From Kiritimatiellia bacterium (GTDB lineage: Bacteria; Verrucomicrobiota; Kiritimatiellia; UBA8416; JABMPJ01), in NCBI GenBank assembly GCA_016783675.1, contig JADHWE010000001.1:64955-128954 (forward strand): a stretch of DNA of 64,000 nucleotides, written 5' to 3'. Positions within the stretch are counted from its first letter, which is position 1; every line of letters begins with the position of its first letter. Of this stretch, positions 1 to 64,000 are shown piece after piece. The translations under genes and the position numbers were made by a program. The notes under the pieces are model-generated. The model did not search any database, was not told the origin of the DNA, and saw nothing but the letters and a program-made list of their open reading frames with translations.

Positions 1-109
1 AGGTGCCAAAGTAGTGGGCCATCAGGATTTCTCTGACCAACCCCAACACCCGGCTCAGACCCGTCCCAAAGCTGACGATCGCCGTCGATCTGAACAGGCG
101 GTGCTTCAT
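1..109 (-). CDS. murJ: Lipid II flippase MurJ/MviN, N-terminal fragment (gene runs off the left edge)
   Basis: Too short for the ORF track. Reverse translation from the ATG at 109-107 gives MKHRLFRSTAIVSFGTGLSRVLGLVREILMAHYFGT, a typical MurJ N-terminus (SR-x-LG-x-x-RE ... A-x-x-FG). It has an ATGA overlap with the stop of the upstream GT9 gene. Confidence 0.65.
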   Translation of the reverse strand, partial: MKHRLFRSTAIVSFGTGLSRVLGLVREILMAHYFGT

Positions 110-1110
110 AGCGCTTCCAGCATGGCGCGAACATCGTTCAAGACCTGCGCGGGGGTGACGCTGCGCAGCGCCGCCTCGGCCTCGGCCGACTCGCGCGGAA
201 CATCGCGGGTGCGTTCCTCCGGGGCGCCACCACAGATCACGCGGTTCGCTGCACCCAGCGGGCCCGTGAGAGACGGATCTGTGAGACCGAACACGGCCAC
301 CACGGGAACGCCCAGGGCCGTAGCGAGATGCATGCCGCCGCTGTCGTTGCTCACCGCCGCCCGGCAACGTGCCAGGCATGCCGCCAGCACAACAAGCGAG
401 GTCTTTCCTGCGAGGTTACGGGCCAAATCGCCCACAGCGTCTGCTATGTGGTCGCAAGCACCCCGCTCTGCGGCCGTACCGAAGAGAGCGATTCGCACAC
501 CCGACTCGTCAACAAGTCTTTTTGCCACTTCGGCGAAGGATTCCGGCGGCCACCGCTTGGAATTCCCCCTGGCAGCACCGGGCAGCATGGCCACCCACGG
601 CCGACTTCCGTCTTCCGCAAGCAGTTGCTCCGCCTCTCCCCGGGCCGATTCCGGCGGACTGAGTCGCGGCGCGAGCGCCTCTTCCGAGATAGCGAGGTCC
701 AGCAACCGGAAGTACTCCCATGCCTGGTGTGACGTGTCATCCGGGCGTCGCCCCGGACGCGGCTCCGTCAGCAGCAGCCGGCGCCAGTGAGCGGCTATTC
801 CGATACGCCGAGGGACACCGCCAAGAAAAGGCAACAGCGCGCTGCGAAATGAGTTGGGGAATATGACGGCACGATCGAAGGACTGCTGTTTCAACGCACG
901 CACCGTCAGCCGCGTTCCACCTCCGCCCTGGTAGATGGGCACGATGGCATCGACGGCTTCATGCATCTCCCAGAGCGGAACCATCCCGGGCTTCACAAGA
1001 AGGGTCACGTGGACTTCGGACGCGCCCTGTTTCAGAAGCTGGAGCGCGGGCATACTCATGATGCTATCGCCCAGCCAGTTGGTGCCGCATATCAGTAAGC
1101 GATCCATCAC
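106..1110 (-). CDS. Glycosyltransferase family 9 (ADP-heptose:LPS heptosyltransferase-like)
   Basis: 334 aa. The N-terminus MDRLLICGTNWLGDSIMSMPALQLLK and the C-terminal NDSGGMHLATALGVPVVAVFG are classic GT9 (RfaF/RfaC) signatures. It lies next to lpxK. Confidence 0.8.
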   Translation of the reverse strand: MMDRLLICGTNWLGDSIMSMPALQLLKQGASEVHVTLLVKPGMVPLWEMHEAVDAIVPIYQGGGGTRLTVRALKQQSFDRAVIFPNSFRSALLPFLGGVPRRIGIAAHWRRLLLTEPRPGRRPDDTSHQAWEYFRLLDLAISEEALAPRLSPPESARGEAEQLLAEDGSRPWVAMLPGAARGNSKRWPPESFAEVAKRLVDESGVRIALFGTAAERGACDHIADAVGDLARNLAGKTSLVVLAACLARCRAAVSNDSGGMHLATALGVPVVAVFGLTDPSLTGPLGAANRVICGGAPEERTRDVPRESAEAEAALRSVTPAQVLNDVRAMLEAL

Positions 1111-1125
1111 CCCTTCTTTCGCGCG

Positions 1126-2316
1126 TCAGCCCGTTTTCGACGACTGCTTGAAACAGATGCGCGAGATGCACTCGTGAAAATCCTCGGCCCCGCTCAGGAT
1201 CTCGATATCCACACGAAGGAAGAGGATCGGCACATCACAACGGTCCAGGCGCGGAAAACGAACCGCGTCCTTCTCGGTCGTGATGATGGCCTCTGCCCCC
1301 TCGTGCTTGGCGGCGTTGATGATGTTGATGATCTCCTGCTGTGAATAGCGGTGGTGGTCAGCGAAGCGGTGGGCGTCGACCACCTCGGCACCGCGGCGGG
1401 CAAGCTCTTTCTCGAAACCGGCCGGCATCGCGATTCCTGACATGGCTACAACCTTCATCTCCTTCAGGTAGTCGAGTTCACGGCGCTCGGATGTGAAGAC
1501 ATGGGTCAGGTAGCGCGCGGCATGGCGGCATTCGATGATTTCTGCCGTGGGATTCAACTCACGCAGGCGAGCACGGAGCGGGTCCGACCCGGTCCCGTTG
1601 GACTTCGTGATGAAGATGAAACTGGCACGACTGATGTTCCTGATGGGTTCACGAAGAATACCGCGGGGCAGCACGTGCTCGTTCCCGAAAGGATTGGTGC
1701 GGTCGACGAGCACAATATCGAGTCTGTGCTTGAGAGCCATGTATTGGAATCCGTCATCCAGCACCAGGGTATCGCACCCCAGTTTATTGATGGCATAGCG
1801 ACCGCTTTTCACGCGGTCCTTGTCAACCAGGACGGCCACGTCGGGCAGGTTGGACGCCAGCATGTACGGCTCATCACCGCTCATCGCCGAATCGAGCAAC
1901 AGCGTGGAACCATCCGACACCACGCGAGGCGGACGCCTGCGTTCGCGCAGCATCACGCGATCCATGATGCGCTTCTTGAGCGGCGCTTTCGCCTTCTTAT
2001 ATCCGCGGCTCAGAATGGCGACCCGTCGTCCCGCTTTCTGCAACTCACGGGCAAAGATTTCCACGACGGGTGTTTTACCCGTACCCCCAACCGTGAGGTT
2101 GCCGATACTGACGACCTGGCAGCCCAGGGCGTTCGGACGTATCAGGCCCTTTTGATAGAGAAACAGGCGCACACCTACGACGAGCCCATAAAGGCGAGAC
2201 AGCTCCCGGAGTGATCGCAACAGGAGCCGCACGCGACGCCCGTGCCCTTGGTCGGCGCCTTCGCGGCCGATCAGTTTGACCAAGCCCTCTTCTGCTCTTT
2301 CAAAGCGTTCCAACAT
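1126..2316 (-). CDS. lpxK: Tetraacyldisaccharide 4'-kinase
   Basis: 396 aa. It has the P-loop context VSIGNLTVGGTGKTPVVE and an LpxK-like layout, and sits in an LPS gene neighbourhood. Confidence 0.85.
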   Translation of the reverse strand: MLERFERAEEGLVKLIGREGADQGHGRRVRLLLRSLRELSRLYGLVVGVRLFLYQKGLIRPNALGCQVVSIGNLTVGGTGKTPVVEIFARELQKAGRRVAILSRGYKKAKAPLKKRIMDRVMLRERRRPPRVVSDGSTLLLDSAMSGDEPYMLASNLPDVAVLVDKDRVKSGRYAINKLGCDTLVLDDGFQYMALKHRLDIVLVDRTNPFGNEHVLPRGILREPIRNISRASFIFITKSNGTGSDPLRARLRELNPTAEIIECRHAARYLTHVFTSERRELDYLKEMKVVAMSGIAMPAGFEKELARRGAEVVDAHRFADHHRYSQQEIINIINAAKHEGAEAIITTEKDAVRFPRLDRCDVPILFLRVDIEILSGAEDFHECISRICFKQSSKTG

Positions 2317-2341
2317 GACAGATTCTCTCTAGTGTGGTGCC

Positions 2342-3607
2342 TCAGGCTACAGGCAACTGGTCTCCAACCTGGGCCGGCAGCACCCCGAAGTCTGGAATGG
2401 ATCCCGTCTCCCGGAATGCCTTGGGACCCATCTCCAACACAGACTGGGAGGTACGATGAAAATGCAGGCTGCTCTTGAAACCGGTCAACGTGGCGATCTC
2501 GCGAATCCGCATCTTGGACTTCTTCAGCATCAGGCAGGCATCGGCGATGCGAACGCGCGCAATCTCCTCCTGCATCGTGCGGCCGAGGTGATCGTGAAAG
2601 AGGGTCTGAAGTCGCCGCCGCGTCACGGGAACGTGCGCCGAAACACTGTCCACGTTGATGGGGCTCCGGTAACGGGTCCAGATGAAGCGCAGGGCACGGG
2701 CGGCATGCAGGTTGGGGAGCGCCATGATGTCCGTCGACACCCGCGTGTGCACCGGTCCCGGTTCAACCAGCACAGGTTGGGCCGGTCTGGGCCGGCCATC
2801 GATCAACTGGTCGAGCAGCCGCGCCCCCTCGTATCCCACGTCGCGGGAGCGAACATCAACGCTGGACACCGCTACGGGGGCCACATCACAGAGTATGGGG
2901 TCATTGCCGGCACTGATAACCGCAACCTGTTCGGGAACGCTGTAGCCACAGCCGACCAAGGCATCGACCAGGGATATGGCGTCGAGATCATCGCCCACCA
3001 TGACCGCAATCGGAACGCGCAGCGTGGAAAGCATCGGGGCGATCCACTCGCGCATGGATGCAGCGCTTCCCGAAGCGGGAGCTCCGTCCGGAGGAGCCAG
3101 CGACACGAAGCGCTCGCCTGCTGCCTCGACCTGTGCCTGAAACCCCTTCAAGCGCAACGCCTCTTGCTCCGTATCACGCTGCCTGCAGAAGGCCAGGGAT
3201 CGATACCCGCGATCGAGGAGATGCCGCGCCGCAGCACGGCCGATCGACTCGTCGCAGCAGCTCACACAGGACGGCACACCGTTGCCGCAAATACCGAGAC
3301 CGACCACCGGCACACTCAACCCGCGCACCAAACCGGTGACATCCGCACGGGGAACGTGCCCGCACAGGACACCATCCGCTCCCGTGCCGTCAGGCACCTG
3401 CCCTGTATAGGACATCCTGCAATCCAGGATCCAGTTCTGCTCACGGGCATAGGTCGCCACTCCCTCATGCAGAGCATGAGGACCTCCGGTAGCCAAGAGC
3501 AGTACACGACGACGTTGAGGCACTGAACGATTCCTTCTTCTATATTTGTGGCTGACGAGACAAGAGTTCGCGAAACGATATTTTATTAAGGCATAACGGT
3601 CAACCAC
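2342..3607 (-). CDS. AraC-family transcriptional regulator with a periplasmic-binding-protein-like sensor domain (XylR-type architecture)
   Basis: 421 aa. The N-terminal two thirds resemble a LacI/PBP-type sugar-binding fold. The C-terminus (RFIWTRY...VSAHVPVTRRRLQTLF...IREIATLTGFKSSLHFHRTS) is an AraC HTH pair. The start codon is uncertain. Confidence 0.65.
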   Translation of the reverse strand: MVDRYALIKYRFANSCLVSHKYRRRNRSVPQRRRVLLLATGGPHALHEGVATYAREQNWILDCRMSYTGQVPDGTGADGVLCGHVPRADVTGLVRGLSVPVVGLGICGNGVPSCVSCCDESIGRAAARHLLDRGYRSLAFCRQRDTEQEALRLKGFQAQVEAAGERFVSLAPPDGAPASGSAASMREWIAPMLSTLRVPIAVMVGDDLDAISLVDALVGCGYSVPEQVAVISAGNDPILCDVAPVAVSSVDVRSRDVGYEGARLLDQLIDGRPRPAQPVLVEPGPVHTRVSTDIMALPNLHAARALRFIWTRYRSPINVDSVSAHVPVTRRRLQTLFHDHLGRTMQEEIARVRIADACLMLKKSKMRIREIATLTGFKSSLHFHRTSQSVLEMGPKAFRETGSIPDFGVLPAQVGDQLPVA

Positions 3608-3689
3608 GATCTCTCCCCGAGGCTCTCAGCGCGTCAGCAAGGGGAAAAATCAAATGTGCTGGACTCTCCCGACGCCTCCAGTCGATAGT

Positions 3690-4697
3690 ATGCACATGAC
3701 GACAAAACAGCACCCCGAGTACCAGTATATCGACCTACTGAACGACATCCTCGACAACGGTTCACGCAAGGAGCTTTTTCTTACCGACGAGGTGAAGAAG
3801 CAGTACGAGGACCAAGGCGAACCACTGCCGCACATCAAGTCCGTATTCGGGCGTCAGCTACGGTTCGACCTGGCCGAGGGGTTCCCGTTGCTGACCACAA
3901 AGAAGACGTTCATGCGCGGAATCACCGAGGAACTGCTCTGGTTTCTGAGAGGCGAGTCCAACATCAAGTACCTGGTGGACCGTGATGTCCACATCTGGGA
4001 CGAGTGGGCCCACAAGAAATACCGCAAGCTCGCCGCAGGCGAAGGACTGCCGGAGCTGGGGCAGAAAGATTTCATCGCCAGGCTGAAGGCTGAACCGCCT
4101 GATAGTGAATTCGTTCAGAAGTGGGGAGAGCTGGTCACCATATATGGACGCATGTGGCGTCGCTGGCCGGCCAGTGACGGGCGCGAGATTGACCAGCTTG
4201 GATGGTGTATCAAGGGACTGCGCGCGCGGCCGTTCCGAAAATCCTACGTCGTCTCCGCGTGGAACCCTGACTTTATCTACGACATGGCGTCGCCCGGTAA
4301 TGCCAACGAAGTGCCCCCATTCTGTCACACGACCTACCAGCTTTGTGTAACAGGCGGCAATCGCCTGAACCTGGGACTGTACCAGCGCAGTGCCGACGTG
4401 TTTCTGGGGGTGCCGTTCAACATCGCCAGTTACGCACTGCTGCTTCTGATGGTGGCGCAAGTGACGGGGCTTGAACCCGGCGAATTCGTCCACACCTTTG
4501 GTGATGTGCACATGTATTCCAATCACGAGAGCCAGATCAGGGAACAGATCGCCCGTGAGCCTAAGGCCTGGCCACGTGTGGTCCTCAATCCCGACGTCAA
4601 GGAGATCGACGATTTCTGCTTTGATGATTTCACTGTCGAGGGCTACGACCCTCATCCGGCCCTCAGAGCCCCCATCACCAACGTGGGAGGGTTCTAG
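3690..4697 (+). CDS. thyA: Thymidylate synthase (ThyA)
   Basis: ThyA signatures are present: EYQYIDLL, RSADVFLGVPFNIASYALLLLMVAQVTGL, HTFGDVHMYSNH, and the catalytic Cys in PPFCHTTYQ. The ORF opens at 3654, but the ATG at 3690 (MHMTTKQHPEYQY) fits the family N-terminus better. Confidence 0.9.
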   Translation: MHMTTKQHPEYQYIDLLNDILDNGSRKELFLTDEVKKQYEDQGEPLPHIKSVFGRQLRFDLAEGFPLLTTKKTFMRGITEELLWFLRGESNIKYLVDRDVHIWDEWAHKKYRKLAAGEGLPELGQKDFIARLKAEPPDSEFVQKWGELVTIYGRMWRRWPASDGREIDQLGWCIKGLRARPFRKSYVVSAWNPDFIYDMASPGNANEVPPFCHTTYQLCVTGGNRLNLGLYQRSADVFLGVPFNIASYALLLLMVAQVTGLEPGEFVHTFGDVHMYSNHESQIREQIAREPKAWPRVVLNPDVKEIDDFCFDDFTVEGYDPHPALRAPITNVGGF

Positions 4698-4734
4698 CCC
4701 CAGTCAACGCATCCTTCTGCAGGACCCGTGATTC

Positions 4735-5229
4735 ATGACCATCTCGATTATCGCCGCACTTGGCACCAACCGCGCTATCGGACGCGACAACGCACTGCTC
4801 TGGCACCTGCCAGGCGATCTCCCCCGTTTCAAGCACCTCACGATCGGACACCCGGTCATCATGGGACGCAAGACGTACGAGTCGATTGGCAAGCCCCTTC
4901 CCGGCCGACTCAACATCATCATCACGCGCAAATCCGACTTCCAGGCAGAGGGAGTGACCGTATGCCACGACCTGGACACCTCCCTCGCCTGCGCCGCGGC
5001 GTCCGAGCCACCGGATGACGAGGTGTTCGTCATCGGCGGAGGTGACATCTATGCCCAGGTCATCGACATGGCTGACAGGCTTTACCTCACCGAGGTAGAC
5101 GATGCCCCGGCCGACGCCGACACTTTTTTCCCGAGCTACGAAGCGTTTTCTGATGTACTGGACTCTGAAGAACATTCCGCCGGGGATCTTACCTACCGCT
5201 TCACGGTCCGCACACGCCCGCCCAGTTGA
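4735..5229 (+). CDS. folA: Dihydrofolate reductase
   Basis: 164 aa. The sequence MTISIIAALGTNRAIGRDNALLWHLPGDLPRFKHLTIGHPVIMGRKTYESIG is canonical FolA, and the gene sits directly downstream of thyA. Confidence 0.9.
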   Translation: MTISIIAALGTNRAIGRDNALLWHLPGDLPRFKHLTIGHPVIMGRKTYESIGKPLPGRLNIIITRKSDFQAEGVTVCHDLDTSLACAAASEPPDDEVFVIGGGDIYAQVIDMADRLYLTEVDDAPADADTFFPSYEAFSDVLDSEEHSAGDLTYRFTVRTRPPS

Positions 5230-5251
5230 TCCCAAAGTGATGCGGACCGCT

Positions 5252-5307
5252 CGGTAAGCCCTTGACACGGTAAGCCCTTGATCTTGCTCCATCGTGCCCG
5301 ATAGAAT
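5252..5307 (+). promoter_or_regulatory. Direct 14-nt repeat plus a candidate sigma70-type promoter upstream of the GH16 gene
   Basis: CGGTAAGCCCTTGA occurs at 5252-5265 and again at 5268-5281. TTGATC (5278-5283), an 18-nt spacer and TAGAAT (5302-5307) make a plausible -35/-10 pair. The ATG at 5315 would then be nearly leaderless. Confidence 0.3.
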
Positions 5308-5314
5308 CGACCTC

Positions 5315-6196
5315 ATGAAACGCATATGCCGCCTTCTCGCTTCTTTGCTCATCCTATCGATCGCCGGGTGCGAAGATGACTCGAATGACGCACCCGTCAT
5401 CCCGAACTTGATTGACGCCGCGACGGTCTGCCCCTCGACCGTTCAGGGCCCCCGCATGATCACTTTCGCCGGGCGTACCTGGGAAGTGCGGCAAGCGGCT
5501 TCGCCCGCCGCCGCCGGGGAGAACTGCTGGACCGGCGATGCGCGTAACGCGTGGGTCGACAGCCAGGGGCGATTGCACCTCAGGATCACACGCCGCAGTG
5601 ATGTCTGGACCTGCACGGAGATCTACTCGTCGGACAGCTACGGCTATGGCACGTATACCTTCCGCGTGGCCTCCCCTGTTGGCGCCATGGATCGCAACGT
5701 CGTGCTGGGCCTCTTCACGTGGGACAACGACGCACCGCGGTCCGGCAGACTCCACGAGATCGACATTGAGTTCACGCCATGGTCGCGCGTCTTCGGAGAA
5801 AACCTGCACTACTCGGTTCAGCCGGTCATGGGCCCCGACACAGATAACGGACAGTATGACGAGCGGACAGACGGGGTATTCCTCCCCGGCAACATTGACA
5901 TGTCCGTCCATCGCTTCACCTGGATGCCCTCGTACGTGGACTTCGCCAGCATGGAAGGTCCCACCGAAGCAGGCGAGCTCATCCATAGCTGGCGATTCAC
6001 AGCCGACAACCCGGCACGGCGTTCAAACGACACCACGCTGGCTACACCCGTGCTGATTCCCACGCCGTCACGAGGCACATCGCTCAGGATCAACCTGTGG
6101 CTCAATGATGGCGACAGCGATGGATTTGGCGACGCCCCTGCCGACGGCAGGGAGGTGGAAGTCGTCATCGACCAATTCACCTACACGCCGGCCTGA
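5315..6196 (+). CDS. Glycoside hydrolase family 16 lipoprotein (beta-glucanase-like)
   Basis: It has a lipoprotein signal MKRICRLLASLLILSIAGC and the GH16 catalytic motif E-I-D-I-E-F in LHEIDIEFTPW. The track ORF opens at an alternative codon at 5294. Confidence 0.7.
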   Translation: MKRICRLLASLLILSIAGCEDDSNDAPVIPNLIDAATVCPSTVQGPRMITFAGRTWEVRQAASPAAAGENCWTGDARNAWVDSQGRLHLRITRRSDVWTCTEIYSSDSYGYGTYTFRVASPVGAMDRNVVLGLFTWDNDAPRSGRLHEIDIEFTPWSRVFGENLHYSVQPVMGPDTDNGQYDERTDGVFLPGNIDMSVHRFTWMPSYVDFASMEGPTEAGELIHSWRFTADNPARRSNDTTLATPVLIPTPSRGTSLRINLWLNDGDSDGFGDAPADGREVEVVIDQFTYTPA

Positions 6197-6202
6197 CGCA
6201 GG

Positions 6203-6667
6203 TTACAGGTCGCCCGCAGTCGCTTCCACGGGGCTCTGCTGTTCTTCCACCCGCGGTTTACGGCTGCCGCCGCGCTTGAACATGCGACCGAAGATACGCC
6301 CGAAAAAGGCGCGAATCCTCGTTCCCACCTTCGGTCGACGCAGCTTCTCCAGGCGCCCGTAGCCGGCCAGAAGCTCCTCGGGAGAGAAATCCTTGCGGTT
6401 CACGTTTTCCGCCAGCTCCATCTCCAGCTTGTCGGCCGGACTGTCACGATCCACCACCACGGCGTCGATCGTATACCATCCCAACCGCCGCGCCGAAAGA
6501 AGACGGCGATGGCCGGCTATCAGCTCATTCTTGCGCGTAACGACAATCGGGCTCATCTGGCCAAACTTCGACATGCTATCCATGAGAGTAGTCAAGTCGC
6601 CCACATCCGTCCGAACACGTTCTTTGATGACAACCGAGTTGACCGATATCTGCATTATAAACTCCAC
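6203..6667 (-). CDS. Stand-alone ParB N-terminal (ParB/Srx-like nuclease/NTPase) domain protein
   Basis: 154 aa. The stretch MSPIVVTRKNELIAGHRRLLSARRLGWYTIDAVVV carries the GxRR box of ParB-N domains. No HTH or dimerisation domain follows, only a basic tail. The start may be M5 (6655). Confidence 0.6.
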   Translation of the reverse strand: MEFIMQISVNSVVIKERVRTDVGDLTTLMDSMSKFGQMSPIVVTRKNELIAGHRRLLSARRLGWYTIDAVVVDRDSPADKLEMELAENVNRKDFSPEELLAGYGRLEKLRRPKVGTRIRAFFGRIFGRMFKRGGSRKPRVEEQQSPVEATAGDL

Positions 6668-6818
6668 TGCCGTGCCGGCACATCCTGGAACGGCTCAGCT
6701 AACCCTCATCACAACGTAGTGGCCTGATCTACACCAGCGAAAGCCCTGGAGTCAGAACACAGGAACTGAGTGTCGCACATCACACCACTTCTTCAAGTCT
6801 GGAGTGTGAAATGCGGAA

Positions 6819-8804
6819 TTGAATTTCAGCCACGGAAGATGGTACTACTATGCGCGACCCTTTGCTATGGATACTGACTCCCATACTACGCCCAAGAAGA
6901 CCCGTAGACCGCGCCGTCGTAGACCGCGCGTGCGGGCCGCCAGGCAATTGCCTCAGGCACACATGTTCAGCGTGGCCAACCCGTTCAAGGGCAACATTCC
7001 GCGCAAGTTGTTCTTTCCCGTCGGCCGCATACTGGACAAAGTTCTTGGCTTGGACGGCGTCTACGACATCTATATGCGTAGTGCCGCCGGATCCCGCGAC
7101 CGCCCGTTCTCGGACAACGTGCTGGAAGCGATGGACCTGGCGTTCGAGGTAACCGAAGCCGACGTTGCGCGTATTCCCGATACCGGACCGGTCGTTGTTG
7201 TGGCCAACCACTGCTTCGGCGGCGTGGAGGGCGTGCTCCTCGCCTCGCTGCTCCAGATGGTGCGCCAGGATGTACGCATCATGGCCAACTATATGTTGTC
7301 ACGCATTCCAGAGATGCATGACCTCTTCTTTTTCGTGGATCCGTTCGGCGGCAAGGATGCGCCGCGCTCCAACATCCGCCCCATCAAGCAGTCCATTAAG
7401 TGGCTTCGTGATGGCGGCATTTTCGGGGTATTTCCCTCCGGCGAGGTGGCCCACTTTGATCCACGCAAACGTGCCGTGGTTGAAGGCGAGTGGAGCACAT
7501 CCATCGGCGGCGTGATTCGCCGGACAAAGGCAACGGTTGTTCCGGTGTTCTTCGACGGATCCAACACGGCACTCTTCCACCTGCTGGGGCTTGTCCATCC
7601 ACGCTTACGCACCGCGCGGCTGCCGCACGAGCTGCTGAACAAGCAGGGCCGCACGATCCCGGCCTATGTGGGCAACCCGATCCCATTCTCGCGCCTGGAA
7701 GACATGGACACCGATCGCGAAATTATCGACTACGTCAGAATGCGAACGTACAACCTCCGCAACAGGAAAGGCCATAGATCGCGCCGCATCATCCGGCTTC
7801 CCCGCCGGCACCCGCATTCCGCCACCCAATTGCCGGTGGCTGCCCCCGTCTCACCTGACAAACTGGCGGCAGAGCTGGACACCCTGGAGCCTGACCAGTG
7901 CCTGCTCACGGTTAAGGAACTGTCGGTATGGGCAACCAAGGCATCGCAGACGCCCTCGATTCTTCGTGAGATAGGCCGCCTGCGCGAAGAGGCATTCCGG
8001 GCCGTCGGTGAGGGCACCGGGCAGGCGATCGACCTGGATGAGTATGACGACTACTATCACCACCTCTTTCTCTGGAACAGTGAGAGCCGGGAGATCGTCT
8101 CGGCATATCGTCTCGGCGCCACAGATGAGATTATTCCGCAACGGGGACTGCACGGGCTCTACACCTACAGCCTGTTCCGCTATCGCCGCAAGCTGATCGA
8201 CCGCATCCAACCGGCACTGGAAATGGGCCGTTCGTTTGTCCGGATCAGCTACCAGAAGAGCTACACGCCCCTGTTGATGATGTGGAGGGGCATTGCCTCT
8301 TTCGTGGTACGCAATCCACGTTATCACATGCTTTTCGGACCGGTCAGCATCTCGGACGATTACGGCACAAGCTCACGCAACCTGCTGATGGCCTTCTTGA
8401 AGATGAACAAGTTCGAGCCCGAACTGGCACGTCTCGTCAAGGCACGGTCCCCTGTGCGACAGCCCTTCCTGCGCAAGCTGCGCCACCGCGAGATGCGCAC
8501 CGTGGTGGAGAGTGTTGATGACGTGGAATCGCTCATTTCTGATGTTGAGACCAACATGAAGGGAATGCCTATCCTGCTGAAGCAGTATCTCAAGTTGGGG
8601 GGCAAACTGCTGGGCTTTAACATTGACCCGGCTTTTCACTACGTGTTGGATGGGCTTATTCTCGTGGATCTACTGGAGACCGATAGACGTATTCTCCGCC
8701 GCTACATGGGAGACAAGCCCCTGGCAGAGTACCGGGCGCTCTGGGAGAAACAGCGCGCCGTCAGCAAAACAGCGCAGGAGCATGGTGACGATGAAACAAC
8801 CTAA
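6819..8804 (+). CDS. Bifunctional acyltransferase: N-terminal PlsC/lysophospholipid-acyltransferase-like plus C-terminal OlsB-like GNAT N-acyltransferase (OlsF-type aminolipid synthase candidate)
   Basis: The N-terminal half (VVVANHCFGGVEGVLL ... GIFGVFPSGEVAH) looks like a PlsC-type acyltransferase. The C-terminal half (IDLDEYDDYYHHLFLWNSESREIVSAYRLG) matches the OlsB/hemolysin-like GNAT pattern. The true start is probably internal (for example the ATG at 6867). Confidence 0.55.
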   Translation: MNFSHGRWYYYARPFAMDTDSHTTPKKTRRPRRRRPRVRAARQLPQAHMFSVANPFKGNIPRKLFFPVGRILDKVLGLDGVYDIYMRSAAGSRDRPFSDNVLEAMDLAFEVTEADVARIPDTGPVVVVANHCFGGVEGVLLASLLQMVRQDVRIMANYMLSRIPEMHDLFFFVDPFGGKDAPRSNIRPIKQSIKWLRDGGIFGVFPSGEVAHFDPRKRAVVEGEWSTSIGGVIRRTKATVVPVFFDGSNTALFHLLGLVHPRLRTARLPHELLNKQGRTIPAYVGNPIPFSRLEDMDTDREIIDYVRMRTYNLRNRKGHRSRRIIRLPRRHPHSATQLPVAAPVSPDKLAAELDTLEPDQCLLTVKELSVWATKASQTPSILREIGRLREEAFRAVGEGTGQAIDLDEYDDYYHHLFLWNSESREIVSAYRLGATDEIIPQRGLHGLYTYSLFRYRRKLIDRIQPALEMGRSFVRISYQKSYTPLLMMWRGIASFVVRNPRYHMLFGPVSISDDYGTSSRNLLMAFLKMNKFEPELARLVKARSPVRQPFLRKLRHREMRTVVESVDDVESLISDVETNMKGMPILLKQYLKLGGKLLGFNIDPAFHYVLDGLILVDLLETDRRILRRYMGDKPLAEYRALWEKQRAVSKTAQEHGDDETT

Positions 8805-10188
8805 CATTCTGTTCATTATGTCAGATGATCATGCAGCCCATGCTATGAGTTGCTACCGGAGCCGCATCAACCGGACGCCGGGGATTGACCGCATCGCCGC
8901 CGAAGGCATGCTTTTCAACAGCTGTTTCTGCACCAACTCCATCTGCACCCCGAGCCGGGCCACGATCCTGACCGGCACCTATAACCACGTCAACGGCGTG
9001 ACCACCCTTGCGACCATGATGGATAACCAGCTCATGACGTTCCCGAAGCTTCTGCAGGGGGCCGGGTATCAGACCGCCATGGTAGGCAAATGGCACTTGG
9101 GCCAGGGGGCCGATCACGAGCCCACGGGATTCGACTATTGGTGCGTTCTGCCTGGCCAGGGCTTGTACCACGACCCTGAGATGATCGAGATGGGGGAGAA
9201 GAAGACGGTACCCGGGTATGTCACCGACCTGATCACGGAGCGATCCCTGGACTGGCTCAAGCAGCGCGATGCGGATCGGCCCTTCTGCCTGCTCTGCCAC
9301 CACAAGGCGCCTCACCGCCCGTGGGAACCGGCGCCCCACCATGCCGACGCGCTGCGGTATACGACGATCGCCGAGCCGGACACGCTACATGACGACTACC
9401 GCAACCGCGCCCGCGCTGCGGCGGCTGCAACCATGCGGATTGACCGTGATCTGAACGCCACCGATCTGAAGGAGCCCACTCCCGAGGGACTGTCAGAAGT
9501 GGAAGAGCGGCAGTGGAAGTACCAGCGCTATATCAAAGACTACCTGTCGTGCATTGCATCCGTGGATGAAAGCGTTGACACGCTCCTGGACTACCTGGAC
9601 GAGAATGGGTTGGCCGAAGACACGATTGTCGTCTACACATCTGACCAGGGCTTCTTCCTGGGAGATCACGGGTGGTATGACAAGCGCTTCATGTATGAAG
9701 AATCGTTGCGCATGCCCTTTGTGGTCCGGTATCCACGTGAGATCGGGCCGCATTCGGTTTGCGACGACATGATTCTTAACGTGGACTTCGCCCCGACGTT
9801 CCTCGACTTTGCGGGAGTCCCCATTCCATCGGACATGCAGGGCAGCAGTTTTCGTCCCCTCCTGAACGGCAGACTCCCGGCCGACTGGCAGACGTCCATG
9901 TACTACCGTTACTGGATGCACCTGGCCCACCACAACGTCTACGCGCACTACGGGGTGCGAACGCTGCGCTATAAACTCATCTACTACTACGCCGACAGCA
10001 TGGGTCAGGCCGGCTCCATCGACGAGTCTCGCGAACCGGAGTGGGAGTTGTTCGATCTCGAACGCGATCCCCAGGAGATGACCAACGTCTACAGCGACCC
10101 GGAGTACGCGGAAGTGGTGGCCGACCTCAAGGATGAGCTGCACCGACTGCAGGCACAGGTCGGCGACTCCAGCTGTGAGGACGTGTAG
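8782..10188 (+). CDS. Sulfatase (formylglycine-dependent, S1 family) without a recognisable signal peptide
   Basis: MVTMKQPNILFIMSDDHAAH opens the catalytic domain directly, and the C-x-P-x-R motif is present in NSICTPSRATILTG. The gene overlaps the stop of the preceding acyltransferase gene (8802-8804) by about 23 nt. The longer track ORF from 8623 is an out-of-family extension. Confidence 0.8.
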   Translation: MVTMKQPNILFIMSDDHAAHAMSCYRSRINRTPGIDRIAAEGMLFNSCFCTNSICTPSRATILTGTYNHVNGVTTLATMMDNQLMTFPKLLQGAGYQTAMVGKWHLGQGADHEPTGFDYWCVLPGQGLYHDPEMIEMGEKKTVPGYVTDLITERSLDWLKQRDADRPFCLLCHHKAPHRPWEPAPHHADALRYTTIAEPDTLHDDYRNRARAAAAATMRIDRDLNATDLKEPTPEGLSEVEERQWKYQRYIKDYLSCIASVDESVDTLLDYLDENGLAEDTIVVYTSDQGFFLGDHGWYDKRFMYEESLRMPFVVRYPREIGPHSVCDDMILNVDFAPTFLDFAGVPIPSDMQGSSFRPLLNGRLPADWQTSMYYRYWMHLAHHNVYAHYGVRTLRYKLIYYYADSMGQAGSIDESREPEWELFDLERDPQEMTNVYSDPEYAEVVADLKDELHRLQAQVGDSSCEDV

Positions 10189-10196
10189 GGCTTGCT

Positions 10197-11033
10197 CTAC
10201 TTAACGGTCTTCCGTGTGAGCTTCTGCAGAGCCTTCCAGAGCCCTTCGGCGCCTTTCTCGTCGAGCAAGGTCTTCCGCGCATCCGCATCCGAGAAGGTCT
10301 CCGCCAGCCCTGCCAACAGCTTTAGATAGAAAGCGCTCGCCGCGGTGGGAATCACAATGAACACGACGATCCGAGTCGGCTGATCGCAATCTCCATCCCA
10401 CTGGATGCCCTTGGATGACAGGCCTACCGCAAGGGCAAGGCCGCCCCCCTCGACACCACGCACATGGGGCACGGCCAGCTCGTGGCCTACCGCTGTGCTC
10501 ACGATGGCTTCACGCTGCAGTGCGGCTTCGACAAGTTTGTCGGAGCCTTCAACAAAGCCTTCCGCTTCCATCTTGGAGGCCATCTCTGCAATGACATCCT
10601 CCACGCTGGCGGAAGAAAGTTCGGGAATCATCAGGGAGGGAGCCGAGAAGCGGGCAATGCCGCCCTTCTGCCTGCCCGTGCGACGCCGCTTGCTGGCGAT
10701 CCGTTTCGCCGCCGATTCAACGAAGTAGAGCATGCGTGCGCAGTTCGGGCAACTATGCACTTCGCGGGCCAGTCGTACGGCCTGGACCAGGCTGATGGGC
10801 AGCGTCATCCCGCATCCTGAACAGACCTGTTCGGCGATCGGCACAATGGCAGACTGCTGCTTGTTGGTCAACTTCTCCGCGTGTTCACGAATGTCGCGTG
10901 GCAGTTTAGCGGTCATGCCCTTGATGGCGGCATTCAGGTTATCCAGGTGCGCATCACCTGACATGAATTTCTGTTCGTCGCGAATGAGAATCAACTCTTC
11001 CAGCTGAATCAACTGGTTTACTACCGGATGCAT
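10197..11033 (-). CDS. Fusion protein: N-terminal coiled-coil plus C4 zinc-ribbon, C-terminal PTS EIIA (Ntr/fructose type) domain
   Basis: CSGCGMTLP...CPNCARMLY forms a 4-Cys ribbon after a helical segment. The C-terminal 150 aa (LMIPELSSASVEDVIAEMASKM ... GHELAVPHVRG ... IVVFIVIP) resemble PtsN-type EIIA, with the phosphorylatable His in AVPH. Confidence 0.6.
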   Translation of the reverse strand: MHPVVNQLIQLEELILIRDEQKFMSGDAHLDNLNAAIKGMTAKLPRDIREHAEKLTNKQQSAIVPIAEQVCSGCGMTLPISLVQAVRLAREVHSCPNCARMLYFVESAAKRIASKRRRTGRQKGGIARFSAPSLMIPELSSASVEDVIAEMASKMEAEGFVEGSDKLVEAALQREAIVSTAVGHELAVPHVRGVEGGGLALAVGLSSKGIQWDGDCDQPTRIVVFIVIPTAASAFYLKLLAGLAETFSDADARKTLLDEKGAEGLWKALQKLTRKTVK

Positions 11034-11146
11034 AAAGAAATAACCTCCAATGTCCCCTACTGACTAATAATCGAAGTGGCGGATTCTAACAGGGGCGTAA
11101 CAGAAACACCACCTTCTTTCACCGTGATTTACGGAGGCGGGGGGGC

Positions 11147-11176
11147 TTGACACCCGTCCTGTCACATGATAAAACT
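11147..11176 (+). promoter_or_regulatory. Candidate promoter for tRNA-Ala
   Basis: TTGACA (11147-11152), an 18-nt spacer, then an extended -10 TGaTAAAAC (11168-11176). This sits about 28 nt upstream of the tRNA 5' end. Confidence 0.35.
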
Positions 11177-11203
11177 CCGCCCGTCTTTTTGACACTGGAT
11201 GTG

Positions 11204-11279
11204 GGGGTATAGCTCAGTTGGTAGAGCGCCTGAATGGCATTCAGGAGGCCAGGAGTTCGAATCTCCTTACCTCCACCAC
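11204..11279 (+). tRNA. tRNA-Ala (anticodon GGC)
   Basis: The cloverleaf was folded by hand. The acceptor GGGGGTA/TACCTCC contains the G3:U70 wobble, the alanine identity element. The anticodon loop is AT-GGC-AT, the T-arm is AGGAGTTCGAATCTCCT, and the CCA is encoded. Confidence 0.9.
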
Positions 11280-11323
11280 TTTTCGCTCCCTACGGGAGTT
11301 GCGGGTGGCAAGCCACATCCATG

Positions 11324-14300
11324 TCACTGACGCTTCTTGTTCTCAAGCCTCTGCAACAGATCCTTGGCGCGGTTGTCTGTGGCAACAGGGCGTTCCGGAT
11401 ATTCCCAGACGGCGTTCAGGTGATTTTCGGCTTCGTCGAGGTCTCCGGTCAAGAGGTAGATTTCCGCCGCATTCAGCGTTACCTCCAGCGTGGAATAGTG
11501 ACCGGGTTCCATGAGGGTGAGCGCGCGCTCCATGTAATCGCGCGCCCGATCGGTCTGTCCAATCCGGAGATAGACCATTGCCGCCGTATCCAGCACAGGG
11601 AAGGATTCCTGGCCCATTTCAAGTAAGAGCGGAAGCAACTCCTGTGCCCGGGAGAGCGTCGAACGATCTTCGAGAAGCGTGTAGATCAAGTTGTTGAGAA
11701 TATTGACACGATCCGGATACATGCTGTAGGCCGACTCAAGGATCTCCACCGCCTTGGTGTGGGCACCCTCAATCCGGGCGGATTCGGCCGCCATCAGCAG
11801 CGACTGCACACGAAGCTTGGACCCCTTTTTGCCTATGACGGGTGCAAGCACGCTCAGCGCGCGACGGGTGTCGCGCTTCTCAAAGTAGACAAATCCCAAC
11901 CTCTCCGCCCACTGCAGCTCCTCCGGGTTGTGCTCGCTCAGGTACTGCAATGCCTTGATGATATCTGTATCCCGCTTGTCACGGGCCCATTTCAACATCA
12001 CCACGGCCCGGTAGAACGGACCGGGATTCTTGGACAGCTCGGACCCGGTCAGGGCACAGGAGAGCGCCCAATCATATTCCTTGAGGGTAAGGCCAGATCG
12101 AATCCCCAGGACATATGCCGGCAGCAATCCCTGGGACTGATCGATTGCGTACCGGGCGGCCGCCGCCGCGGCCTTTGGCATGCCCGAATCAAGAAGGAAG
12201 TCACCCGCCCTCGTGAATGTCTCAGGGGAGAACTGCTGATCTACGACAGCGCTCTTGATTGCAGCCGCAGCCCAGTCGCCCTTTCCTTCGGCCCCGAAAC
12301 GTCCCATCAGGGAGGCCAGCCATATGTCCGGATCGTCAGGACAATGTTCCCGGGCCGCCGCGACAGCCGCACCACGGTCTTCGGAGACCACCATGTGGAT
12401 GCGGCGCAACACCACCGAGTCCGGAATCAACATGAGCCCGGCTTCAACAGCCATGCTCGCCTCCGCATACCGCTCCTGGCGAGCCAGCAGCATCGTCAAC
12501 TGGTGAAGCGCGCCGACCTTCTCCAGGGCGTTCCGCCCGATGGCCTCCCATGCCGCGATGTTGGAAGCAGGCCCCTCCCCTTTCGCACGGCACCAGTCAC
12601 GCGACATGCTGCGCAGGGCAATGACGCAGGGACTCGTCGACTTTTCGAGCTCGGCACCGTATTCGTCGGCTTCACGCACGAATCCTTCCGCATCGAGGGG
12701 AGCCGGCCAGCGTTTGGTCGTCACCAGCCTTGCACGAGGCAGCACCAATCGCTGCCTTTCACCACGCTCACTGCGCACAATACTGACACTCATCGCGTTG
12801 CTCATCCGCTCGGCCTCGCGGTGACGCCCGGTATCGTAGAGCAGTTGCACCAGCACGCGTGGATCAGGGTCCCCCGCCTTGGTCAATACGAAGAGGGCCT
12901 GGTCCTTATACCGGAACACATCCCAGATCGCCGCCAGAGCGGCATGAACGCGTCGCGACCCCGGGTAGGTACGCTGTGCTTCCTTGGCCGTGTGAAGCGC
13001 CGCTGCGCCCATGTTCAAGTTCATGAGCGCATTGATGAACATCAGGTCCGCCCCCAGGCGCGGCTGGTAGTTGGGAAGTGCCCGGTAAGCCACCATGGTC
13101 TCGTAGAGCGCTTGCCAGCGCACCTGTTGGTTCTGGAACACGGCACGCTGGTAGAGAATATCCCGTTTCTTCTCAGGATAGCGCTCCTCCAGCTCCCTCA
13201 GCTTGGCATGGGCTTCTTCATACCTTCCGGCCAGACCCAGTGCGGGGGCTACGGACATCTCCATGCGCTCGTTGAGCGTTCCCTCGGCCGCACGCTTGTC
13301 GATCTCAGCAAAGAAGCGGTCGAGCTGTTCCATTCGCCCTTCCCTGCCGCGTGCGCCGGCCACTGACACTGCCTCAGGAACGTGGTCCCAGAGCGCCTTG
13401 AACGGTGCCAGGTCTCCCGTAGCCTGGTAGAAGCGACGCAGGTCAATTCGCTGGGCAGCACTCTCAGCCTCGATCGAGAGTGTGTGTTTTCGAAACATGA
13501 ACCACATGTCGTGGAAACGCGCCAGCGAGAGATACAGAGCCGGATCGGCAGGGTCTCTCTCGCGCAAGCTCAGCCACGCCAACCAGGCCAGGTCCGCTCG
13601 GCTGAGTCGAAAGGCATAGTCAATGTAGGAGGCCAACCGATCCGCGTTCAACTTGCCGAGGTTCGCGATCAGATTGTCTGCAAACATCGTCTCCCAGCGG
13701 CCGCCCTGCTGACTCATCGCCAGGGAAAAGAGACTGCTCAGGAAACGTGGATCGCCGGGGTGCAGCGCGACGACTTCTTTCATGATTTCAGCAGCACGGG
13801 CAATGTTGCGCATATGCAAGTGCGCTTGCACGGCAACCAGGGAAGGCCCAATGTCTTCGTAGCGCACGGAGGTATTGTCGCACTCGACTATCGTGCTCCA
13901 CTGTTCACGCAGCGCAAGATAGGGAAAGAGCGACCGCACGCGGTCTTGAACCAAGTGCGACCGCGCCGCAATCACAATGCTCTTGTTGACCTGTTCCGGA
14001 ATATCCTTAACGGCCGCAAACTCTGCCATGAGCATGGCAGCGCCCGGTGCTTCGCCTGTATGCCTGGACATCTCCTGGACGACGCCAAAGGCCTCGTCCA
14101 CACGTCCGAGCGACATCAGCGCCCGGCCACGCATCATGGATTCAACAACGTCCAGTGGCGGTTCGAGAGAATCAATGACCACAAGTGTCCGTACGTAGTC
14201 CTGTTTCACGAGGAGCACGTGAGCTTCCTTCATGAGGAGGGCACGGTCGGAAGGCGCGATCGTCAAGGCCGCACGAATGGCCGCATGGGCCGCCTCTATC

Positions 14301-15361
14301 TCATTCTCCAGGAGCAAGTCGATCACCGGGCGTATCATGTTGAGACGGTGACCGGGGCGTTGCTTGTAAATAACGAAGGCTGTGCCAAGCGACACAACGC
14401 CCAAAGCCAATAGCGGCTTCCATACCGAGACCAGCAGGCGCCAGGGACCGGGCAGTGCACGCCCCCGGTCAGGTTTCTCCAGTTCCCCGTCACGGATCCC
14501 CTCGCTTATGCGGCGGCGTTTGTCGCGCACCACCTTGTAGGCCGACACCTCAATCTGGACGATGAGTATAGTGAACAGCAGGAAAGCACCCAGGGTATCG
14601 TGCAGGACCGTCTCGGCCCACTCGCGCGGCATGCGGGGCGCGAAGATTACAACCGCCGCCACCCGCAAGATGTTGAAGAACAACACTTGAACGGCCCCGG
14701 CCAACAGCAGCACAACGCTCTCAAACCAGCGCAGGCGAAAGAGAAACCCGACGCCCAGCGTGCAGAGCGTCACCGTGACAATCGTGCGCATTCCACTACA
14801 GGCCTCGGGAACGCCCAGCGTCAGCAACCCCGTACGCAGGTAGAACCCTTCCGCCCAGACCGGCACATTGAAGCTATAGAGCAACATCTGCGCGCCCTGC
14901 ACCGACATTAACTGCATCCAAAGCTGGAGCTTCCCGAAAACCTGCCCCGGTATGGGGTGCATCCAGTACAGCAGAAACACGGCTATGATGATGTCGCGGC
15001 GGAACTTCTCCGGCAACGCCCAGCGGAGACAGGCGTAGAGCAGCAGAATAATGCCCAACCATTCGAACTGGTGGACGGCCAGAATGGTCCCGCCCAACGA
15101 CAGAAGCGCCCCACCTATCCCCATGGCCAGGGGCAAGAAGGACCCGTGCAAGAAGGGAAGGCGAAACGTCCCGGCATCTGGATGCTGCTCACGCTCAGGC
15201 TTGGGGCGTAGAAGGATCAGGGCAGCGAAGATGGAAACCAGGACTACGCGAATCAGTGCGTCGTCGTCGGCCGCTACGCGATGAAAATTCGTTAGCGCCC
15301 AGACCGCAAAGAGTCCGATTCCCGCGTAAAGGACGCTTTTGCGTGTCCTATTAGAGCTCAT
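11324..15361 (-). CDS. Exosortase (EpsH/Xrt-family) domain fused to about 1000 aa of TPR repeats
   Basis: 1345 aa. The N-terminal ~290 aa are polytopic and carry the exosortase signature GVPEACSGMRT (Cys188, codon 14798-14800), followed by NILRV (Arg233) and LHDTLG (His254). The remainder is a helical-repeat, TPR-like sequence. Confidence 0.7.
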   Translation of the reverse strand: MSSNRTRKSVLYAGIGLFAVWALTNFHRVAADDDALIRVVLVSIFAALILLRPKPEREQHPDAGTFRLPFLHGSFLPLAMGIGGALLSLGGTILAVHQFEWLGIILLLYACLRWALPEKFRRDIIIAVFLLYWMHPIPGQVFGKLQLWMQLMSVQGAQMLLYSFNVPVWAEGFYLRTGLLTLGVPEACSGMRTIVTVTLCTLGVGFLFRLRWFESVVLLLAGAVQVLFFNILRVAAVVIFAPRMPREWAETVLHDTLGAFLLFTILIVQIEVSAYKVVRDKRRRISEGIRDGELEKPDRGRALPGPWRLLVSVWKPLLALGVVSLGTAFVIYKQRPGHRLNMIRPVIDLLLENEIEAAHAAIRAALTIAPSDRALLMKEAHVLLVKQDYVRTLVVIDSLEPPLDVVESMMRGRALMSLGRVDEAFGVVQEMSRHTGEAPGAAMLMAEFAAVKDIPEQVNKSIVIAARSHLVQDRVRSLFPYLALREQWSTIVECDNTSVRYEDIGPSLVAVQAHLHMRNIARAAEIMKEVVALHPGDPRFLSSLFSLAMSQQGGRWETMFADNLIANLGKLNADRLASYIDYAFRLSRADLAWLAWLSLRERDPADPALYLSLARFHDMWFMFRKHTLSIEAESAAQRIDLRRFYQATGDLAPFKALWDHVPEAVSVAGARGREGRMEQLDRFFAEIDKRAAEGTLNERMEMSVAPALGLAGRYEEAHAKLRELEERYPEKKRDILYQRAVFQNQQVRWQALYETMVAYRALPNYQPRLGADLMFINALMNLNMGAAALHTAKEAQRTYPGSRRVHAALAAIWDVFRYKDQALFVLTKAGDPDPRVLVQLLYDTGRHREAERMSNAMSVSIVRSERGERQRLVLPRARLVTTKRWPAPLDAEGFVREADEYGAELEKSTSPCVIALRSMSRDWCRAKGEGPASNIAAWEAIGRNALEKVGALHQLTMLLARQERYAEASMAVEAGLMLIPDSVVLRRIHMVVSEDRGAAVAAAREHCPDDPDIWLASLMGRFGAEGKGDWAAAAIKSAVVDQQFSPETFTRAGDFLLDSGMPKAAAAAARYAIDQSQGLLPAYVLGIRSGLTLKEYDWALSCALTGSELSKNPGPFYRAVVMLKWARDKRDTDIIKALQYLSEHNPEELQWAERLGFVYFEKRDTRRALSVLAPVIGKKGSKLRVQSLLMAAESARIEGAHTKAVEILESAYSMYPDRVNILNNLIYTLLEDRSTLSRAQELLPLLLEMGQESFPVLDTAAMVYLRIGQTDRARDYMERALTLMEPGHYSTLEVTLNAAEIYLLTGDLDEAENHLNAVWEYPERPVATDNRAKDLLQRLENKKRQ

Positions 15362-16775
15362 GGCGGTAGGTTAACAGCACCGAAACAATGTCACGAGTGT
15401 AATCAAGTTGGTCGTTGTCGCCATCCCGCTCAATGTGCTCCGCGAACGCCTCAAGCTTCAGCTCATCGGTCAGGCGCACAACCGGTCCGAGTTTGTACGC
15501 CAAGGTGTCATAGTCGCCGGTAAGCTCAGGATCGAGAAGCGTGACCTGCTCATCATCGTTGGAGCGCTCATTGTAGCGCACCGATCCGACAAGGGAGGCC
15601 GCCGGCATGAGCGGCACCTCGCACAGCAGTCCGCTGGCCCAATCCGTGTAGCCGTTTACGTTGGTCGTACTCGGGTCACGTGTCTGCCAACCCGTATACA
15701 GATTCCACCGGGAGAAATCGCCCGTCCAGCGGAGGTCGTAGCGTAAGAGGTCGAACTCCTCAAGCGACCACTGGTATCCCCCGCGAAGCCCATGGCTATA
15801 GGTGATACCATGCTGCAGATTGGGGCTAAGGTGCGTCTGAAAACCCGCACCGTAGAGGGCCGTATTGACCTCTTCCATACTATTCTCACTGCCGGAGATC
15901 GTTCCCATGGCATGTCCGCCGAAAACATTGAAGGTCGTACGCTCAGTTAAGCGAGTACTGAGATCGACCCGGTAGTCGTTGATAAGCGTGGTGGGTCTGT
16001 CCGACTCGGGATAGTCAATGTGCTCCAGTCCGCCTCGTAGACCGACGATCATGTATTCGGCCACTTCATACTCGTACAGCAGGTACCCGCTGTGTGTTAC
16101 ACGGGCCTGATCCTCCCACTCGTCGTCCAAGGCCCAACGGTCACCGCGCGACACCCCAAAGCCCAAGTTGTGCCGTTCGGCCAGAAGCAAATCACCATCC
16201 AGTCCGATCCTGTTCGAGATATTCTCGAACCGTCGGCCACCGTACCGGTCATCCAGACCGCGCGTATCGAGGTAGTCCATCTGCCATGCGAACCCGTCCC
16301 ACAGACGCATGCGCAGGTACGGAGCCGGCGACATTTCCATGGACAGGTTGGCGTTGATGCCCTCCCCGGGCAGGAACACGCGAAACTCGCTCTCCTGCGT
16401 ATCGAGCGGATAGTACTCGTACCGGAAGCCGAGCGAGACATCCAGGTCCGTGTGCGGCCCAATCACCAGGTAATTCCGGGTATCAAAACCTATGATGATC
16501 GGGTAGTCGGAACCATCCTTCTTGAGGCGCCCCCGCGACCCGGCAAAGAGGAAGTCTGTCCCGATACCGGTCGTGTCAACGTAGCGATACCCGGCTGTCA
16601 GCAGGAAAGCCCAGCTCGAATGGAACGGCCCCAGTTGGACAGTGGCGTATTCCGGTACGGCCACTTCCCGATGGTTGTCATAGCGCAGGTTCTGCGCGCA
16701 TACCGAGCCGCTCGATAGCACGAGCAACAGACCCACCCCAAGCACCCACCATAGCCTTGTGCGTAGCGTCGTCAT
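15351..16775 (-). CDS. Putative outer-membrane beta-barrel protein (possibly exosortase-system associated)
   Basis: It has a signal peptide MTTLRTRLWWVLGVGLLLVLSSGSVCA. The composition is rich in Y, G and D with alternating hydrophobic residues, typical of beta-barrels. Its 3' end overlaps the exosortase start by 11 nt. No family was recognised. Confidence 0.4.
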   Translation of the reverse strand: MTTLRTRLWWVLGVGLLLVLSSGSVCAQNLRYDNHREVAVPEYATVQLGPFHSSWAFLLTAGYRYVDTTGIGTDFLFAGSRGRLKKDGSDYPIIIGFDTRNYLVIGPHTDLDVSLGFRYEYYPLDTQESEFRVFLPGEGINANLSMEMSPAPYLRMRLWDGFAWQMDYLDTRGLDDRYGGRRFENISNRIGLDGDLLLAERHNLGFGVSRGDRWALDDEWEDQARVTHSGYLLYEYEVAEYMIVGLRGGLEHIDYPESDRPTTLINDYRVDLSTRLTERTTFNVFGGHAMGTISGSENSMEEVNTALYGAGFQTHLSPNLQHGITYSHGLRGGYQWSLEEFDLLRYDLRWTGDFSRWNLYTGWQTRDPSTTNVNGYTDWASGLLCEVPLMPAASLVGSVRYNERSNDDEQVTLLDPELTGDYDTLAYKLGPVVRLTDELKLEAFAEHIERDGDNDQLDYTRDIVSVLLTYRHEL

Positions 16776-16861
16776 ATCCTCAAAGCCTACCAGTAGAGCG
16801 GAGCGCAACGCAATGGTAAAGAGATGTAGCCAACGGCCATGCCCGTGGCTTATAGTGGGGA

Positions 16862-17812
16862 ATGCTTAGGCCTGTCTATGCCCTGATCTGCACAGCATTG
16901 GTATTCCAGACGGGAATAGCTGAAGCCGCATCTTCACCGCTACAGCGGGAATCGCTCGATGCTCTTGCGAGGCGTTATGGCTTTGGAACACCACTGCGTA
17001 TGGGTATGGAACGGGTTCTCCGCAGCCAGTACTCCACCGTTGTCTTCACTTCAGGAAGCCGAAAGCTTCGCTTCAACGACACGCTCCTCTGGCTCAACGG
17101 GCCGACACAGAAGGGCTCGAGCAGCTGGACGATCACGCGGTACGACAGTGAAGCGATGCTCGACCCCTTGCTGCGACCTTCCGCGAATGTCCGCGGCGAT
17201 GATATTGCCACGATCGTGCTCGACCCCGGGCATGGCGGATCGGACAGCGGGGCTATCGGTCACCGGCGCGTCTACGAGAAGAAAGCCGTGCTTGATGTGG
17301 CCAAGCGGACGCGTGACATCCTGAAAGCCCAGGGGCTGTCAGTCAGGCTAACGCGGGAGAGCGACTACTTCATACCGCTCGCGAAGCGCACCAGTCTCGC
17401 TCGCCAGTGGGGCGCCGACCTCTTTATCAGTATTCACTTCAATGCGGCGGCCAACTCCAGTGTGTCCGGGATCGAAACCTATGTCTGCTCGTCGCCGGGG
17501 TTTGCGTCCACGATGGGCGGGCGCGCAGACCCGCGGACGTATAAGGGCAACCAGTTCGACAAGAAGAACACGTTGCTGGGGTATTACCTGCACCGCGGCA
17601 TGCTGAAACAGGTGAAAGCGATAGACCGCGGCATCAAGCATGCACGATTCGAAGTTCTACGTAGTGCCCCATGCCCCGCCGCCCTGCTTGAATGCGGCTT
17701 TATCACCAACAAGAGCGAAGCCGCACGGGTAATCAGTCGCCAGCATCGCGCCACACTGGCCAAGGGCATCGCGAACGGCATCATGAGCTACATCGCGAAA
17801 ACGGATAGCTGA
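16862..17812 (+). CDS. N-acetylmuramoyl-L-alanine amidase (Amidase_3, AmiC-like)
   Basis: IVLDPGHGGSDSGAIG, ADLFISIHFNAA and SGIETY are the zinc-binding and catalytic motifs of the family. An N-terminal signal peptide is present. Confidence 0.8.
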   Translation: MLRPVYALICTALVFQTGIAEAASSPLQRESLDALARRYGFGTPLRMGMERVLRSQYSTVVFTSGSRKLRFNDTLLWLNGPTQKGSSSWTITRYDSEAMLDPLLRPSANVRGDDIATIVLDPGHGGSDSGAIGHRRVYEKKAVLDVAKRTRDILKAQGLSVRLTRESDYFIPLAKRTSLARQWGADLFISIHFNAAANSSVSGIETYVCSSPGFASTMGGRADPRTYKGNQFDKKNTLLGYYLHRGMLKQVKAIDRGIKHARFEVLRSAPCPAALLECGFITNKSEAARVISRQHRATLAKGIANGIMSYIAKTDS

Positions 17813-17830
17813 TCGCCCCAGTAGACGACC

Positions 17831-19003
17831 TCAGGCGGATGCGATGAGGTCACGGAACCGCTGGAAGAGATAATAGGGGTCGTGCGGCCCCGGGCAGGCC
17901 TCGGGATGATACTGCACCGAGAACATCGGCGCCTGCCGATGTTGGATTCCCTCGACGGTCTGGTCATTGAGGTTGATGTGTGTCACCTCGACCTTGCTCA
18001 CGTCCAGACTGTCCGGATCCACTGCGAAGTTGTGGTTCTGCGAAGTAATCTCAACCTTTTTCGTCGAGAGGTCCATGACCGGATGGTTGCACCCGTGATG
18101 CCCGAACTTGAGGCGATAGGTGGATCCTCCCGCAGCTATGCTCAAGATCTGATGCCCCAGGCAGATGCCCATCATCGGAACCTGCCCCAGCAGGGCGGAT
18201 GCCGCCTTGGCGGCATAGCCCACGGCGGAGGGATCGGCTGGACCGTTTGACAGAAACACGCCATCCGGCTTCAGTGCCAACACGGCCTCCGCGGTGGTCG
18301 AAGCGGGTACGACTGTCACATCCATGCCGCTGCGACGCAGGCTGCGCAGGATGTTCCATTTGACACCAAAATCAAATGCCACGATTTTCAGGTCGGTCTC
18401 CGGCAGCTCGTCGGCCATCCCCCAGCTGCAGGTATGCTGCCCATCCGGGTCCCATGCATACGGCTCTTCGCACGTCACACGTGCGGCATAGTCCTGACCA
18501 TCCAGCCCCTCCCATGCCTTTGCCTTGGCAACCGCATCCGCCTCATCCACCGAGCCCGCAACGGCCAGGTATCCCTTGAGTGTACCCCCATCGCGCAACT
18601 TCGATGTCAGTGCCCGTGTGTCCAGGCCGGCGATCCCCGGAATGTCACTGCGAACCAGGCTTTCTCTGAGCGACTCCTCGGAACGCCAGTTGCTCGGCAC
18701 GTTCTCTTCGTGAACAATGAACCCGTTCGCGAAGAAGCGGCGCGATTCCATGTCTGCGGCGTTGATACCCGTGTTGCCGATCTCAGGGTAGGTCATGGTC
18801 ACAAACTGTCCGGCATAGGAGGGGTCGCTCAGAATCTCCTGGTACCCGCTCATGCCGGTGTTGAAAACAACTTCCCCCACCCCGTCACAGGCGGCACCGA
18901 TCGAGTAGCCGCGCAGAATCGTGCCGTCCTCAAGCGCCAGGAACGCGGCACGCTCTCTACGGGCGCGCCAGTTGTATCGATCTTCGTGAGTTGCCTGCTT
19001 CAT
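17831..19003 (-). CDS. carA: Carbamoyl-phosphate synthase small (glutaminase) subunit
   Basis: 390 aa. It contains GICLGHQ (the catalytic Cys) and HHGCNHPV, the CarA pattern. It has an ATGA overlap with the carB stop. Confidence 0.9.
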
Positions 19004-22000
19004 GATTTCCCCGCCAACGTGATCTCTGGCGCATGCCGGTGATATTCCTGTAAACTGCAGACTTGGATGCGCGAATCCGCTCGTACGGCCTGCAATCCGC
19101 TGATCGCCGCCCGCAGCCCGTCGGTCGTGGTTGTAATCGGAATGCCCCGAATCACCGCATGTGCACGCATCTTGACTTCGTCAATCCGTGGCCGAGGTCC
19201 CGACGAGCTTGTATTGATGATCCACCCCAGTTGCTTGGCCTCGATCATGTCGACAGCGCTGGGACGCCCCTCGGAGATCTTGAATACGGCCCGACTCTCA
19301 ATGCCCGCATCGCGCAGGACAGTGCTCGTCCCACAGGTGGCGTAGAGTGTGTACCCCAAGTCTTTCAGCTCTTTCGCGAGCGGGACAACACGTTCCTTGT
19401 CCGAATTACGTACACTCACAAACACGTTGCCGGCAGAAGGCAGTGCATTGCCGGCCGCCACCTGGCTCTTCAGAAACGCCATGCCGAAGGTTGAGTCGAT
19501 ACCCATCACTTCGCCGGTCGATTTCATCTCCGGACTCAGAACAACATCGATGCCCGGGAACCGCACAAACGGGAAGACCGCCTCTTTGACGGAAATATGG
19601 CGCGGCACAATCTCTTCGGTGAAGCCCATGTCCTTGAGCTTGTGACCGGCCATGGCCAGCGCGGCAAGCTTGGCGAGCGGCACGCCGATCGCCTTGCTTA
19701 CAAACGGGACGGTACGAGATGCGCGCGGATTCACCTCCAGCACATAGACCACCTCGTCCTGGATCGCGTACTGGATATTCATTAGCCCGCACACACCCAG
19801 TTCCTTGGCAAAGGCCTGTGTATACTCGCGAATCTTGTCTTTTACTTCATCGGACAAGGACTGCGACGGAATCATGCAAGCGCTGTCGCCGGAATGAACC
19901 CCTGCGAACTCCACGTGCTCCATGATCGCCCCGATCAAGGCGGTCTCACCGTCCGAGATGCAATCCACATCGACTTCAACCGCATCCTCAAGATAGCGAT
20001 CGATCAACACGGGCCGCTGCTGCGAGACCTCCACGGCCTCGGCCATGTAGCGCCGCAACATCTCCACGTCGTAAACGATCACCATGGCGCGCCCGCCCAG
20101 AACGAAAGAAGGGCGCATGAGGACGGGGAACCCGATTCGTTCGGCAATTGCCTCGGCCTCTTCCACGCTGGTAGCCAGCCCATTCTCAGGCTGCCTGACG
20201 CCAAGGCGCGTCGTCATCTCCTGGAAGAACTTGCGGTCTTCGGCTGCCTCGATGCTCGCCGGCTTGGTACCGATAATGTTTACCCCGTTCTCCTCAAGGT
20301 CCTTGGCCAGGTTAAGAGGGGTCTGTCCGCCGAACTGCACGATGGCGCCCCAGCAGTTCTCATTGCGGTAGATATGCAGCACGTCTTCCAGTGTCAGGGG
20401 CTCAAAGTAGAGCCGGTCGCTGGTATCATAGTCCGTACTAACCGTCTCCGGGTTGCTGTTGACCATGATGGTCTCGAACCCCGCGTCATGCAGCGCGTAC
20501 GAAGCATGCACACAGCAGTAGTCGAACTCGATCCCCTGCCCGATCCGGTTCGGCCCGCCGCCGAGAATCATGATCTTCCGCTTGTCCGAGGCCCGGCTCT
20601 CGTTGATCTCGCCATAGGTCGAGTAGAAATACGGAGTGTAGGCCGTGAATTCGGCGGCACACGTATCGACCGAACCGTATACCGGCAACAGGTCAAGGTC
20701 GGTCCGGGCCTGGCGGACATCCGCCTCGCTGCAATCGAGCAGCCACGCGATCTGTTTGTCGGAGTAGCCGAACTCCTTGGCCTGGCGAAACAGCGGCAGG
20801 TCAGTTTTCAGAGCTTCGAGCGCCCCGGCACCGCGGATCTCGTCTTCATAGGCGGCCAGTTCCTCTATGTGCCTCAGGAACCAGGGATCGATCGCGGTCA
20901 GCTCATGGAGACGTTCCATCGTCCAACCACGCCGGAATGCCACACGCACGGCAAAGATTCGGTTCGAGTTCGGCGTGGTCAGCCGCTCAGCCAGCTCGTC
21001 ATCAGTGAACGGCTCCAAGCCGCCGTCCTTGCCGTCCGCACCCAGACCGGCGCGTCCGGTTTCCAGGCCGCGCAATGCCTTCTGGAGCGACTGCTTGAAG
21101 TTCTTGCCTATGCTCATCGTCTCGCCGACCGATTTCATCTGTGTGCCAAGCTCGTCACCGGCGGCGGCGAACTTCTCGAAAGCGAAGCGTGGCACCTTGG
21201 TCACTACGTAGTCGATCGTCGGCTCAAAGCAGGCTGGCGTTTCCTGCGTGATATCGTTGCGAATCTCATCGAGGGTGTACCCCACGGCCAGCTTGGCGGC
21301 GATCTTCGCGATCGGGAAACCGGTTGCTTTCGACGCCAGCGCGCTCGACCGCGACACGCGCGGATTCATCTCGATGATAACCATGCGCCCGTTGGCCGGG
21401 TTCAGGGCAAATTGCACATTGGAGCCGCCTGTCTCGACCCCAATCTCGCGCATCACGGCCAGGGATGCATCGCGCATTATCTGGTACTCACGGTCGGTGA
21501 GTGTCTGCGCCGGCGCAACGGTAATGCTGTCGCCGGTGTGTATGCCCATGGGGTCAAGATTCTCGATCGAACAGACGATTACGCAGTTGTCTTTGACATC
21601 GCGCATGACCTCGAGCTCGAATTCCTTCCACCCCAGAATGGACTCCTCGATCAGGACCTCGCTAGTCGGGCTGTAGAAGAGACCACGCGCCACGATCTCG
21701 TCGAACTGTTCCTGGTTGTACGCGATGCCGCCACCCGTTCCGCCGAGAGTGAAGCCGGGACGAATGACCAGCGGGAAGTCCCCGATCTCGTCACGAACGG
21801 CGTAGGCCTCTTCCATGTTGTGGGCCGAGCCGCTGCGAGGCAAGTCCAAGCCGATCTTCTGCATGGCCTGTTTAAAGAGGTCACGGTCTTCAGCCTTGCG
21901 GATAACGTCAGCGCGCGCACCGACCATCTCTACGCCATTGCGTTCGAGAACGCCGCGACGCGACAGCTCCAGTGAGAGATTCAGTCCGGTCTGACCTCCG

Positions 22001-22269
22001 AGAGTTGGAAGCAACGCGTCCGGCCGCTCGCGGCGAATGATTTCGGCCAAGGTATCGGGGTCAAGCGACTCGATATAGGTGCGATCCGCGAACTCCGGGT
22101 CCGTCATGATCGTCGCCGGATTGCTGTTGACCAGCACGACCTCGTACCCCTCTTCACGCAGGGCCTTACAGGCCTGCGCCCCGGAGTAGTCGAATTCACA
22201 GGCTTGCCCGATGATGATCGGGCCCGACCCGATGATCATAATCTTATGGATGTCATCTCTACGCGGCAT
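19000..22269 (-). CDS. carB: Carbamoyl-phosphate synthase large subunit
   Basis: 1089 aa with duplicated ATP-grasp halves ([22 protein letters not shown] and [22 protein letters not shown]) and a C-terminal MGS-like domain. Confidence 0.95.
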
Positions 22270-22319
22270 CTTGCATCCTCATCACAGTGTGTTCCATTCC
22301 AATGCTCTTCCTTCACTTG

Positions 22320-23954
22320 TCACGCCGTAGACCCGCGAAGCGGGCGAAGGCGGATTGCCGCTGCAACAAAGCCGGCAAAGATCGGATGGGCCTCGAGTGG
22401 GGTTGACTGGAACTCCGGGTGGAACTGGCAGGCCACGAACCAGGGATGCGCGGGTAGTTCAACCATCTCGACCAAGCCCCCGTCGGGCGACAGCCCCGCC
22501 AGAACCAGGCCATTCTCATTCAACTGGTCGCGGTACGCATTGTTTACCTCGTAGCGGTGTCGATGCCGCTCGGAAATCTTCTTTGCCTGGTACAGCTCAT
22601 GGGCGCGGCTTTCCTCCGTCAGAACGCATGGATAGGCCCCCAGGCGCATGGTCCCGCCCATGTTGATGATCTTCTTCTGCTCTTCCATCAGGTCAATCAC
22701 GGGATGCGGGGTGTCGGGCGCAAATTCCATACTGTGGGCGTCTTCCAGGCCACACACGTTGCGGGCAAACTCGATCACCGCGCACTGCATGCCCAGGCAG
22801 ATACCGAAAAACGGCATTCCGCCCTCACGCGCGTAGCGAATGGCGGCGATCTTGCCCTCAATGCCGCGGTCACCGAAACCGCCCGGGACAAGCACACCAG
22901 AGACGCCATCCAGCGCCGCCGCAGCCCCGCGCGCCTCGATATCCTCGGATTCCACCATCCGAACCTTGACCCGCACGTTGTTGGCGATCCCTCCGTGCGT
23001 CAAAGCCTCGTAGATGCTCTTGTAGGAGTCCTGCAGGCCAATGTACTTGCCAACCACGGCAATCTCGACCTCGCCATGCTTCGGCTCAACGAACCGCTTG
23101 ACCATGGCCCGCCAGTCCGCCACGTCGAGGCGGTTGACATGAAGCTTGAGCCGCTCCAGCACATAGACATCCAGATCCTGCGCCGCCAGCTCCAATGGCA
23201 CCTCGTATATGGTGTTGGCCACATCCTTTTCCTCGACCACCAGGTTAAGTGGCACGTTGCAGAAAAGGGCGAGCTTCTCACGGTGCTCCAGTTCCATCGA
23301 CCGTTCGCAGCGACAGACCAGGATATCAGGGATGATGCCGATCGTGCGGAGGATGCCAACGGACTGTTGCGACGGCTTGGTTTTCAGTTCGCCGGCCGCC
23401 CGGATATAGGGCACCAGCGTGATATGCATGAACATGGCGTTATCGTAGCCAATATCCTGGCGGACCTGCCGGATAGCTTCCAGGTACGGCAGCGACTCGA
23501 TATCCCCGACCGTTCCGCCAATCTCTGTGATCACGATGTCCGTGTCATCATCGTCAAGCGAGTAGATCGCTTCCTTGATCTCGTTCGTGATGTGAGGGAT
23601 CACCTGCACGGTCTTACCCAGGTACCCGCCCTCACGTTCCCGCGAAATAACAGAGCTGTAAATCCGTCCGGTCGTATAGTTGCTCGCCTGCGAGCACGGT
23701 ATTCCCGTGAAGCGCTCGTAATGACCCAGGTCCAGATCCGTCTCCGCCCCGTCGTCGGTTACATACACCTCGCCGTGCTGGAACGGCGACATCGTGCCGG
23801 GATCCACATTCAGGTAAGGGTCCAGCTTCTGCAGCTTGATCCGGTAGCCGCGTCGCTGCAGCAGCATGGCCACAGAGGCCGCCGTCAGCCCCTTCCCCAG
23901 TGAGGATACCACTCCGCCGGTCACGAAAATGTGCTTGGTCATCTTCTTCATCAT
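22320..23954 (-). CDS. pyrG: CTP synthase
   Basis: It contains [16 protein letters not shown] and a glutamine amidotransferase C-terminus (GICLGMQ). The likely true start is MTKHIF at 23939. Confidence 0.95.
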
Positions 23955-23958
23955 CTTC

Positions 23959-25473
23959 CTATCGATTGAACGGCAATTCAGGATTCAGCGACTCGTGGCG
24001 ATTCTTGTCGCCCAAACCTTCCACGCTCAGAGGGTATTCGCCCGAGAAACAGGCTTTGCAGTAGTCTGAAGCATTCTCGAAGGGCGAGAGCAAGCCTTCC
24101 TCGCTCAGGTATCCCAGTGTATCAGCGCCAATAAATTCTCGAATCTCCTCAACGCTCTGCCCTCCTGCAATCAACTCCTCGCGTGTCGGAAAATCAATGC
24201 CGTAGAAGCAGGGGTGTGCAACGGGAGGGCACGAGATCCTGACGTGCACTTCCTTCGCGCCGGCACTCCGCAGCCAGGCCACGCGACGCTGCACCGTTGT
24301 ACCGCGAACGATCGAGTCATCCACCACTATGACGCGCTTCCCGTCAACCACCTGGGGCAACACCGCCAACTTCAGGTCCACTCCCGCCGACCGCTGCTCG
24401 GCCTCGGGCATGATGAACGTACGCCCGATGTAATGGTTCCTGATAAACCCGAAATCAAACGGAATCCCGCTTTCGCGCGAGTAGCCCAAGGCTGCCGAAT
24501 TGCCACTGTCCGGCACGGGAATCACAATATCGCCCTCAACGGGATGTTCCTTGGCCAGACAGGCGCCGTACTGCATGCGGATCTCGTGGACGTTATCCCC
24601 GAACACGACGCTGTCCGGCCGGGCGAAGTAAACCATCTCGAAGACGCAGTGCGCCCGGTGTGCCGGCGGATCGGCAAACATGGAACTGTGCAGCCCAGTC
24701 TCATCCACCATCACCAATTCGCCGGGTTCCACATCACGCAGGTACTCGGCCCCCGTCTGAGCCATCGCGCATGTTTCGCTCGCAAAGACGTAGCCATCGC
24801 CCAGTCGGCCGATCGAAAGCGGTCTGAACCCGTGGGGATCCCGGGCGGCCATGACACAGTCCTTGGTCATGATTAGGAACGCAAACGCACCGCGCAGTTC
24901 AGCCAGTGCTCTCGCTACACGCTGCGGACGGCGCCGATACATCGGATCCGCAAGGATATGCACCAGCACTTCACTGTCCGTACTGGTCTGGAAAATCGCG
25001 CCGGCGTCCTGGTACATCCGTCGCAGCTTGTCCGCGTTCGTGAGGTTCCCGTTGTGAGCCAACGCCCAGATTCCGTCCACACACTCCACCACCAAAGGCT
25101 GAACATTGTGAATGCGGGTGGAACCGGTCGTGGAGTACCTGACATGCCCGATGCCGCGATTCCAGTCCTCGGGCAGAACGGTTGGGTCGGAGAACACCTC
25201 GCTGACGAGCCCCTGCCCCTTGTGAGAACGGACATGCGCGCCGTCGCTGACGACAATGCCACAGCCCTCTTGACCACGATGCTGAAGCGCGAAGAGGCCG
25301 CGGTGAACGTGCCCCGCCGCCTTCTCCACGCCGAAGACACCGAAGATACCGCACTCCTCTTTGGGGCTGTCTGACTGTCGATGCGGGCTCTTCGTATGCA
25401 CAGGCTCTCTCGTCTTGTGTAGCTTACCGTCCGGTTCGCACGGTACGGTACAACACCCCTTTTCGGCAATCAA
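23959..25473 (-). CDS. purF: Amidophosphoribosyltransferase
   Basis: The class-II Ntn motif CGIFGVFG is present, and the PRPP-binding motif [13 protein letters not shown]. The N-terminal boundary is uncertain because about 40 aa precede the catalytic Cys in the longest ORF. Confidence 0.9.
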
Positions 25474-25558
25474 GCAACAAAGATCCGAGGGGGCGTTTTC
25501 CGGAGATAAGCGGCCCGGCCAAGGCGCGGCGAGAGGGAATCGGAAACAGAAACCGCAG

Positions 25559-26659
25559 TCAGGCTGACCGGCCCAACATACGGACCAGCAGCAGTTCCAT
25601 TACCACGTCATCCGGAGTTCGACTGCTCACCAGTTCAGCATGGGCCTGCACCAGCGCCTGTCGGCATCTTTCCAGTTCCTTACCCGTGAACTTCGAGGCC
25701 TGTTCGGCCAGCAACAGGAGTCGATAAGGGTGTTCCTTGCGTGGATCCCGGCCCACATCCTCCGTCAGAATCGCGTCTACTTCGGGCGGCAGGTCCGTCC
25801 AGACCGCCTGCTTGCCACGTCCGCTGCCCTGGCTTCTCAACCAACGTTTGTTGATGGCCTCACGCAAGAGCTGTAGCTGGGCGATCCGGTTCTCGATGCC
25901 GCGAATCAGCATGAACGCGGGCTGACGCTCGAATAGCAGTTGCCTCAGAACTCTCAGTGCCCGGGGGAGATCGCGAGCGCCCACGGCATCGGCCAGGTCC
26001 CAGCCCACCGCTTCACGCGACGAGCTTGTAATGGCTTCTACGTCGGCCGGCGCCACCGTGTTGCGTTCACCCGTGTACGCCGCCAGCTTCTCGACTTCAG
26101 ACGCAATCTGACGTGAATCCAGCCCCACACGGTCGAGAAATGCCCGCACAACGTCCCGGCTTGCCTTCAGCCCGGCCATCTTGAACCGGTCAGCGGCGAA
26201 CTGCTCCGCATCCGCCTCAGCCATACGGGCTTTGGCGGCACGCGCGAATTCATGCAGCTCGCCCGCAGCCTTGCATGCCTTGAAAAACGCCGATCGCTTG
26301 TCCACGCCCGTGGCCGAGATCACCAGCGACTGTCCCGGCGGTAGCCCCGCTTTGATCAGGTCCGCCAGGCGGCCCACGGCCGTCTTGGCCGCCTCGCTTT
26401 TGGCGACTTGGGCCGTGCCGAGAAAGGTGGCCCCCTTCAGCCAGACGGTCTTCTCCGCACTGAACAGGCCTGATGTCTGCAGTGCTTCGAGGCATTTCCC
26501 GACGGCAGATGTCACCTCATCCCCATTGGCCGCGTCGGCATCTATGATCTCACGCGCCATCACGTCGTCGATGGGAGCCAGTCCGTCCATGATCTGCGCC
26601 GTCTTGGCCGATACTTGGTATTCGTCCTCACCAAACACTAAATACAGGTGTTCTGACAT
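25559..26659 (-). CDS. holA: DNA polymerase III delta subunit
   Basis: 366 aa. The N-terminus MSEHLYLVFGEDEYQV and the overall helical C-terminal domain resemble HolA. Confidence 0.7.
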   Translation of the reverse strand: MSEHLYLVFGEDEYQVSAKTAQIMDGLAPIDDVMAREIIDADAANGDEVTSAVGKCLEALQTSGLFSAEKTVWLKGATFLGTAQVAKSEAAKTAVGRLADLIKAGLPPGQSLVISATGVDKRSAFFKACKAAGELHEFARAAKARMAEADAEQFAADRFKMAGLKASRDVVRAFLDRVGLDSRQIASEVEKLAAYTGERNTVAPADVEAITSSSREAVGWDLADAVGARDLPRALRVLRQLLFERQPAFMLIRGIENRIAQLQLLREAINKRWLRSQGSGRGKQAVWTDLPPEVDAILTEDVGRDPRKEHPYRLLLLAEQASKFTGKELERCRQALVQAHAELVSSRTPDDVVMELLLVRMLGRSA

Positions 26660-26732
26660 GAATTCACCATACGGTATCGGTCCTTAATCGGCAATCGACA
26701 ATCGCCTGCGGGGTCCATACTATTCCCCTGTC

Positions 26733-28355
26733 ATGAAGCACTCGGTGTCCAAAGAGCGTGCCCGGAAGATCCGGACACGAGAAAAACAGGCCGGCAAAAC
26801 GGCATCCGACCACCTGCCAACACTGCAACGGCCGGTCTACGGCTACCTTCTGGCCATGCTCCTCTGGTTGGTGACCACCTTACTGGTGCATGCCGACCAG
26901 TTCTTCGGTGGCGCCGTGGCCAACGTGCCCGGGTTCAGTATCATGGGCGACGCCGTATTTCTGCTGGCCGGTCTCTTTGCTGTCGCGCTGGCTCTCCAGA
27001 TGGTGGTGCCGCAAAAGATGCGCAATAACGCCCGCGTGCTTCTCCTGGTCCTGGTCGCGCTGGTAGCCACGGCAGCGGCGCGGGTTACGCTGTACGGGGT
27101 CCAGACGGCTTTCCCGATCAGGCCCGAGATAGTGGTATTCCTGATTCCGGTTGCACTGGCACCGCTCATGGCCACCATAATGCTGGGGGGAATCACCGGG
27201 GCGCTCCTCGGTTTCTGGACCAGTCTGGTGATGTCCGTGATGCTTGACCGCAGTTTTGCGGTCCTCCTCACGGGAATTGCTGCCAGCGTTGTCGCAGCAC
27301 GAATCGCCGACCAGGTCCGGACACGTGCCAAAGTGATCCGTACCGGCATTGTCGTTGGCTTGGCCGAGGTAACCCTGGTCCTCGCCGTAACCGCCCTGCA
27401 CTGGCGAAGCACCGATATAATGCTGGTTTTCGACCAAGCCGGCGCTTGCCTGCTGAGCGGGTTCCTGTCCGCCCTCGTAGTGCTCCTCATCCTCCCCGCG
27501 TTCGAGTCCCTGTTCCAGATCACGACGAACCTGACCCTGCTGGAATTGACCGACCTGAGTCATCCCCTCTTGCAGCGCCTCGCCATCGAGGCCCCGGGCA
27601 CGTACCACCACAGCCTGATCGTCGCGAACCTGGCCCAGGTTGCCGCCGACGACATCGGTGCGAATTCGCTGCTGGCACGTGTCTGCGCCTACTTCCACGA
27701 TGTCGGGAAGCTCACCAAGCCGGACTTCTTTGCCGAGAACCTCAACCAGCGGGGCAATCCACACGACGATCTCCCGCCCAGCATGAGCACGCTCGTCATT
27801 ACGGCGCATGTCAAGGAGGGCCTCTCCCTGGCGATGATGCACAAGCTGCCCACGCCGGTCAGAGCAGTGATCACGGAACACCACGGCACGAGCCTCGTCT
27901 CCTGCTTCCATCACAAGGCCAAGTCACAGAAGGAGAACGAGATCGTCGGTGGCAACGAACGCGTTGACGAAGGCGACTTCCGCTATCCCGGCCCGCGCCC
28001 GTCGTTCAAGGAATCAGCTATCATCTGCCTGGCTGACTCCGTTGAGGCCGCCTCGCGTACCATTGAGAAGACCACTCCGGGGCACATCGAGCAGCTCGTG
28101 GCGGGGATCGTTAACCAGAAGCTGACAGATGGCCAGCTCGACGACTGCGCACTGTCACTGCTGGAGCTTACCCGCATCAAGCGATCCTTCGTCTTCACCC
28201 TCACTAATATGCTGCATGGGCGTGTGCCCTACCCGAAAGATGAAGATAATCAACAGTCAAAACCGGTGGCAAACGGACGAACCGAAGGTCAGAGCATTGG
28301 TCGAACATCTCCTGGACCGGGCCGAGGGTCCGGCGAAGGAAAGTCGTCCTCGTGA
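26733..28355 (+). CDS. pgpH: 7TM-HD membrane phosphohydrolase (PgpH/YqfF-like, candidate cyclic-di-AMP phosphodiesterase)
   Basis: A polytopic membrane region is followed by an HD domain (TYHHSLIVANLA ... YFHDVGK ... ITEHHGT). The 3' ~116 nt overlap ybeY in another frame and encode a low-complexity tail. Confidence 0.7.
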   Translation: MKHSVSKERARKIRTREKQAGKTASDHLPTLQRPVYGYLLAMLLWLVTTLLVHADQFFGGAVANVPGFSIMGDAVFLLAGLFAVALALQMVVPQKMRNNARVLLLVLVALVATAAARVTLYGVQTAFPIRPEIVVFLIPVALAPLMATIMLGGITGALLGFWTSLVMSVMLDRSFAVLLTGIAASVVAARIADQVRTRAKVIRTGIVVGLAEVTLVLAVTALHWRSTDIMLVFDQAGACLLSGFLSALVVLLILPAFESLFQITTNLTLLELTDLSHPLLQRLAIEAPGTYHHSLIVANLAQVAADDIGANSLLARVCAYFHDVGKLTKPDFFAENLNQRGNPHDDLPPSMSTLVITAHVKEGLSLAMMHKLPTPVRAVITEHHGTSLVSCFHHKAKSQKENEIVGGNERVDEGDFRYPGPRPSFKESAIICLADSVEAASRTIEKTTPGHIEQLVAGIVNQKLTDGQLDDCALSLLELTRIKRSFVFTLTNMLHGRVPYPKDEDNQQSKPVANGRTEGQSIGRTSPGPGRGSGEGKSSS

Positions 28356-28716
28356 ACTGTCCATCATCCTGATGGATGATGAGGGCATCACGAAGGTCAA
28401 TGAAGCATTGCTCCAGCACGAGGGGGCAACGGATGTCATTACGGTTCGTTACCACGCCCTCCCGGGAGAAGATGAACGTGACGGCATTGCCGAACTGTAC
28501 GTCAACGTGGAACGGGCTGTACAACTTGCCCGCCGCGGATGGCCTGCAGGCCGGGAGCTGGCGCTCTACCTGGCGCACGGCTGCGACCATCTTGCCGGGG
28601 AGGACGACGCTACACCGGTACAGCGGGCGCGGATGCGCCGGCGCGAGCTGAAATGGCTGCGTGAAGCAGAAGAGACAGGATACGAACTGGCCGCCATACT
28701 GGGCGATGAACACTGA
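28240..28716 (+). CDS. ybeY: rRNA maturation endoribonuclease YbeY
   Basis: MKIINSQ...LSIILMDDEGITKVNEALLQHEGATDVITV and LAHGCDHLAGEDD fit YbeY. The canonical H-x3-H-x5-H has Asp at the third ligand position. The ATG at 28240 was verified in the sequence. Confidence 0.75.
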   Translation: MKIINSQNRWQTDEPKVRALVEHLLDRAEGPAKESRPRELSIILMDDEGITKVNEALLQHEGATDVITVRYHALPGEDERDGIAELYVNVERAVQLARRGWPAGRELALYLAHGCDHLAGEDDATPVQRARMRRRELKWLREAEETGYELAAILGDEH

Positions 28717-28737
28717 GAACCACGGGACTGATGCACC

Positions 28738-29496
28738 ATGATCAAGGGCTTCGCTAAACGGATCCGGGCCAATATCCTCGTCGGGTTCTTCCTGACCGTG
28801 CCGATTGTGGCTACGATTCTGATCTTCAACTTCCTTTTTGACCTGGCTACGGGCTGGCTTCCACCAAGCATCATGCCTCAACTGCGCTCGACGTGGGCCG
28901 GACAGCTTCTCCTCCAGATCGTTACGCTCCTGGCCATTCTGATCGCCTGCGGACTTGTAGGACTTCTCACGCGCAACTTCCTGGGCCGACACCTCTTCCG
29001 CTTCAGCGATACACTCCTGGCACGCATTCCCGTCATCAAGGGCATCTACGTCTCCGTTCGACAGATTAGCGAATCCCTCTTTACGCAGCGCAAGACGCTC
29101 TTCAAAGAGGTCGTCATGATTGAGTACCCCCGCAAGGGACTGCACTCCCTTGCCTTTGTAACCGCGCGCGTGCCGGATGGGTTGGCTGCCAACCTGACCA
29201 AGGGCCGTGACCGCTCCGAATGCGTCAGCATATTCATTCCCACAACCCCCAACCCGACTTCCGGCGTACTGATTCTTCTGCCGCGATCCGAGACCATTGC
29301 CATCGACATGGATGTGGGGGAAGCCCTGACATTCATCATGTCGGCCGGCGCCGTCTCGCCAGGCGAGGGGGGCAGCGCAGCCCCCACCCTCCTTGACAAG
29401 CTTGAGGCCTGGCTCAGACAGAGCGATGAGCCCCACACAGACGATTCACACGCCGTCCCGGAGGCCACGGAAAATGTCGACCGAACTCAAGGCTGA
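28738..29496 (+). CDS. DUF502-family membrane protein
   Basis: 252 aa. The N-terminal TM pair FFLTVPIVATILIFNFLFDL and the following conserved core (IPVIKGIY, PTTPNPTSG) are typical of DUF502. Confidence 0.6.
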   Translation: MIKGFAKRIRANILVGFFLTVPIVATILIFNFLFDLATGWLPPSIMPQLRSTWAGQLLLQIVTLLAILIACGLVGLLTRNFLGRHLFRFSDTLLARIPVIKGIYVSVRQISESLFTQRKTLFKEVVMIEYPRKGLHSLAFVTARVPDGLAANLTKGRDRSECVSIFIPTTPNPTSGVLILLPRSETIAIDMDVGEALTFIMSAGAVSPGEGGSAAPTLLDKLEAWLRQSDEPHTDDSHAVPEATENVDRTQG

Positions 29497-30847
29497 AGAC
29501 CAGGTTCTCACACTGGTTGAGCAAGAGAACTGGGAACAGGTCGCTGCGGCGATCTCATCCTGGCATCCGGCCGACATTGCCGACTTGATTGAACAGGCCA
29601 GCGACGAAGTGCACCGCAAGCTCTTCGATCTCGTACGCGAAGACATCAAGCCGGATGTGTTGGCCGAGCTCGAACGTGAAGCCGAGACCGACCTGGTCGA
29701 GTCGATGACCAACTCCGAGCTTTCCGACATCGTCGAGGATATGGCCCCCGATGATGCCGCGGATGTTCTGGGTGACCTCCCTGAAGAACGGACCGAAACC
29801 GTCCTCCAACTCATGGAAGCAGAGGAGTCGGAGGACGTCCGCAAACTGCTCGAATACGAAGAAGACAGCGCGGGCGGCATTATGACGACAGATGTTGTCG
29901 TGATGCGGGAGCAGCAAACCGTGGAGGAAGCCCTCCAGGCCATCGCCTATCTCGACACCAGCGAACGGTTCCACTACGCCAACATCATTGACCGTGCCAA
30001 CCGTCTGATAGGCTACATCGATGTCTGGGAGTTATTGCGCGAGCGCAATCGCGCCCGCAAGCTCGGCGAGCTGGCGCACCGCGATTTCAAGACAGCGGTA
30101 GTGACCATGGACCAGGAAGAAGTCGCGCACCTTATGGGACGCTATGACCTGGCCGTCATACCTGTTGTTGATCAGGCAGGCGTGCTTGTTGGGCGCATTA
30201 CGGCTGACGATGTCATCGACGTCATCGAAGAGGAGGCATCAGAGGATATCTTCAAGATGGCCGGGTCTGACGATGCTGAGTTGGAGGACCGGTCCGTAGT
30301 CAAGAGCTGCATGGTTCGCTTGCCCTGGCTCCTCATAACCCTTCTGGGCAGCGTGGTAACGAGCCTGATCCTCCGGCATTTCCACGCCTACCTGTCGAGC
30401 CTCATCGTCCTGGCTGCATTTGTGCCGGCGGTCCTGGCGATGGGAGGCAATACGGGCATCCAGTCGTCAACACTGGTGGTGCGCAGCCTCGCACTCGGCA
30501 CCGTACGACAGGGGAAGCTCTTCTCCATCCTGGGACGCGAGATCCTGACAGGAGGACTGATGGGGCTGATCTGCGGCACGATTATTGGCATCGTGTCCCG
30601 TTTCATTGTCGGACAACCAGGCACCCTCCCGTTCGCACCCGCGCACGTGGGAGCGGTAGTGGGATTGGCATTATTCTCGGCCATGACCTTCGCCGCGCTG
30701 TTCGGGGCACTGGTCCCGCTGGTCCTGGATCGCTGCCGCATCGACCCGGCAATGGCCAGCGGTCCATTCGTCACGATCACCAACGATATTTCCGCGCTGC
30801 TGATCTACTTCGGCGTCACCATCCTCATGCTGTCGAGGATGGTGTAG
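29474..30847 (+). CDS. mgtE: Magnesium transporter MgtE
   Basis: It has an acidic N-domain, tandem CBS domains, and a C-terminal TM domain with GGNTGIQSSTL and PFVTITNDISALLIYF. The ATG at 29474 overlaps the preceding gene by 23 nt. Confidence 0.9.
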   Translation: MSTELKAEDQVLTLVEQENWEQVAAAISSWHPADIADLIEQASDEVHRKLFDLVREDIKPDVLAELEREAETDLVESMTNSELSDIVEDMAPDDAADVLGDLPEERTETVLQLMEAEESEDVRKLLEYEEDSAGGIMTTDVVVMREQQTVEEALQAIAYLDTSERFHYANIIDRANRLIGYIDVWELLRERNRARKLGELAHRDFKTAVVTMDQEEVAHLMGRYDLAVIPVVDQAGVLVGRITADDVIDVIEEEASEDIFKMAGSDDAELEDRSVVKSCMVRLPWLLITLLGSVVTSLILRHFHAYLSSLIVLAAFVPAVLAMGGNTGIQSSTLVVRSLALGTVRQGKLFSILGREILTGGLMGLICGTIIGIVSRFIVGQPGTLPFAPAHVGAVVGLALFSAMTFAALFGALVPLVLDRCRIDPAMASGPFVTITNDISALLIYFGVTILMLSRMV

Positions 30848-30900
30848 CGATACGCAGAGAAGATGTAACCGAGAAAAGGCAACGCACTACTGTGAGATCG

Positions 30901-30985
30901 CGGCTCGCTCGGAGAGCTCGCCCTACCTCACCCACGACACGTCAATGCCTTCGACAAGGTAGGGCGAGCTGTCCCCAGCGAGCCG
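30901..30985. repeat. Long imperfect palindromic intergenic element, family A, copy 1
   Basis: Left arm cggctcgctcggagagctcgccctacct (30901-30928); right arm aggtagggcgagctgtccccagcgagccg (30957-30985). It lies between the convergent mgtE and parvulin genes. The same arms recur at 32824-32898 with a different loop. Confidence 0.8.
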
Positions 30986-31002
30986 TTTGCTCCCGCAAAA
31001 GC

Positions 31003-32004
31003 CTACGCTTCCGGCAGAGACTTGCCTTTAACAATGATATCGGCGCCTTCGCGCAGTGACTGGATGTACTCCCGGACAACCGTATCCTGCTTGCGCCGTT
31101 TCAGCATGTCCCGGACCTCGTCCTGCGTAGCCGTGCCTTCTGCCTCCTTGGCCGTCACTTGGACAATGTGGTAGCCAAACTGCGTTTCGATCACCGGTCC
31201 CACAGCATCGACTTCCTGACTGAATGCCGCATCCTCAAACGGCTTTGCCATGCGTCCGCGCGTGAAGAAACCGAGGTCGCCGCCCTTCTGTTTAGACGGA
31301 CACCCGCTGTGTTCTCCGGCCAACTTCGCGAAATCGGCCCCATCCACGATCTGCTGGCGAATGTCCTCAAGCTCTTTCTTCTTCGCAGCCTTCGCCGCCT
31401 CATCGTCGCTTGCATCCGTCTTGATCAAGATGTGCCGCGCCTGCACGCGTTCCGGGCGCTTGAGTCGGTCGGTGTTCTCAGTCATGAAAGCCGTGATCTC
31501 ATCATCCGTAACCACGAGGCGATCCTCCAGCTCCTGCTCCAGCAACTTGTTGATCCGCATGCCGTCGGTGATATCCTCGATCAGACCGGCCTCGCCTCTC
31601 GGGTTCCGGGCGACAAGCGTCTCCAGCGACTCTCCCTCCGGCAGGTTGCTCTTGATCTTCTCGATCGCAGCGTCGATCTCATCTTGCGGCGCCGTAATTC
31701 CTTTCCGCTCCACCTCTTCCAGAAGAAGCGTCTTAATCACAAACTGGTCGGCAGCGGCGAAAGCCAGCCGTTTGCGGCTTTCCTCGAGCTGATCTTCCGG
31801 GACGCGACCCCGCATGGCGGCCATCTGAATCTGGACCTGCTTATCGACCTCAGCCTGTGTCAGGGTCTTGCCGTTGACGGATACGACGACGTCACCGGCC
31901 GCGCCGGTGAAAGCGGCCCCCTCTTTCTTCCCGCAACCTGCGGCGATCAGGACTGCCACGAGTGCAACGGATACTACGCGCCATCCAAGACTCCTAAACT
32001 GCAT
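31003..32004 (-). CDS. Parvulin-type peptidyl-prolyl isomerase lipoprotein (PrsA/SurA-like)
   Basis: It has a lipobox in MQFRSLGWRVVSVALVAVLIAAGC and a PpiC domain (ARHILIK ... GGDLGFFTRGRMAKPFEDAAF ... FGYHIVQV). Its start ATG shares 1 nt with the recO stop (TAATG). The longer track ORF up to 32244 overlaps recO and is rejected. Confidence 0.8.
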   Translation of the reverse strand: MQFRSLGWRVVSVALVAVLIAAGCGKKEGAAFTGAAGDVVVSVNGKTLTQAEVDKQVQIQMAAMRGRVPEDQLEESRKRLAFAAADQFVIKTLLLEEVERKGITAPQDEIDAAIEKIKSNLPEGESLETLVARNPRGEAGLIEDITDGMRINKLLEQELEDRLVVTDDEITAFMTENTDRLKRPERVQARHILIKTDASDDEAAKAAKKKELEDIRQQIVDGADFAKLAGEHSGCPSKQKGGDLGFFTRGRMAKPFEDAAFSQEVDAVGPVIETQFGYHIVQVTAKEAEGTATQDEVRDMLKRRKQDTVVREYIQSLREGADIIVKGKSLPEA

Positions 32005-32786
32005 TACTTCACCCCTTCTCTGTACCTGAGGGTCTTGACGGCCACATCCCGACACTCCGGTCGCATTTCCAAGCAATAAGCGAGCATTGTACCTGTTAGG
32101 TCTTTCAAAGCCAATAGCTGTTTCGCATTGAGGACGGTGTTGCGGAGAAGGCCGTCTGCATTTGGATTCGACCATTGGCGCAGCACAGACTGTGTGTCCG
32201 GTCCTACCGGCACCACGTGTTCCGGGACCGGCTGGGGCAGGCAATCCAGGCAGAACGCCCCGCCGTGCGCGGCATCAAAACCAGCCCGTTTCTCGGCCAG
32301 CCTTACGCCACACGTCACACAGCGCTCGATGTGGGGGGCGTATCCGAGCCCCTGCAAGAGGCGCAGTTCAAACCAGTGCATCAGTACCAGGGGGTCCTGC
32401 CCCTCATGACAGAGGGAATCCAGCACCTCGCCAAGGAGGCGATAGACCCCCTCCTGTCCCTCGTGTGTCGGCAGCGTGGCGTGGTAGACCAGGTCGCACA
32501 GATAGGAGGCACAAGCAAACGCCCGCCAGTCCCGTCTCAACCCGGCCCGCAGTTCCAGCGGGGTGCACTCCTTCGCCACATGCAGCCCGTTGCGCGCCCG
32601 TTCATAGAAGAGCAGTTCGCACGTGTAGCCAAGGTCGTACTGCCCCAGGAAAGCGCTCTTTGGGCGAACCGCGCCCTTCACCGTCGTACTGACGCGCCCT
32701 GCATGCTCCGTCATCCACGTGACGACGTGCGAAGTACGCGAGTAGGGCGATACACGGAGTACGATGGCGTTTGTCTTGGCGATCAT
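32004..32786 (-). CDS. recO: DNA repair protein RecO
   Basis: 260 aa. The OB-fold N-terminus NAIVLRVSPYSRTSHVVTWMT and the zinc motif CVTCG ... CLDC are RecO-like. Confidence 0.8.
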   Translation of the reverse strand: MIAKTNAIVLRVSPYSRTSHVVTWMTEHAGRVSTTVKGAVRPKSAFLGQYDLGYTCELLFYERARNGLHVAKECTPLELRAGLRRDWRAFACASYLCDLVYHATLPTHEGQEGVYRLLGEVLDSLCHEGQDPLVLMHWFELRLLQGLGYAPHIERCVTCGVRLAEKRAGFDAAHGGAFCLDCLPQPVPEHVVPVGPDTQSVLRQWSNPNADGLLRNTVLNAKQLLALKDLTGTMLAYCLEMRPECRDVAVKTLRYREGVK

Positions 32787-32823
32787 AGATTGAGGTCACA
32801 GGTCAACGGACATCCAGCACACG

Positions 32824-32898
32824 CGGCTCGCTGGGACAGCTCGCCCTACCTTCCCAAAATCGCCCTGTGCGAGGTAGGGCGAGCTGTCCCTAGCGAGC
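32824..32898. repeat. Long imperfect palindromic intergenic element, family A, copy 2
   Basis: Left arm cggctcgctgggacagctcgccctacct (32824-32851); right arm aggtagggcgagctgtccctagcgagc (32872-32898). This gives about 26 bp of pairing with one bulge. It lies between the beta-helix gene stop and the recO start. Confidence 0.8.
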
Positions 32899-32918
32899 TG
32901 TCACCCTCACTACACGAA

Positions 32919-34307
32919 TCACGGCAGCAACTCAACAGTCAAGCGATAGAACGCGGGTGGGGTTGCATTGGTGTCCACCATACTGTCGGGACCCCCAATG
33001 CCGACACGAGGTCCATCGCCGAGGACATTGCTCCAGGCACCGTCGACCAGGTTGGTGCGGCTGGCCATCGTGTAGAGGCGGTTTGAGGAGGACTTGAAGT
33101 GGATGGTGACAGGCGAGGCGAAGGTTGCGTTTGTGATTCGAAAGTAGTCATTGCTGTTGGCGCCGTCCGTATCGGCGATCATCTCCTCGTAGTCATTGTG
33201 GGGATCACCGTCCGTGTTGCTATTCGTCGGACTCGTTCCGTACACCATCAGTTCGTCGGCATCAACCAGCCCGTCCCCGTCCGGATCGTACCAGCTTCCA
33301 TCGTACTCATAGGCACCCAGGTCGATGACCGCGTTGATGACGCGCGTTGTACCGTCGAGGTCCGCTGTCAACGCGGCCACGTTCGTTCCCCGGTCAATGC
33401 AGGGCGAACTATAGAGCAGCCGGTAATTCTCGGATCCCGTGTTCGTGAACAGCGGGTTCGCGGTCAGATTACTGGTACCGCCCGGATCGGGAGTGGTGCA
33501 GGCATAGTCGAAACTGTGCCCCACACCGGTAATATCGATATTGTCGTTCGCACCGTCCGAGGTGTTGGCCCAGACGATCGTGTTGCTGACCATGCCGCCG
33601 TAAAGGCAACTTATCCCACCGCCATCTTGCGACGCGTGATTCGCGCTGACCGTACAGTTAAGGATCTCTCCGCCATACGAAAAATCCATCCCTCCTCCCT
33701 GCGCCGAGATGTTGTCGACCACAAGGCAGCTCTCAAGCCGGCCACCCTCATCGTACTCCACTCCCCCGCCGAAGAACCTGGCCGAACAGTCGCGGATGAT
33801 GCATCGTCGCAGTATGCCGCCTCCATCAAAGAGGACACCTCCTCCCGCCCAGTCCAGCCACACGCCGCCGCTGATGAACGTATGCCCATCCTCGATGGTA
33901 AACCCTGTCACAGAGGCGCCATCGACAAGATAGAGGCCACGCACTGCGTAGGGACCATTGCCTTCGAGGTCGCCCAGGTCATCGTAATGGCCGACAATAC
34001 GAGTCACCTCCGGGCCGTTCACGCTAACCAGCGATAGATTCGTGGCAATGCAGACCCGGCTGCTCAATCCCTGCCCGGGCGCCACCGCTCCGCCCACGTC
34101 ATAGACGCCGTTGGTCACGAGGATCGTGTATCCCCCTGACGCCGCGTCCACCGCATTCTGTATAACGTGAAATGCGTTCGACCACGCCGTCCCGGGTCCA
34201 TCAAGGACACTATTGGTCGAAACATACAACGTCTGGGCCGCAGCGCTCCATACACTACACCCCATCAACATCACCACAAGCGCAACAGGATGACTGCCAG
34301 ACCTCAT
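32919..34307 (-). CDS. Secreted right-handed parallel beta-helix protein with Asp-rich (thrombospondin-type-3-like) repeats and a small C-terminal beta domain
   Basis: It has a signal peptide MRSGSHPVALVVMLMGCSVWSAAA and repetitive GGG/NxxxN turns typical of pectate-lyase folds. The Asp-rich stretch is DPDGDGLVDADELMVYGTSPTNSNTDGDPHNDYEE, and the C-terminal ~90 aa end in FYRLTVELLP. Confidence 0.6.
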   Translation of the reverse strand: MRSGSHPVALVVMLMGCSVWSAAAQTLYVSTNSVLDGPGTAWSNAFHVIQNAVDAASGGYTILVTNGVYDVGGAVAPGQGLSSRVCIATNLSLVSVNGPEVTRIVGHYDDLGDLEGNGPYAVRGLYLVDGASVTGFTIEDGHTFISGGVWLDWAGGGVLFDGGGILRRCIIRDCSARFFGGGVEYDEGGRLESCLVVDNISAQGGGMDFSYGGEILNCTVSANHASQDGGGISCLYGGMVSNTIVWANTSDGANDNIDITGVGHSFDYACTTPDPGGTSNLTANPLFTNTGSENYRLLYSSPCIDRGTNVAALTADLDGTTRVINAVIDLGAYEYDGSWYDPDGDGLVDADELMVYGTSPTNSNTDGDPHNDYEEMIADTDGANSNDYFRITNATFASPVTIHFKSSSNRLYTMASRTNLVDGAWSNVLGDGPRVGIGGPDSMVDTNATPPAFYRLTVELLP

Positions 34308-34384
34308 CCACCGGACCCCTACGCCAAGCAGCAACACTCTACTCCTGATCCTGCGTCCCAGTACACAACGCATATCAAGCTCCA

Positions 34385-34423
34385 GAAAAAAGTGGCCCCA
34401 CCGGTTTTGCCGGCAGGGCCACT
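34385..34423 (-). terminator. Rho-independent terminator downstream of the PEP-CTERM gene
   Basis: The minus-sense RNA reads AGUGGCCCugCCGGcaaaaCCGGugGGGCCACU followed by UUUUU(C)U. It has an 8+4 bp GC-rich stem, and the U-tract corresponds to the plus-strand A-run at 34386-34390. Confidence 0.6.
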
Positions 34424-34448
34424 GTCTCTTCCTTAGTCTGTTTGTCGG

Positions 34449-35219
34449 TTACTTCCGGAGGAGACCCTTTATCCCCGTACGAAGTTTTCCACGGAACGTC
34501 ACACCCAGCGAAACCAGCGCAAACGCCAGCACGGCATAGGTCCCGGGCTCCGGGTTGTGCAGTTCAAAGTTGTCGATGCCGTACTCTTCGCTGGAGAAGC
34601 CCTGGTAGGTCAACATGATGCCCATCTGAAGGTCACCACCGTTGTCTCCAAGCACTGTCTCGAAGTCGAGATCATCAGTTCCACCCACGTCTTCTTGCGT
34701 CCAGCCAGCACCGCTCCAGCCCCACCAGCCCACGGTTATGCCGGTGTTCCAATCCGGTGCCGTGATCTGATCGATGATGTCTAACCGCCAGTATGTCGAA
34801 CCACTGTGGAAGAAGAATTCCAAGGCCGCAGGCGCGGTATCTCCACCATCGGAAATGTCCGCGTTCGCCCAAAAGTCGAACGTGACATACATCGCCGCCT
34901 CGGCCACGCTGTTAAAGACAACACTATCCAAGTCCGTTCCACTGGTACCAACTCCAGCATCGGTGAAGATTATGTCCGTGAACCCCCCGGCATCGCCTTC
35001 GTCCTCCAGGATCTGCAAGGCAGTCTGCCCGCCCAGCGAGGCGGAAGGCAGAGGCACATTAGCTTCTGGCGCTCCAGTCTCTCCTGGATAGTCTTCAGCA
35101 CCCCAGCCGTCATTTCCCGAGTCAAACGTGTCGATGAAGGTGGCTGCTCCAGCACCACTGGCAAGGACGCACAGTCCCGCCATCAGCACACACAATTTCA
35201 ATATCACTGTACCCTTCAT
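34449..35219 (-). CDS. PEP-CTERM sorting-domain secreted protein
   Basis: It has a signal peptide. The C-terminus PEPGTYAVLAFALVSLGVTFRGKLRTGIKGLLRK (34452-34553) is PEP, a TM helix and a basic tail, which is the exosortase sorting signal. Confidence 0.8.
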   Translation of the reverse strand: MKGTVILKLCVLMAGLCVLASGAGAATFIDTFDSGNDGWGAEDYPGETGAPEANVPLPSASLGGQTALQILEDEGDAGGFTDIIFTDAGVGTSGTDLDSVVFNSVAEAAMYVTFDFWANADISDGGDTAPAALEFFFHSGSTYWRLDIIDQITAPDWNTGITVGWWGWSGAGWTQEDVGGTDDLDFETVLGDNGGDLQMGIMLTYQGFSSEEYGIDNFELHNPEPGTYAVLAFALVSLGVTFRGKLRTGIKGLLRK

Positions 35220-35224
35220 TGTCT

Positions 35225-36238
35225 CTACTCCTCCTCGATTACAGATACGACCCTATAGAAGTACGGGCCGCCATCGGGATCAGCCGACGTGTCAACCCAT
35301 ACACTCATACCGTCCACGACCGCAAGATCAGCCAAAGTCAGGCCATCACCTACAAGCGCGAACCCTTCAGTCAAGCCCGTGCTGCGGAAGACATTGTACG
35401 ACGCCCAGTCCACGGCCGACGCCCACTGAATCTTCACACCATCCTCGAGCAATTCAACGACTTCAGCAACAAAGCGCGAATCTTTATCGTCCGCGTCCGT
35501 TCCTGTCAAGGTCTCATCCAAGTCCGAAACACCGTCGCCATCGGAGTCCGCGCCACCAGCGGCACCGACATCCGCAATACGCGCAGCCCGGAAGCGGGCC
35601 CAGAGCGCCGCACCCAGCGGTGACAGTTCGCCCGGATGCTCGGTCCCGTTCGAATCCACGAGGACAAAGTCTTTGATCATGAACTGCTGCGCATCGCGAT
35701 TGACCTCAGGCGTGATGTATACACCAAGAGCATCCACGTCGTTGAGGGCCTGCTGCCAGGCCAGGCTCAGGTCCGAAGCCCCCTGGGCACAGAACCATTC
35801 GTCGTCTGCCCGGTCAAAACCCACCTCGTTCTGAACCCACACGCCGGGTTCGGACGAGATCGTCACCTTGCCCGTGTACCACGTCTTTGTGCCATGTACC
35901 AGGATCACAGAGAACTGATCAGGCACGTGCCCGTCCGTAGCGATCTTGAATTTCAGGGAGACAATTCCCGCCTCAACGTAGTTTCCCACGAACGCACCAG
36001 AGGCAACGCCAAGGTTGGCTCCTGCCTTGAGTTCGGGGACATTGCGGTAGGTCGTCTTTCGCGAAGCGAAGTCGACGACCGTTTCGCCGTTGGCGCCAGT
36101 GCTGATTTCTGCCCCACTGGTCGCATATAGCTTTGCCAGGCGAGACACCTGTTGCCCGGGCTGTACCGCGGCGAGGGCGATGCCCACGCAAAGAGCAGTC
36201 AGCACGAAGCTCTGTAGTATGATCTTCTTGTAGTTCAT
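35225..36238 (-). CDS. Secreted protein with an Asp-rich Ca-binding-type repeat and a C-terminal beta domain ending FYRVV
   Basis: It has a signal peptide MNYKKIILQSFVLTALCVGIALAA and the stretch GADSDGDGVSDLDETLTGTDADDKDS. The ~95-aa C-terminal module is shared with the beta-helix protein. The gene starts 5 nt upstream of the PEP-CTERM gene. Confidence 0.55.
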   Translation of the reverse strand: MNYKKIILQSFVLTALCVGIALAAVQPGQQVSRLAKLYATSGAEISTGANGETVVDFASRKTTYRNVPELKAGANLGVASGAFVGNYVEAGIVSLKFKIATDGHVPDQFSVILVHGTKTWYTGKVTISSEPGVWVQNEVGFDRADDEWFCAQGASDLSLAWQQALNDVDALGVYITPEVNRDAQQFMIKDFVLVDSNGTEHPGELSPLGAALWARFRAARIADVGAAGGADSDGDGVSDLDETLTGTDADDKDSRFVAEVVELLEDGVKIQWASAVDWASYNVFRSTGLTEGFALVGDGLTLADLAVVDGMSVWVDTSADPDGGPYFYRVVSVIEEE

Positions 36239-36295
36239 AGTGTTTTACCTCGTATTTATCGAATTGTTTTTCATGTCCTATAGTCAGATGTCAGC

Positions 36296-38428
36296 CTATA
36301 GAGCCCATGTCACTTCGCCGGTACTCTTCCGGTAGTATGTGAACGCGGTGATACCGGGGCAGATCTCCTTCTCAATGGTGCTGCCCTTGTACTGCCACAG
36401 CGTATCATTCCATTTGAACTTCGTCGTGCGGTACGTGTCCGGATCGTAGAAGAACAGCTCATCGTCCTGCCCAGCATCCGGGAAGGGCTGCATGGTAGCA
36501 TCGTTGATATCGAAGCAATCTCCCAGGTACGTCGGCACAGCAACGTCCGTGCGCCCCGCCGATGAGGCGCCAAGGGAGTCTGCCGTCACCTCGAAGTCTG
36601 TTACTAACGCCGTGACGTTGCTGTACGGGTAGAATGTCAGCGTGTCAGCCCCAGGCAGACGTGTCAGCAAGAGCGGAGTTCCTTCCGTCAATGTGTCATG
36701 GCCTGCCGCTTCCTTGGTTAGTTTGCCACCAGTCACTGTGTAGATCTTATTCGATACCAGTACCGTATCGTTTTCGGACAGGCCAAGCGCCAAATCGTAG
36801 GCCATCTCAGTCGGTAGGTCGGTACCACCATCGTCGAACAGCTTCATGACGTCATAGTTGTACGGCGGGACCTCGGTGATCTGCGCCTGACCGCCCAGAC
36901 GCTCGAAGATCGCAAGGTTGGTGTAGGCCCCATCCGTCGGTTCGTGCGAATAGGAGACAGCAATGGCGTCCACATACGTCGCAACCGAAGACTCGTTCGT
37001 GATGATGAGCTCCGTAAATGCAGTACTGTTGCTACCGAAGGCCATCGGCGATGCATTAAGCTTCTGCATTGAATTCTCGAGATTACCACTGAACGTATAG
37101 TAGAGATCCCACTGGTCGGCGTTATAGTCCAAGTGCGCCGCCAACCCGACCCAAGTACCGTTCGTGAGGTTGTCATCGGTGAGTTCAGGTGTCGTCTTCG
37201 TCCACTCCTGCCCACTGTAGACGTAGAGCGTATTGCTCACGACACAGATAGCCGCCGCTTCGTCGGATACGGCGTTTGAGGGCACTTCCGGACACGCTAC
37301 TGGCTGTACGTAGACCTGACAGAAGATGTTTGTCGCTGTGCCCGTTATGTTCGACACAACAACGCTGATGCCACCGCCCGCAAGCGAGATGCCTCGGCCG
37401 TCTCCGCTTGCGCCACTCATGGCGCCAATGTACTCGCTGTTCTGAATAGCAACGCCATCCACCAATTCGGTCAGGGCCTGGTAGGGAGCGTCGAGCTCAC
37501 CCACACTACCGAAGGTGAACTGCTCGAAGTAGGGAATGACCCAAGAGGCGTCCGAACCGTCGTTGGGGTCGGTACCATCCTGATACTCCTGAGAGTCAGT
37601 CCGTCCGTCGCCGTCAGTGTCCGTCCCTGGACTGTGGTCGGCCACATCACCGAAATGATGCAACTCCCACGAATCCTCGATCCTGTCGAAGTCCTGATCG
37701 CTGCTGAATTCCACGCCCGATGCCCACGTGTCGGAGCCGGGGTAGTTAGAAGCACTAACAGTAATCATGTCGGCATAGACATCGTCCGACAATGTGAGCC
37801 TGGACAGCTCTGTGTTGCCTGTGTCGTAGAAGTCAATATTCTCTTCAACCAGCAGCCCTTTGATGAACAAGTCCCACGTGTCGTTGGAATAGTTCATGTA
37901 TACAGTCACACGCTGCATGTTCGTCTCGCCGCTGTCATTGTCAGTAAGTGTGGCGTCAGTGAGCACAACCCAATTCGCGGGGGGGGTGTCACCGTCAAGG
38001 ACTACGGGATTGCCATTTGTGTTGAAGAAGAACACAGCCGATGATCCACCGACATCAGCCACTGAGCGGTTCGTCTCCACTCCATCATACAGATTGGGCG
38101 AGATCCACATGTCGACCCAAACGTTTGATGTAGCGGTACCGGTCACCGGCGTACCGTTTGTCGCATCAGCATCCTGCGCAACGTACAACAGGTTTGTACC
38201 GGTGGGGTCTGGTTCAGTGCCAACCCAATCCGCGGCCACGGCCGCCTGCAATTGAGTAACAACGGCCGTGCCAGATTGAGCACCCCATCCGCTGGGAAGC
38301 GATCCCTCAGCGGTACCCTCGAAGCTGTCACTATACTGGGGTACGCCCAACACAGAACCAGTCGAGATGGCGATCGCGATCGCGATCACCCATGCACACA
38401 CTTTACAGTGCGAATACAAGTAAGTCAT
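36296..38428 (-). CDS. Large secreted protein, two jelly-roll/LamG-like halves separated by an Asp-rich repeat
   Basis: The start at 38428 is supported by GGAGG 8 nt upstream. It has a signal-like N-terminus, the central stretch TDTDGDGRTDSQEYQDGTDPNDGSD, and a recurring ...WDL[FY]... strand motif in both halves. Confidence 0.5.
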   Translation of the reverse strand: MTYLYSHCKVCAWVIAIAIAISTGSVLGVPQYSDSFEGTAEGSLPSGWGAQSGTAVVTQLQAAVAADWVGTEPDPTGTNLLYVAQDADATNGTPVTGTATSNVWVDMWISPNLYDGVETNRSVADVGGSSAVFFFNTNGNPVVLDGDTPPANWVVLTDATLTDNDSGETNMQRVTVYMNYSNDTWDLFIKGLLVEENIDFYDTGNTELSRLTLSDDVYADMITVSASNYPGSDTWASGVEFSSDQDFDRIEDSWELHHFGDVADHSPGTDTDGDGRTDSQEYQDGTDPNDGSDASWVIPYFEQFTFGSVGELDAPYQALTELVDGVAIQNSEYIGAMSGASGDGRGISLAGGGISVVVSNITGTATNIFCQVYVQPVACPEVPSNAVSDEAAAICVVSNTLYVYSGQEWTKTTPELTDDNLTNGTWVGLAAHLDYNADQWDLYYTFSGNLENSMQKLNASPMAFGSNSTAFTELIITNESSVATYVDAIAVSYSHEPTDGAYTNLAIFERLGGQAQITEVPPYNYDVMKLFDDGGTDLPTEMAYDLALGLSENDTVLVSNKIYTVTGGKLTKEAAGHDTLTEGTPLLLTRLPGADTLTFYPYSNVTALVTDFEVTADSLGASSAGRTDVAVPTYLGDCFDINDATMQPFPDAGQDDELFFYDPDTYRTTKFKWNDTLWQYKGSTIEKEICPGITAFTYYRKSTGEVTWAL

Positions 38429-38598
38429 AGTTGTAACCTCCAAACAGACTTTTACTATCTGGAACGATTATGGCAGAAAGGGGAGGCGCAGGTCAATGGA
38501 AAAATGGGCGGAATTAGGGAAAATCCCCTAGTGATGCGGCTGACCGGACAAGTAGCTGCAAATCAACGACTAACGCAGTGTAACGACATCATACACCC

Positions 38599-39855
38599 CT
38601 ATGATCTCCGGGAAACGGTTACCGGGGGCAGCTCCATAGCCTGGTCGCCGGGGAGCACGGAGAAGCCGGGGCCATCGGCTTTGCCGTCACGGAACTCCCC
38701 GATGTACTCCTGGCCGTCCTCATATATATAGCGCCCGCGCCCATGGCGCTTCCCGTCTCGGAATTCACCGACGTAACGTGACCCGTTTGCGAAAACATAA
38801 GTACCTTTACCGTGCCGTTTGTCATCGAGGAACTCGCCCTTGTAGACATCTCCGTTCTGGAAGTAGAGGACGCCGTAGCCCTGCTTCATGTCATCCCTGA
38901 AATTCCCCTCATACCGGTCGCCGTTGCGGAAGTAGTAGACGCCCCAGCCGTCAAGCAATCCTCCGCGCAACTGACCTTCGTACCGGTCGCCACCGGGAAA
39001 ACGAACGACGTGGATGTCGTCCATGCCGCCTTGCTCGTCCGTACCGTCCAGCTCGCGCTGAGCGGACTCGGGATCAACAATCTCGCGCAGACGGTCAGGC
39101 CCCTTCGTCACGGCCGGCGGCGACAGGTCAGTGCGCTCACCTTCCGCCTCGACCGGCTCGCCCTGCATAGCCAACTCGATGCCGTCGGCTTCTTCCCGCT
39201 CCCCTGCCGATGCATCTGCCACGCCCACGTTGGCCAGGGCGTCCGTGTACTTGCGGTTCAGCTCGTCCATCTGCTTCTGTTTGATGTCGAGCAGCGACTC
39301 CAGCCGCGCCAGTCGCGACTCAAGGGAGTCGATCGACTTGGCCCGGCGGTCGCCATTGGCCGAAACCCACTTACCAAACCGCTCGAGGTTGGTCTTGAAC
39401 ATCTTGTTCTCGATGACACGCGAGGTCTCCGACTGCTCCACCGTGCCGAGAATCTCGTCACTCTGGTTCTCCAGCCCGGCCACACGGCCCGCCACACCCT
39501 CGACTTGCGTTGCCGCCCGCCGGGCCTCCTGGCGAACGGTCGAGACGACCTCGGTGGCCTCACGGGAGTTTCGCACGACATAGATCCCTACAGATATAAA
39601 GAGTGTAAGCACCACCAGAACGACGAGCAGGAAGATCGTACTCGTCCAGACCACGAGTCGGCGGCTACGCAACCGCTCGGATTCCACGTAGCGACGGACC
39701 ACGTCCATCGCCACCACAGGATCCATGCCGGCGGGAAGCTCACCTCCGTCGCGCGTGACCAGGGCCACGTCGGGAGCATTGTCGTTACGTCGGGATTCCT
39801 TCATCGCAGCAAGATAGCCTGAGTTGGTTGAGCGATCAGTGGGCGTGGACAACAC
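38599..39855 (-). CDS. Bitopic membrane protein with coiled coil and C-terminal MORN repeats
   Basis: It has one TM helix (LVVWTSTIFLLVVLVVLTLFISVGIYVV), a long helical segment and an acidic linker. Five to six MORN units follow (YEGQLRGGLLDGWG, YEGNFRDDMKQGYG, YKGEFLDDKRHGKG, YVGEFRDGKRHGRG, YIGEFRDGKADGPG). The start is either GTG at 39855 or ATG at 39804. Confidence 0.7.
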   Translation of the reverse strand: MLSTPTDRSTNSGYLAAMKESRRNDNAPDVALVTRDGGELPAGMDPVVAMDVVRRYVESERLRSRRLVVWTSTIFLLVVLVVLTLFISVGIYVVRNSREATEVVSTVRQEARRAATQVEGVAGRVAGLENQSDEILGTVEQSETSRVIENKMFKTNLERFGKWVSANGDRRAKSIDSLESRLARLESLLDIKQKQMDELNRKYTDALANVGVADASAGEREEADGIELAMQGEPVEAEGERTDLSPPAVTKGPDRLREIVDPESAQRELDGTDEQGGMDDIHVVRFPGGDRYEGQLRGGLLDGWGVYYFRNGDRYEGNFRDDMKQGYGVLYFQNGDVYKGEFLDDKRHGKGTYVFANGSRYVGEFRDGKRHGRGRYIYEDGQEYIGEFRDGKADGPGFSVLPGDQAMELPPVTVSRRS

Positions 39856-39865
39856 GGCCCAGTGG

Positions 39866-40444
39866 TTACTGTTCGCTGCTTTCCTCTTCCTCTACCCGTC
39901 CGGTCGGGATAAGGATCTTTGAGATCACCACGGACCCTTGTACTCGCTCGTCATCGGCACCGGGACCGATCGTCACTTTCCGAACCCGCATCATACCGGG
40001 CTCCTGCCACACCTGGTGCAGGAAGCCGAGAAGCGCGCCCATCGGCGCCTCGAGCTTTCGGATCTCAATCACGTATTCTGTGAAGCCGGCCGACGCGGTC
40101 GGCGTGCGATGCTCCATCGAGACCAGCTCCACGCCGGCCCCCCGTGCCAGGTCATCGATCTCGCCCTTGATGAGGTCAATCGCCTCGGAGTCGGACACGT
40201 CAGATGTCAGAATCGCTTCAATCCGGGCATATTCCGCCTCAATCGGTCCCTTTGAGCGCAACACACCGTGATTGTAGTCCAACTCCTTGGAATCGGTTTC
40301 CGCCTGCGCTTCGATGTCCTGCACACGGTCCGCCACCATGCCGACAACAAGACGGTCCACCAGGAGCACCAGAACGAACACGAGCGCCAGCCCCAGGCCC
40401 CACCGCTCGCGCGGGCCCAACTTATCCAGCTTCAGAAATGCCAT
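39866..40444 (-). CDS. T2SS/T4P inner-membrane platform protein, GspM/PilO-like
   Basis: 192 aa with an N-terminal TM helix, a coiled coil and a ferredoxin-like C-terminal region. It sits directly after the PilM-PilN fusion, with a 2-nt gap. Confidence 0.55.
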   Translation of the reverse strand: MAFLKLDKLGPRERWGLGLALVFVLVLLVDRLVVGMVADRVQDIEAQAETDSKELDYNHGVLRSKGPIEAEYARIEAILTSDVSDSEAIDLIKGEIDDLARGAGVELVSMEHRTPTASAGFTEYVIEIRKLEAPMGALLGFLHQVWQEPGMMRVRKVTIGPGADDERVQGSVVISKILIPTGRVEEEESSEQ

Positions 40445-40446
40445 AG

Positions 40447-41880
40447 TTACTTGCCTGTACCTGTCTCGAACTTACCCATAATCTGGAAGCGGAACCGACC
40501 GTCCCGGTCACGCGTGGTTCCCCCGCTCTCTTTCACATCCGCAAGCAACGGGGATTTCTCCAGGTTATTCACCAGTTCGCGCACTTCGCGACGCGTGGGG
40601 CCTGCCCCACGCAATGTCACCAATTCCTGTGCCATGTCAACGTCGACGGCATCGAAATGCACATCTTCGGGAACAGCCGCATGCACGGCCCCCAGAAGCG
40701 ATACGGCCGAGAAACGTGCATCTTCCCGCGCGCTCACGGTATTGATCACGGCCTGCATCTCGCCCACACGCTGTACGGACGGCTTCGTACGCTCCACCTC
40801 GGCCCGCACCGCACCGGCCTGCGCCCTGCGCACCACATACTTGGATATCCCATAGAACGACCCGCTGAACAGCGCTGCAACCAGCAGGACGCCGAGCAGC
40901 GTCAACGCCTTTGCCCGCGAGATCATCGAACGAACACGCAGTGTGGCCTCGGGGAAAAGCTTGAGCGCAATGGGATCCGCATCACGCGCCACCCCGGCCA
41001 TCGCCGTGATCGCGACGGTCTGCCCCACGGCATCTTCGAGATCCACGCCGGAAGGATCATCCTGCAGCGATTGCCCGAGACTCACGTACTCCACGGGAAC
41101 CTGGAGCGACCCGCCCAAGGCCTCGACCAACGCGTCCGGGACCTTGGCGTATCCGGTCAGCAGCAGGCGGGCCACCTCCAATTCCGGGCTCTCGGCCCGA
41201 CAGATCTCCAGGGCCTGCTGCGTCTCGGATGCGAGATTCTCACACCAACGCGCCTCATCTTCTTCAAGCTGCTCTGCCCCGACAAGGATGCTGCGCGTGT
41301 ACTGGAGTTCACCGTCCTGCGTCACAACCAGGTCGGCGTGACCGGTGTCAATATCCAGCACCGCCTCGGCCTGATCCGCCATCGCCGCCGACCGTCCCGC
41401 CGCCCACTGCGCCAGGCCGTCCGAGCCGATCGTCATCGTCTCAATATCGATGCCCACGGCATCCACCAGGTTAAAACACTCGCGCAGCGGTCCGCGCTGA
41501 ATAACCACCAGCACCACGCGCGTGTACCCGTCGCGCGGCTTCAGGACCCGGTAGTCCGCCACCACCTCGTCACGCGAATAGGGAACCTGCTTGCCAAACT
41601 GGAGGTCCACCATGCCGGCGATTTCAGCCAGGTCCATCGACGGCAGGTCGAACATGCGCACGGTTACCATGTTGCGGGGCAGACAACCGATGACGTGGTG
41701 TGTGTCGAAGCCATGGACCTCGACCGCGTCCGTCAGGGCCTCCTCGAACGAACCCTCGGCGGGGGCCTCGCAGACATGGAATTTTGTGAGGGTTACGCTC
41801 CCGGACCGCACGGCAAACTCGGCCAGCTTGACACGCTCGGTTCCCAGCTCGATGACGGTACGCTTACCTTTAGAACTCAT
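40447..41880 (-). CDS. PilM-PilN fusion (GspL-analogous actin-like ATPase plus bitopic platform protein)
   Basis: The N-terminal ~330 aa resemble PilM (VIELGTERVKLAEF ... DIDTGHADLVV). A TM helix LTLLGVLLVAALFSGSFYGI and a PilN-like periplasmic domain follow. The ATG at 41880 was verified. Confidence 0.7.
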   Translation of the reverse strand: MSSKGKRTVIELGTERVKLAEFAVRSGSVTLTKFHVCEAPAEGSFEEALTDAVEVHGFDTHHVIGCLPRNMVTVRMFDLPSMDLAEIAGMVDLQFGKQVPYSRDEVVADYRVLKPRDGYTRVVLVVIQRGPLRECFNLVDAVGIDIETMTIGSDGLAQWAAGRSAAMADQAEAVLDIDTGHADLVVTQDGELQYTRSILVGAEQLEEDEARWCENLASETQQALEICRAESPELEVARLLLTGYAKVPDALVEALGGSLQVPVEYVSLGQSLQDDPSGVDLEDAVGQTVAITAMAGVARDADPIALKLFPEATLRVRSMISRAKALTLLGVLLVAALFSGSFYGISKYVVRRAQAGAVRAEVERTKPSVQRVGEMQAVINTVSAREDARFSAVSLLGAVHAAVPEDVHFDAVDVDMAQELVTLRGAGPTRREVRELVNNLEKSPLLADVKESGGTTRDRDGRFRFQIMGKFETGTGK

Positions 41881-42847
41881 GCCAGTACTGCCTCTGTCCG
41901 CTCTTATCCACCACAAACTGTATCCGGGCGGCTTCGCCGCCACTCGCCGTATACCCCACCGCAGTCCCGTAGAACGCCGTGGAGCGCACCGCCAGGAATG
42001 CGATGCTCGACAACTCCGACGTCTTGGTCAGCGGCTCGCTCTCGCGCTGCGCGATGATCTCCCCTATGCGCTCCCTCGACGCCGTATAGGCTTCGGCACA
42101 AGAAAGCAGCAGCTCGGCCGACGCCGTATTGGCGTTGATCTTGCCACTGCTGCCGTAAACCGTCACGTAGGGCTCAATCAGAGCGAAAACGCCGTCATCC
42201 ATTCCTTCCACCAACAGCAGTTCGTGGACGGATTCCAACGGAGCTACGCCACCACTATCGGGCTCAACATAACCGCGCGCCGCCCGAATTGTCAATAGAT
42301 GTTGCTGCTTGGTCTCACGGTAGGCCTGAAGGGCCTTGTGCAGCGCGTCCGCCTGTCCCCCTCCCAGTCCCCCAACCCGAATCATGAGCTGCTCGAAGAT
42401 CAGCTCATCTGCCCGGTTCAAGTTGAGACGGCTCTCCGCCCCGACCAGGCCAACGTTGGTTGCCGACCCGTCGGGGGTCTGGTGCACATTGATGATTGAG
42501 AATGTGCCGCCATCGCCCACGACCTGGGCGATGAACACCCCTGGATCAGCATTCCATGCGCCCTCACTCCAGGCATCCCACTGATTCGTATTGCAGGCTA
42601 CCTGCAGTGCCGCGTGCGTCACCCCGGCGCGCGCCAGATGGTACGCGCGCACGTCCTGCTTCATGAATCCGGCCAGCTTCAGACTTGCCGATACATGCGC
42701 CCCCACGGCCAGCGCCAGCGCCGCCAGGAAGAACAACACCCACAGGGCCAGGATCAACACGCTGCCAGATCTCTGGCGGCCATCCGCCGCTTGCCCGCCG
42801 TAGCCTCGGCGAAGGCGGGACTTCCGACTTCCGATCTCCGGCCTCAT
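41870..42847 (-). CDS. gspK: T2SS minor pseudopilin GspK-like
   Basis: The N-terminus RQRSGSVLILALWVLFFLAALALAVG has the GspK-type pseudopilin helix without the conserved Glu5. Size and position after GspJ fit, and there is an ATGA overlap with the upstream gene. Confidence 0.6.
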   Translation of the reverse strand: MRPEIGSRKSRLRRGYGGQAADGRQRSGSVLILALWVLFFLAALALAVGAHVSASLKLAGFMKQDVRAYHLARAGVTHAALQVACNTNQWDAWSEGAWNADPGVFIAQVVGDGGTFSIINVHQTPDGSATNVGLVGAESRLNLNRADELIFEQLMIRVGGLGGGQADALHKALQAYRETKQQHLLTIRAARGYVEPDSGGVAPLESVHELLLVEGMDDGVFALIEPYVTVYGSSGKINANTASAELLLSCAEAYTASRERIGEIIAQRESEPLTKTSELSSIAFLAVRSTAFYGTAVGYTASGGEAARIQFVVDKSGQRQYWHEF

Positions 42848-43476
42848 TCCTGCCCCCCTCCTGCCAACGGAACGAGGAACCATTGGGTCATCGATGTGCC
42901 TCCCACGGAAAGTTCAGCTTCCACCACGGCGGGGAGGTTCGTGGGATTCTCCCAGTCATCAGACCATCCGCTTGCGCTAGTGCTGTCTCCATCCTCCGGT
43001 GCGGCCGCATAGCGCAGCGCGACACTGTCAACGTCCGAGACGAGCACCTCGACGATCTCTGAAGGCTGATGCTCTCCCCAGCCCAACGGCGACACGGCCC
43101 GGCACCAAGCCTGTCGGTTACGGTCCAGGTAGTACCTGACCCGCGCCAGTCGCGGGACGGCTTCAGAGAGACCCCCGGCATCGGGCACGGCGGCTACCCC
43201 TGTGAACTGCAATCCATCGCCCGCGCCCTCAAGCGGCGCGGCCTCGAAGGGCAGGACCCGGCCGATGTCCCGTCGCATGAGTTGAAATCCCACCAGGGCA
43301 TCCGCCTCGTGGCGATTGAACCGACGCGCCACATCCCACACCCGTATGCCACCGGCCAGGCAGGCCCCCACGGCGCCGACCACAACGCCGAGGATGGCGG
43401 TCACGACAAGAAGTTCGATAAGCGTGAATCCGTAACGACCGGGTCTTGAGCTCAAACTTTCACGTCTACCGCTCAC
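42844..43476 (-). CDS. T2SS minor pseudopilin (GspJ-like)
   Basis: It has the prepilin leader and cleavage/methylation motif GRYG|FTLIELLVVTAILGVV, and is 210 aa. Confidence 0.6.
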   Translation of the reverse strand: MSGRRESLSSRPGRYGFTLIELLVVTAILGVVVGAVGACLAGGIRVWDVARRFNRHEADALVGFQLMRRDIGRVLPFEAAPLEGAGDGLQFTGVAAVPDAGGLSEAVPRLARVRYYLDRNRQAWCRAVSPLGWGEHQPSEIVEVLVSDVDSVALRYAAAPEDGDSTSASGWSDDWENPTNLPAVVEAELSVGGTSMTQWFLVPLAGGGQE

Positions 43477-43910
43477 GGGTCACTTCTCTCTTCTTTCTCG
43501 CTCTCAACCTGCACCCAGCTCACGGCCTCAACTTCCCGGCCGGTTACGTCGTGCTGCACCATGACCACGACTTCATGCTTGAGCCATGAGGCGTTCGTGC
43601 AGGCCGCGTCGGAGTCGGAGCGCGTATCAACGCGCCACCAGTAGTCAGGATACCGCGATTGGAGAATGTGATCGTCAATGACGCCGCTGCCGCTGCGTGC
43701 GTCCATCTCGCCCTGCACCACCAACGCATGGCTGAGCGCGGCTGCCCGCATGGTGTCCCGCGACTCGGCCAGGGCGACCATCGAGGTCTGGAATGCCTGC
43801 AGAATCAGGACGATACCCGTGGAGAGAATGACCACGGTCACAAGGAGTTCAATGAGAGTGAAGGCGGAGGCCGATGCTGTCTCCTTCTTCCTCACATCAA
43901 CCTCCACCAT
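43473..43910 (-). CDS. T2SS minor pseudopilin (GspH/GspI-like)
   Basis: It contains ASA|FTLIELLVTVVILSTGIV. The -1 residue is Ala rather than the usual Gly. It is 145 aa, with an ATGA overlap with the next gene. Confidence 0.55.
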   Translation of the reverse strand: MVEVDVRKKETASASAFTLIELLVTVVILSTGIVLILQAFQTSMVALAESRDTMRAAALSHALVVQGEMDARSGSGVIDDHILQSRYPDYWWRVDTRSDSDAACTNASWLKHEVVVMVQHDVTGREVEAVSWVQVESEKEERSDP

Positions 43911-43930
43911 ATGAGAACGCCCTGAAAGGG

Positions 43931-44040
43931 CACCTACCCCAGCGGAGGCCAGGGGGTGCCTTTCGCAGGCCTATTATGCGAGCGCAGCGAAGCATACTCC
44001 AGCCAAGAAAGGCACCCCCTGGCCAGAGCGCACCCCCTAC
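43931..44040. repeat. Structured intra-operon repeat, family B, copy 1 (between gspG and the minor pseudopilin genes)
   Basis: It has a perfect 15-bp stem, ccagggggtgccttt (43949-43963) with aaaggcaccccctgg (44008-44022), enclosing a 44-nt loop. The whole unit recurs at 49739-49846. The right end contains the gspG stop codon (44037-44039). Confidence 0.85.
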
Positions 44041-44435
44041 TCTCCCCAGTTGGTGACGTCGTCGTCGGCGCCTTGCTCATCGGGACCGAGCGACCAGAGG
44101 TCGAATCCAAACGTGTTGCGGGCACCGGGATAGCGGTACTGGTACTTGCGCTTCCATGGGTCGTACGGCTTGCTCTCGAGATAGGGCTCTTTCCACGTCT
44201 TGGACGTTGACGGCTGCAACAGAATATCCAAGCCCTGTTCGGTCGAAGGGTAGGTGTCATTGTGCAGCCGGTACATCTTCAGGGCCACACTGATGTTGGC
44301 GATGTCGCCGAGCGCAATCTTGCTCTTGGCATCATCGGAAGCCGGCAGCACGCGCGGGAGCACCATGCCCGCCAGGGCCGCAATAATAATCACCACCACC
44401 ATCAACTCGATCAATGTAAATCCGTCTCGTCTCAT
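44037..44435 (-). CDS. gspG: T2SS major pseudopilin GspG
   Basis: It contains MRRDG|FTLIELMVVVIIIAALAGMVLPRV and the GspG-specific C-terminal pattern DPWKRKYQYRYPG ... DLWSLGPDE. Confidence 0.85.
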   Translation of the reverse strand: MRRDGFTLIELMVVVIIIAALAGMVLPRVLPASDDAKSKIALGDIANISVALKMYRLHNDTYPSTEQGLDILLQPSTSKTWKEPYLESKPYDPWKRKYQYRYPGARNTFGFDLWSLGPDEQGADDDVTNWGE

Positions 44436-44509
44436 TCTTTACCTCGCTTAGACTGTCCTCGGGGTACAACCGCACCCCTACCTAACACCTGACACCCGCC
44501 ACCTGTCAC

Positions 44510-45715
44510 CTATAATCTGGTGCCAAGCTCAAAGATCGGCAAGAGCATTGCCGCCACAATAAACCCAACAAGCGCTCCCACGACAAGAATCAAGACTGGC
44601 TCAAGCAACGAGATCGCCAGCCGGCACTGTCGTTCGATCTGGCGCTCGTAGAACGCCGCCACTTCGTCGAGCGCCTCGTCCAGACGGCCGCCCTCCTCTC
44701 CGACGGCGCTCATATTGGCCACGAAAACAGGAATATGATGTGCCTGCTTCATCCCCTCGGAGAAAGGAATGCCTTGGCTGACCGTCTGTTGCCGGACACC
44801 GTCAATCTCCTCGCGCAGCACGTGGTTGGATGCGGTTTGGGCGCCGAGCAGCAATACACGGTCAATCGACAGACCTGACTGCAACAGCAGTGCCAGGGTT
44901 CGACTGAAACGCGCGATGTCGGTCAGGAGGATGAACGTCCCGATCAACGGCAGCTTGAGCTTCAGCCCGTCCACGTACAGACGTCCCCGCTCATGGGTCG
45001 CCATGCGGCGGAAGATAGCGGCAACCAGCAACGCCCCAAACACCAACCAATACCAGTTGGCCTGGCAGAAAGCGCTCGTTCCCACGAGTATCCGTGTGGG
45101 CAAGGGCAGCGACTCGTATTCATCGAAGAGACTGAGCACGCGCGGGAGGAAGAAAGTCAGCAGAATAAATACAGTCAATAGCCCCACCGACAGCGTCAAC
45201 AAAGGATATGCCACGGCAGACTGGACACTACGACGGGTCTCTTCTTCCTTGTCCATGGCCTCTGCAAGCCGTGTCAACACCGTGTCGAGGACGCCACCGG
45301 ACTCCCCTGAACGCACCATGCTGACGTAGAGTTCGGGAAAATGGGCTCCGTGACGCTGCAGGGCCTCGCTCAACATCTGGCCGTCGCGAATGCTGCCCTC
45401 AATGTCTCCAACCAGCCGCTTGAAGCGGGCATGCTCGGTTTGGGCTCGAATGGTGGAAAGCGCCCGCAGAATGGGCACGCCCGAACGCGTCAGGCTGGCA
45501 AGCTGGTAGGTAAAAACGACCACGTCCCGCTGCTTAATCCGACGGGCCCACCGCTTCTGCTTCTCTGCACCGCCGCCCTGTTTCTCTTCTATATATATAG
45601 GAACAAGGCCACGGGAGCTGAGCACGTCGGCGGCCTCCGCACGTGAGAAAGCATCAATCACCCCCTCCTCGGTGCGGTGCGGTCCCTGTTTCGCTTTGTA
45701 GGTGAATAGCGGCAT
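44510..45715 (-). CDS. gspF: T2SS inner-membrane platform protein GspF
   Basis: 401 aa, with two T2SSF repeats and three TM segments. It sits between gspE and gspG. Confidence 0.85.
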   Translation of the reverse strand: MPLFTYKAKQGPHRTEEGVIDAFSRAEAADVLSSRGLVPIYIEEKQGGGAEKQKRWARRIKQRDVVVFTYQLASLTRSGVPILRALSTIRAQTEHARFKRLVGDIEGSIRDGQMLSEALQRHGAHFPELYVSMVRSGESGGVLDTVLTRLAEAMDKEEETRRSVQSAVAYPLLTLSVGLLTVFILLTFFLPRVLSLFDEYESLPLPTRILVGTSAFCQANWYWLVFGALLVAAIFRRMATHERGRLYVDGLKLKLPLIGTFILLTDIARFSRTLALLLQSGLSIDRVLLLGAQTASNHVLREEIDGVRQQTVSQGIPFSEGMKQAHHIPVFVANMSAVGEEGGRLDEALDEVAAFYERQIERQCRLAISLLEPVLILVVGALVGFIVAAMLLPIFELGTRL

Positions 45716-45731
45716 GTTTGAGGCCTGGCCT

Positions 45732-47366
45732 CTATATCGATGTAACTCTCAGCACTTCTTCGAGGGTCGTCACGCCTTGCGCTACCTTGGCCATACCGTC
45801 GTCAGCCAGTGTCGGCATGTTCAGTGCGTCGGCGGCTACCCGGATCTGGGCGGCCGAGGCCCGATCAAGGATCAGCGTCTGGATCTCCGGCAGGAGCGGA
45901 ATGAACTCCGCGATCGCCACGCGCCCGCGATACCCATGGCCGTTGCACTCTTTGCAGCCGGCTCCCCGGTAGAGCGTCTTGCCGTCAGCCTCGTACGATT
46001 CCTTGCAGGAGCGGCAGATCACCCGCACAAGGCGCTGGGCTATGAATGCGTGCACGGTCGATGTAATCAGGTAGGGATCCACCCCCATGTCGCCCAACCG
46101 AACGGCACCCCCCGCCGCGTCGTTCGTATGCAGCGTGCTGAGCACGAGATGCCCGGTCATGGCTGTCTGGATCGCAATCTCGGCGGTTTCGCGATCACGC
46201 ACCTCGCCCACCATCATCACGTCCGGATCATGTCGCAACATGCTCGGCAACGCCCGCGAGAAGGTCAGGCCGATCTTTGGATTCATCTGCGTCTGCGTGA
46301 TACCGTGCAGCTCATACTCAACCGGATCTTCCAGCGTGATGATTTTGCGCGTCCGCACATTGAGGCGGCTCAGACAGGCGTAAAGCGTTGTGCTTTTCCC
46401 GCTGCCGGTCGGCCCCGTCACAAAGATGATCCCGTGTGGACGCGCCACGTAGGACTCGAGCAGTTCACGATGCCGATCGGAGAATCCGAGATCCCCCAGG
46501 TCAAACAGCATGGTAGAAGGGAGAATACGGATCACGACATCCTCGCCGTGCACCGACGGCACTACGGAGACGCGCAAGTCGTACTCGCTGCGCCCGATCT
46601 TGACCCGCGAACGGCCGTCCTGCGGCAGACGCCGCTCGACAATGTCCAGGTGCGACATCAGCTTCACGCGACTGATGATGGCCGGATACAAGTGCCGGAT
46701 GTTTCGCGGCACACTCATATCATAGAGAATGCCATCGATGCGGCGCCGGATGGAAACGCCGTCGCGATGGGCCTCGAAATGGATGTCGGTGGCCCGGTCG
46801 TCAATCGCATCGCGAAGGACTTGGTTGACCAATCGCACCACCGATGCATCTTCGGCCTGGCGCTCGAGGTCATGCGACTCCTCCGGACGCCGCATCGTCT
46901 CACGCTCCGGACTCTCCGCCAGAATACGCTCAACGGTCTCCGCGCCCACACCATAGTAGCGGTGCAGCGCGTCCAGGATATCAGACCGGCAGGCCAGCAC
47001 ACGTTCCACGTGACAGCCCAGGTTGGTTTCGATGTCTTCGACGGCCGACATATCGAGCGGATCGGAAACGGCCACGGTCAGACTGCGGCCGTCATAGCGG
47101 ATCGGCATCACCTTGTAATGGGAGACGAGTTTGGCCGAGACGGCACGGACCGCGCCGGGCTCGACGGACTCATCGGCCAGCCGCACGAAACGCATGCGTT
47201 TCTGTTCAGCCACAACCGGCAACAGGTCCTGCTCGCCGATGAAGTCCCCGCCAACCAGTGCGGCAACGAGTGACTCCCTGTTGGCTCTTGCACGCTCGCG
47301 AGCGCTGGAGAGCTGCTTCGCCGTCAGCAGGCCCTTCTTTACCAGGACATCTTCAAAACCGGCCAT
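45732..47366 (-). CDS. gspE: T2SS/T4P assembly ATPase GspE
   Basis: It has an N-terminal MshEN/T2SSE_N domain, Walker A GPTGSGKST, Asp/His boxes and the tetracysteine motif CRSC...CKEC. A GGGGAG Shine-Dalgarno sits 6 nt before the ATG. Confidence 0.9.
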   Translation of the reverse strand: MAGFEDVLVKKGLLTAKQLSSARERARANRESLVAALVGGDFIGEQDLLPVVAEQKRMRFVRLADESVEPGAVRAVSAKLVSHYKVMPIRYDGRSLTVAVSDPLDMSAVEDIETNLGCHVERVLACRSDILDALHRYYGVGAETVERILAESPERETMRRPEESHDLERQAEDASVVRLVNQVLRDAIDDRATDIHFEAHRDGVSIRRRIDGILYDMSVPRNIRHLYPAIISRVKLMSHLDIVERRLPQDGRSRVKIGRSEYDLRVSVVPSVHGEDVVIRILPSTMLFDLGDLGFSDRHRELLESYVARPHGIIFVTGPTGSGKSTTLYACLSRLNVRTRKIITLEDPVEYELHGITQTQMNPKIGLTFSRALPSMLRHDPDVMMVGEVRDRETAEIAIQTAMTGHLVLSTLHTNDAAGGAVRLGDMGVDPYLITSTVHAFIAQRLVRVICRSCKESYEADGKTLYRGAGCKECNGHGYRGRVAIAEFIPLLPEIQTLILDRASAAQIRVAADALNMPTLADDGMAKVAQGVTTLEEVLRVTSI

Positions 47367-47382
47367 AGGTTACTCCCCGGCC

Positions 47383-48795
<1,413 letters not shown>

Positions 48796-49716
48796 TTAAG
48801 CCGCCGAGCGGCGCCGTTTCGTCTTCCCACGCGACGCAAAACTCTCGCGCATGCCCTTGTCAATCAGCTCATGCGCGGCCTTGAAACACTTGTGCTCCAG
48901 CTTGGCACGATCTTTTTCCAGTGTCTGCCCGCTTCCCTCCAAGTGCATCGCGCGCGCCGAGAACTCCGCCAACTTGCTGTCCTCAAACACCTCGAAGAGC
49001 TTGGAGGTGACCCACACGCCGGAGAGATACTCCAGCATGTCTGAAAGGGTTGACTCCACGATGATCTTGCGTGCATCCGCCATGAACCCCTTGTGGCCCA
49101 GATGCTGAGTCACTTCACTCTCGGCCTCTTCGTCGAACAGCTCCGCACAGGGCAGCAGGTTGATCGTCTCGATGGTTTGCGCACTGAACGAAAGTGGCCG
49201 CGGATAGACGATGATCACCTTCCCCATGCGCTGGGCCAGCACCTCCTTGACAATGTGATCCTTCACCGCCAGGGCCTGCTCGTAAATCGTTTCCTGGTTG
49301 ATCCCGCCGAATCCGGTGAACTCCACTTCGTTGTCTTCGAATGTCCCGCAGCCCTTGTCGCCGACCACAACGTAAGCCGTCCGGTCGCTTCCATGCCGGT
49401 CCGCCTCGGCCTGTGCCCGGCGGATCACGCCCTGGTTCAACCCCCCCATGAATCCGGAGTCGGACGTAATCACCACGATACCCAGCACATCGGTCATCAC
49501 GCGTACGAGCGGATCGTCTACATCCACCAGGCGGACCACCCGAAAGAACTCAGAAAAAGCGTCCATGAAACGGTCGAACCGCTCCTTCTCTTTTTCCATG
49601 ACATGATACTGCGCCGCGGCAATATTCTTGAGCGTCTCGATGAGCTGCACGAGCTCCGTATTGAACTGGAGCTCCTTTCTAAGTTCGCTCAACTGCATCG
49701 CTAATTCCCTGGGCAC
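48796..49716 (-). CDS. atpG: F1-ATPase gamma-type subunit (divergent)
   Basis: The N-terminal helix LSELRKELQFNTELVQLIETLKNIAAAQ, the ITSDSGFMGGLN motif and a C-terminal helix fit gamma. The start is either GTG at 49716 or ATG at 49698. Confidence 0.7.
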   Translation of the reverse strand: MPRELAMQLSELRKELQFNTELVQLIETLKNIAAAQYHVMEKEKERFDRFMDAFSEFFRVVRLVDVDDPLVRVMTDVLGIVVITSDSGFMGGLNQGVIRRAQAEADRHGSDRTAYVVVGDKGCGTFEDNEVEFTGFGGINQETIYEQALAVKDHIVKEVLAQRMGKVIIVYPRPLSFSAQTIETINLLPCAELFDEEAESEVTQHLGHKGFMADARKIIVESTLSDMLEYLSGVWVTSKLFEVFEDSKLAEFSARAMHLEGSGQTLEKDRAKLEHKCFKAAHELIDKGMRESFASRGKTKRRRSAA

Positions 49717-49738
49717 TCAAGACGCGCCCTCTTCTTTC

Positions 49739-49846
49739 CACCTACCCTCAGCGGAGGACTGGGGGAGCCTCCCGCAGGCCTACCATGCGAGCGAAGCGAA
49801 GCATACTCCAGCCAAGGGGGCTCCCCCAGACCGGAGCGCGCCGCTA
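49739..49846. repeat. Structured intra-operon repeat, family B, copy 2 (between the b/delta and gamma genes)
   Basis: Its flanks and ~44-nt loop are near-identical to copy 1. The stem ctgggggagcc(tcc) (49759-49772) pairs with (gg g)ggctcccccag (49816-49829). The right end contains the b/delta stop codon (49844-49846). Confidence 0.85.
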
Positions 49847-50590
49847 CCCGCGGGCGTGCTTCTTAACCTCTTCGACCGCCTCTTTCATCCGGTTGCTGAG
49901 GCTGCCGTCGATCTCCAGGCTGCCCAGTTTGAAAGCCAGTCCAGCCACAAGATCCTCCTGGATGTCCTCCTGCACCTTGATGTCGGCCTCGAATTTCTCT
50001 TTGAGGATCGCCTCGAGCCGCGCTTTCTGCTCAGGCGCTATGGGACGCGCCGCCGTGAAGGCCACATCGTTGGTATCCACCGTGATACTCGTTGAATCCA
50101 GGGCATCGAGCGCATCCAGCAACTCACCGGTAAACACCTGGTCAACGGCCTCGGCCATCTTCTCCGTGAAGACCAGGTCGAAGATCTCTCCGGAGTAGAG
50201 TACCGCCTTCTCCTCCATGTCCTGGGAGATCTGCTGGCGGAACTTCTCCTCGTTGCGCTTGGCCTGCTCGATCAGCCGATCGGCTTCTGCCTTGGCTTCG
50301 CCCAGAACCTGATCACGGGCACGCGCGACCTCCTTGTCGGCTTGGGTTCGGTGCTCGTCGAGTTCCTTCTCAGCCGCGATCTTCTGCTGCTGGAACACCC
50401 GTTCGTGTTCCTCGATCTGCTCCCGAATCCCTGCCTCCTTCTTCCGGATCTCGGCCTCCACCTCACGCACGCTCTCAACCGCCTTACTCGTGTCGCCAAG
50501 CAGGATGCGTTTGATCAACACGATAACGACCACCAACACCACCACGTGCGTCAGGACAATCGGCAACAGCAACTTCCACATATCAGACAT
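49844..50590 (-). CDS. atpF: Fo subunit b fused to a delta/OSCP C-terminal-domain-like segment
   Basis: It has an N-terminal TM helix (LLLPIVLTHVVVLVVVIVLI) and a long charged coiled coil. The C-terminal ~90 aa (AFTAARPIAPEQKARLEAILKEKF...EDLVAGLAFKLGSLEIDGSLSNRMKEA) resemble the end of delta (...LIGG..I..G...IDGSV...L). Confidence 0.65.
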   Translation of the reverse strand: MSDMWKLLLPIVLTHVVVLVVVIVLIKRILLGDTSKAVESVREVEAEIRKKEAGIREQIEEHERVFQQQKIAAEKELDEHRTQADKEVARARDQVLGEAKAEADRLIEQAKRNEEKFRQQISQDMEEKAVLYSGEIFDLVFTEKMAEAVDQVFTGELLDALDALDSTSITVDTNDVAFTAARPIAPEQKARLEAILKEKFEADIKVQEDIQEDLVAGLAFKLGSLEIDGSLSNRMKEAVEEVKKHARG

Positions 50591-50653
50591 CTCTCATCTC
50601 CTTCGGGCCCTATCCCCGGGGCAAATCCAGGCGGTGAATTCCTTCTCCCAATC

Positions 50654-50869
50654 TTAGCCCCTACCAAACAGCTGGAACAACACGAGCAAAGCCACCACCG
50701 CAATGGCTTCCGCGAAAACAAGCGAGATGATCATGGCCTGCAGGATCTTCGGCGCCGCCGACGGGTTCCGCCCGAGGGCCCGAATACTCGCGTATCCGAT
50801 CGCCGCGATCACGCCCGAGGGACCGATAATGGTCACGAACATCACCAGAAAGATAATAAAATTCTGCAT
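50654..50869 (-). CDS. atpE: Fo subunit c
   Basis: It is a 71-aa helical hairpin with a polar loop RALGRNPSAAP and the ion-binding carboxylate E53 in LVFAEAIAVVAL. Confidence 0.8.
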   Translation of the reverse strand: MQNFIIFLVMFVTIIGPSGVIAAIGYASIRALGRNPSAAPKILQAMIISLVFAEAIAVVALLVLFQLFGRG

Positions 50870-50875
50870 AACCCT

Positions 50876-51109
50876 CTACTCTTCCACTAAAACCATGCAC
50901 TCATCGCGGTCAAATGTCACCATGCCCCGCTTGATCGCTATGGTCTCGCGACCGCCATCCACAACCACTTCGCCGGCCCGCAACAGGCTCACAATCGGCG
51001 CATGGTGTTCGAGCAACTCAAATTCCGCCGAATCTCCGGTCAGACAAATACTCTTCGCCTCTCCCTCAAATATCACATGCTTAGGATTCAGGACCACCAA
51101 CTTCATCAT
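50876..51109 (-). CDS. atpC: F1 epsilon-type subunit, N-terminal beta-sandwich only
   Basis: The 77-aa sequence MKLVVLNPKHVIFEGEAKSICLTGDSAEFELLEHHAPIVSLLRAGEVVV...VLVEE matches the epsilon N-domain pattern. The C-terminal helical hairpin is absent. Confidence 0.65.
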   Translation of the reverse strand: MMKLVVLNPKHVIFEGEAKSICLTGDSAEFELLEHHAPIVSLLRAGEVVVDGGRETIAIKRGMVTFDRDECMVLVEE

Positions 51110-51122
51110 GTCCCGACATCCC

Positions 51123-52622
51123 CTACTTCTCCGCCTCGGGGGCGTTCGCCTGTTGATCCATATGCTCGGTCAGCGCAGTCGACAACATCTGCTCCAATTC
51201 CGGCGTCAGTTCGGTCGCATCCCCGACCAAGTCGTACAACGCACCATGGCGCTCGCGCACAAACAGGGGGAACTCCCTGCAGAACTTATGGCGATGAGGG
51301 TCGGTCATCTTGTTGAGCACACCCTCGCGCAACCCGAAGAGCAACAGGATCTGGTCGTTGACCGGCACCGGTTGGTACTGCATCTGCACAAAGATCGACG
51401 CGATCGACTGGCCGCGATCGACGATCTTCTGCGCCTCATCCGACAGGCCGGACTGCAGGCGGCTGAGGGCCAGCACTTCGTTGTACTGCGCGAAGTCGGC
51501 CCGCAGCCCCAACGTCAGCTCCCGCATCAATGGGCTCTGTACGCGCCCGCCGATAATCGACAGCGAGGTCGTGATATCGATGGCCGGGCGGACACCCTCG
51601 GCGAAGATAGCCGAACTCAAAAAGATCTGTCCGTCGCACATCGAGGCCAGGTTCGAAGGAATGAAGCCGGTCAGGTCGCCCTGCAGCGTCTCAGCAATAC
51701 CGAGGAACGTCATCGATGCCCCGCCATGCGCCTCATTAAACCGGCCGGCACGTTCCATCAACTGTGTCTGCACATAGAAAATATCACCGGGATAGGCCTC
51801 GCGTCCCGGCGGACGCTCCAGCAGAAGCGAGAGCTGCCGATAGGCCCAGGCATGCTTGGTCAGATCGTCGAACACCACCAGCACGTCCTTGCCCTTGAGC
51901 GCAAAATACTCGCCCATTGAGGCCGCTGCAAACGGCACGAGGTACTGCTCACCGACCGGCGCGTTATCCGTGGCCACCATCACGCACGTGTAATCGAGTG
52001 CGCCGCCATCCTTGAGCACCGACATGATCTTGCTCAGACCTGAAAGCGATTTTCCCACACAGCAGAAGATGCATACGATGTCACGCCCGAGCTGATTGAG
52101 GATGGCATCCACCGCAATAACCGTCTTGCCGGTCATGCGGTCACCCAGGATCAACTGTCGCTGCCCCTTGGCCAGCGGAATCGCAATGTCGATCATCTTC
52201 GTGCCGACGGGAATGAACTCTTCGACAGGCGCCCGCCAGACAATCGGGGCCGAGTCGCGGAAAACCGCATACATATCGTCCGGCACCACGGACTCCCCCT
52301 GGTCACAGGGCTCGCCCAACGCCGTCACCATGCGCCCGATGAAGCGGTCGCCCACAGGAATCTTGAACGGCTCACTGGCACCCGTGACTTCCTTACCCAT
52401 GCGCAGGCGCGTCTGATCGCCCAGGACGAGGACCAGCACGTCCTCCTCATCAAACCCCATGATGATACCGTTCACCCCGTTGCCGAGGTCCACGATCTGA
52501 CCGTTGAGACAGGTAGGCAGACCCGTGATGCGGACAATGATCTCCTTGATGTCCTTGATCACGCCCTTCTCGTGGACCTTGATCTTAAAGAGCGGTAGCG
52601 CGGTACCGAGCGATTTGCTCAT
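51123..52622 (-). CDS. atpA: F1-ATPase alpha-type subunit, paralogue 2 (arginine-finger position is Ile)
   Basis: It has the alpha-type P-loop GDRMTGKT and DDLTKHAWAYRQLSLLLERPPGREAYPGDIFY. The canonical SVSRVG is SLSIIG (I356, codon 51555-51557). It overlaps the preceding alpha gene by 38 nt. Confidence 0.85.
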   Translation of the reverse strand: MSKSLGTALPLFKIKVHEKGVIKDIKEIIVRITGLPTCLNGQIVDLGNGVNGIIMGFDEEDVLVLVLGDQTRLRMGKEVTGASEPFKIPVGDRFIGRMVTALGEPCDQGESVVPDDMYAVFRDSAPIVWRAPVEEFIPVGTKMIDIAIPLAKGQRQLILGDRMTGKTVIAVDAILNQLGRDIVCIFCCVGKSLSGLSKIMSVLKDGGALDYTCVMVATDNAPVGEQYLVPFAAASMGEYFALKGKDVLVVFDDLTKHAWAYRQLSLLLERPPGREAYPGDIFYVQTQLMERAGRFNEAHGGASMTFLGIAETLQGDLTGFIPSNLASMCDGQIFLSSAIFAEGVRPAIDITTSLSIIGGRVQSPLMRELTLGLRADFAQYNEVLALSRLQSGLSDEAQKIVDRGQSIASIFVQMQYQPVPVNDQILLLFGLREGVLNKMTDPHRHKFCREFPLFVRERHGALYDLVGDATELTPELEQMLSTALTEHMDQQANAPEAEK

Positions 52623-54048
52623 CGAACCCCTCCTTGATGCTGTCGGACATTTCCTGGTTCTGCCTCAGTTCAACCAGTAGCTCCGGGCAGTTGAGGTGAA
52701 CCAGGTCGACCAAGCTCTTCAGCTTGGCCTGAACTTCCTCCGGCGTGGTGTCCTCCAGGAACCCCTGCTCGAGCGCATAGAGCACGACGACCTCGTCCTC
52801 CATCGGAATCGGGTTGTTCTGATCCTGCTTGAGGACCTCCTCCAACACCTTGCCCTGCAGCAAACGTTTCTCCACATCGGGAGACATGCCGGCCTTGATA
52901 CGCGTCAGTTTCTCCAGCTCCTTGTAGCGCACAAACTCGAGTTGGAGCATGCCGCACAGTTTCTTCACGGCGCGCCACTGCACCTTGCTGCCGATACGGG
53001 AAACCGACAACCCCATGTCGATCGCGGGTTTAAAACCCTCGCCAAACAGGTTGGTGCTGAAGTAGATCTGCCCATCGGTCATCGAAACAATGTTGGAAGG
53101 AATATACCCCGCCAGATCGCCCTGCAGGGTCTCGACGATAGGCAGGTGCGTCATCGACCCCCCGCCACGATCCGGCTTCAACTTGCCGGCGCGCTCCACA
53201 AGCTGTGAGTGGATATAGAAGATGTCACCGGGATAGGCATCGCGTCCGGGCGCGCGCTCCAGCAGGAGCGAGATCTGCCGATAGGCCCAGGCATGCTTTG
53301 TGAAATCGTCAAACACCACCAGCACATGCTCAGCCTTCTCGTACATGAAATACTCGCCGAGGCTGGTTGCCACGTAGGGCGACAGGTATTGCTGTCCCAT
53401 GGGATCGGAAGCCGTTGCCGCCACACTGATGGTGTAGTCCCACGCATGTGCCTGGTTAAACACTTCATGCACACGGCCGAGCGCTGCTTCGGATTTCCCG
53501 ATGCAGCAATAGATACAGATCACGCCTTTGCCGCGCTGGTTCAGGATCGCATCCACCCCGACGGTTGTCTTGCCGGTCATGCGGTCGCCGATGATCAGCA
53601 TGCGCTGCCCCCGCCCCACCGGCTTCATCATATCGACAATCTTGGTACCGGTCTCCATGACATCGCCGAGCGGAATACGCTCCAGTACAGAAGGCGCCTT
53701 CATGAAGATGGGATACATGGCCGATTCACGTATCGGCCCCTCGCCATCAATCGGCTGTGCCAGGGCATTCACGCGCCGGCCGAGGAACTCTTCGCCCACC
53801 GGAACCTTGAAATCGTCAATTGGGGTGGAAACCACGTCGCCCGGCTTGATGGGATGACCCGCCTTGACAACCAGGACCAGAACGTAATCGGCATCAAAAC
53901 CAACGATAACGCCCTCGGAGTCGCTTCCGATCCGGACCAACTGCCCATTCATACAGTTGGTCAACCCGGTTGCATGGACCACGTCCTGCCGCACTTCGGC
54001 GACGGTGCCTTTCTCCGTCATCTTGATCAGGTCGAGTTTGAGAGCCAT
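52585..54048 (-). CDS. atpA: F1-ATPase alpha-type subunit, paralogue 1
   Basis: It has the alpha-type P-loop GDRMTGKT and DDFTKHAWAYRQISLLLERAPGRDAYPGDIFY. SVSRIG retains the finger Arg (R351). The conserved GIRPA motif reads GFKPA (K340, codon 53029-53031). Confidence 0.85.
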   Translation of the reverse strand: MALKLDLIKMTEKGTVAEVRQDVVHATGLTNCMNGQLVRIGSDSEGVIVGFDADYVLVLVVKAGHPIKPGDVVSTPIDDFKVPVGEEFLGRRVNALAQPIDGEGPIRESAMYPIFMKAPSVLERIPLGDVMETGTKIVDMMKPVGRGQRMLIIGDRMTGKTTVGVDAILNQRGKGVICIYCCIGKSEAALGRVHEVFNQAHAWDYTISVAATASDPMGQQYLSPYVATSLGEYFMYEKAEHVLVVFDDFTKHAWAYRQISLLLERAPGRDAYPGDIFYIHSQLVERAGKLKPDRGGGSMTHLPIVETLQGDLAGYIPSNIVSMTDGQIYFSTNLFGEGFKPAIDMGLSVSRIGSKVQWRAVKKLCGMLQLEFVRYKELEKLTRIKAGMSPDVEKRLLQGKVLEEVLKQDQNNPIPMEDEVVVLYALEQGFLEDTTPEEVQAKLKSLVDLVHLNCPELLVELRQNQEMSDSIKEGFDEQIARYRATAL

Positions 54049-55359
54049 CTACTTTCCCTTCCCTCCGAACCAGCGCAGGAAGAACAGCAGGCTCATGATC
54101 GCGAGAAAGCCCAGGATGATGTAGATGATCAGCCAGGTCGTCTTCATACTGGGTGGCTTCGCCTTGAAGCCATATTTGGTGTTCTTGGTCTGGGGCCGCA
54201 GCGCGCTTTCCACACGCAAAATCCGTTGCTCGATTCGATCCAACTGGTCGTTCTGGCGACGATAGAAGGCTACGTAGCGGTCGGAAAATGTTGTGGGTCC
54301 CTTCTCGGCTTCAACCGCATCGAGTTCTTCCAAGAGTTCCTGGATGCCCGCTTCCACCGCCTTGAACGACCCATCGACACCTACCCGTTTCAGCAGCGCC
54401 TCGGCTCGACTGCGCAGGTCAGGGATGCGCAAGCCGGAGAGGTTCCACTTGTCGCGCATCTTGACCTCAAACACGCGTGTCTCGCCCGGCGGTATTTCCA
54501 CGCTGTTCTTGAAGACGTAGCAGATCTCCGTCTCCGGATGGGTCGATACATCCAACTCGCCCGCATCCAGAACGTCCGACAGCTTGATTTCCTCAGGCAG
54601 ATTCTTCTCGATTGGGACGCGGCGCGTCTCCTTCGGCGACGTATTCCTCACCGAGATCTTGAGGACAGCCACGTCGTATTCGCCTTCCAACACCACGTCC
54701 GAGCCATCAGGCAGCGGGGCCTCCTTCACATCCCCCATCAGGTTGCCGATGTCTTTTCCTGTGCTGAGCACGAGGTTTTCCATGTAACCGAGGTCGGTCT
54801 TGATGCGCTTCAGGGTTTCCAAGTTGGCCTCGTAGGCGCGGATGTGCTGCATGGGCTTGATGCTCGGGCCAATGCCGCTTTCGCCCTGCAGGGCTGTGAC
54901 AGAGCCCAGGTTCTTCTCGATCTCGGCCAATAGCCCCGCCGCGTTCTCGTGGAAATCGGATCCTTCCAGTTTCGCGACGAGCTGCTTGGCGTGCTCCCGG
55001 AGCAACGTGATCTCGTCCACGTCGACCATCCAGATATCGCGGATCTGGACGTCAAATTCGCGAATTTCCTTGGCGCCAAGCTCCATCTCGCCGAACACGT
55101 AATAGCGATCGCTCTTGATGTCGTAACCTAGCTCCAACCCAACGGGAGTGGTTACGTCGTTCGTACCAACGCGAGCGGGCAGATTGGCCTTGATTTGCAC
55201 GGTCTGAACCGTGTTGATCGGGTTGGCGGCCCGGATGCGCAAAACCACTTTGTCCGCATGCGCGGTCCCCGCCAGAAGCGCGGCCAGCAGCAGCGTAGAG
55301 AAACAGAGACGGCCCGGCAAAGGGCCGCCGCCCGAATGATGAAATATTATCCTGCCCAT
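54049..55359 (-). CDS. Signal-peptide protein with two internally duplicated (beta-rich plus helical) modules and a C-terminal TM anchor; function unknown
   Basis: It has the signal sequence LCFSTLLLAALLAGTAHA. Repeat 1 is aa 37-110 (55030-55251) and repeat 2 is aa 229-305 (54445-54675). They share vL-I...N...v-I-x-NLP...DV...YVF...E-R-F-V-x-RD-W. The C-terminal TM is WLIIYIILGFLAIMSLLFFL. The stop codon abuts the alpha-1 ATG with a 0-nt gap. Confidence 0.6.
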   Translation of the reverse strand: MGRIIFHHSGGGPLPGRLCFSTLLLAALLAGTAHADKVVLRIRAANPINTVQTVQIKANLPARVGTNDVTTPVGLELGYDIKSDRYYVFGEMELGAKEIREFDVQIRDIWMVDVDEITLLREHAKQLVAKLEGSDFHENAAGLLAEIEKNLGSVTALQGESGIGPSIKPMQHIRAYEANLETLKRIKTDLGYMENLVLSTGKDIGNLMGDVKEAPLPDGSDVVLEGEYDVAVLKISVRNTSPKETRRVPIEKNLPEEIKLSDVLDAGELDVSTHPETEICYVFKNSVEIPPGETRVFEVKMRDKWNLSGLRIPDLRSRAEALLKRVGVDGSFKAVEAGIQELLEELDAVEAEKGPTTFSDRYVAFYRRQNDQLDRIEQRILRVESALRPQTKNTKYGFKAKPPSMKTTWLIIYIILGFLAIMSLLFFLRWFGGKGK

Positions 55360-55438
55360 AGTATGCGTGGGATACTACGAAACCCAACACAGGAGAACAA
55401 GAGGGAAGTGGCGTCTTTTGGGGCAGAAACGCGCTCGC

Positions 55439-57154
55439 TCAGGGAATGACCCATTCCGTCAACGCAAGCTGCTTGGCGGCGCCAAATTGCCACTCGCGCG
55501 CCCCGCCCTGCAGGTGCGCCTCACCGTCGCCAATGACCAGTGTCAACGCCACCCCGGGGTCACGCGCACGCAGCACGTTGGCCACCAGCACGGCCTTCTC
55601 GAGTCCATCACCGGTCTGAAAATTCCAGACCTCGTCCGGTTGCGCCAGGCGTACCGGACCGTCATAGATCGACGCATCCCCCATTCCGTCCAACGCCGCC
55701 TGCAGCTCAGCGTCCGAGAGATCCCTGGTCGCCTCAACCGACACAGGGCAGCGCTGCACGGCCGCCACAAGGAACGGTTCCGGTTCGGTGCGACTCAGAT
55801 CGCGCCAGGCGTGGAAGGCCATGTCCGCCATCACGTTGCGCTCGCGGATCGATTCCAGGCGATCCCGGATCTCCTCGCGCGTCATGTCGGCATCCAGAGC
55901 GAGGGGCTCCTGCCCTTTTACGAAGGTCTTGCCGCCAAGGTCGGGCAACTTCGGCTGCGTCCGGCAGAACCGCACAAGACTCTCGATCGCGATCTCGGCG
56001 TTCAGACAGTCACTCGCGAACTGCTCCTTCAGCCGGCGCACATCGTCATCGCGCGCAATATCAATACTTTCCTGTTTCACAAAGGCCTCGAGGTCGTTGA
56101 ACACGATTCGACTGGGAAGCCGCCGATCACAGAACTCCTCGCCCTCGATCTCATCCATCAATTTCGCGCGCGTGTTGTCCGTGACACGGTAGGGACTCCC
56201 GTGCTCATAGGCGAACACGCGATCCATCGGCACGTAATGATCCTGCCCGTGTTGCGGCCACCGAATTTGGAAGCACTTCTGGATCTCGTGCGTATGACGC
56301 AGGAAGTTGCCGAGGACCTCATCACTCAGGGCCGTGCAGAGAAACCGGCTCAGCCGCTCGGCAAAGCGTTCTGCCTGCGCAGGCGCCAGCGTGGCCTCTT
56401 CATACATCGTGTGCAACACGCCGGTTTCGTGCGCCACAATCGTTATGCGCTCGTTCTCCAGCGCCCGCCGCGCCTGGGCCGAGAGCGCCGTGCCGTTGAA
56501 CCACATTTTCTTCGTCACGAGTCGCCGGTTGTTGGTCAGGATGCCGTCGACCACGTCGACGAAGTTCTGTGAATGCAGCGGTGTGGCCATCAGGAAGATG
56601 TCCTGCAGCGGAATCCGCGCTACGATGAACAGCGCGGCCGCATAGAGTGTTGCCAGCGACACGCATTCACCCGCCCCGTTGGCGTAGTTGGGCTTGAGGC
56701 GGAACGCGTCCATCGCCTCCACGGTCTCGGTCTTCCAGTACGGAATGACGTCGCCGTCGTACTTGTCCAAACCGAAGTGGGTGCGGATATCGATATCGAA
56801 GTAGTACTTGTCGCCCTCGTAGCCGAACAGGGCGTTGGACTGCGCCAGCGTTTCGGGGTTGATAAAGGACTCGAACCGCGCCAGCTCACGGTCGCGCGTG
56901 GTCAGGCCCCACGTGTCGAGGTCCAGGTTGAAAGCGTAGTGGTCCATGATGTACTGCTTGAGCCGGGCGATACGCCGGTACGGCTTCATCCGCTCAATGC
57001 CGTCGAACCAGGGATCGTCTCGCCAGGCCCAGATGCGTGGCGACATCATGTTGGCCAGCACCAGGCTGTAGATCAGCTCCGGAAAGATGAACATCTCCAT
57101 ATCCGACAGCGTCACCGCTGCCGAACGGCGTGCATCCTCATGCGTCAGGCTCAT
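55439..57154 (-). CDS. Large cytoplasmic protein of unknown function, possible transglutaminase/cysteine-protease-like core
   Basis: About 571 aa from the ATG at 57154, with no TM segments. The segment GAGECVSLATLYAAALFIVARIP...PLHSQNFVDVVDG resembles the Cys...His...Asp arrangement of transglutaminase-like folds; this resemblance is weak and judged by eye. It overlaps the upstream gene by 17 nt. Confidence 0.35.
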   Translation of the reverse strand: MSLTHEDARRSAAVTLSDMEMFIFPELIYSLVLANMMSPRIWAWRDDPWFDGIERMKPYRRIARLKQYIMDHYAFNLDLDTWGLTTRDRELARFESFINPETLAQSNALFGYEGDKYYFDIDIRTHFGLDKYDGDVIPYWKTETVEAMDAFRLKPNYANGAGECVSLATLYAAALFIVARIPLQDIFLMATPLHSQNFVDVVDGILTNNRRLVTKKMWFNGTALSAQARRALENERITIVAHETGVLHTMYEEATLAPAQAERFAERLSRFLCTALSDEVLGNFLRHTHEIQKCFQIRWPQHGQDHYVPMDRVFAYEHGSPYRVTDNTRAKLMDEIEGEEFCDRRLPSRIVFNDLEAFVKQESIDIARDDDVRRLKEQFASDCLNAEIAIESLVRFCRTQPKLPDLGGKTFVKGQEPLALDADMTREEIRDRLESIRERNVMADMAFHAWRDLSRTEPEPFLVAAVQRCPVSVEATRDLSDAELQAALDGMGDASIYDGPVRLAQPDEVWNFQTGDGLEKAVLVANVLRARDPGVALTLVIGDGEAHLQGGAREWQFGAAKQLALTEWVIP

Positions 57155-58331
57155 CGTCCCCCTTCGCCGCGCCCACCACAAAATCGCCGCCATACTGCGC
57201 CAGGTACTCCACACCGTAGAGGCGGAAGAACACCGTCACCGGCAGAAGCAGGACCGCCCCGAGATACGGGATGCCCATCAGGCAACCCGCAATGAAGCAC
57301 GTCACCAGTATCGCCGCGAGTATGGCCATCCCTGCACACATCTGCAGCACGAGCATGAACAGCCCATAGGTCAGGAATCGGCCACTGTTCGAATGATAGA
57401 GCCCCAGGAACTTCCGCCATGCTTCCGTCGCCGTGAGATCATGCCGATACATGATGGGAATGATGAAATCGTTCAGAAACCGGCTGATATAGAAGGTGAC
57501 GGTACCAAACACGAGGAACAGCAGGATGATCATAGCGATTCCACCCGCCATTTCAGGTACGTATGCCCGTGCCTCCACGCAGGGCTTGATCACGAGCGGC
57601 CAAGCCAGGGCCAACAGGCCAAGCGTGATGACCAGGCAGATGATTCCGTAGCCCAGCGACCAGCGGAACAGCGAATTCGCGTGCTGTTTCCAGGTTTGCC
57701 ACGGCTCCGTCACCTCGGCCTTGTTTCTAAGCACGTTGTCGAGCAGCATGAATTTGCCGCGTGAGCGCAGCCACAGAAACACAATGCCGGCCGCCAGCCC
57801 AATCAACACCAGCACCACTACGAGGCCGATCACGATGCCGCCATACTGCTGAAAGAATTCGCGCACCGGCGCCCATGCCTCCTCCATACCCGTGAGCATC
57901 CCGTCTACAGAGAAGTCACTGTCGCCTCCACCCCCACCACTGCCGCCTGAGCCCGTGTTGAAGGATCCGCCGCTCTCCCCCAGGGAAGCCAACCAGGCAC
58001 AGAAACCCAGGGCGAACCACTTGCCGATTTCAAAAGGCTGGAAGAGAATCAGGACCATGCGTCGCCAGGCATACTTGACCGGATCGATCAGCTTGATCGC
58101 CCCGGGTTCACGCAGATCGCGCCCGTCCTGGCCGGGAGCACGCAGTTGCAGCTCATGCTGTCGGCCCGTGAAGAGCCCCACGACGCTATCGGCGCGCGCC
58201 CACTCCTCGCCCATGGTGCTGTTCCACACCAGGTCCTCGGGTCTCAGCTCCCCGTTCCCCGCCAGGCGCGTCAGTTCATCCCGGTTGACCGGCCCGCGCG
58301 ATTCGCCATCTTTGACGTAGTACCACTCCAT
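57138..58331 (-). CDS. GYF_2-domain (DUF4339-like) N-terminus fused to a polytopic membrane domain; function unknown
   Basis: MEWYYVKDGESRGPVNRDELTRLAGNGELRPEDLVWNSTMGEEWARA is the GYF_2 pattern. A Gly/Ser-rich insert (GSGGSGGGGGD) and about 6 TM helices follow. The ATG at 58331 was verified. Confidence 0.6.
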   Translation of the reverse strand: MEWYYVKDGESRGPVNRDELTRLAGNGELRPEDLVWNSTMGEEWARADSVVGLFTGRQHELQLRAPGQDGRDLREPGAIKLIDPVKYAWRRMVLILFQPFEIGKWFALGFCAWLASLGESGGSFNTGSGGSGGGGGDSDFSVDGMLTGMEEAWAPVREFFQQYGGIVIGLVVVLVLIGLAAGIVFLWLRSRGKFMLLDNVLRNKAEVTEPWQTWKQHANSLFRWSLGYGIICLVITLGLLALAWPLVIKPCVEARAYVPEMAGGIAMIILLFLVFGTVTFYISRFLNDFIIPIMYRHDLTATEAWRKFLGLYHSNSGRFLTYGLFMLVLQMCAGMAILAAILVTCFIAGCLMGIPYLGAVLLLPVTVFFRLYGVEYLAQYGGDFVVGAAKGDDEPDA

Positions 58332-58401
58332 CGTCACTCTCCTGCAAGAAGGATGGACGCACCCTACCCTACTCACTTAGAATTCTCAACGACGTAACCA
58401 C

Positions 58402-58797
58402 ATGAACTATCGACGCTTTAACATTGTTGTTCTGCTCGCCCTGCTCGCGCTTGGACCCGCGCTGCTGGTTGTCCCGTGGGCTCAAGAGCATCTTGGACTG
58501 CTCTACCCCGGTTGCGCGCTGGAACAGCTCACGGGGCGCAGCTGTCCGATGTGTGGATTGACCACCGGTCTGCGCGACCTGGTTGCGTGCAACACAGGTC
58601 ACGGACCGGCTAATCCGCTCACCGTTCCGGTGGCGATCCTGGTCCTTCTCGAAACCGCCGCCCGCGCCATGCTCTGCACACTCCGGCTATCCGCGGCCTC
58701 AGTTGAGCGGACCAAGCGATGGGATCTGAGGCTTCACGCCGTCCTGCTGGTCGCCTATGCGGCGTACTGCGTGACCTTCTATAGTGGCCATGCCTGA
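58402..58797 (+). CDS. DUF2752-family small membrane protein
   Basis: 131 aa, with the CP-x-CG motif (GRSCPMCGLTTG) between TM helices, typical of DUF2752. Confidence 0.55.
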   Translation: MNYRRFNIVVLLALLALGPALLVVPWAQEHLGLLYPGCALEQLTGRSCPMCGLTTGLRDLVACNTGHGPANPLTVPVAILVLLETAARAMLCTLRLSAASVERTKRWDLRLHAVLLVAYAAYCVTFYSGHA

Positions 58798-58813
58798 GGA
58801 TGCCGGCGCGTCT

Positions 58814-59590
58814 CTACTTCCGAGGCAGCGTTGGTGGCTTCGGCATGGGCGCCGACGATGTACGGACAGGGCGTTGCGATACGAGGCTCAATCTGCTGCG
58901 ACGGGACTTCAGCGTGGAAACCATCATCTGTGAGCGGTTTACCTGGTGCTTCACCGTGACCACGCCGTCGTCTCCCGCCGACATAGTCGGTCGCACCACC
59001 CGCATGAGTGTTCCCAGGTGAATCGGGGCAAACGTGCGACCGGATGGCGCGTCGGAAACGCAGAGAAACACGTGATCCCTCCGCTGCCGCCCCCAGTAAC
59101 GTAACGAGTAGGTGCGACGCACCCCCGGTGCGTACGGAACGTTTCCACTGGTCCTGATCAATTCGATTCCCGGCACCACGTCGATCACTTTGAGGGACGA
59201 TCTTGCTTCGACACCGCCACCGTCCAGCAGGGCCCGCACAAAGTAGCTGCCCGACTGGGTCAGAACGAAGCGCATCGTGAGATCCACCTCCACCGTCTCC
59301 ACGCGCCCGGGCGGCACCATGAACGCAGGCAACGCTCCGCCTTCCCGACGGACAGCCGAAACACCGCTGTCATGCTCCACACCAAAATACAGTTGCGGCC
59401 CCGAACCGTCCGCCGCGTTAACGGCCAGAGGCAGGGCGCCGTTGTTCACGACCGTTACCCGCGCCGTGAGAGGCTCGTGGGTGAGCACCGTCGATGTCGC
59501 AATATCGAGCCGCAGATCCACTTGGCCTGTCGCCATCGCGGCAGCAAACAGAAACAGAACCATTCCAAGCCTTAGCGGTCTACACTGCAT
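58814..59590 (-). CDS. Secreted hypothetical protein
   Basis: It has a signal peptide MQCRPLRLGMVLFLFAAAMATG and a beta-rich body. No motif was recognised. It overlaps the gmhA stop by 11 nt. Confidence 0.4.
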   Translation of the reverse strand: MQCRPLRLGMVLFLFAAAMATGQVDLRLDIATSTVLTHEPLTARVTVVNNGALPLAVNAADGSGPQLYFGVEHDSGVSAVRREGGALPAFMVPPGRVETVEVDLTMRFVLTQSGSYFVRALLDGGGVEARSSLKVIDVVPGIELIRTSGNVPYAPGVRRTYSLRYWGRQRRDHVFLCVSDAPSGRTFAPIHLGTLMRVVRPTMSAGDDGVVTVKHQVNRSQMMVSTLKSRRSRLSLVSQRPVRTSSAPMPKPPTLPRK

Positions 59591-60167
59591 CGTCACTCCA
59601 GAAGGCGCGCTCCGCGGCGTCAAGTAACAGGTGCACGATCACCTGGTGGGCTTCCTGGATGCGCTCGGTTGCATCGCCCGGGACGATAATCTCATGATCC
59701 GCTGCGCCCGCAAGTGGCCCGCCATCGCGCCCCAGTATCGCCATCGTCACCATGCCCGCATCGCGGGCCGCCGCCAGGGCTCGCGACAGATTGCGCGCGC
59801 TGCCGCTCGTGCTGAAAACCACGAGGACATCGCCCGCCTTGCCCAGACCTTCAACCTGGCGACTGAAGATCTCATCGAACCCGAAATCATTGCCGATACA
59901 GGTGATCGCCGTCGGATCAGCCACAAGCGACACCGCTGCCAGGGAACGGCGATTGTTGCGGAACCGTCCCACGAATTCCTCCGACATGTGCAGCGCTTCG
60001 GCCGCGCTACCGCCATTACCCGCCGTCAGAACCTTGCCACCGGCCTCGAGCGCGCTCACGATCGTCTCGCCCATCTCTCCGATGACATCGGCCGACTCCG
60101 CAAGTCCCCCGATCATCGCCGCACTCGCCGCAATCCCGTCTCGAATCCACTCACTATCTGTCGCCAT
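59580..60167 (-). CDS. gmhA: SIS-domain phosphoheptose isomerase (GmhA/DiaA family)
   Basis: It contains KVLTAGNGGSAAEALHMSEEF and VLVVFSTSGSARN. The ATG at 60167 (MATDSEW) is preferred over the TTG at 60194. Confidence 0.75.
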   Translation of the reverse strand: MATDSEWIRDGIAASAAMIGGLAESADVIGEMGETIVSALEAGGKVLTAGNGGSAAEALHMSEEFVGRFRNNRRSLAAVSLVADPTAITCIGNDFGFDEIFSRQVEGLGKAGDVLVVFSTSGSARNLSRALAAARDAGMVTMAILGRDGGPLAGAADHEIIVPGDATERIQEAHQVIVHLLLDAAERAFWSDDAV

Positions 60168-60195
60168 GGCCACCACCTTCGACTCCGTCACCAAC

Positions 60196-60230
60196 TCACT
60201 GAATACTGGTCACTGATTACTGATCACTTC
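60196..60230. repeat. Heptanucleotide tandem repeat (about 5 units)
   Basis: The units are TCACTGA ATACTGG TCACTGA TTACTGA TCACTTC. They lie between the 3' end of tRNA-Leu and the gmhA start. Confidence 0.7.
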
Positions 60231-60240
60231 TCCCGTGGCA

Positions 60241-60324
60241 TGCCCGGGGCGGGACTCGAACCCGCACGCTCTTGCGAGCAGGGGATTTTAAGTCCCCTGT
60301 GTCTGCCAATTCCACCACCCAGGC
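60241..60324 (-). tRNA. tRNA-Leu (anticodon UAA), class II with a long variable arm
   Basis: The reverse complement folds with acceptor GCCTGGG/CCCGGGC (one G-U pair), anticodon stem-loop GGGGA-CTTAAAA-TCCCC, a long extra arm and T-arm GCGGGTTCGAGTCCCGC. No CCA is encoded. Confidence 0.85.
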
Positions 60325-60500
60325 ACTAAACACGTCTTAAATCCGCCCCCATACTGGCAGATCGTTCAGCGAATGTAAATCCGCCTGTCCTTGCCCATCT
60401 ATCTTGTGGCAATCTACCCGCACTATGCACGAGCAAGAAGCACCTCCAGGCCCGATGGCACTGTTCTCCGACTGGCTGGAAGCCGCCAGCGACTGGTTCC

Positions 60501-61112
60501 TTGAACGCCTGGGGCCATGAAGGGAAAAGTGAGCAGTGGGCAGTGAATAGACGGTTAACACGAGAGTTTTTCGGAAGACCGACGCTTGAGGTGGCACCGG
60601 ACATGTTGGGCAAGGTGCTGGTGCACCGTGTTGAGGGCGTCGGGCTGGCCGGCCGCATCGTGGAAGTAGAGGCCTATCTCGGGCCAGAGGACCTTGCTTC
60701 CCACGCTTCACGCAAGACATCCAAGCGCGCCCGCATCATGTTCGGTCCACCGGGCATGGTCTACGTCTACCTCATCTACGGAATGCACCACTGCCTCAAT
60801 TTCGTAACCGAGAATGACGGCACCGCCGGCGCCGTGCTGGTGCGGGCTGTCGAGCCGCTGGACGGCATCGAGCAGATGCGCCTCAACCGCGGCTCCGGAA
60901 CAGCGGACCGCAGTCTTGCTGACGGCCCCGGCAAGCTCTGCCAGGCCATGGCCATCAATCTCACGCACAACCGAGCCGATGCCTGTGGTGATAGGATCTG
61001 GCTGGAAAACCGAGGTCACGCGGTCGGGCGCGTGGAACGAACACCTCGCATCGGGGTTGACTACGCAGGAAAATGGGCTCAAAAGCCGTGGCGATTCAGA
61101 GTGGAGAACTGA
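60501..61112 (+). CDS. mpg: DNA-3-methyladenine glycosylase (Mpg/AAG family)
   Basis: It contains FFGRPTLEVAPDMLGKVLV, GRIVEVEAYLGPEDLASHA and GMVYVYLIYGMHHCLNFVT. The true start may be the GTG at 60543. Confidence 0.8.
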   Translation: MNAWGHEGKSEQWAVNRRLTREFFGRPTLEVAPDMLGKVLVHRVEGVGLAGRIVEVEAYLGPEDLASHASRKTSKRARIMFGPPGMVYVYLIYGMHHCLNFVTENDGTAGAVLVRAVEPLDGIEQMRLNRGSGTADRSLADGPGKLCQAMAINLTHNRADACGDRIWLENRGHAVGRVERTPRIGVDYAGKWAQKPWRFRVEN

Positions 61113-61678
61113 TGCGTACGTTCATAGCCATTGAGATTGGAGAGCATGTCAGGCGAGAGCTCGCCTCTTTTCAGAAGGAGCTGCGCGACACCGGTGCGCA
61201 GGTGCGATGGGTACGTCCCGAAACGATGCACCTGACGCTCGCCTTCCTCGGCGAGACACCGGAGCCGGGACTCGCTCACGTTCGCGCGGCCATGGAACTG
61301 AGCGCCGAAGGCTCCCCTGCCCTGCATCTCGATGTATCAGGCGCGGGCACGTTCGGTTCCAGTCGCTCACCGCGCGTCGTGTGGGCTGGGCTGAGTGGCG
61401 ACGTTGTCGGATTGCAGGCATTACAGGGCAGACTGGCCGAGGTGCTGCGCTCGGACGGATTCGAGACCGAAGACCGCCCCTTCTCCCCGCACATTACGCT
61501 CGGCCGCATCCGCGGAAAACGCAATCTCGACGAGATGATAAAACGGATCGACGCCGCAGCAGATCACCCCTTCGGCACTATCGAAGCCACCGCCCTCACC
61601 CTCTTCAAAAGCGACCTCCGTCCCGAGGGCGCCCTGCACACACCCATCTACCATGCTCACCTGTCATGCCCCCCGTAG
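61112..61678 (+). CDS. thpR: RNA 2',3'-cyclic phosphodiesterase (ThpR/LigT, 2H family)
   Basis: It begins MRTFIAIEI and carries two H-x-T-x motifs (MHLTLAFLG and PHITLGR). It has an ATGA-type overlap with the mpg stop. Confidence 0.8.
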   Translation: MRTFIAIEIGEHVRRELASFQKELRDTGAQVRWVRPETMHLTLAFLGETPEPGLAHVRAAMELSAEGSPALHLDVSGAGTFGSSRSPRVVWAGLSGDVVGLQALQGRLAEVLRSDGFETEDRPFSPHITLGRIRGKRNLDEMIKRIDAAADHPFGTIEATALTLFKSDLRPEGALHTPIYHAHLSCPP

Positions 61679-61721
61679 ACCAACCCGCCAGCACCCCCGC
61701 ACTCCTGCGCAACAAGAGACA

Positions 61722-61767
61722 AAACCTGTCAAATAGACTCACGATCGTGAGTCTATTTGACAGGTTT
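61722..61767. terminator. Perfect 46-nt palindrome, likely a bidirectional terminator between the convergent thpR and clpB genes
   Basis: The sequence is aaacctgtcaaatagactcacga|tcgtgagtctatttgacaggttt. It is unusually AT-rich for this DNA and has T-rich flanks on both strands (tttcttat; ttttgtctcttgtt on the reverse). Confidence 0.55.
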
Positions 61768-61808
61768 CTTATGCGCGCTGGTTGCAGTGGAGACGTAGCG
61801 ATGCTGCT

Positions 61809-64000
61809 TTATTGCGACTTATCTGCGGTTTCGAGGTGGAGCAAACCGTTCTGTACCGCCAAGTCGAGAACCTTGCCATCCCCTGCCTCACCGGCAATGA
61901 TGGTGCGGGAGATGGGGGTTTCGACCTCGCGCTGGATAAAACGCTTGAGGGGACGGGCGCCGTAGAGCGGGTCGAAGCCCTGCTCGGCGATGAAACGCTC
62001 GGCTTCCTCCGAGACCTCCAGATTCAGTCCCTGCGTTTCGAGGCGACCACGCAGTTCCGCCAGGAGCAGGTCGACAATGCGGGTTATTTCGTCGAGCGTG
62101 AGCGGCTTGAAGAGTACGGTCTCGTCCACCCGGTTGAGAAACTCGGGACGGAACCGTGCACGCAGTTCGTCCATGACCTGGCGCCGTGCGCCCTCCGAGA
62201 TATGCCCCTCCTTGTCGATGCCATCCAACAGAATCGGCGACCCGATGTTGCTGGTCATGATGACGATCGTGTTCTTGAAATTGACCGTGCGTCCGTGCGA
62301 GTCGGTCAACCGTCCCTCGTCGAGGATTTGCAGCAGGATGTTGAACACATCCGGATGTGCTTTCTCAATCTCGTCGAGCAGGATCACGCTGTAGGGCTTG
62401 CGCCGCACGGCCTCGGTGAGTTGGCCGCCCTCTTCGAATCCGATGTACCCCGGAGGCGCGCCCACCAGTCGCGAAACGGTGTGTTTCTCCACATACTCCG
62501 ACATGTCAATCCGTACGATGTTCTCCTCGCTGTCAAATAGAGCCTCCGCCAACGTACGCGCCAGCTCGGTCTTGCCCACGCCGGTGGGACCAAGGAACAG
62601 GAACGACCCGATCGGACGATTCGGCGCCTTGATACCCGCCCGTGCCCGCAGCACGGCATCGGCCACGGCCTGCACGGCTTCATCCTGGCCTACCACGCGA
62701 TGATGCAGAACGTCATCAAGCTGCAACAGCTTCTGACGCTCGCCTTCCAGCAGCTTGGTTAGCGGTACGCCCGACCACCGGGAGACGACCTCGGCGATCT
62801 CCTCCTCCGACACCTCTTCGCGCACCAACGTTGCGCCGCCCTTGTCATCCTCGTCATGTGCCTCGTACTCGGACAACTCCTGCTCAAGCTGCGGAATCAC
62901 GCCGTGGCGCAGCTTGGCGACGCGGTCCAGATCGTAGGCCCTCTCGGCCTCATCGCTGTCCTGTCGGGCATGCTCCAGCTTCTCGCGCACGCCGCGCACA
63001 ACCTCGATCGCCTTCTTCTCCTGCTCCCACTGGGCGCGCATGGCATCGGCATCGGCTTTGGCGTCGGCCAACTCCTTGCGCAGGGCGGCGAGCCGATCTT
63101 TGCTGGCCTTGTCCTTCTCTTTCTTAAGAGCCGTTTCCTCGATCTCGAGTCGCATCACTTTGCGTGTGATGGCGTCCAGCTCGGCCGGCATCGAGTCGAT
63201 CTCGGTGCGGATCGAGGCACACGCTTCGTCCATGAGGTCGATTGCCTTGTCCGGCAGAAACCGGTCGCTGATATAGCGGTCAGAGAGCACCGCCGCCGAC
63301 ACCAGCGCCGCGTCCTGGATTCGGACACCGTGGTGCACTTCAAACCGTTCGCGCAGTCCGCGCAGGATCGAGATTGTGTCCTCCACGTTGGGCGCATCCA
63401 CGACGATCGGCTGGAAACGCCGCTCGAGCGCGGCGTCCTTCTCGACATACTTGCGGTATTCATCGAGCGTGGTTGCCCCGATGCAATGCAGCTCGCCGCG
63501 CGCCAGCATCGGCTTGAGCATGTTGCCCGCATCGGCCGACCCCTCGGTCTTGCCTGCGCCGACGATTGTGTGGACTTCGTCGATGAAGAGAATGATCTGC
63601 CCTTCCGCGGCCTTGATCTCCGTGAGCACGGCTTTCAGCCGCTCCTCGAACTCGCCGCGGTATTTGGCTCCGGCCATGAGCGCGGTCATATCGAGCGCGA
63701 AGATGGTGCGGTCTTTGAGCCCCTCCGGCACGTCGCCGCGCACGATCCGGTGGGCCAGTCCCTCCACGATAGCCGTCTTGCCTACGCCGGGTTCACCGAT
63801 CAGAACCGGATTGTTCTTGGTCTTGCGCGAAAGAATGCGGACGACGCTGCGGATCTCCGTGTCGCGCCCGATCACTGGATCCAGCTTGCCGTCACGTGCC
63901 AAGGCCACCAGGTCGACCCCGTATTTCTCCAACGCCTCGTACGCGCCCTCCGGGTTGTCGGTTGTGATACGCTGATTGCCGCGGACCGCCTTGAGCTCTT
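61809..64000 (-). CDS. clpB: Chaperone disaggregase ClpB (N-terminal domain lies beyond the right edge)
   Basis: It contains [61 protein letters not shown] and two AAA+ modules with a coiled-coil M-domain. The reading frame stays open to position 64000. Confidence 0.95.

Follow-up and report, generated by a model that had tools for sequence, protein, structure and literature searches.

In classical systems, the exosortase and the TPR lipoprotein PrsT are encoded by separate genes. The window analysed here, a stretch of 64,000 nucleotides from a Kiritimatiellia bacterium (GCA_016783675.1, JADHWE010000001.1:64955-128954), carries on its minus strand (11324..15361) a single ORF whose translation reads, in order, as an 8-TM exosortase domain, a linker rich in basic residues, one further TM helix (the ninth) and a TPR-like solenoid of 1013 residues. 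What would an exosortase do with such an arm? The presence of both in one chain suggests that parts encoded separately in classical systems would act in direct contact. On balance, we find that the evidence as a whole is best explained if this 1345-aa protein, P0001, is a predicted sorting transpeptidase that represents an as yet unnamed exosortase subtype, restricted to Kiritimatiellia.

The original prediction of an exosortase domain at the start of the 1345-aa ORF is borne out by Pfam and NCBIfam models, both scoring above cut-off. PF09721 matches residues 39-267 at 102.3 bits (cut-off 25.7), which places P0001 within the exosortase superfamily, and TIGR04178 of NCBIfam reaches 43.9 bits (cut-off 23). 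The catalytic domain spans residues 1-276 (14534..15361, minus strand) and has about 8 TM helices. The motifs EACSGMR, NILRV and LHDTLG, already recognised in the earlier reading, are all present, and checking of the codons places Cys188 at 14798-14800, Arg233 at 14663-14665 and His254 at 14600-14602 (minus strand); the three residues are unchanged in 21/21 diverse homologues (alignment A2). Hydropathy and the positive-inside rule predict 8 TM helices with the triad all on one face of the membrane, the periplasmic, the cytoplasmic loops carrying 3, 4, 2 and 10 K/R by charge count.

None of the named Xrt models (XrtB-XrtW, XrtA, cyanoexosortases) reaches its curated cut-off against P0001. The best is XrtD (70.2 bits, cut-off 400), followed by XrtA (57.7, cut-off 208), XrtV (50.4, cut-off 313), XrtW (49.3, cut-off 425) and XrtB (31.8, cut-off 275), the remaining named models scoring lower; the general 8TM_EpsH model gives 53.6 bits against a cut-off of 105.6. 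An HMM search for EpsI (TIGR02914) or DUF3485 gave no match in P0001 or in adjacent genes, and databases label members of the fusion family just "exosortase family protein". Judged by these profiles, the fusion belongs to the known exosortase superfamily and its subtype is itself unnamed, no defined subfamily covering it. We collected 73 full-length homologues with 30-85% identity to P0001. Among 1.84 billion representatives, about 146 clusters (50% identity) match at E<=1e-30, nearly all 1290-1690 aa and typically ∼1330 aa long, and the family is set sharply apart from other exosortases, since relaxing the threshold to E<=1e-10 raises the 146 matches to only 188. It was found only in the class Kiritimatiellia, in uncultured bacteria, and falls into three clades, A, B and C. 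The fusion in the window belongs to clade A, and its genome encodes three fusions in all and three cargo paralogues.

The extra TM segment and long TPR-like solenoid of the original prediction are likewise found, as a helix at residues 310-332 and an all-alpha AlphaFold2 model of residues 333-1345. The Lys/Arg-rich linker (residues 277-309), the ninth helix (TM9) and His338 occupy 14366..14533 (minus strand). The linker holds 10 K/R and is placed in the cytoplasm by hydropathy and the positive-inside rule, and the TPR region that follows TM9 would be periplasmic. His338, which lies after TM9 in the motif RPxHR, is invariant in alignment A2. In a TPR-only paralogue on contig C5, the equivalent of TM9 serves as an N-terminal signal anchor. 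The arm itself (11327..14365, minus strand) is modelled as an unbroken solenoid of helix pairs, with ∼58 helices, a mean pLDDT of 89.9 and a pTM of 0.71; Foldseek returns long TPR proteins (IFT139, Ski3, Ctr9, OGT) as its best matches, and canonical TPRs are recognised by HMMs in the last ∼200 residues only. Dozens of its residues are invariant, many Trp and Pro among them. Near the C-terminus (about 1129-1320) is a module resembling those of PrsT and LbcA, in which the LNNL and DT motifs are invariant, and the best PDB sequence match of the arm is to residues 422-539 of LbcA/PA4667 (E 1.6e-18). Both PrsT and LbcA are periplasmic lipoproteins, the latter a TPR adaptor that presents substrates to the protease CtpA. 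A lipobox or lipoprotein signal peptide is absent from the TPR region of P0001, which follows an internal TM helix.

Is the arm, then, a PrsT that has become joined to its exosortase? The PrsT model TIGR02917 stays below cut-off on P0001 (55.8 against 312.2 bits) and matches the C-terminal module only, aligning residues 1129-1318 with model positions 717-897. By this comparison the TPR part of the fusion is not a PrsT orthologue. TPR profiles readily cross-match, and the PrsT match of the arm sits under the family cut-off. The same genome retains a classical, unfused PrsK-PrsR-exosortase-PrsT operon, whose genuine PrsT (377 bits, cut-off 312.2) is encoded directly after a short exosortase, so that the gene order there equals the domain order in the fusion; hhalign aligns the arm with this PrsT over 585 columns (97% probability, E 7e-11). 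Because the TPR part aligns with the genome's own PrsT, and the PrsT gene directly follows an exosortase gene, the original suggestion of a Rosetta-stone fusion is reasonable, although an equation of the TPR part with PrsT itself would need correcting. The exosortase part of the fusion is only distant kin of the PrsT-adjacent exosortase. Given this distance, and an arm that is no PrsT orthologue, we take the fusion to be old and not a replacement of the classical operon, which is retained alongside it. The genome's EpsI-like gene lies on contig C28, beside a short exosortase distinct from P0001.

Exactly one PEP-CTERM substrate is encoded in the window, as the earlier reading had it. This gene (34449..35219, minus strand) encodes a secreted protein of 256 aa with a divergent PEP-CTERM tail, YGIDNFELHNPEPGTY followed by a TM helix and basic residues; it scores 13.7 bits with TIGR02595 and 17.9 bits with PF07589, each slightly below cut-off, and P-E-P and Arg are invariant in the alignment of its family (A3). 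Beside it are genes for a secreted protein of 337 aa (35225-36238, minus strand) and a 715-aa secreted protein with a weak TSP3_bac match, indicating a TSP3-type repeat (36296-38443, minus strand). This three-gene cassette (34449-38443) is 19 kb from the fusion gene. However, the same order, 715-like, 337-like and cargo, is found again abutting clade-A fusion genes at loci L018 and L022, where the closest relatives of the window's cargo lie directly beside the fusion. At the clade-C locus L008, the neighbour of the cargo is homologous to the 337-aa protein over its full length. In clades B and C the fusion has a single small PEP-CTERM gene of the cargo family next to it, and the residues after PEP differ by clade: G/E-T-Y/F in A, GEIALA in B and AEYALA in C. 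Four PEP-CTERM genes are present genome-wide (in a genome that is 71.6% complete), three of them of one family, and two of this cargo family adjoin the paralogous fusions. A point against the explanation we favour is that the cargo domain family reaches beyond the fusion family, occurring in 53/151 genomes against 26/151. A single PEP-CTERM gene is thus no puzzle, since the substrate is identifiable and its cassette elsewhere abuts clade-A fusions; the protein encoded at 34449-35219 is probably the cognate cargo of the fusion.

Immediately upstream of the fusion gene is a gene for an outer-membrane beta-barrel. Its ORF is open back to TTG 16808 (15351-16808, minus strand), the basis of the 485 aa first reported. 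We favour ATG 16775 as the start, giving 474 aa (15351..16775, minus strand), because the homologues are 474 aa long and GAGG lies just upstream; this is probably the true start. The other features originally ascribed to this ORF are upheld: the overlap is exactly 11 nt (fusion ATG at 15361, barrel TAA at 15351-15353), the protein has a signal peptide ending ...SVCA/QN, and AlphaFold2 predicts a barrel of ∼22 strands (pLDDT 80.8, pTM 0.72). It has no match among Pfam families, and Foldseek against the PDB finds generic barrels only, AlgE, porins and TonB-dependent receptors alike (TM <= 0.43). With TIGR03016 and EpsL (TIGR03014) the barrel shares a signal peptide, a large beta-barrel and a place in exosortase-linked polysaccharide loci. 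Unlike them it is translationally coupled to the exosortase gene, and it scores far under cut-off (18.7 against 90.85 bits with TIGR03016). Of its homologues, 7/19 match TIGR03016 weakly (best E 5e-7) and 3/19 match EpsL. A barrel homologue lies immediately upstream of the fusion gene in 39/60 loci.

The pair is not the self-contained two-gene unit that had been proposed, for relatives carry it inside a Wzy-type polysaccharide (EPS) operon. The usual clade-A order is OMP-fusion-Wza-Wzc-glycosyltransferase; otherwise the fusion lies beside the three-gene cargo cassette. In 14-16 clade-A loci the fusion gene sits between the barrel and Wza genes, together with a Wza-like exporter (best matches TIGR03027/EpsE), a Wzc-like autokinase (TIGR03018/TIGR03007), a priming transferase (TIGR03025, 322 bits, cut-off 295) and a Wzy-like gene. 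In the genome of the window, the Wza, Wzc and transferase genes are on contigs other than that of the fusion and the cargo cassette is 19 kb off, so the linkage here rests on relatives.

This setting recalls the XrtA/EpsH system (Haft et al. 2006, PMC1569441; TIGR03109, TIGR02602). Both enzymes are polytopic with a Cys/Arg/His triad, both occur in polysaccharide loci that also encode an exporter resembling Wza, a tyrosine autokinase/co-polymerase, a priming transferase and an outer-membrane protein dedicated to the system, and the secreted substrates of both end in PEP, a TM helix and a basic tail. Unlike XrtA/EpsH, the fusion has no EpsI partner or domain and adds a ninth TM helix and a periplasmic TPR arm of ∼1010 residues; its substrates are few, of one family and often one per enzyme, whereas XrtA serves many diverse proteins. 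The EpsI-fused exosortases (XrtD, TIGR04152; XrtW, NF038142) follow the same plan of an 8-TM exosortase, an extra TM helix and a periplasmic accessory domain, but this domain is an EpsI domain of ∼170 residues (TIGR02914) rather than a TPR solenoid of ∼1000. PrsT resembles the arm in being large, periplasmic, built of TPRs and associated with exosortase systems, and shares the C-terminal LNNL...DT module, but it is lipid-anchored, whereas the arm is anchored through the TM helix that joins it to the enzyme. By analogy, the arm may work as the TPR scaffolds do in LbcA (PA4667)-CtpA (PDB 8sxe/7rqf) and NlpI-Prc, which present substrates to a periplasm-facing protease. Those partners are separate soluble proteins or lipoproteins serving serine C-terminal processing proteases, whereas in the fusion the adaptor is covalently joined to a predicted membrane-embedded cysteine transpeptidase.

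We consider it fairly probable that the PrsT/LbcA-like arm recruits cargo and couples its processing to the outer-membrane export apparatus. What the sequences and models show is the domain make-up, the conserved triad, the folds of arm and barrel, the gene linkage and co-occurrence, and the clade-specific cargo tails, whereas topology, catalysis, the acceptor, the partners bound by the arm and the substrate of the barrel are inferred. After export of the cargo (34449-35219) by Sec, its C-terminal helix would keep it anchored in the inner membrane. The TPR arm would catch it, perhaps with its cassette partners too, and the exosortase would cleave at the PEP motif via a Cys188 thioester, after which the cargo would be handed to an acceptor, probably nascent exopolysaccharide or a lipid. 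The arm, in principle long enough to span the periplasm, would link this step to the co-transcribed barrel and Wza/Wzc, and so let the product reach the cell surface.

There are other possible explanations. The first is that the arm and barrel export polysaccharide in the manner of AlgK/AlgE, BcsC or PgaA, while the exosortase does no more than attach or trim proteins at the inner membrane and no protein cargo is bound by the arm. Alginate, cellulose, PNAG and Pel are known to leave the cell through TPR-plus-barrel exporters, and Slams, surface-lipoprotein translocons that deliver to the surface, also combine a periplasmic TPR scaffold with an outer-membrane barrel. The position of clade-A fusions between barrel and Wza genes would suit such a route, as would the appearance of AlgE among the Foldseek matches of the barrel, although AlgE matches no better than porins or TonB-dependent receptors. 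Furthermore, in at least four genomes the barrel gene is kept in the EPS operon while the fusion gene is gone from there (order u569-OMP-Wza-Wzc-transferase), and genome G099 has a clade-C fusion without a barrel gene; thus the barrel may serve polysaccharide rather than protein. However, the operon is of the Wzy/Wza type, with an outer-membrane exporter of its own, and such operons normally work without a TPR-barrel pair. In AlgK/AlgE, BcsC, PgaA, PelB and Slam the barrel carries the TPR part, by fusion or by docking, whereas here the TPR part is tethered to an enzyme of the inner membrane and the barrel is encoded apart from it, without detectable homology to barrels of those types. Clades B and C have the same arm yet adjoin cargo genes only, with no EPS genes or barrel, and the nearest solved relative of the arm is a protease-substrate adaptor. 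We regard an export route of this kind as unlikely.

The second is that the TPR region serves to regulate or stabilise the enzyme, as an appendage that makes no trans-envelope contact, whether by sensing the state of the envelope or polysaccharide, by gating the active site or by oligomerising the enzyme, the adjacency of the barrel reflecting no more than co-expression in an EPS regulon. PrsT was first grouped with the regulators PrsK/PrsR by phylogenetic profile (PMC1569441), and its molecular role is still unknown, though it is needed for floc formation in Aquincola (PMC9850573); the invariant Trp and Pro of the arm could reflect structural rigidity just as well as binding. Yet mere co-regulation would hardly account for the recurrence of the 11-nt overlap in 7 loci, distant relatives included, or for a near-perfect phyletic co-occurrence, with barrel and fusion each in 26/151 genomes of the class and both in 25 (Fisher p 3e-26, kinship ignored). 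The cargo tails, moreover, co-vary with the fusion clades, which points to substrate recognition, and we are accordingly doubtful that the appendage explanation is correct. Finally, the ORF might in principle be two genes wrongly joined in assembly or sequencing, or a pseudo-enzyme in decay, but this is ruled out: although the window comes from a metagenome-assembled genome 71.6% complete in 113 contigs, Logan contigs of three mutually independent studies run through 11249-17000 without an indel or joint and with 0-1 substitutions, the architecture recurs in more than 60 independent assemblies and at 60 loci from independent MAGs and one SAG, and the triad and dozens of arm residues are invariant.

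Returning to an arm that recruits cargo, we tentatively raise a broader possibility: PrsT-type TPR proteins, rather than being regulators, may serve exosortases as a periplasmic arm that handles substrates, and in Kiritimatiellia the tethered arm, the EpsL-like barrel and Wza/Wzc may together make up a trans-envelope machine. If this is true, a PEP-CTERM protein exported by Sec would enter the machine, be transferred, perhaps by covalent attachment to the polysaccharide as it grows, and be carried through the outer membrane. Such a machine would represent a distinct Gram-negative route of surface display, in which the pairing of enzyme and cargo would be set by the residues just after PEP.

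The minus-strand ORF 11324-15361 encodes a fusion protein of 1345 residues, in which residues 39-267 match the Pfam family Exosortase_EpsH at 102.3 bits (cut-off 25.7); against TIGR04178, the exosortase/archaeosortase signature of NCBIfam, the protein reaches 43.9 bits (cut-off 23). The exosortase domain of the original prediction is thus supported by HMMs, and the motifs quoted for it are all present in the ORF; aligning 21 relatives, with identity down to 29%, shows Cys188, Asn230, Arg233 and His254 to be invariant, and their codons were verified. The original prediction had raised the possibility of a mis-assembly or frameshift. Three separate studies (aquatic 2020, estuary 2023 and marine 2024) supply Logan contigs across 11249-17000, which show 0-1 substitutions and neither indels nor joints; the ORF is intact in them, and we consider an artefactual origin ruled out. 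The contigs of all three runs break at a tRNA-Ala gene (anticodon GGC; 11203-11278, plus strand) in the 290-nt gap that separates the 3' end of the fusion from a PtsN-like gene, where word depth rises about tenfold, as expected of sequence common to other organisms.

Judged by its profile matches, the fusion belongs to the exosortase superfamily and to no named subfamily, none of the Xrt HMM cut-offs being reached. It is alike in plan to exosortase-EpsI fusions, and alike in its TPR arm (residues 333-1345) to PrsT and LbcA. A word-indexed search returned 73 full-length homologues of 1290-1650 aa, annotated at source just as "archaeosortase/exosortase family protein". When residues 1-420 were run exhaustively with HMMER against 1.84 billion cluster representatives, 146 proteins reached E<=1e-30 and only 188 reached E<=1e-10, so that the family is sharply separate from ordinary exosortases; its complete members are nearly all ~1300-1690 aa long. 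Scanning one genome per GTDB species yielded 60 fusion loci. Their sources, one SAG and otherwise uncultured MAGs, carry the labels Kiritimatiellia, Lentisphaerae, Verrucomicrobiota or PVC. Across 301 genomes of the phylum the fusion occurs only in the window's class. Trees divide the family into three clades. The window's protein belongs to clade A, the largest, and the window's own genome has members of clades B and C as well, as paralogues on contigs C32 (28053-31946, plus strand) and C73 (1474-5568, minus strand), respectively.

Hydropathy indicates eight helices in residues 1-276. There are 3, 4 and 2 Lys/Arg in the short loops taken to be cytoplasmic and 10 in the 33-residue linker that follows the exosortase domain; a ninth helix (310-332) comes next, and then a motif, RPxHR (His338), that is invariant. 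If the N-terminus is inside, helices 6, 7 and 8 would have Cys188, Arg233 and His254 at their periplasmic ends, and the last 1013 residues of the protein would be periplasmic. Such a placement fits the location of the homologues PrsT and LbcA, both of which are periplasmic, and fits a TPR-only paralogue in which the equivalent helix forms an N-terminal anchor. This 721-aa ORF (contig C5 of the same genome, 35201-37366, minus strand) has one N-terminal TM helix with an RPSHR motif and a shortened arm closest to that of the clade-B fusion, has no exosortase domain and lies 170 nt from the end of its contig; it is either an arm that occurs unfused in nature or what is left of a split gene.

Canonical TPRs are recognised by HMMs only in the last ~200 residues of the fusion. 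From 43 sequences, AlphaFold2 models residues 333-1345 as an unbroken solenoid of helix pairs, with ~58 helices and two short irregular inserts (mean pLDDT 89.9, pTM 0.71), whose fold neighbours (IFT139, Ski3, Ctr9 and OGT) are all long TPR proteins. The PrsT-like character originally proposed for the C-terminal part holds to a degree: PrsT is the best NCBIfam TPR match, but at 55.8 bits against a cut-off of 312, and to the C-terminal module only, which does not amount to orthology. Aligned as a profile, the arm matches the PrsT of this genome with 97% probability (E 7e-11) across 585 columns, the invariant LNNL...DT motifs among them. The best match among solved structures is LbcA/PA4667 (E 1.6e-18), the TPR adaptor of the periplasmic protease CtpA.

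The same genome carries a classical unfused operon, PrsK-PrsR-exosortase-PrsT (contig C44, 21777-29530; 3778-11531 of the extracted locus L010), coexisting with the three fusion genes. Its PrsK (TIGR02916, 374>300 bits), PrsR (TIGR02915, 619>503) and 1076-aa PrsT (TIGR02917, 377>312) all exceed their NCBIfam cut-offs; its 310-aa exosortase, which the PrsT gene overlaps, is closest to XrtC (208 vs 300 bits). A short exosortase with an EpsI-like neighbour is found on contig C28. The gene order exosortase to PrsT mirrors the domain order of the fusion. Recent fusion of this adjacent pair is ruled out by the 29% identity, over only 98 residues, between the two exosortase domains, and no alignment was obtained with the C28 exosortase. 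The fusion is therefore ancient rather than a recent local event.

Upstream of the fusion gene lies the gene for a putative outer-membrane protein (15351-16775, minus strand). The predicted 11-nt overlap of the two is exact, with the upstream stop TAA at 15351-15353 and the fusion ATG at 15361. Translation of the upstream gene probably starts at ATG 16775 and not at TTG 16808, because the resulting 474 residues equal the length of the closest homologues and GAGG lies just upstream. No Pfam family matches the protein, which carries a signal peptide (...SVCA/QN), and the expectation that it is a barrel is borne out by a model with ~22 beta-strands (pLDDT 80.8, pTM 0.72). Foldseek against the PDB returned generic barrels alone (TM <= 0.43), so no specific transporter family can be assigned. 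Among 19 homologues, seven weakly match TIGR03016, the model of the PEP-CTERM system-associated outer-membrane protein (best E 5e-7), and three match EpsL. An 86-nt spacer (16776-16861) separates the barrel start from a divergent N-acetylmuramoyl-L-alanine amidase gene (16862-17812), and the promoters of both genes must lie inside it. We found no convincing promoter consensus in this spacer; sigma-70 and terminator scans gave chance-level results, as did a scan of the window for the sigma-54 consensus (-24/-12), which placed no site upstream of the operon or of the cargo genes described below.

Fusion and barrel are tightly associated. Of 151 genomes sampled evenly from the window's class, 26 have the fusion, 26 the barrel and 25 both (Fisher p 3e-26, not corrected for phylogeny); a genome has a single barrel but between one and three fusions. 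In 39/60 loci, all of them clade A, the gene immediately preceding the fusion on the same strand encodes a barrel homologue, with spacing from an 11-nt overlap to a gap of ~200 nt (636 nt in one case). In 14-16 clade-A loci the operon goes on with genes for a Wza-like exporter, whose best matches are TIGR03027 and EpsE, for a Wzc-like autokinase/co-polymerase matching TIGR03018 and TIGR03007, and for a priming glycosylphosphotransferase that passes the TIGR03025 cut-off (322>295 bits), as well as a Wzy-like gene. In this polysaccharide operon the barrel gene is directly preceded by a conserved gene for an unclassified polytopic membrane protein of 520-630 aa (loci L020:6777-8486, L007:4816-6384, L075:10563-12452 and L076-L078), which has no Pfam or NCBIfam family; its N-terminal DEGWY-like motif may recall, at a guess, GT-C glycosyltransferases. 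No homologue of it was found in the window's incomplete genome, where contigs C90 and C5 carry the Wza, Wzc and transferase genes. The barrel-fusion pair has been relocated in the lineage of the window, and now adjoins amiC-like, carAB, pyrG and purF genes. Four genomes keep the membrane protein-barrel operon without a fusion gene, with Wza next in two (L075 and L077). This persistence of the barrel in EPS operons speaks for an alternative that we keep alive, namely that arm and barrel export polysaccharide in the manner of AlgK/AlgE.

The second context of the fusion gene is its probable cargo. In 16/60 loci a small PEP-CTERM protein of one family adjoins the fusion, mostly convergent and 35-500 nt downstream, and this arrangement never coincides with an upstream barrel. 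In loci L018 and L022 a clade-A fusion gene directly adjoins a three-gene cassette (715-like, 337-like and PEP-CTERM cargo), which the window holds in the same order at 38443-34449 (minus strand). From these clade-A contexts, the fusion gene alternates between polysaccharide operon and cargo cassette, and this alternation ties all three together. The window's single visible substrate (34449-35219, minus strand) proves to be one of only four PEP-CTERM proteins in the 71.6%-complete genome. Three of these, ~240-256 aa long, are paralogues that share conserved FDFW, IDWIG and YG(L/I)DNF motifs and an invariant P-E-P...Arg tail; the other two paralogues are encoded convergently and immediately downstream of the C32 and C73 fusions (31967-32695 and 795-1517, respectively). 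The cargo domain occurs in 53/151 genomes, as against 26/151 for the fusion, and in 21 of the 26 fusion genomes. Neither it nor the 337-aa cassette protein has a Pfam or NCBIfam family, and the cargo-family profile found no match among PDB sequences.

Beside the window's cassette is a 484-aa secreted protein (32919-34373, minus strand) with a weak match (21.5 vs 25 bits), inside an Asp-rich repeat, to the calcium-binding domain called Binary_toxB in Pfam; the match is most likely a TSP3-type calcium-binding repeat, as in its neighbours. In a clade-C locus of a Lentisphaerae MAG (L008:14043-20170, minus strand), a gene encoding a protein of 9613 residues comes after the cargo gene and its 326-aa neighbour.

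The residues after PEP differ with the clade of the enzyme, being G/E-T-Y/F with A, GEIALA with B and AEYALA with C, and this tracking suggests dedicated enzyme-substrate pairs. Clades B and C have the arm but neither EPS genes nor barrel, and these contexts, together with the clade-specific tails, favour substrate handling over polysaccharide export; the tails also count against the other alternative, an arm that is regulatory or structural only. The best-supported reading, by analogy, is that the fusion is an exosortase whose periplasmic arm would do the work that TPR adaptors do for envelope proteases. Sec-exported, membrane-held cargo would be captured by the arm and presented to the Cys188 site, and the arm would also connect the reaction with the barrel and the Wza/Wzc apparatus for delivery to the surface. 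From general TPR geometry, its ~29 helix pairs could in principle span the periplasm.

Twenty years after its prediction, the PEP-CTERM/exosortase system still poses questions about the acceptor of the reaction, the outer-membrane route of the products and the role of PrsT. A literature search combining exosortase or PEP-CTERM with Kiritimatiellota found no paper, and none on an exosortase-TPR fusion family. The only exosortase fusions mentioned in the founding 2006 paper are with CAAX proteases (PMC1569441). On genetic evidence, wastewater bacteria need PrsT to form flocs (PMC9850573). The family described here offers a concrete, testable model of how an exosortase may be coupled to the envelope, given the conserved natural fusion of enzyme and PrsT/LbcA-like arm, the translational coupling to an EpsL-like barrel gene and the alternation of the fusion gene between a polysaccharide operon and a small cargo cassette. 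With few substrates and clade-specific tails it is well suited to specificity experiments, and it marks an unnamed exosortase subfamily that current annotation pipelines label only generically.

Follow-up and report, generated by a model that had tools for sequence, protein, structure and literature searches.

A conserved F-type ATPase gene cluster with a finger-less second alpha subunit, mostly joined to type II secretion genes in uncultured Kiritimatiellia/Lentisphaerae

Gene cluster and its type II secretion neighbours

The window analysed here is a stretch of 64,000 nucleotides from a Kiritimatiellia bacterium. Its minus strand carries a cluster of F-type ATPase genes that continues into genes of a type II secretion system (T2SS):

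54049..55359, minus strand: u436, first gene of the cluster (gene caller start at ~55320)
52585..54048, minus strand: alpha-1, the finger-bearing alpha (487 aa; Pfam ATP-synt_ab, 8.5e-69)
51123..52622, minus strand: alpha-2, the finger-less alpha (499 aa), overlapping alpha-1 by 38 nt
50876..51109, minus strand: epsilon (77 aa), beta-sandwich domain only (Pfam ATP-synt_DE_N, residues 2-76)
50654..50869, minus strand: c subunit (71 aa) with the invariant loop RNPSAA (Pfam ATP-synt_C, 9.8e-06)
49844..50590, minus strand: b/delta fusion (248 aa; Pfam OSCP positions 105-167 of 172, and ATP-synt_B)
48796..49716, minus strand: gamma (300-306 aa), highly divergent (Pfam ATP-synt, 4.4e-28)
47383..48768, minus strand: beta (461 aa), catalytically complete, above the NCBIfam atpD cutoff
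45732..47366, minus strand: GspE/PilB-type ATPase with MshEN N-domain (NCBIfam GspE 1.5e-165, PilB 6e-162)
44510..45715, minus strand: GspF/PilC-type platform protein (Pfam T2SSF), position conserved
44037..44435, minus strand: GspG major pseudopilin (Pfam T2SSG and N_methyl), position conserved
32919..43900, minus strand: co-directional continuation of the cluster, with T2SS-type and secreted proteins

The order u436, alpha-1, alpha-2, epsilon, c, b/delta, gamma, beta, GspE, GspF, GspG is conserved in about 60 species-level MAGs. The hosts are uncultured Kiritimatiellia/Lentisphaerae bacteria, known from MAGs, SAGs or metagenomes throughout, and a type II secretion operon adjoins the cluster in nearly every case. 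GspE starts 16 nt past the beta stop codon in the window and follows beta in 67 of 68 loci, with a median gap of ~37 nt; the exception (L024) has pntAB after beta instead. This adjacency spans two gene orders, extends to 'Omnitrophota' MAGs and holds at GspE identities down to 44-47%. The co-directional continuation encodes two minor pseudopilins, a GspK-like protein, a PilM-PilN fusion (GspL-like) and a 192-aa bitopic protein, together with a MORN-repeat membrane protein and four secreted proteins, one of which has a PEP-CTERM motif. A terminator-like hairpin lies past GspG at 44031-44012, in a scan whose total was not above chance.

The first gene, u436, precedes alpha-1 in 47 genome loci, with a 0-nt gap here. 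Its product carries a signal peptide and two copies of a unit made of a beta-sandwich and a three-helix bundle. Its C-terminal TM helix is highly conserved, with R416 invariant and W417 near-invariant (residue numbers refer to the 423-aa form). The family comprises only 152 members, every one annotated as hypothetical, and u436 has no Pfam or NCBIfam match. Searching its AF2 model (pLDDT 89.8) against the PDB gave no fold match (best E 3e-3, TM 0.11).

The remaining F-type subunits are reduced or divergent, and the NCBIfam equivalog cutoffs lie far above the scores of gamma, epsilon, c and b/delta. Gamma reaches 82 against a cutoff of 194, and its best PDB match is 4e-11. Epsilon has no C-terminal helical domain and matches positions 1-79 of the 130-position NCBIfam model. 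The b/delta fusion comprises an N-terminal TM segment, a b-like coiled coil and the delta C-terminal domain only, the delta N-terminal domain being gone; in the PDB it matches delta and mycobacterial b-delta at their C-termini. Both alphas are without the N-terminal ~20 residues, the delta-binding segment (alignments begin at residue 21-31 of solved alphas). The c subunit is 80-100% identical across PVC loci, and its carboxylate E54 (50708-50710, minus strand) is kept in ~90-95% of genomes. E54 is replaced in 6 of 60 genomes (Met in 4, Gln in 2), where c is otherwise nearly identical and has no other membrane carboxylate, and one more change to Met occurs among 69 metagenome loci. To our knowledge, the c-ring carboxylate is universally needed for ion translocation. 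A search that recovered the a subunits of Bacilli controls detected none in the cluster of this window, nor in ~60 genome loci with flanks of up to 10 kb. A view of the locus as an ordinary ATP synthase with a spare alpha, as in the initial annotation, overlooks the absence of a nearby a subunit, the occasional loss of the c carboxylate and the operonic arrangement with T2SS genes. A few clusters have a single, finger-bearing alpha (L060, L062, L125; L148 is frameshifted), and therefore the machine can work without alpha-2.

Two alpha paralogues and a complete beta

The residues discussed below are all encoded on the minus strand:

53566-53589, minus strand: alpha-1 P-loop GDRMTGKT
53029-53031, minus strand: alpha-1 K340
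52996-52998, minus strand: alpha-1 finger R351
52122-52145, minus strand: alpha-2 P-loop
51636-51638, minus strand: alpha-2 C329 (VISIT-DG Thr to Cys)
51588-51590, minus strand: alpha-2 R345
51555-51557, minus strand: alpha-2 I356 (finger position)
51543-51545, minus strand: alpha-2 R360
48256-48279, minus strand: beta P-loop GGAGCGKT
48181-48183, minus strand: beta catalytic E196
47707-47709, minus strand: beta N354 (bovine βR356 position)
47578-47598, minus strand: beta DELSKND

Translation of the minus-strand ORFs gives GFKPAIDMGLSVSRIG for alpha-1 and GVRPAIDITTSLSIIGGR for alpha-2, in exact agreement with the strings of the initial annotation and with the codons that it gave for K340, R351 and I356. 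It had also claimed that alpha-2 lacks the arginine finger, and the present data bear this out. The position in question is that of bovine αR373 and E. coli αR376, the transition-state Arg. Alphas proper read S-V-S-R here and alpha-2 reads S-L-S-I356, in a HMMER alignment to solved F1 alpha chains that is gap-free over the segment ('rpaidittslsiiggrvq' in alpha-2, 'rpainvglsvsrvggaaq' in a solved alpha). Ile occupies this position in 119 of 119 alpha-2 homologues (60-92% identity), which were retrieved by whole-protein similarity, and in all 28 second-alpha ORFs of loci located independently, via the c subunit. It is also kept in 58/58 species-level loci of a scan partly selected on the I356 motif itself. 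Among canonical alpha representatives the finger Arg is present in 60 of 64, the four exceptions being truncated or frameshifted sequences. Thus, Ile at the finger position of alpha-2 is far beyond chance.

In overall fold, alpha-2 looks like an F1 alpha. Its AF2 model (pLDDT 87.6) superimposes on F1 alphas with a Foldseek TM of ~0.9 and an rmsd of 2-3 A over ~475 columns; identity to solved alphas is ~36-40%, its own P-loop GDRMTGKT and Walker B are intact, and its atpA score is below the NCBIfam cutoff (456 vs 484.45). Derived changes cluster at catalytic-interface motifs, namely R373I, V371L, TALPiieT to TFLGIAET and, in the main lineage, replacement of the invariant VISIT-DG Thr by Cys. 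In NJ trees, the alphas of these clusters fall into a single clade that excludes canonical alphas (bootstraps 98/100 and 91/100). In all 20 loci with both alpha genes complete, the finger-bearing gene precedes the finger-less one, and their overlap, 38 nt here and ~35 nt in relatives, indicates coupled expression.

Selection on alpha-2 is strong and purifying, and the finger loss is fixed and kept by selection. dN/dS is 0.05-0.08 for alpha-2, 0.03-0.06 for alpha-1 and 0.02 for beta, and the finger region is among the best-conserved parts of alpha-2 (column identity 0.88-0.89 over residues 271-330 and 0.75 over residues 331-360). The N-terminal crown domains are well preserved in each paralogue (0.70-0.79) and strongly different between the two (consensus identity 0.25-0.43). 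That alpha-2 is a decaying duplicate and its substitutions are unconstrained noise, the latter an objection already raised in the initial annotation, might be read from its somewhat faster evolution (mean pairwise identity 0.60 vs 0.67 for alpha-1) and its place under the atpA cutoff. This reading is refuted by the invariant Ile (119/119 and 28/28) and the low dN/dS, and it is also at odds with an ORF intact at every locus, an intact P-loop and a confident fold prediction; we regard it as practically untenable.

The initial annotation further described a reciprocal loss of conserved arginines, K340 in alpha-1 and I356 in alpha-2. Both residues are real, but K340 lies within canonical variation: the equivalent position of canonical alphas holds R in 45, K in 9, L in 5 and other residues in 5 (n=64). 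In alpha-1 orthologues (n=120) it is K in 115 and R in 5, and R351 is present in 120/120. Moreover, a sister gene-order lineage has Lys in both paralogues, of which only the downstream copy is finger-less. The reciprocal framing is weak and not supported. K340 is a conservative change and not a loss of a conserved residue. Alpha-1 scores above the NCBIfam atpA cutoff (520.9 vs 484.45) and has alpha-chain matches in the PDB down to 1e-138.

Another possibility envisaged was that R360 of alpha-2 takes the finger position. R360 aligns four residues past it, at the start of a short helix in the AF2 model, and position 360 is basic throughout (R 94 and K 25 in 119 homologues; R/K in 58/58 species-level loci). 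However, the gap-free alignment does not place it at the finger, and Lys or Arg at the equivalent position coexists with an intact finger in alpha-1 (120/120), in single-alpha relatives and in 7/64 canonical alphas. Hence, this basic residue is ancestral and not compensatory.

Beta was said to keep its catalytic Glu and to read DELSKND in the DELSEED loop, and both points are correct. It scores 553.8 against the atpD cutoff of 462.85 and retains the P-loop, GERIREG and the R of DNxxRF; the DELSEED loop reads DELS[KR]xDR across these betas, and their finger-equivalent residue is lost (STSR to S[SC]SN). Since beta is catalytically complete and alpha-2 is without the finger, a beta site completed by alpha-2 cannot equal one completed by alpha-1, in agreement with the non-equivalent interfaces proposed initially. 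In E. coli, F1-ATPase activity falls from 42 umol/min/mg in the wild type to 0.12 in αR376K and 0.025 in αR376Q (PMC3268026 Table 1).

A putative asymmetric head and its alternatives

We give a probability of roughly 0.5 to the reading in which alpha-1, alpha-2 and beta form one asymmetric head of a specialised, probably hydrolysis-driven F-type ATPase. It starts from the observed finger loss and its conservation, purifying selection, intact beta, cluster composition and synteny; from these we infer co-assembly in one head, its kinetic consequence, the operating direction and a brake role. Alpha-2 would be a functional, selectively kept F1 alpha paralogue that retained the P-loop and fold while its catalytic-site face was converted. 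Together with alpha-1 and beta it would assemble around gamma into one alpha3beta3-type head, in which beta sites completed by alpha-1 are fully catalytic and those completed by alpha-2 still bind nucleotide, but with a turnover some hundreds of times lower. The outcome would be a naturally asymmetric hybrid F1. With gamma, the short epsilon, a c-ring and the b/delta stator, these subunits would make up a specialised F-type ATPase whose genes are presumably co-transcribed with the GspE/F/G apparatus. The absence of a nearby a subunit and the co-transcription with T2SS genes suggest that it is probably an ATP-hydrolysing device and not a chemiosmotic synthase. The slow alpha-2 site may then act as a built-in brake or indexing dwell and so replace two features that are gone, the inhibitory C-terminal domain of epsilon and the acidic DELSEED loop. 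It counts against a mixed head that three alpha positions cannot fit two paralogues at 1:1, the ratio suggested by translational coupling, and part of the role of the lost Arg might be taken over by the conserved Lys/Arg four residues past the finger position. An a subunit elsewhere in the genomes is possible, and the enzyme could thus remain ion-coupled in most species.

This last point leads to a reading that we consider unlikely, namely that the cluster is the organism's ion-coupled housekeeping F1Fo ATP synthase, that atpB (subunit a) lies elsewhere, that the T2SS adjacency is inherited synteny of no functional significance and that alpha-2 is a lineage-specific regulatory add-on. It agrees with alpha-1 and beta scoring above equivalog cutoffs, with Glu54 of c in most genomes, with the pntAB locus and with the split atp operons of other bacteria (PMC4154653). 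However, c and b occur without a at every locus, when a, c and b normally travel together (PMC4154653), and an otherwise near-identical c has Met or Gln for its carboxylate in 6/60 genomes. Against it stand also the beta-GspE adjacency, kept in 67/68 loci, in two gene orders and at GspE identities down to 44-47%, and the low scores of gamma, epsilon, c and b/delta. Absence of any functional asymmetry, with R360 or the family-wide Lys that replaces αQ208 in IGKS taking the finger role, appears very unlikely. Position 360 is invariably basic and, in the model, might be within reach at only four residues from the finger; yet the same residue stands beside intact fingers, the alignment is gap-free, the fold is unchanged, and even the conservative αR376K costs ~350-fold in E. 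coli (PMC3268026).

Two further alternatives keep the asymmetry and change the assembly. Heads may never mix, giving (alpha-1)3beta3 as the active motor and (alpha-2)3beta3 as a near-dead complex that serves as scaffold, nucleotide sensor, hibernating form or second static ring, comparable to the dimeric F1-like assemblies of Mycoplasma mobile. Gene dosage of 1:1 with translational coupling fits two homotypic heads better than a 2:1 mixed head, crown domains alike within and unlike between paralogues would favour self-sorting, and single-alpha clusters occur. With a single beta, gamma, epsilon, c and b/delta encoded, however, two heads would compete for partners, and a head built from alpha-2 alone would be left with no competent site, even though the remaining catalytic-interface motifs of alpha-2 are tightly constrained; such sorting seems quite unlikely. 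The other arrangement, (alpha-2, alpha-1, beta) x 2, would be pseudo-two-fold with two catalytic sites and match the 1:1:1 gene dosage. The alpha-1 finger would complete each beta site, the Ile face of alpha-2 would lie against the nucleotide-site face of alpha-1, and the finger-equivalent face of beta (Asn354) against alpha-2. K340, presumably in the adenine pocket by homology to bovine αR362, would then meet I356 at one new interface, the loss of the beta finger-equivalent would fit, and a b/delta fusion acting as a homodimer would have two equivalent places to bind. This purely inferential ring would break strict alpha/beta alternation, and we know of no F-, V- or A-type ATPase in which that occurs. 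Moreover, beta Asn and a K340-type Lys are also found in single-alpha clusters, where such a ring is impossible, and the sister-lineage alpha-2' has Lys too, which leaves it a distinctly remote prospect.

Comparison with known systems

As in canonical AtpA (TIGR00962; PF02874/PF00006/PF00306), the alphas have the three-domain fold, the P-loop GDRxTGKT and most VISIT-DG/PGREAYPGD motifs, and they are encoded with beta, gamma, epsilon, c and a b/delta protein as in canonical F1Fo. In contrast, there are two tandem paralogues here, the second with Ile at the finger position and under the atpA cutoff; a 2014 survey of atp loci described in-locus duplications of b and atpI, not alpha (PMC4154653). 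The missing delta-binding segment of both alphas and the absence of a nearby a subunit further separate this cluster from canonical F1Fo.

In single-molecule work, hybrid F1 enzymes in which one site is slow are reported to keep rotating, pausing for long at that site. The E. coli αR376K/Q mutants concern the same residue, and nucleotide binding with poor transition-state stabilisation and turnover down 10^2-10^3 would be expected (PMC3268026). In contrast to these engineered enzymes, of which the thermophilic-Bacillus F1 carries one to three defective sites, the defect here is natural and long fixed, and it is carried by a dedicated paralogue, so that only some interfaces would be affected.

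The N-ATPase (alternate F1Fo; TIGR03321/03324/03305) is likewise a divergent F-type set, probably accessory, without a separate delta gene, and its b subunit TIGR03321 is the best NCBIfam match of the b/delta fusion (full-length, E 4.8e-14, below cutoff). However, N-ATPase has subunit a, AtpQ/AtpR, a single alpha and the order beta-epsilon-Q-R-a-c-b-alpha-gamma, and its models score far below cutoffs for the whole of this cluster. In Mycoplasma F1-like X0 ATPases (type 2/3; M. mobile gliding G1-ATPase, MMOB1660/1670), an F1-derived alpha/beta/gamma module left chemiosmosis and was taken into another machine, which sets a precedent. X0 NCBIfam models match our cluster at 1e-110 to 1e-126, below family cutoffs, and the G1-ATPase beta in the PDB matches cluster beta at 7e-100. 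The Mycoplasma clusters are not known to contain homologues of c or b/delta, and they have a single alpha-like gene; phylum and partner genes differ as well.

FliH-FliI-FliJ of type III secretion and flagellar export comprises a ring ATPase related to F1, a stalk like gamma and a stator protein similar to a b-plus-delta fusion, and by analogy the present cluster may likewise equip a secretion apparatus with such parts. FliI, however, is a homohexamer with the finger in every subunit, the T3SS complex has no c-ring, and the partner here is type II (GspE/F/G/K, PilMN), which already has its own hexameric ATPase. The gene context is a larger result than the finger loss of alpha-2: in these bacteria the genes may encode a motor put to a new use and not an ordinary ATP synthase.

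The arginine finger position of alpha-2

Alpha-2, the second of the tandem F1 alpha paralogues in the window, is selectively maintained as an intact alpha, and a non-basic residue is fixed at its arginine finger position, that of the Arg of S-V-S-R (bovine alpha-R373, E. coli alpha-R376). Both alpha genes lie in a co-directional run of ATPase and type II secretion (T2SS) genes on the minus strand.

Genes of the ATPase-T2SS run in the window, in gene order
54049-55359, minus strand: u436, 436 aa, first gene of the cluster
52585-54048, minus strand: alpha-1
51123-52622, minus strand: alpha-2, with a 38-nt overlap with alpha-1
after alpha-2, minus strand: epsilon, 77 aa
after epsilon, minus strand: c subunit, 71 aa
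after the c subunit, minus strand: b/delta fusion, 248 aa
between the b/delta fusion and beta, minus strand: gamma
47383-48768, minus strand: beta
16 nt after beta, minus strand: GspE, then GspF, GspG and further pseudopilins

Translation of both ORFs reproduced exactly the alpha peptides and codon coordinates of the initial annotation, with K340 and R351 in alpha-1 and R345, I356 and R360 in alpha-2. In HMMER alignments to solved F1 alpha chains, the motif is ungapped in both paralogues and S-L-S-I of alpha-2 lies over S-V-S-R, which bears out the earlier claim that alpha-2 has I356 instead of the finger. When 5.8 billion proteins were searched with the whole alpha-2 sequence, 119 homologues (60-92% identity) were retrieved, and their sources are without exception MAGs of Kiritimatiellia, Lentisphaerae or Verrucomicrobiota. 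Every one of the 119 has Ile at the finger position and keeps R345; at position 360, 94 carry R and 25 carry K. The finger Arg (R351) is present in 120/120 alpha-1 family sequences, and among 64 alpha representatives drawn from a 50%-identity library it is Arg in 60, the remaining four being truncated or frameshifted. Moreover, a c-subunit-seeded scan of metagenome contigs, in which selection is independent of the alpha motif, yielded 33 finger-bearing and 28 finger-less alpha ORFs (Ile in 28 of 28), and an Arg copy is followed by an Ile copy in all 20 c-seeded loci with both alphas complete. Against close relatives, dN/dS is 0.05-0.08 for alpha-2, 0.03-0.06 for alpha-1 and 0.02 for beta, ratios that are approximate because dS is near saturation. 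The predicted alpha-2 model is a confident alpha fold (pLDDT 87.6, pTM 0.88; TM about 0.9 to solved F1 alphas), with I356 directly after a short strand and R360 within a one-turn helix. The invariant Ile, the low dN/dS and this model together identify alpha-2 as intact and selected, and the first two run against the possibility, raised in the initial annotation, that the position is unconstrained noise.

Both alphas contain the N-terminal beta-barrel, the P-loop nucleotide-binding domain and the helical C-domain (Pfam PF02874, PF00006 and PF00306), and both have the Walker A sequence GDRMTGKT, as in the non-catalytic sites of AtpA; the P-loop and Walker B of alpha-2 are intact. In both, [IV]GKS replaces IGQK, without a carboxylate at the beta-E188 position, and IGKS places a cis Lys at the alpha-Q208 position. 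The delta/OSCP-binding N-terminal helix is missing from both, query residue 8-13 aligning to residue 21-31 of solved alphas. Alpha-2 falls short of AtpA on two defining points: it lacks the finger, which alpha-1 has, and it scores 456.0 bits against the TIGR00962 cutoff of 484.45, which alpha-1 passes at 520.9.

In a comparison of family consensus sequences, changes derived in alpha-2 are concentrated in catalytic-interface motifs, and include R373I, V371L, TALPiieT to TFLGIAET and PIGRGQR to PLAKGQR. In addition, the Thr of VISIT-DG, found in 64/64 canonical alphas, is Cys in 96% of alpha-2 sequences from loci with the gene order of the window (the main lineage). Within alpha-2 the changed segments show the same degree of conservation as in alpha-1, so these motifs are under new constraint and not relaxed. 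Purified E. coli F1-ATPase runs at 42 umol/min/mg, but at 0.12 with alpha-R376K and at 0.025 with alpha-R376Q, and both substitutions impaired ATP synthesis (PMC3268026). From this loss of rate, a beta site completed by alpha-2 should be very slow.

Neighbouring residues and descent of the alpha pair

The initial annotation described a reciprocal loss of conserved arginines. The alpha-2 half of that description stands, but K340 of alpha-1 does not represent a lost conserved Arg, since the first-Arg position (bovine alpha-R362 by alignment) is R in only 45 of the 64 representatives (K in 9, L in 5, another residue in 5). Given this variability in canonical alphas, K340 is a conservative change at a variable position; the alpha-1 family has K in 115 and R in 5 of 120 sequences.

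R360 might compensate for the lost finger, and the initial annotation had asked whether it occupies the finger position. On HMMER alignment, R360 lies over the first Ala of GGAAQ in solved alphas. A basic residue four positions after the finger also stands beside intact fingers: of 120 alpha-1 family sequences, 77 have K there and 43 have R, and the basic residue is common to alpha-1' (the first alpha of a second gene-order lineage), to single-alpha clusters (two 'Omnitrophota' MAGs and L125) and to 7 of 64 canonical alphas. A relocated finger specific to alpha-2 was rejected on these grounds. Being shared with finger-bearing alphas, the basic residue is older than the finger loss and no alpha-2-specific compensation, and we regard rescue by R360 as very unlikely. 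The genome scan also picked up Bacilli/Mollicutes and CPR loci (L063-L074); these hold ordinary alphas that share FAEGxRPAID and were set aside as irrelevant.

The second gene order runs u436, epsilon, c, b/delta, alpha-1', alpha-2', gamma, beta, GspE, and was found in L116, L119, L139, L144 and L147, with L100 and L146 partial. Here GFKPA, with Lys at the first-Arg position, occurs in both alphas, SVSIIGS[KR] occurs in alpha-2' only, and alpha-2' retains the Thr of VISIT-DG. The Arg-to-Ile change is the sole universal hallmark of the second alpha across both lineages. In neighbour-joining (NJ) trees with a beta root and 100 bootstraps, the cluster alphas form one clade apart from canonical alphas (bootstraps 98 and 91), alpha-2 is monophyletic (100) on a longer branch, and the single 'Omnitrophota' alpha groups with alpha-1 (74). 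Alpha-1' and alpha-2' group together in 73 of 100 replicates, against 22 for alpha-2 with alpha-2'; shared-derived sites number 15 for alpha-2 with alpha-2', including R373I and the nearby downstream A382I and M383L, versus 8 for grouping by lineage. The pairing of alpha-1' with alpha-2' may reflect gene conversion or a second, convergent finger loss, and the pattern would fit either one old duplication followed by partial homogenisation or two finger losses to the same residue. A single finger-bearing alpha with the same GspE/F/G link is found in L060 and L062 ('Omnitrophota' MAGs) and in L125. L148 is without alpha-2, and both its alpha-1 and its GspE are frameshifted; this locus could be in decay or the product of an error-prone assembly.

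The gene cluster and its link to type II secretion

From u436 to GspG, intergenic gaps in the window are 0, -38, 13, 6, 63, 127, 27, 16, 16 and 74 nt. A promoter and terminator scan of the window gave a total not above chance, and so weak support at most. GspG (44037-44435) differs by 6 nt in coordinates, relative to a 337-aa gene, between the window and the matching ENA contig NODE_181 (L075), which indicates a small indel between the two assemblies.

Searches by tblastn with window proteins against 58 species-level genome loci and 32 longer metagenome loci recovered the same ATPase-T2SS cluster in nearly all of them. The genome loci are uncultured MAGs/SAGs of Kiritimatiellia, Lentisphaerae/Victivallales, Verrucomicrobiota or 'PVC', plus two 'Omnitrophota'. 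In 67 of the 68 loci long enough to judge, the gene directly after beta is GspE, with a median spacing of about 37 nt. The sole exception, L024, has the proton-translocating transhydrogenase genes pntA/pntB after beta (7196-10380).

T2SS components in the neighbourhood comprise the GspE ATPase, GspF platform, GspG major pseudopilin, minor pseudopilins, and GspK-like and GspL/M-like (PilM/N) proteins; downstream of GspG lie the minor pseudopilins, the GspK-like protein, a PilM-PilN fusion and secreted proteins. No secretin family (GspD) was seen among the genes called between the cluster and a point 13 kb downstream of it. The secreted protein at 34449-35219, at the end of the T2SS-like operon, matches PEP-CTERM weakly (E 0.0034, which does not reach the Pfam cutoff); some 20 kb from it, at 11324-15361, is a 1345-aa exosortase (EpsH)-TPR protein, and a sulfatase gene is found near this region. 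Sulfatase genes are typical of Kiritimatiellia.

The u436 family has 152 members, found only in these clades and all annotated as hypothetical. Its AF2 model (pLDDT 89.8) predicts two beta-sandwich/helical-bundle repeats, and its C-terminal TM helix is more conserved than the remainder, with W396, I399, F405 and R416 invariant and W417 near-invariant. No Pfam or NCBIfam match was obtained, nor any PDB fold match despite the confident model, and u436 as a known T2SS part was rejected on this basis. It was also rejected as a substitute for subunit a, because the invariant Arg is at the cytoplasmic end of the TM helix and not mid-membrane, unlike a-R210. In the more distant relatives L003 (1-6924) and L004 (1-6951), a giant Laminin_G_3 protein (3300-3400 aa or more) lies immediately upstream of u436, where the window has DUF7544/GYF and 591-aa genes; this giant could be one of the system's cargoes or surface components.

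Among the remaining subunits, beta is catalytically competent. It carries [18 protein letters not shown] and DNVYRF, which supply the P-loop, the catalytic Glu and the beta-R182/beta-R246 equivalents, as well as DELSKND; the catalytic Glu and DELSKND were correctly read in the initial annotation. Beta also passes the atpD cutoff. The finger equivalent of beta in STSR (bovine beta-R356; window 47707-47709) is Asn family-wide, including single-alpha clusters, and DELSEED (window 47578-47598) is DELS[KR]xDR across the family. Epsilon is a beta-sandwich only, and the b/delta fusion, whose best model is the N-ATPase b subunit, has the C-terminal domain of delta but not the N-terminal one. Alpha-1 and beta score above their NCBIfam equivalog cutoffs; gamma, epsilon, c and b/delta score far below theirs.

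The proteins belong to the F-type alpha/beta family, and, like the N-ATPase and the Mycoplasma F1-like X0 ATPase, the cluster is a divergent, probably accessory F-type set. It differs from the N-ATPase (beta-epsilon-AtpQ-AtpR-a-c-b-alpha-gamma) in gene order and in lacking AtpQ, AtpR and a, and does not reach the N-ATPase cutoffs (TIGR0330x/0332x; alpha 462 versus 750, beta 491 versus 752, b 52.7 versus 224.7). Neither do window proteins reach the cutoffs of Mycoplasma types 2/3 (MMOB1660/1670 or MSC_0618/0619; 369-375 versus 600, 421 versus 850, 270-285 versus 520, 390 versus 570), and the cluster differs from these in having c and b/delta. A full-text literature search, with most subscription journals outside its scope, found no tandem alpha paralogues, finger-less alpha or atp-T2SS cluster, and a survey of atp loci reported in-locus duplications of b and atpI, not of alpha (PMC4154653).

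The proposed machine and its meaning

No protein of the set is better conserved than the c subunit (80-100% identity within PVC), whose RNPSAA loop is invariant. The helix-2 carboxylate of c (E54, window 50708-50710) is Glu in 54 of 60 genomes, including the window, Met in four and Gln in two, and one further Met occurs among 69 metagenome loci (Met in L011, L021, L026, L028 and L122; Gln in L010 and L054); the Met and Gln genomes have an otherwise near-identical c and no other membrane carboxylate. On the window's contig, the genes called up to 10 kb to each side of the cluster include no subunit a (PF00119), nor did the remainder of the window or any related locus yield one, and TM profiles gave no polytopic candidate within the cluster. 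Searches of about 60 related loci, by phmmer with an E. coli AtpB sequence and then with a profile including Bacilli control a subunits, recovered the controls and no match in these loci, at limited sensitivity for a divergent a. A chemiosmotic F1Fo is marked by a subunit a gene beside those for c and b and by a c carboxylate that does not vary, and the cluster departs from it on both points. That it encodes an ordinary synthase whose atpB lies elsewhere in the genome is an unlikely reading.

The cluster encodes a complete beta, one normal and one finger-less alpha, and an F-type rotor and stator without a nearby a; it shows tight co-expression signals and operonic linkage to T2SS, and the c carboxylate is dispensable in some species. 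We propose, with a probability of about 0.5 for the whole mechanism, that alpha-1 and alpha-2 share one alpha3beta3-type head with one or two slow sites, and that the complex would be an ATP-driven device, not a synthase. According to this model, the slow site would serve either as brake or as index and so take over the control that was lost with the epsilon C-terminal domain and DELSEED. Separate homotypic heads for alpha-1 and alpha-2 are quite improbable, and a ring of (alpha-2, alpha-1, beta)x2 is very unlikely.

Beyond the shared head, we tentatively suggest an undescribed envelope machine, in which an F1Fo-derived rotary ATPase without subunit a and with an asymmetric head energises a T2SS/type IV filament apparatus together with u436. 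The ion channel (subunit a), and in some species the c-ring carboxylate, would have been lost, and the gain of a finger-less alpha would make the head intrinsically asymmetric. The ATPase would then be the mechanical or energising part, working with a periplasmic, TM-anchored u436. The cluster resembles FliH/I/J of type III secretion by analogy, but retains the c-ring and stator; if this reading is true, F-type ATPases would have been recruited to secretion a second time, independently of the first.

In the textbook view, a rotary F-ATPase has three equivalent catalytic sites that fire one after another, and to our knowledge asymmetric enzymes of this type have so far been made by mutagenesis only. 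A natural finger-less alpha would reveal to what use (brake, index or sensor) evolution puts a site able to bind but hardly able to hydrolyse, and a natural asymmetric enzyme would be a ready-made hybrid F1 for single-molecule work. Recruitment of rotary ATPases to secretion or filament machines is otherwise inferred only from the distant homology of FliH/I/J and F1; with a c-ring, stator and F1 head without a, operonic with GspE/F/G, it may become directly testable. Concomitantly, MAG annotations of 'F0F1 ATP synthase subunit alpha' may wrongly credit Kiritimatiellia/Lentisphaerae with a chemiosmotic ATP synthase, and metabolic reconstructions resting on those annotations may carry the same error.
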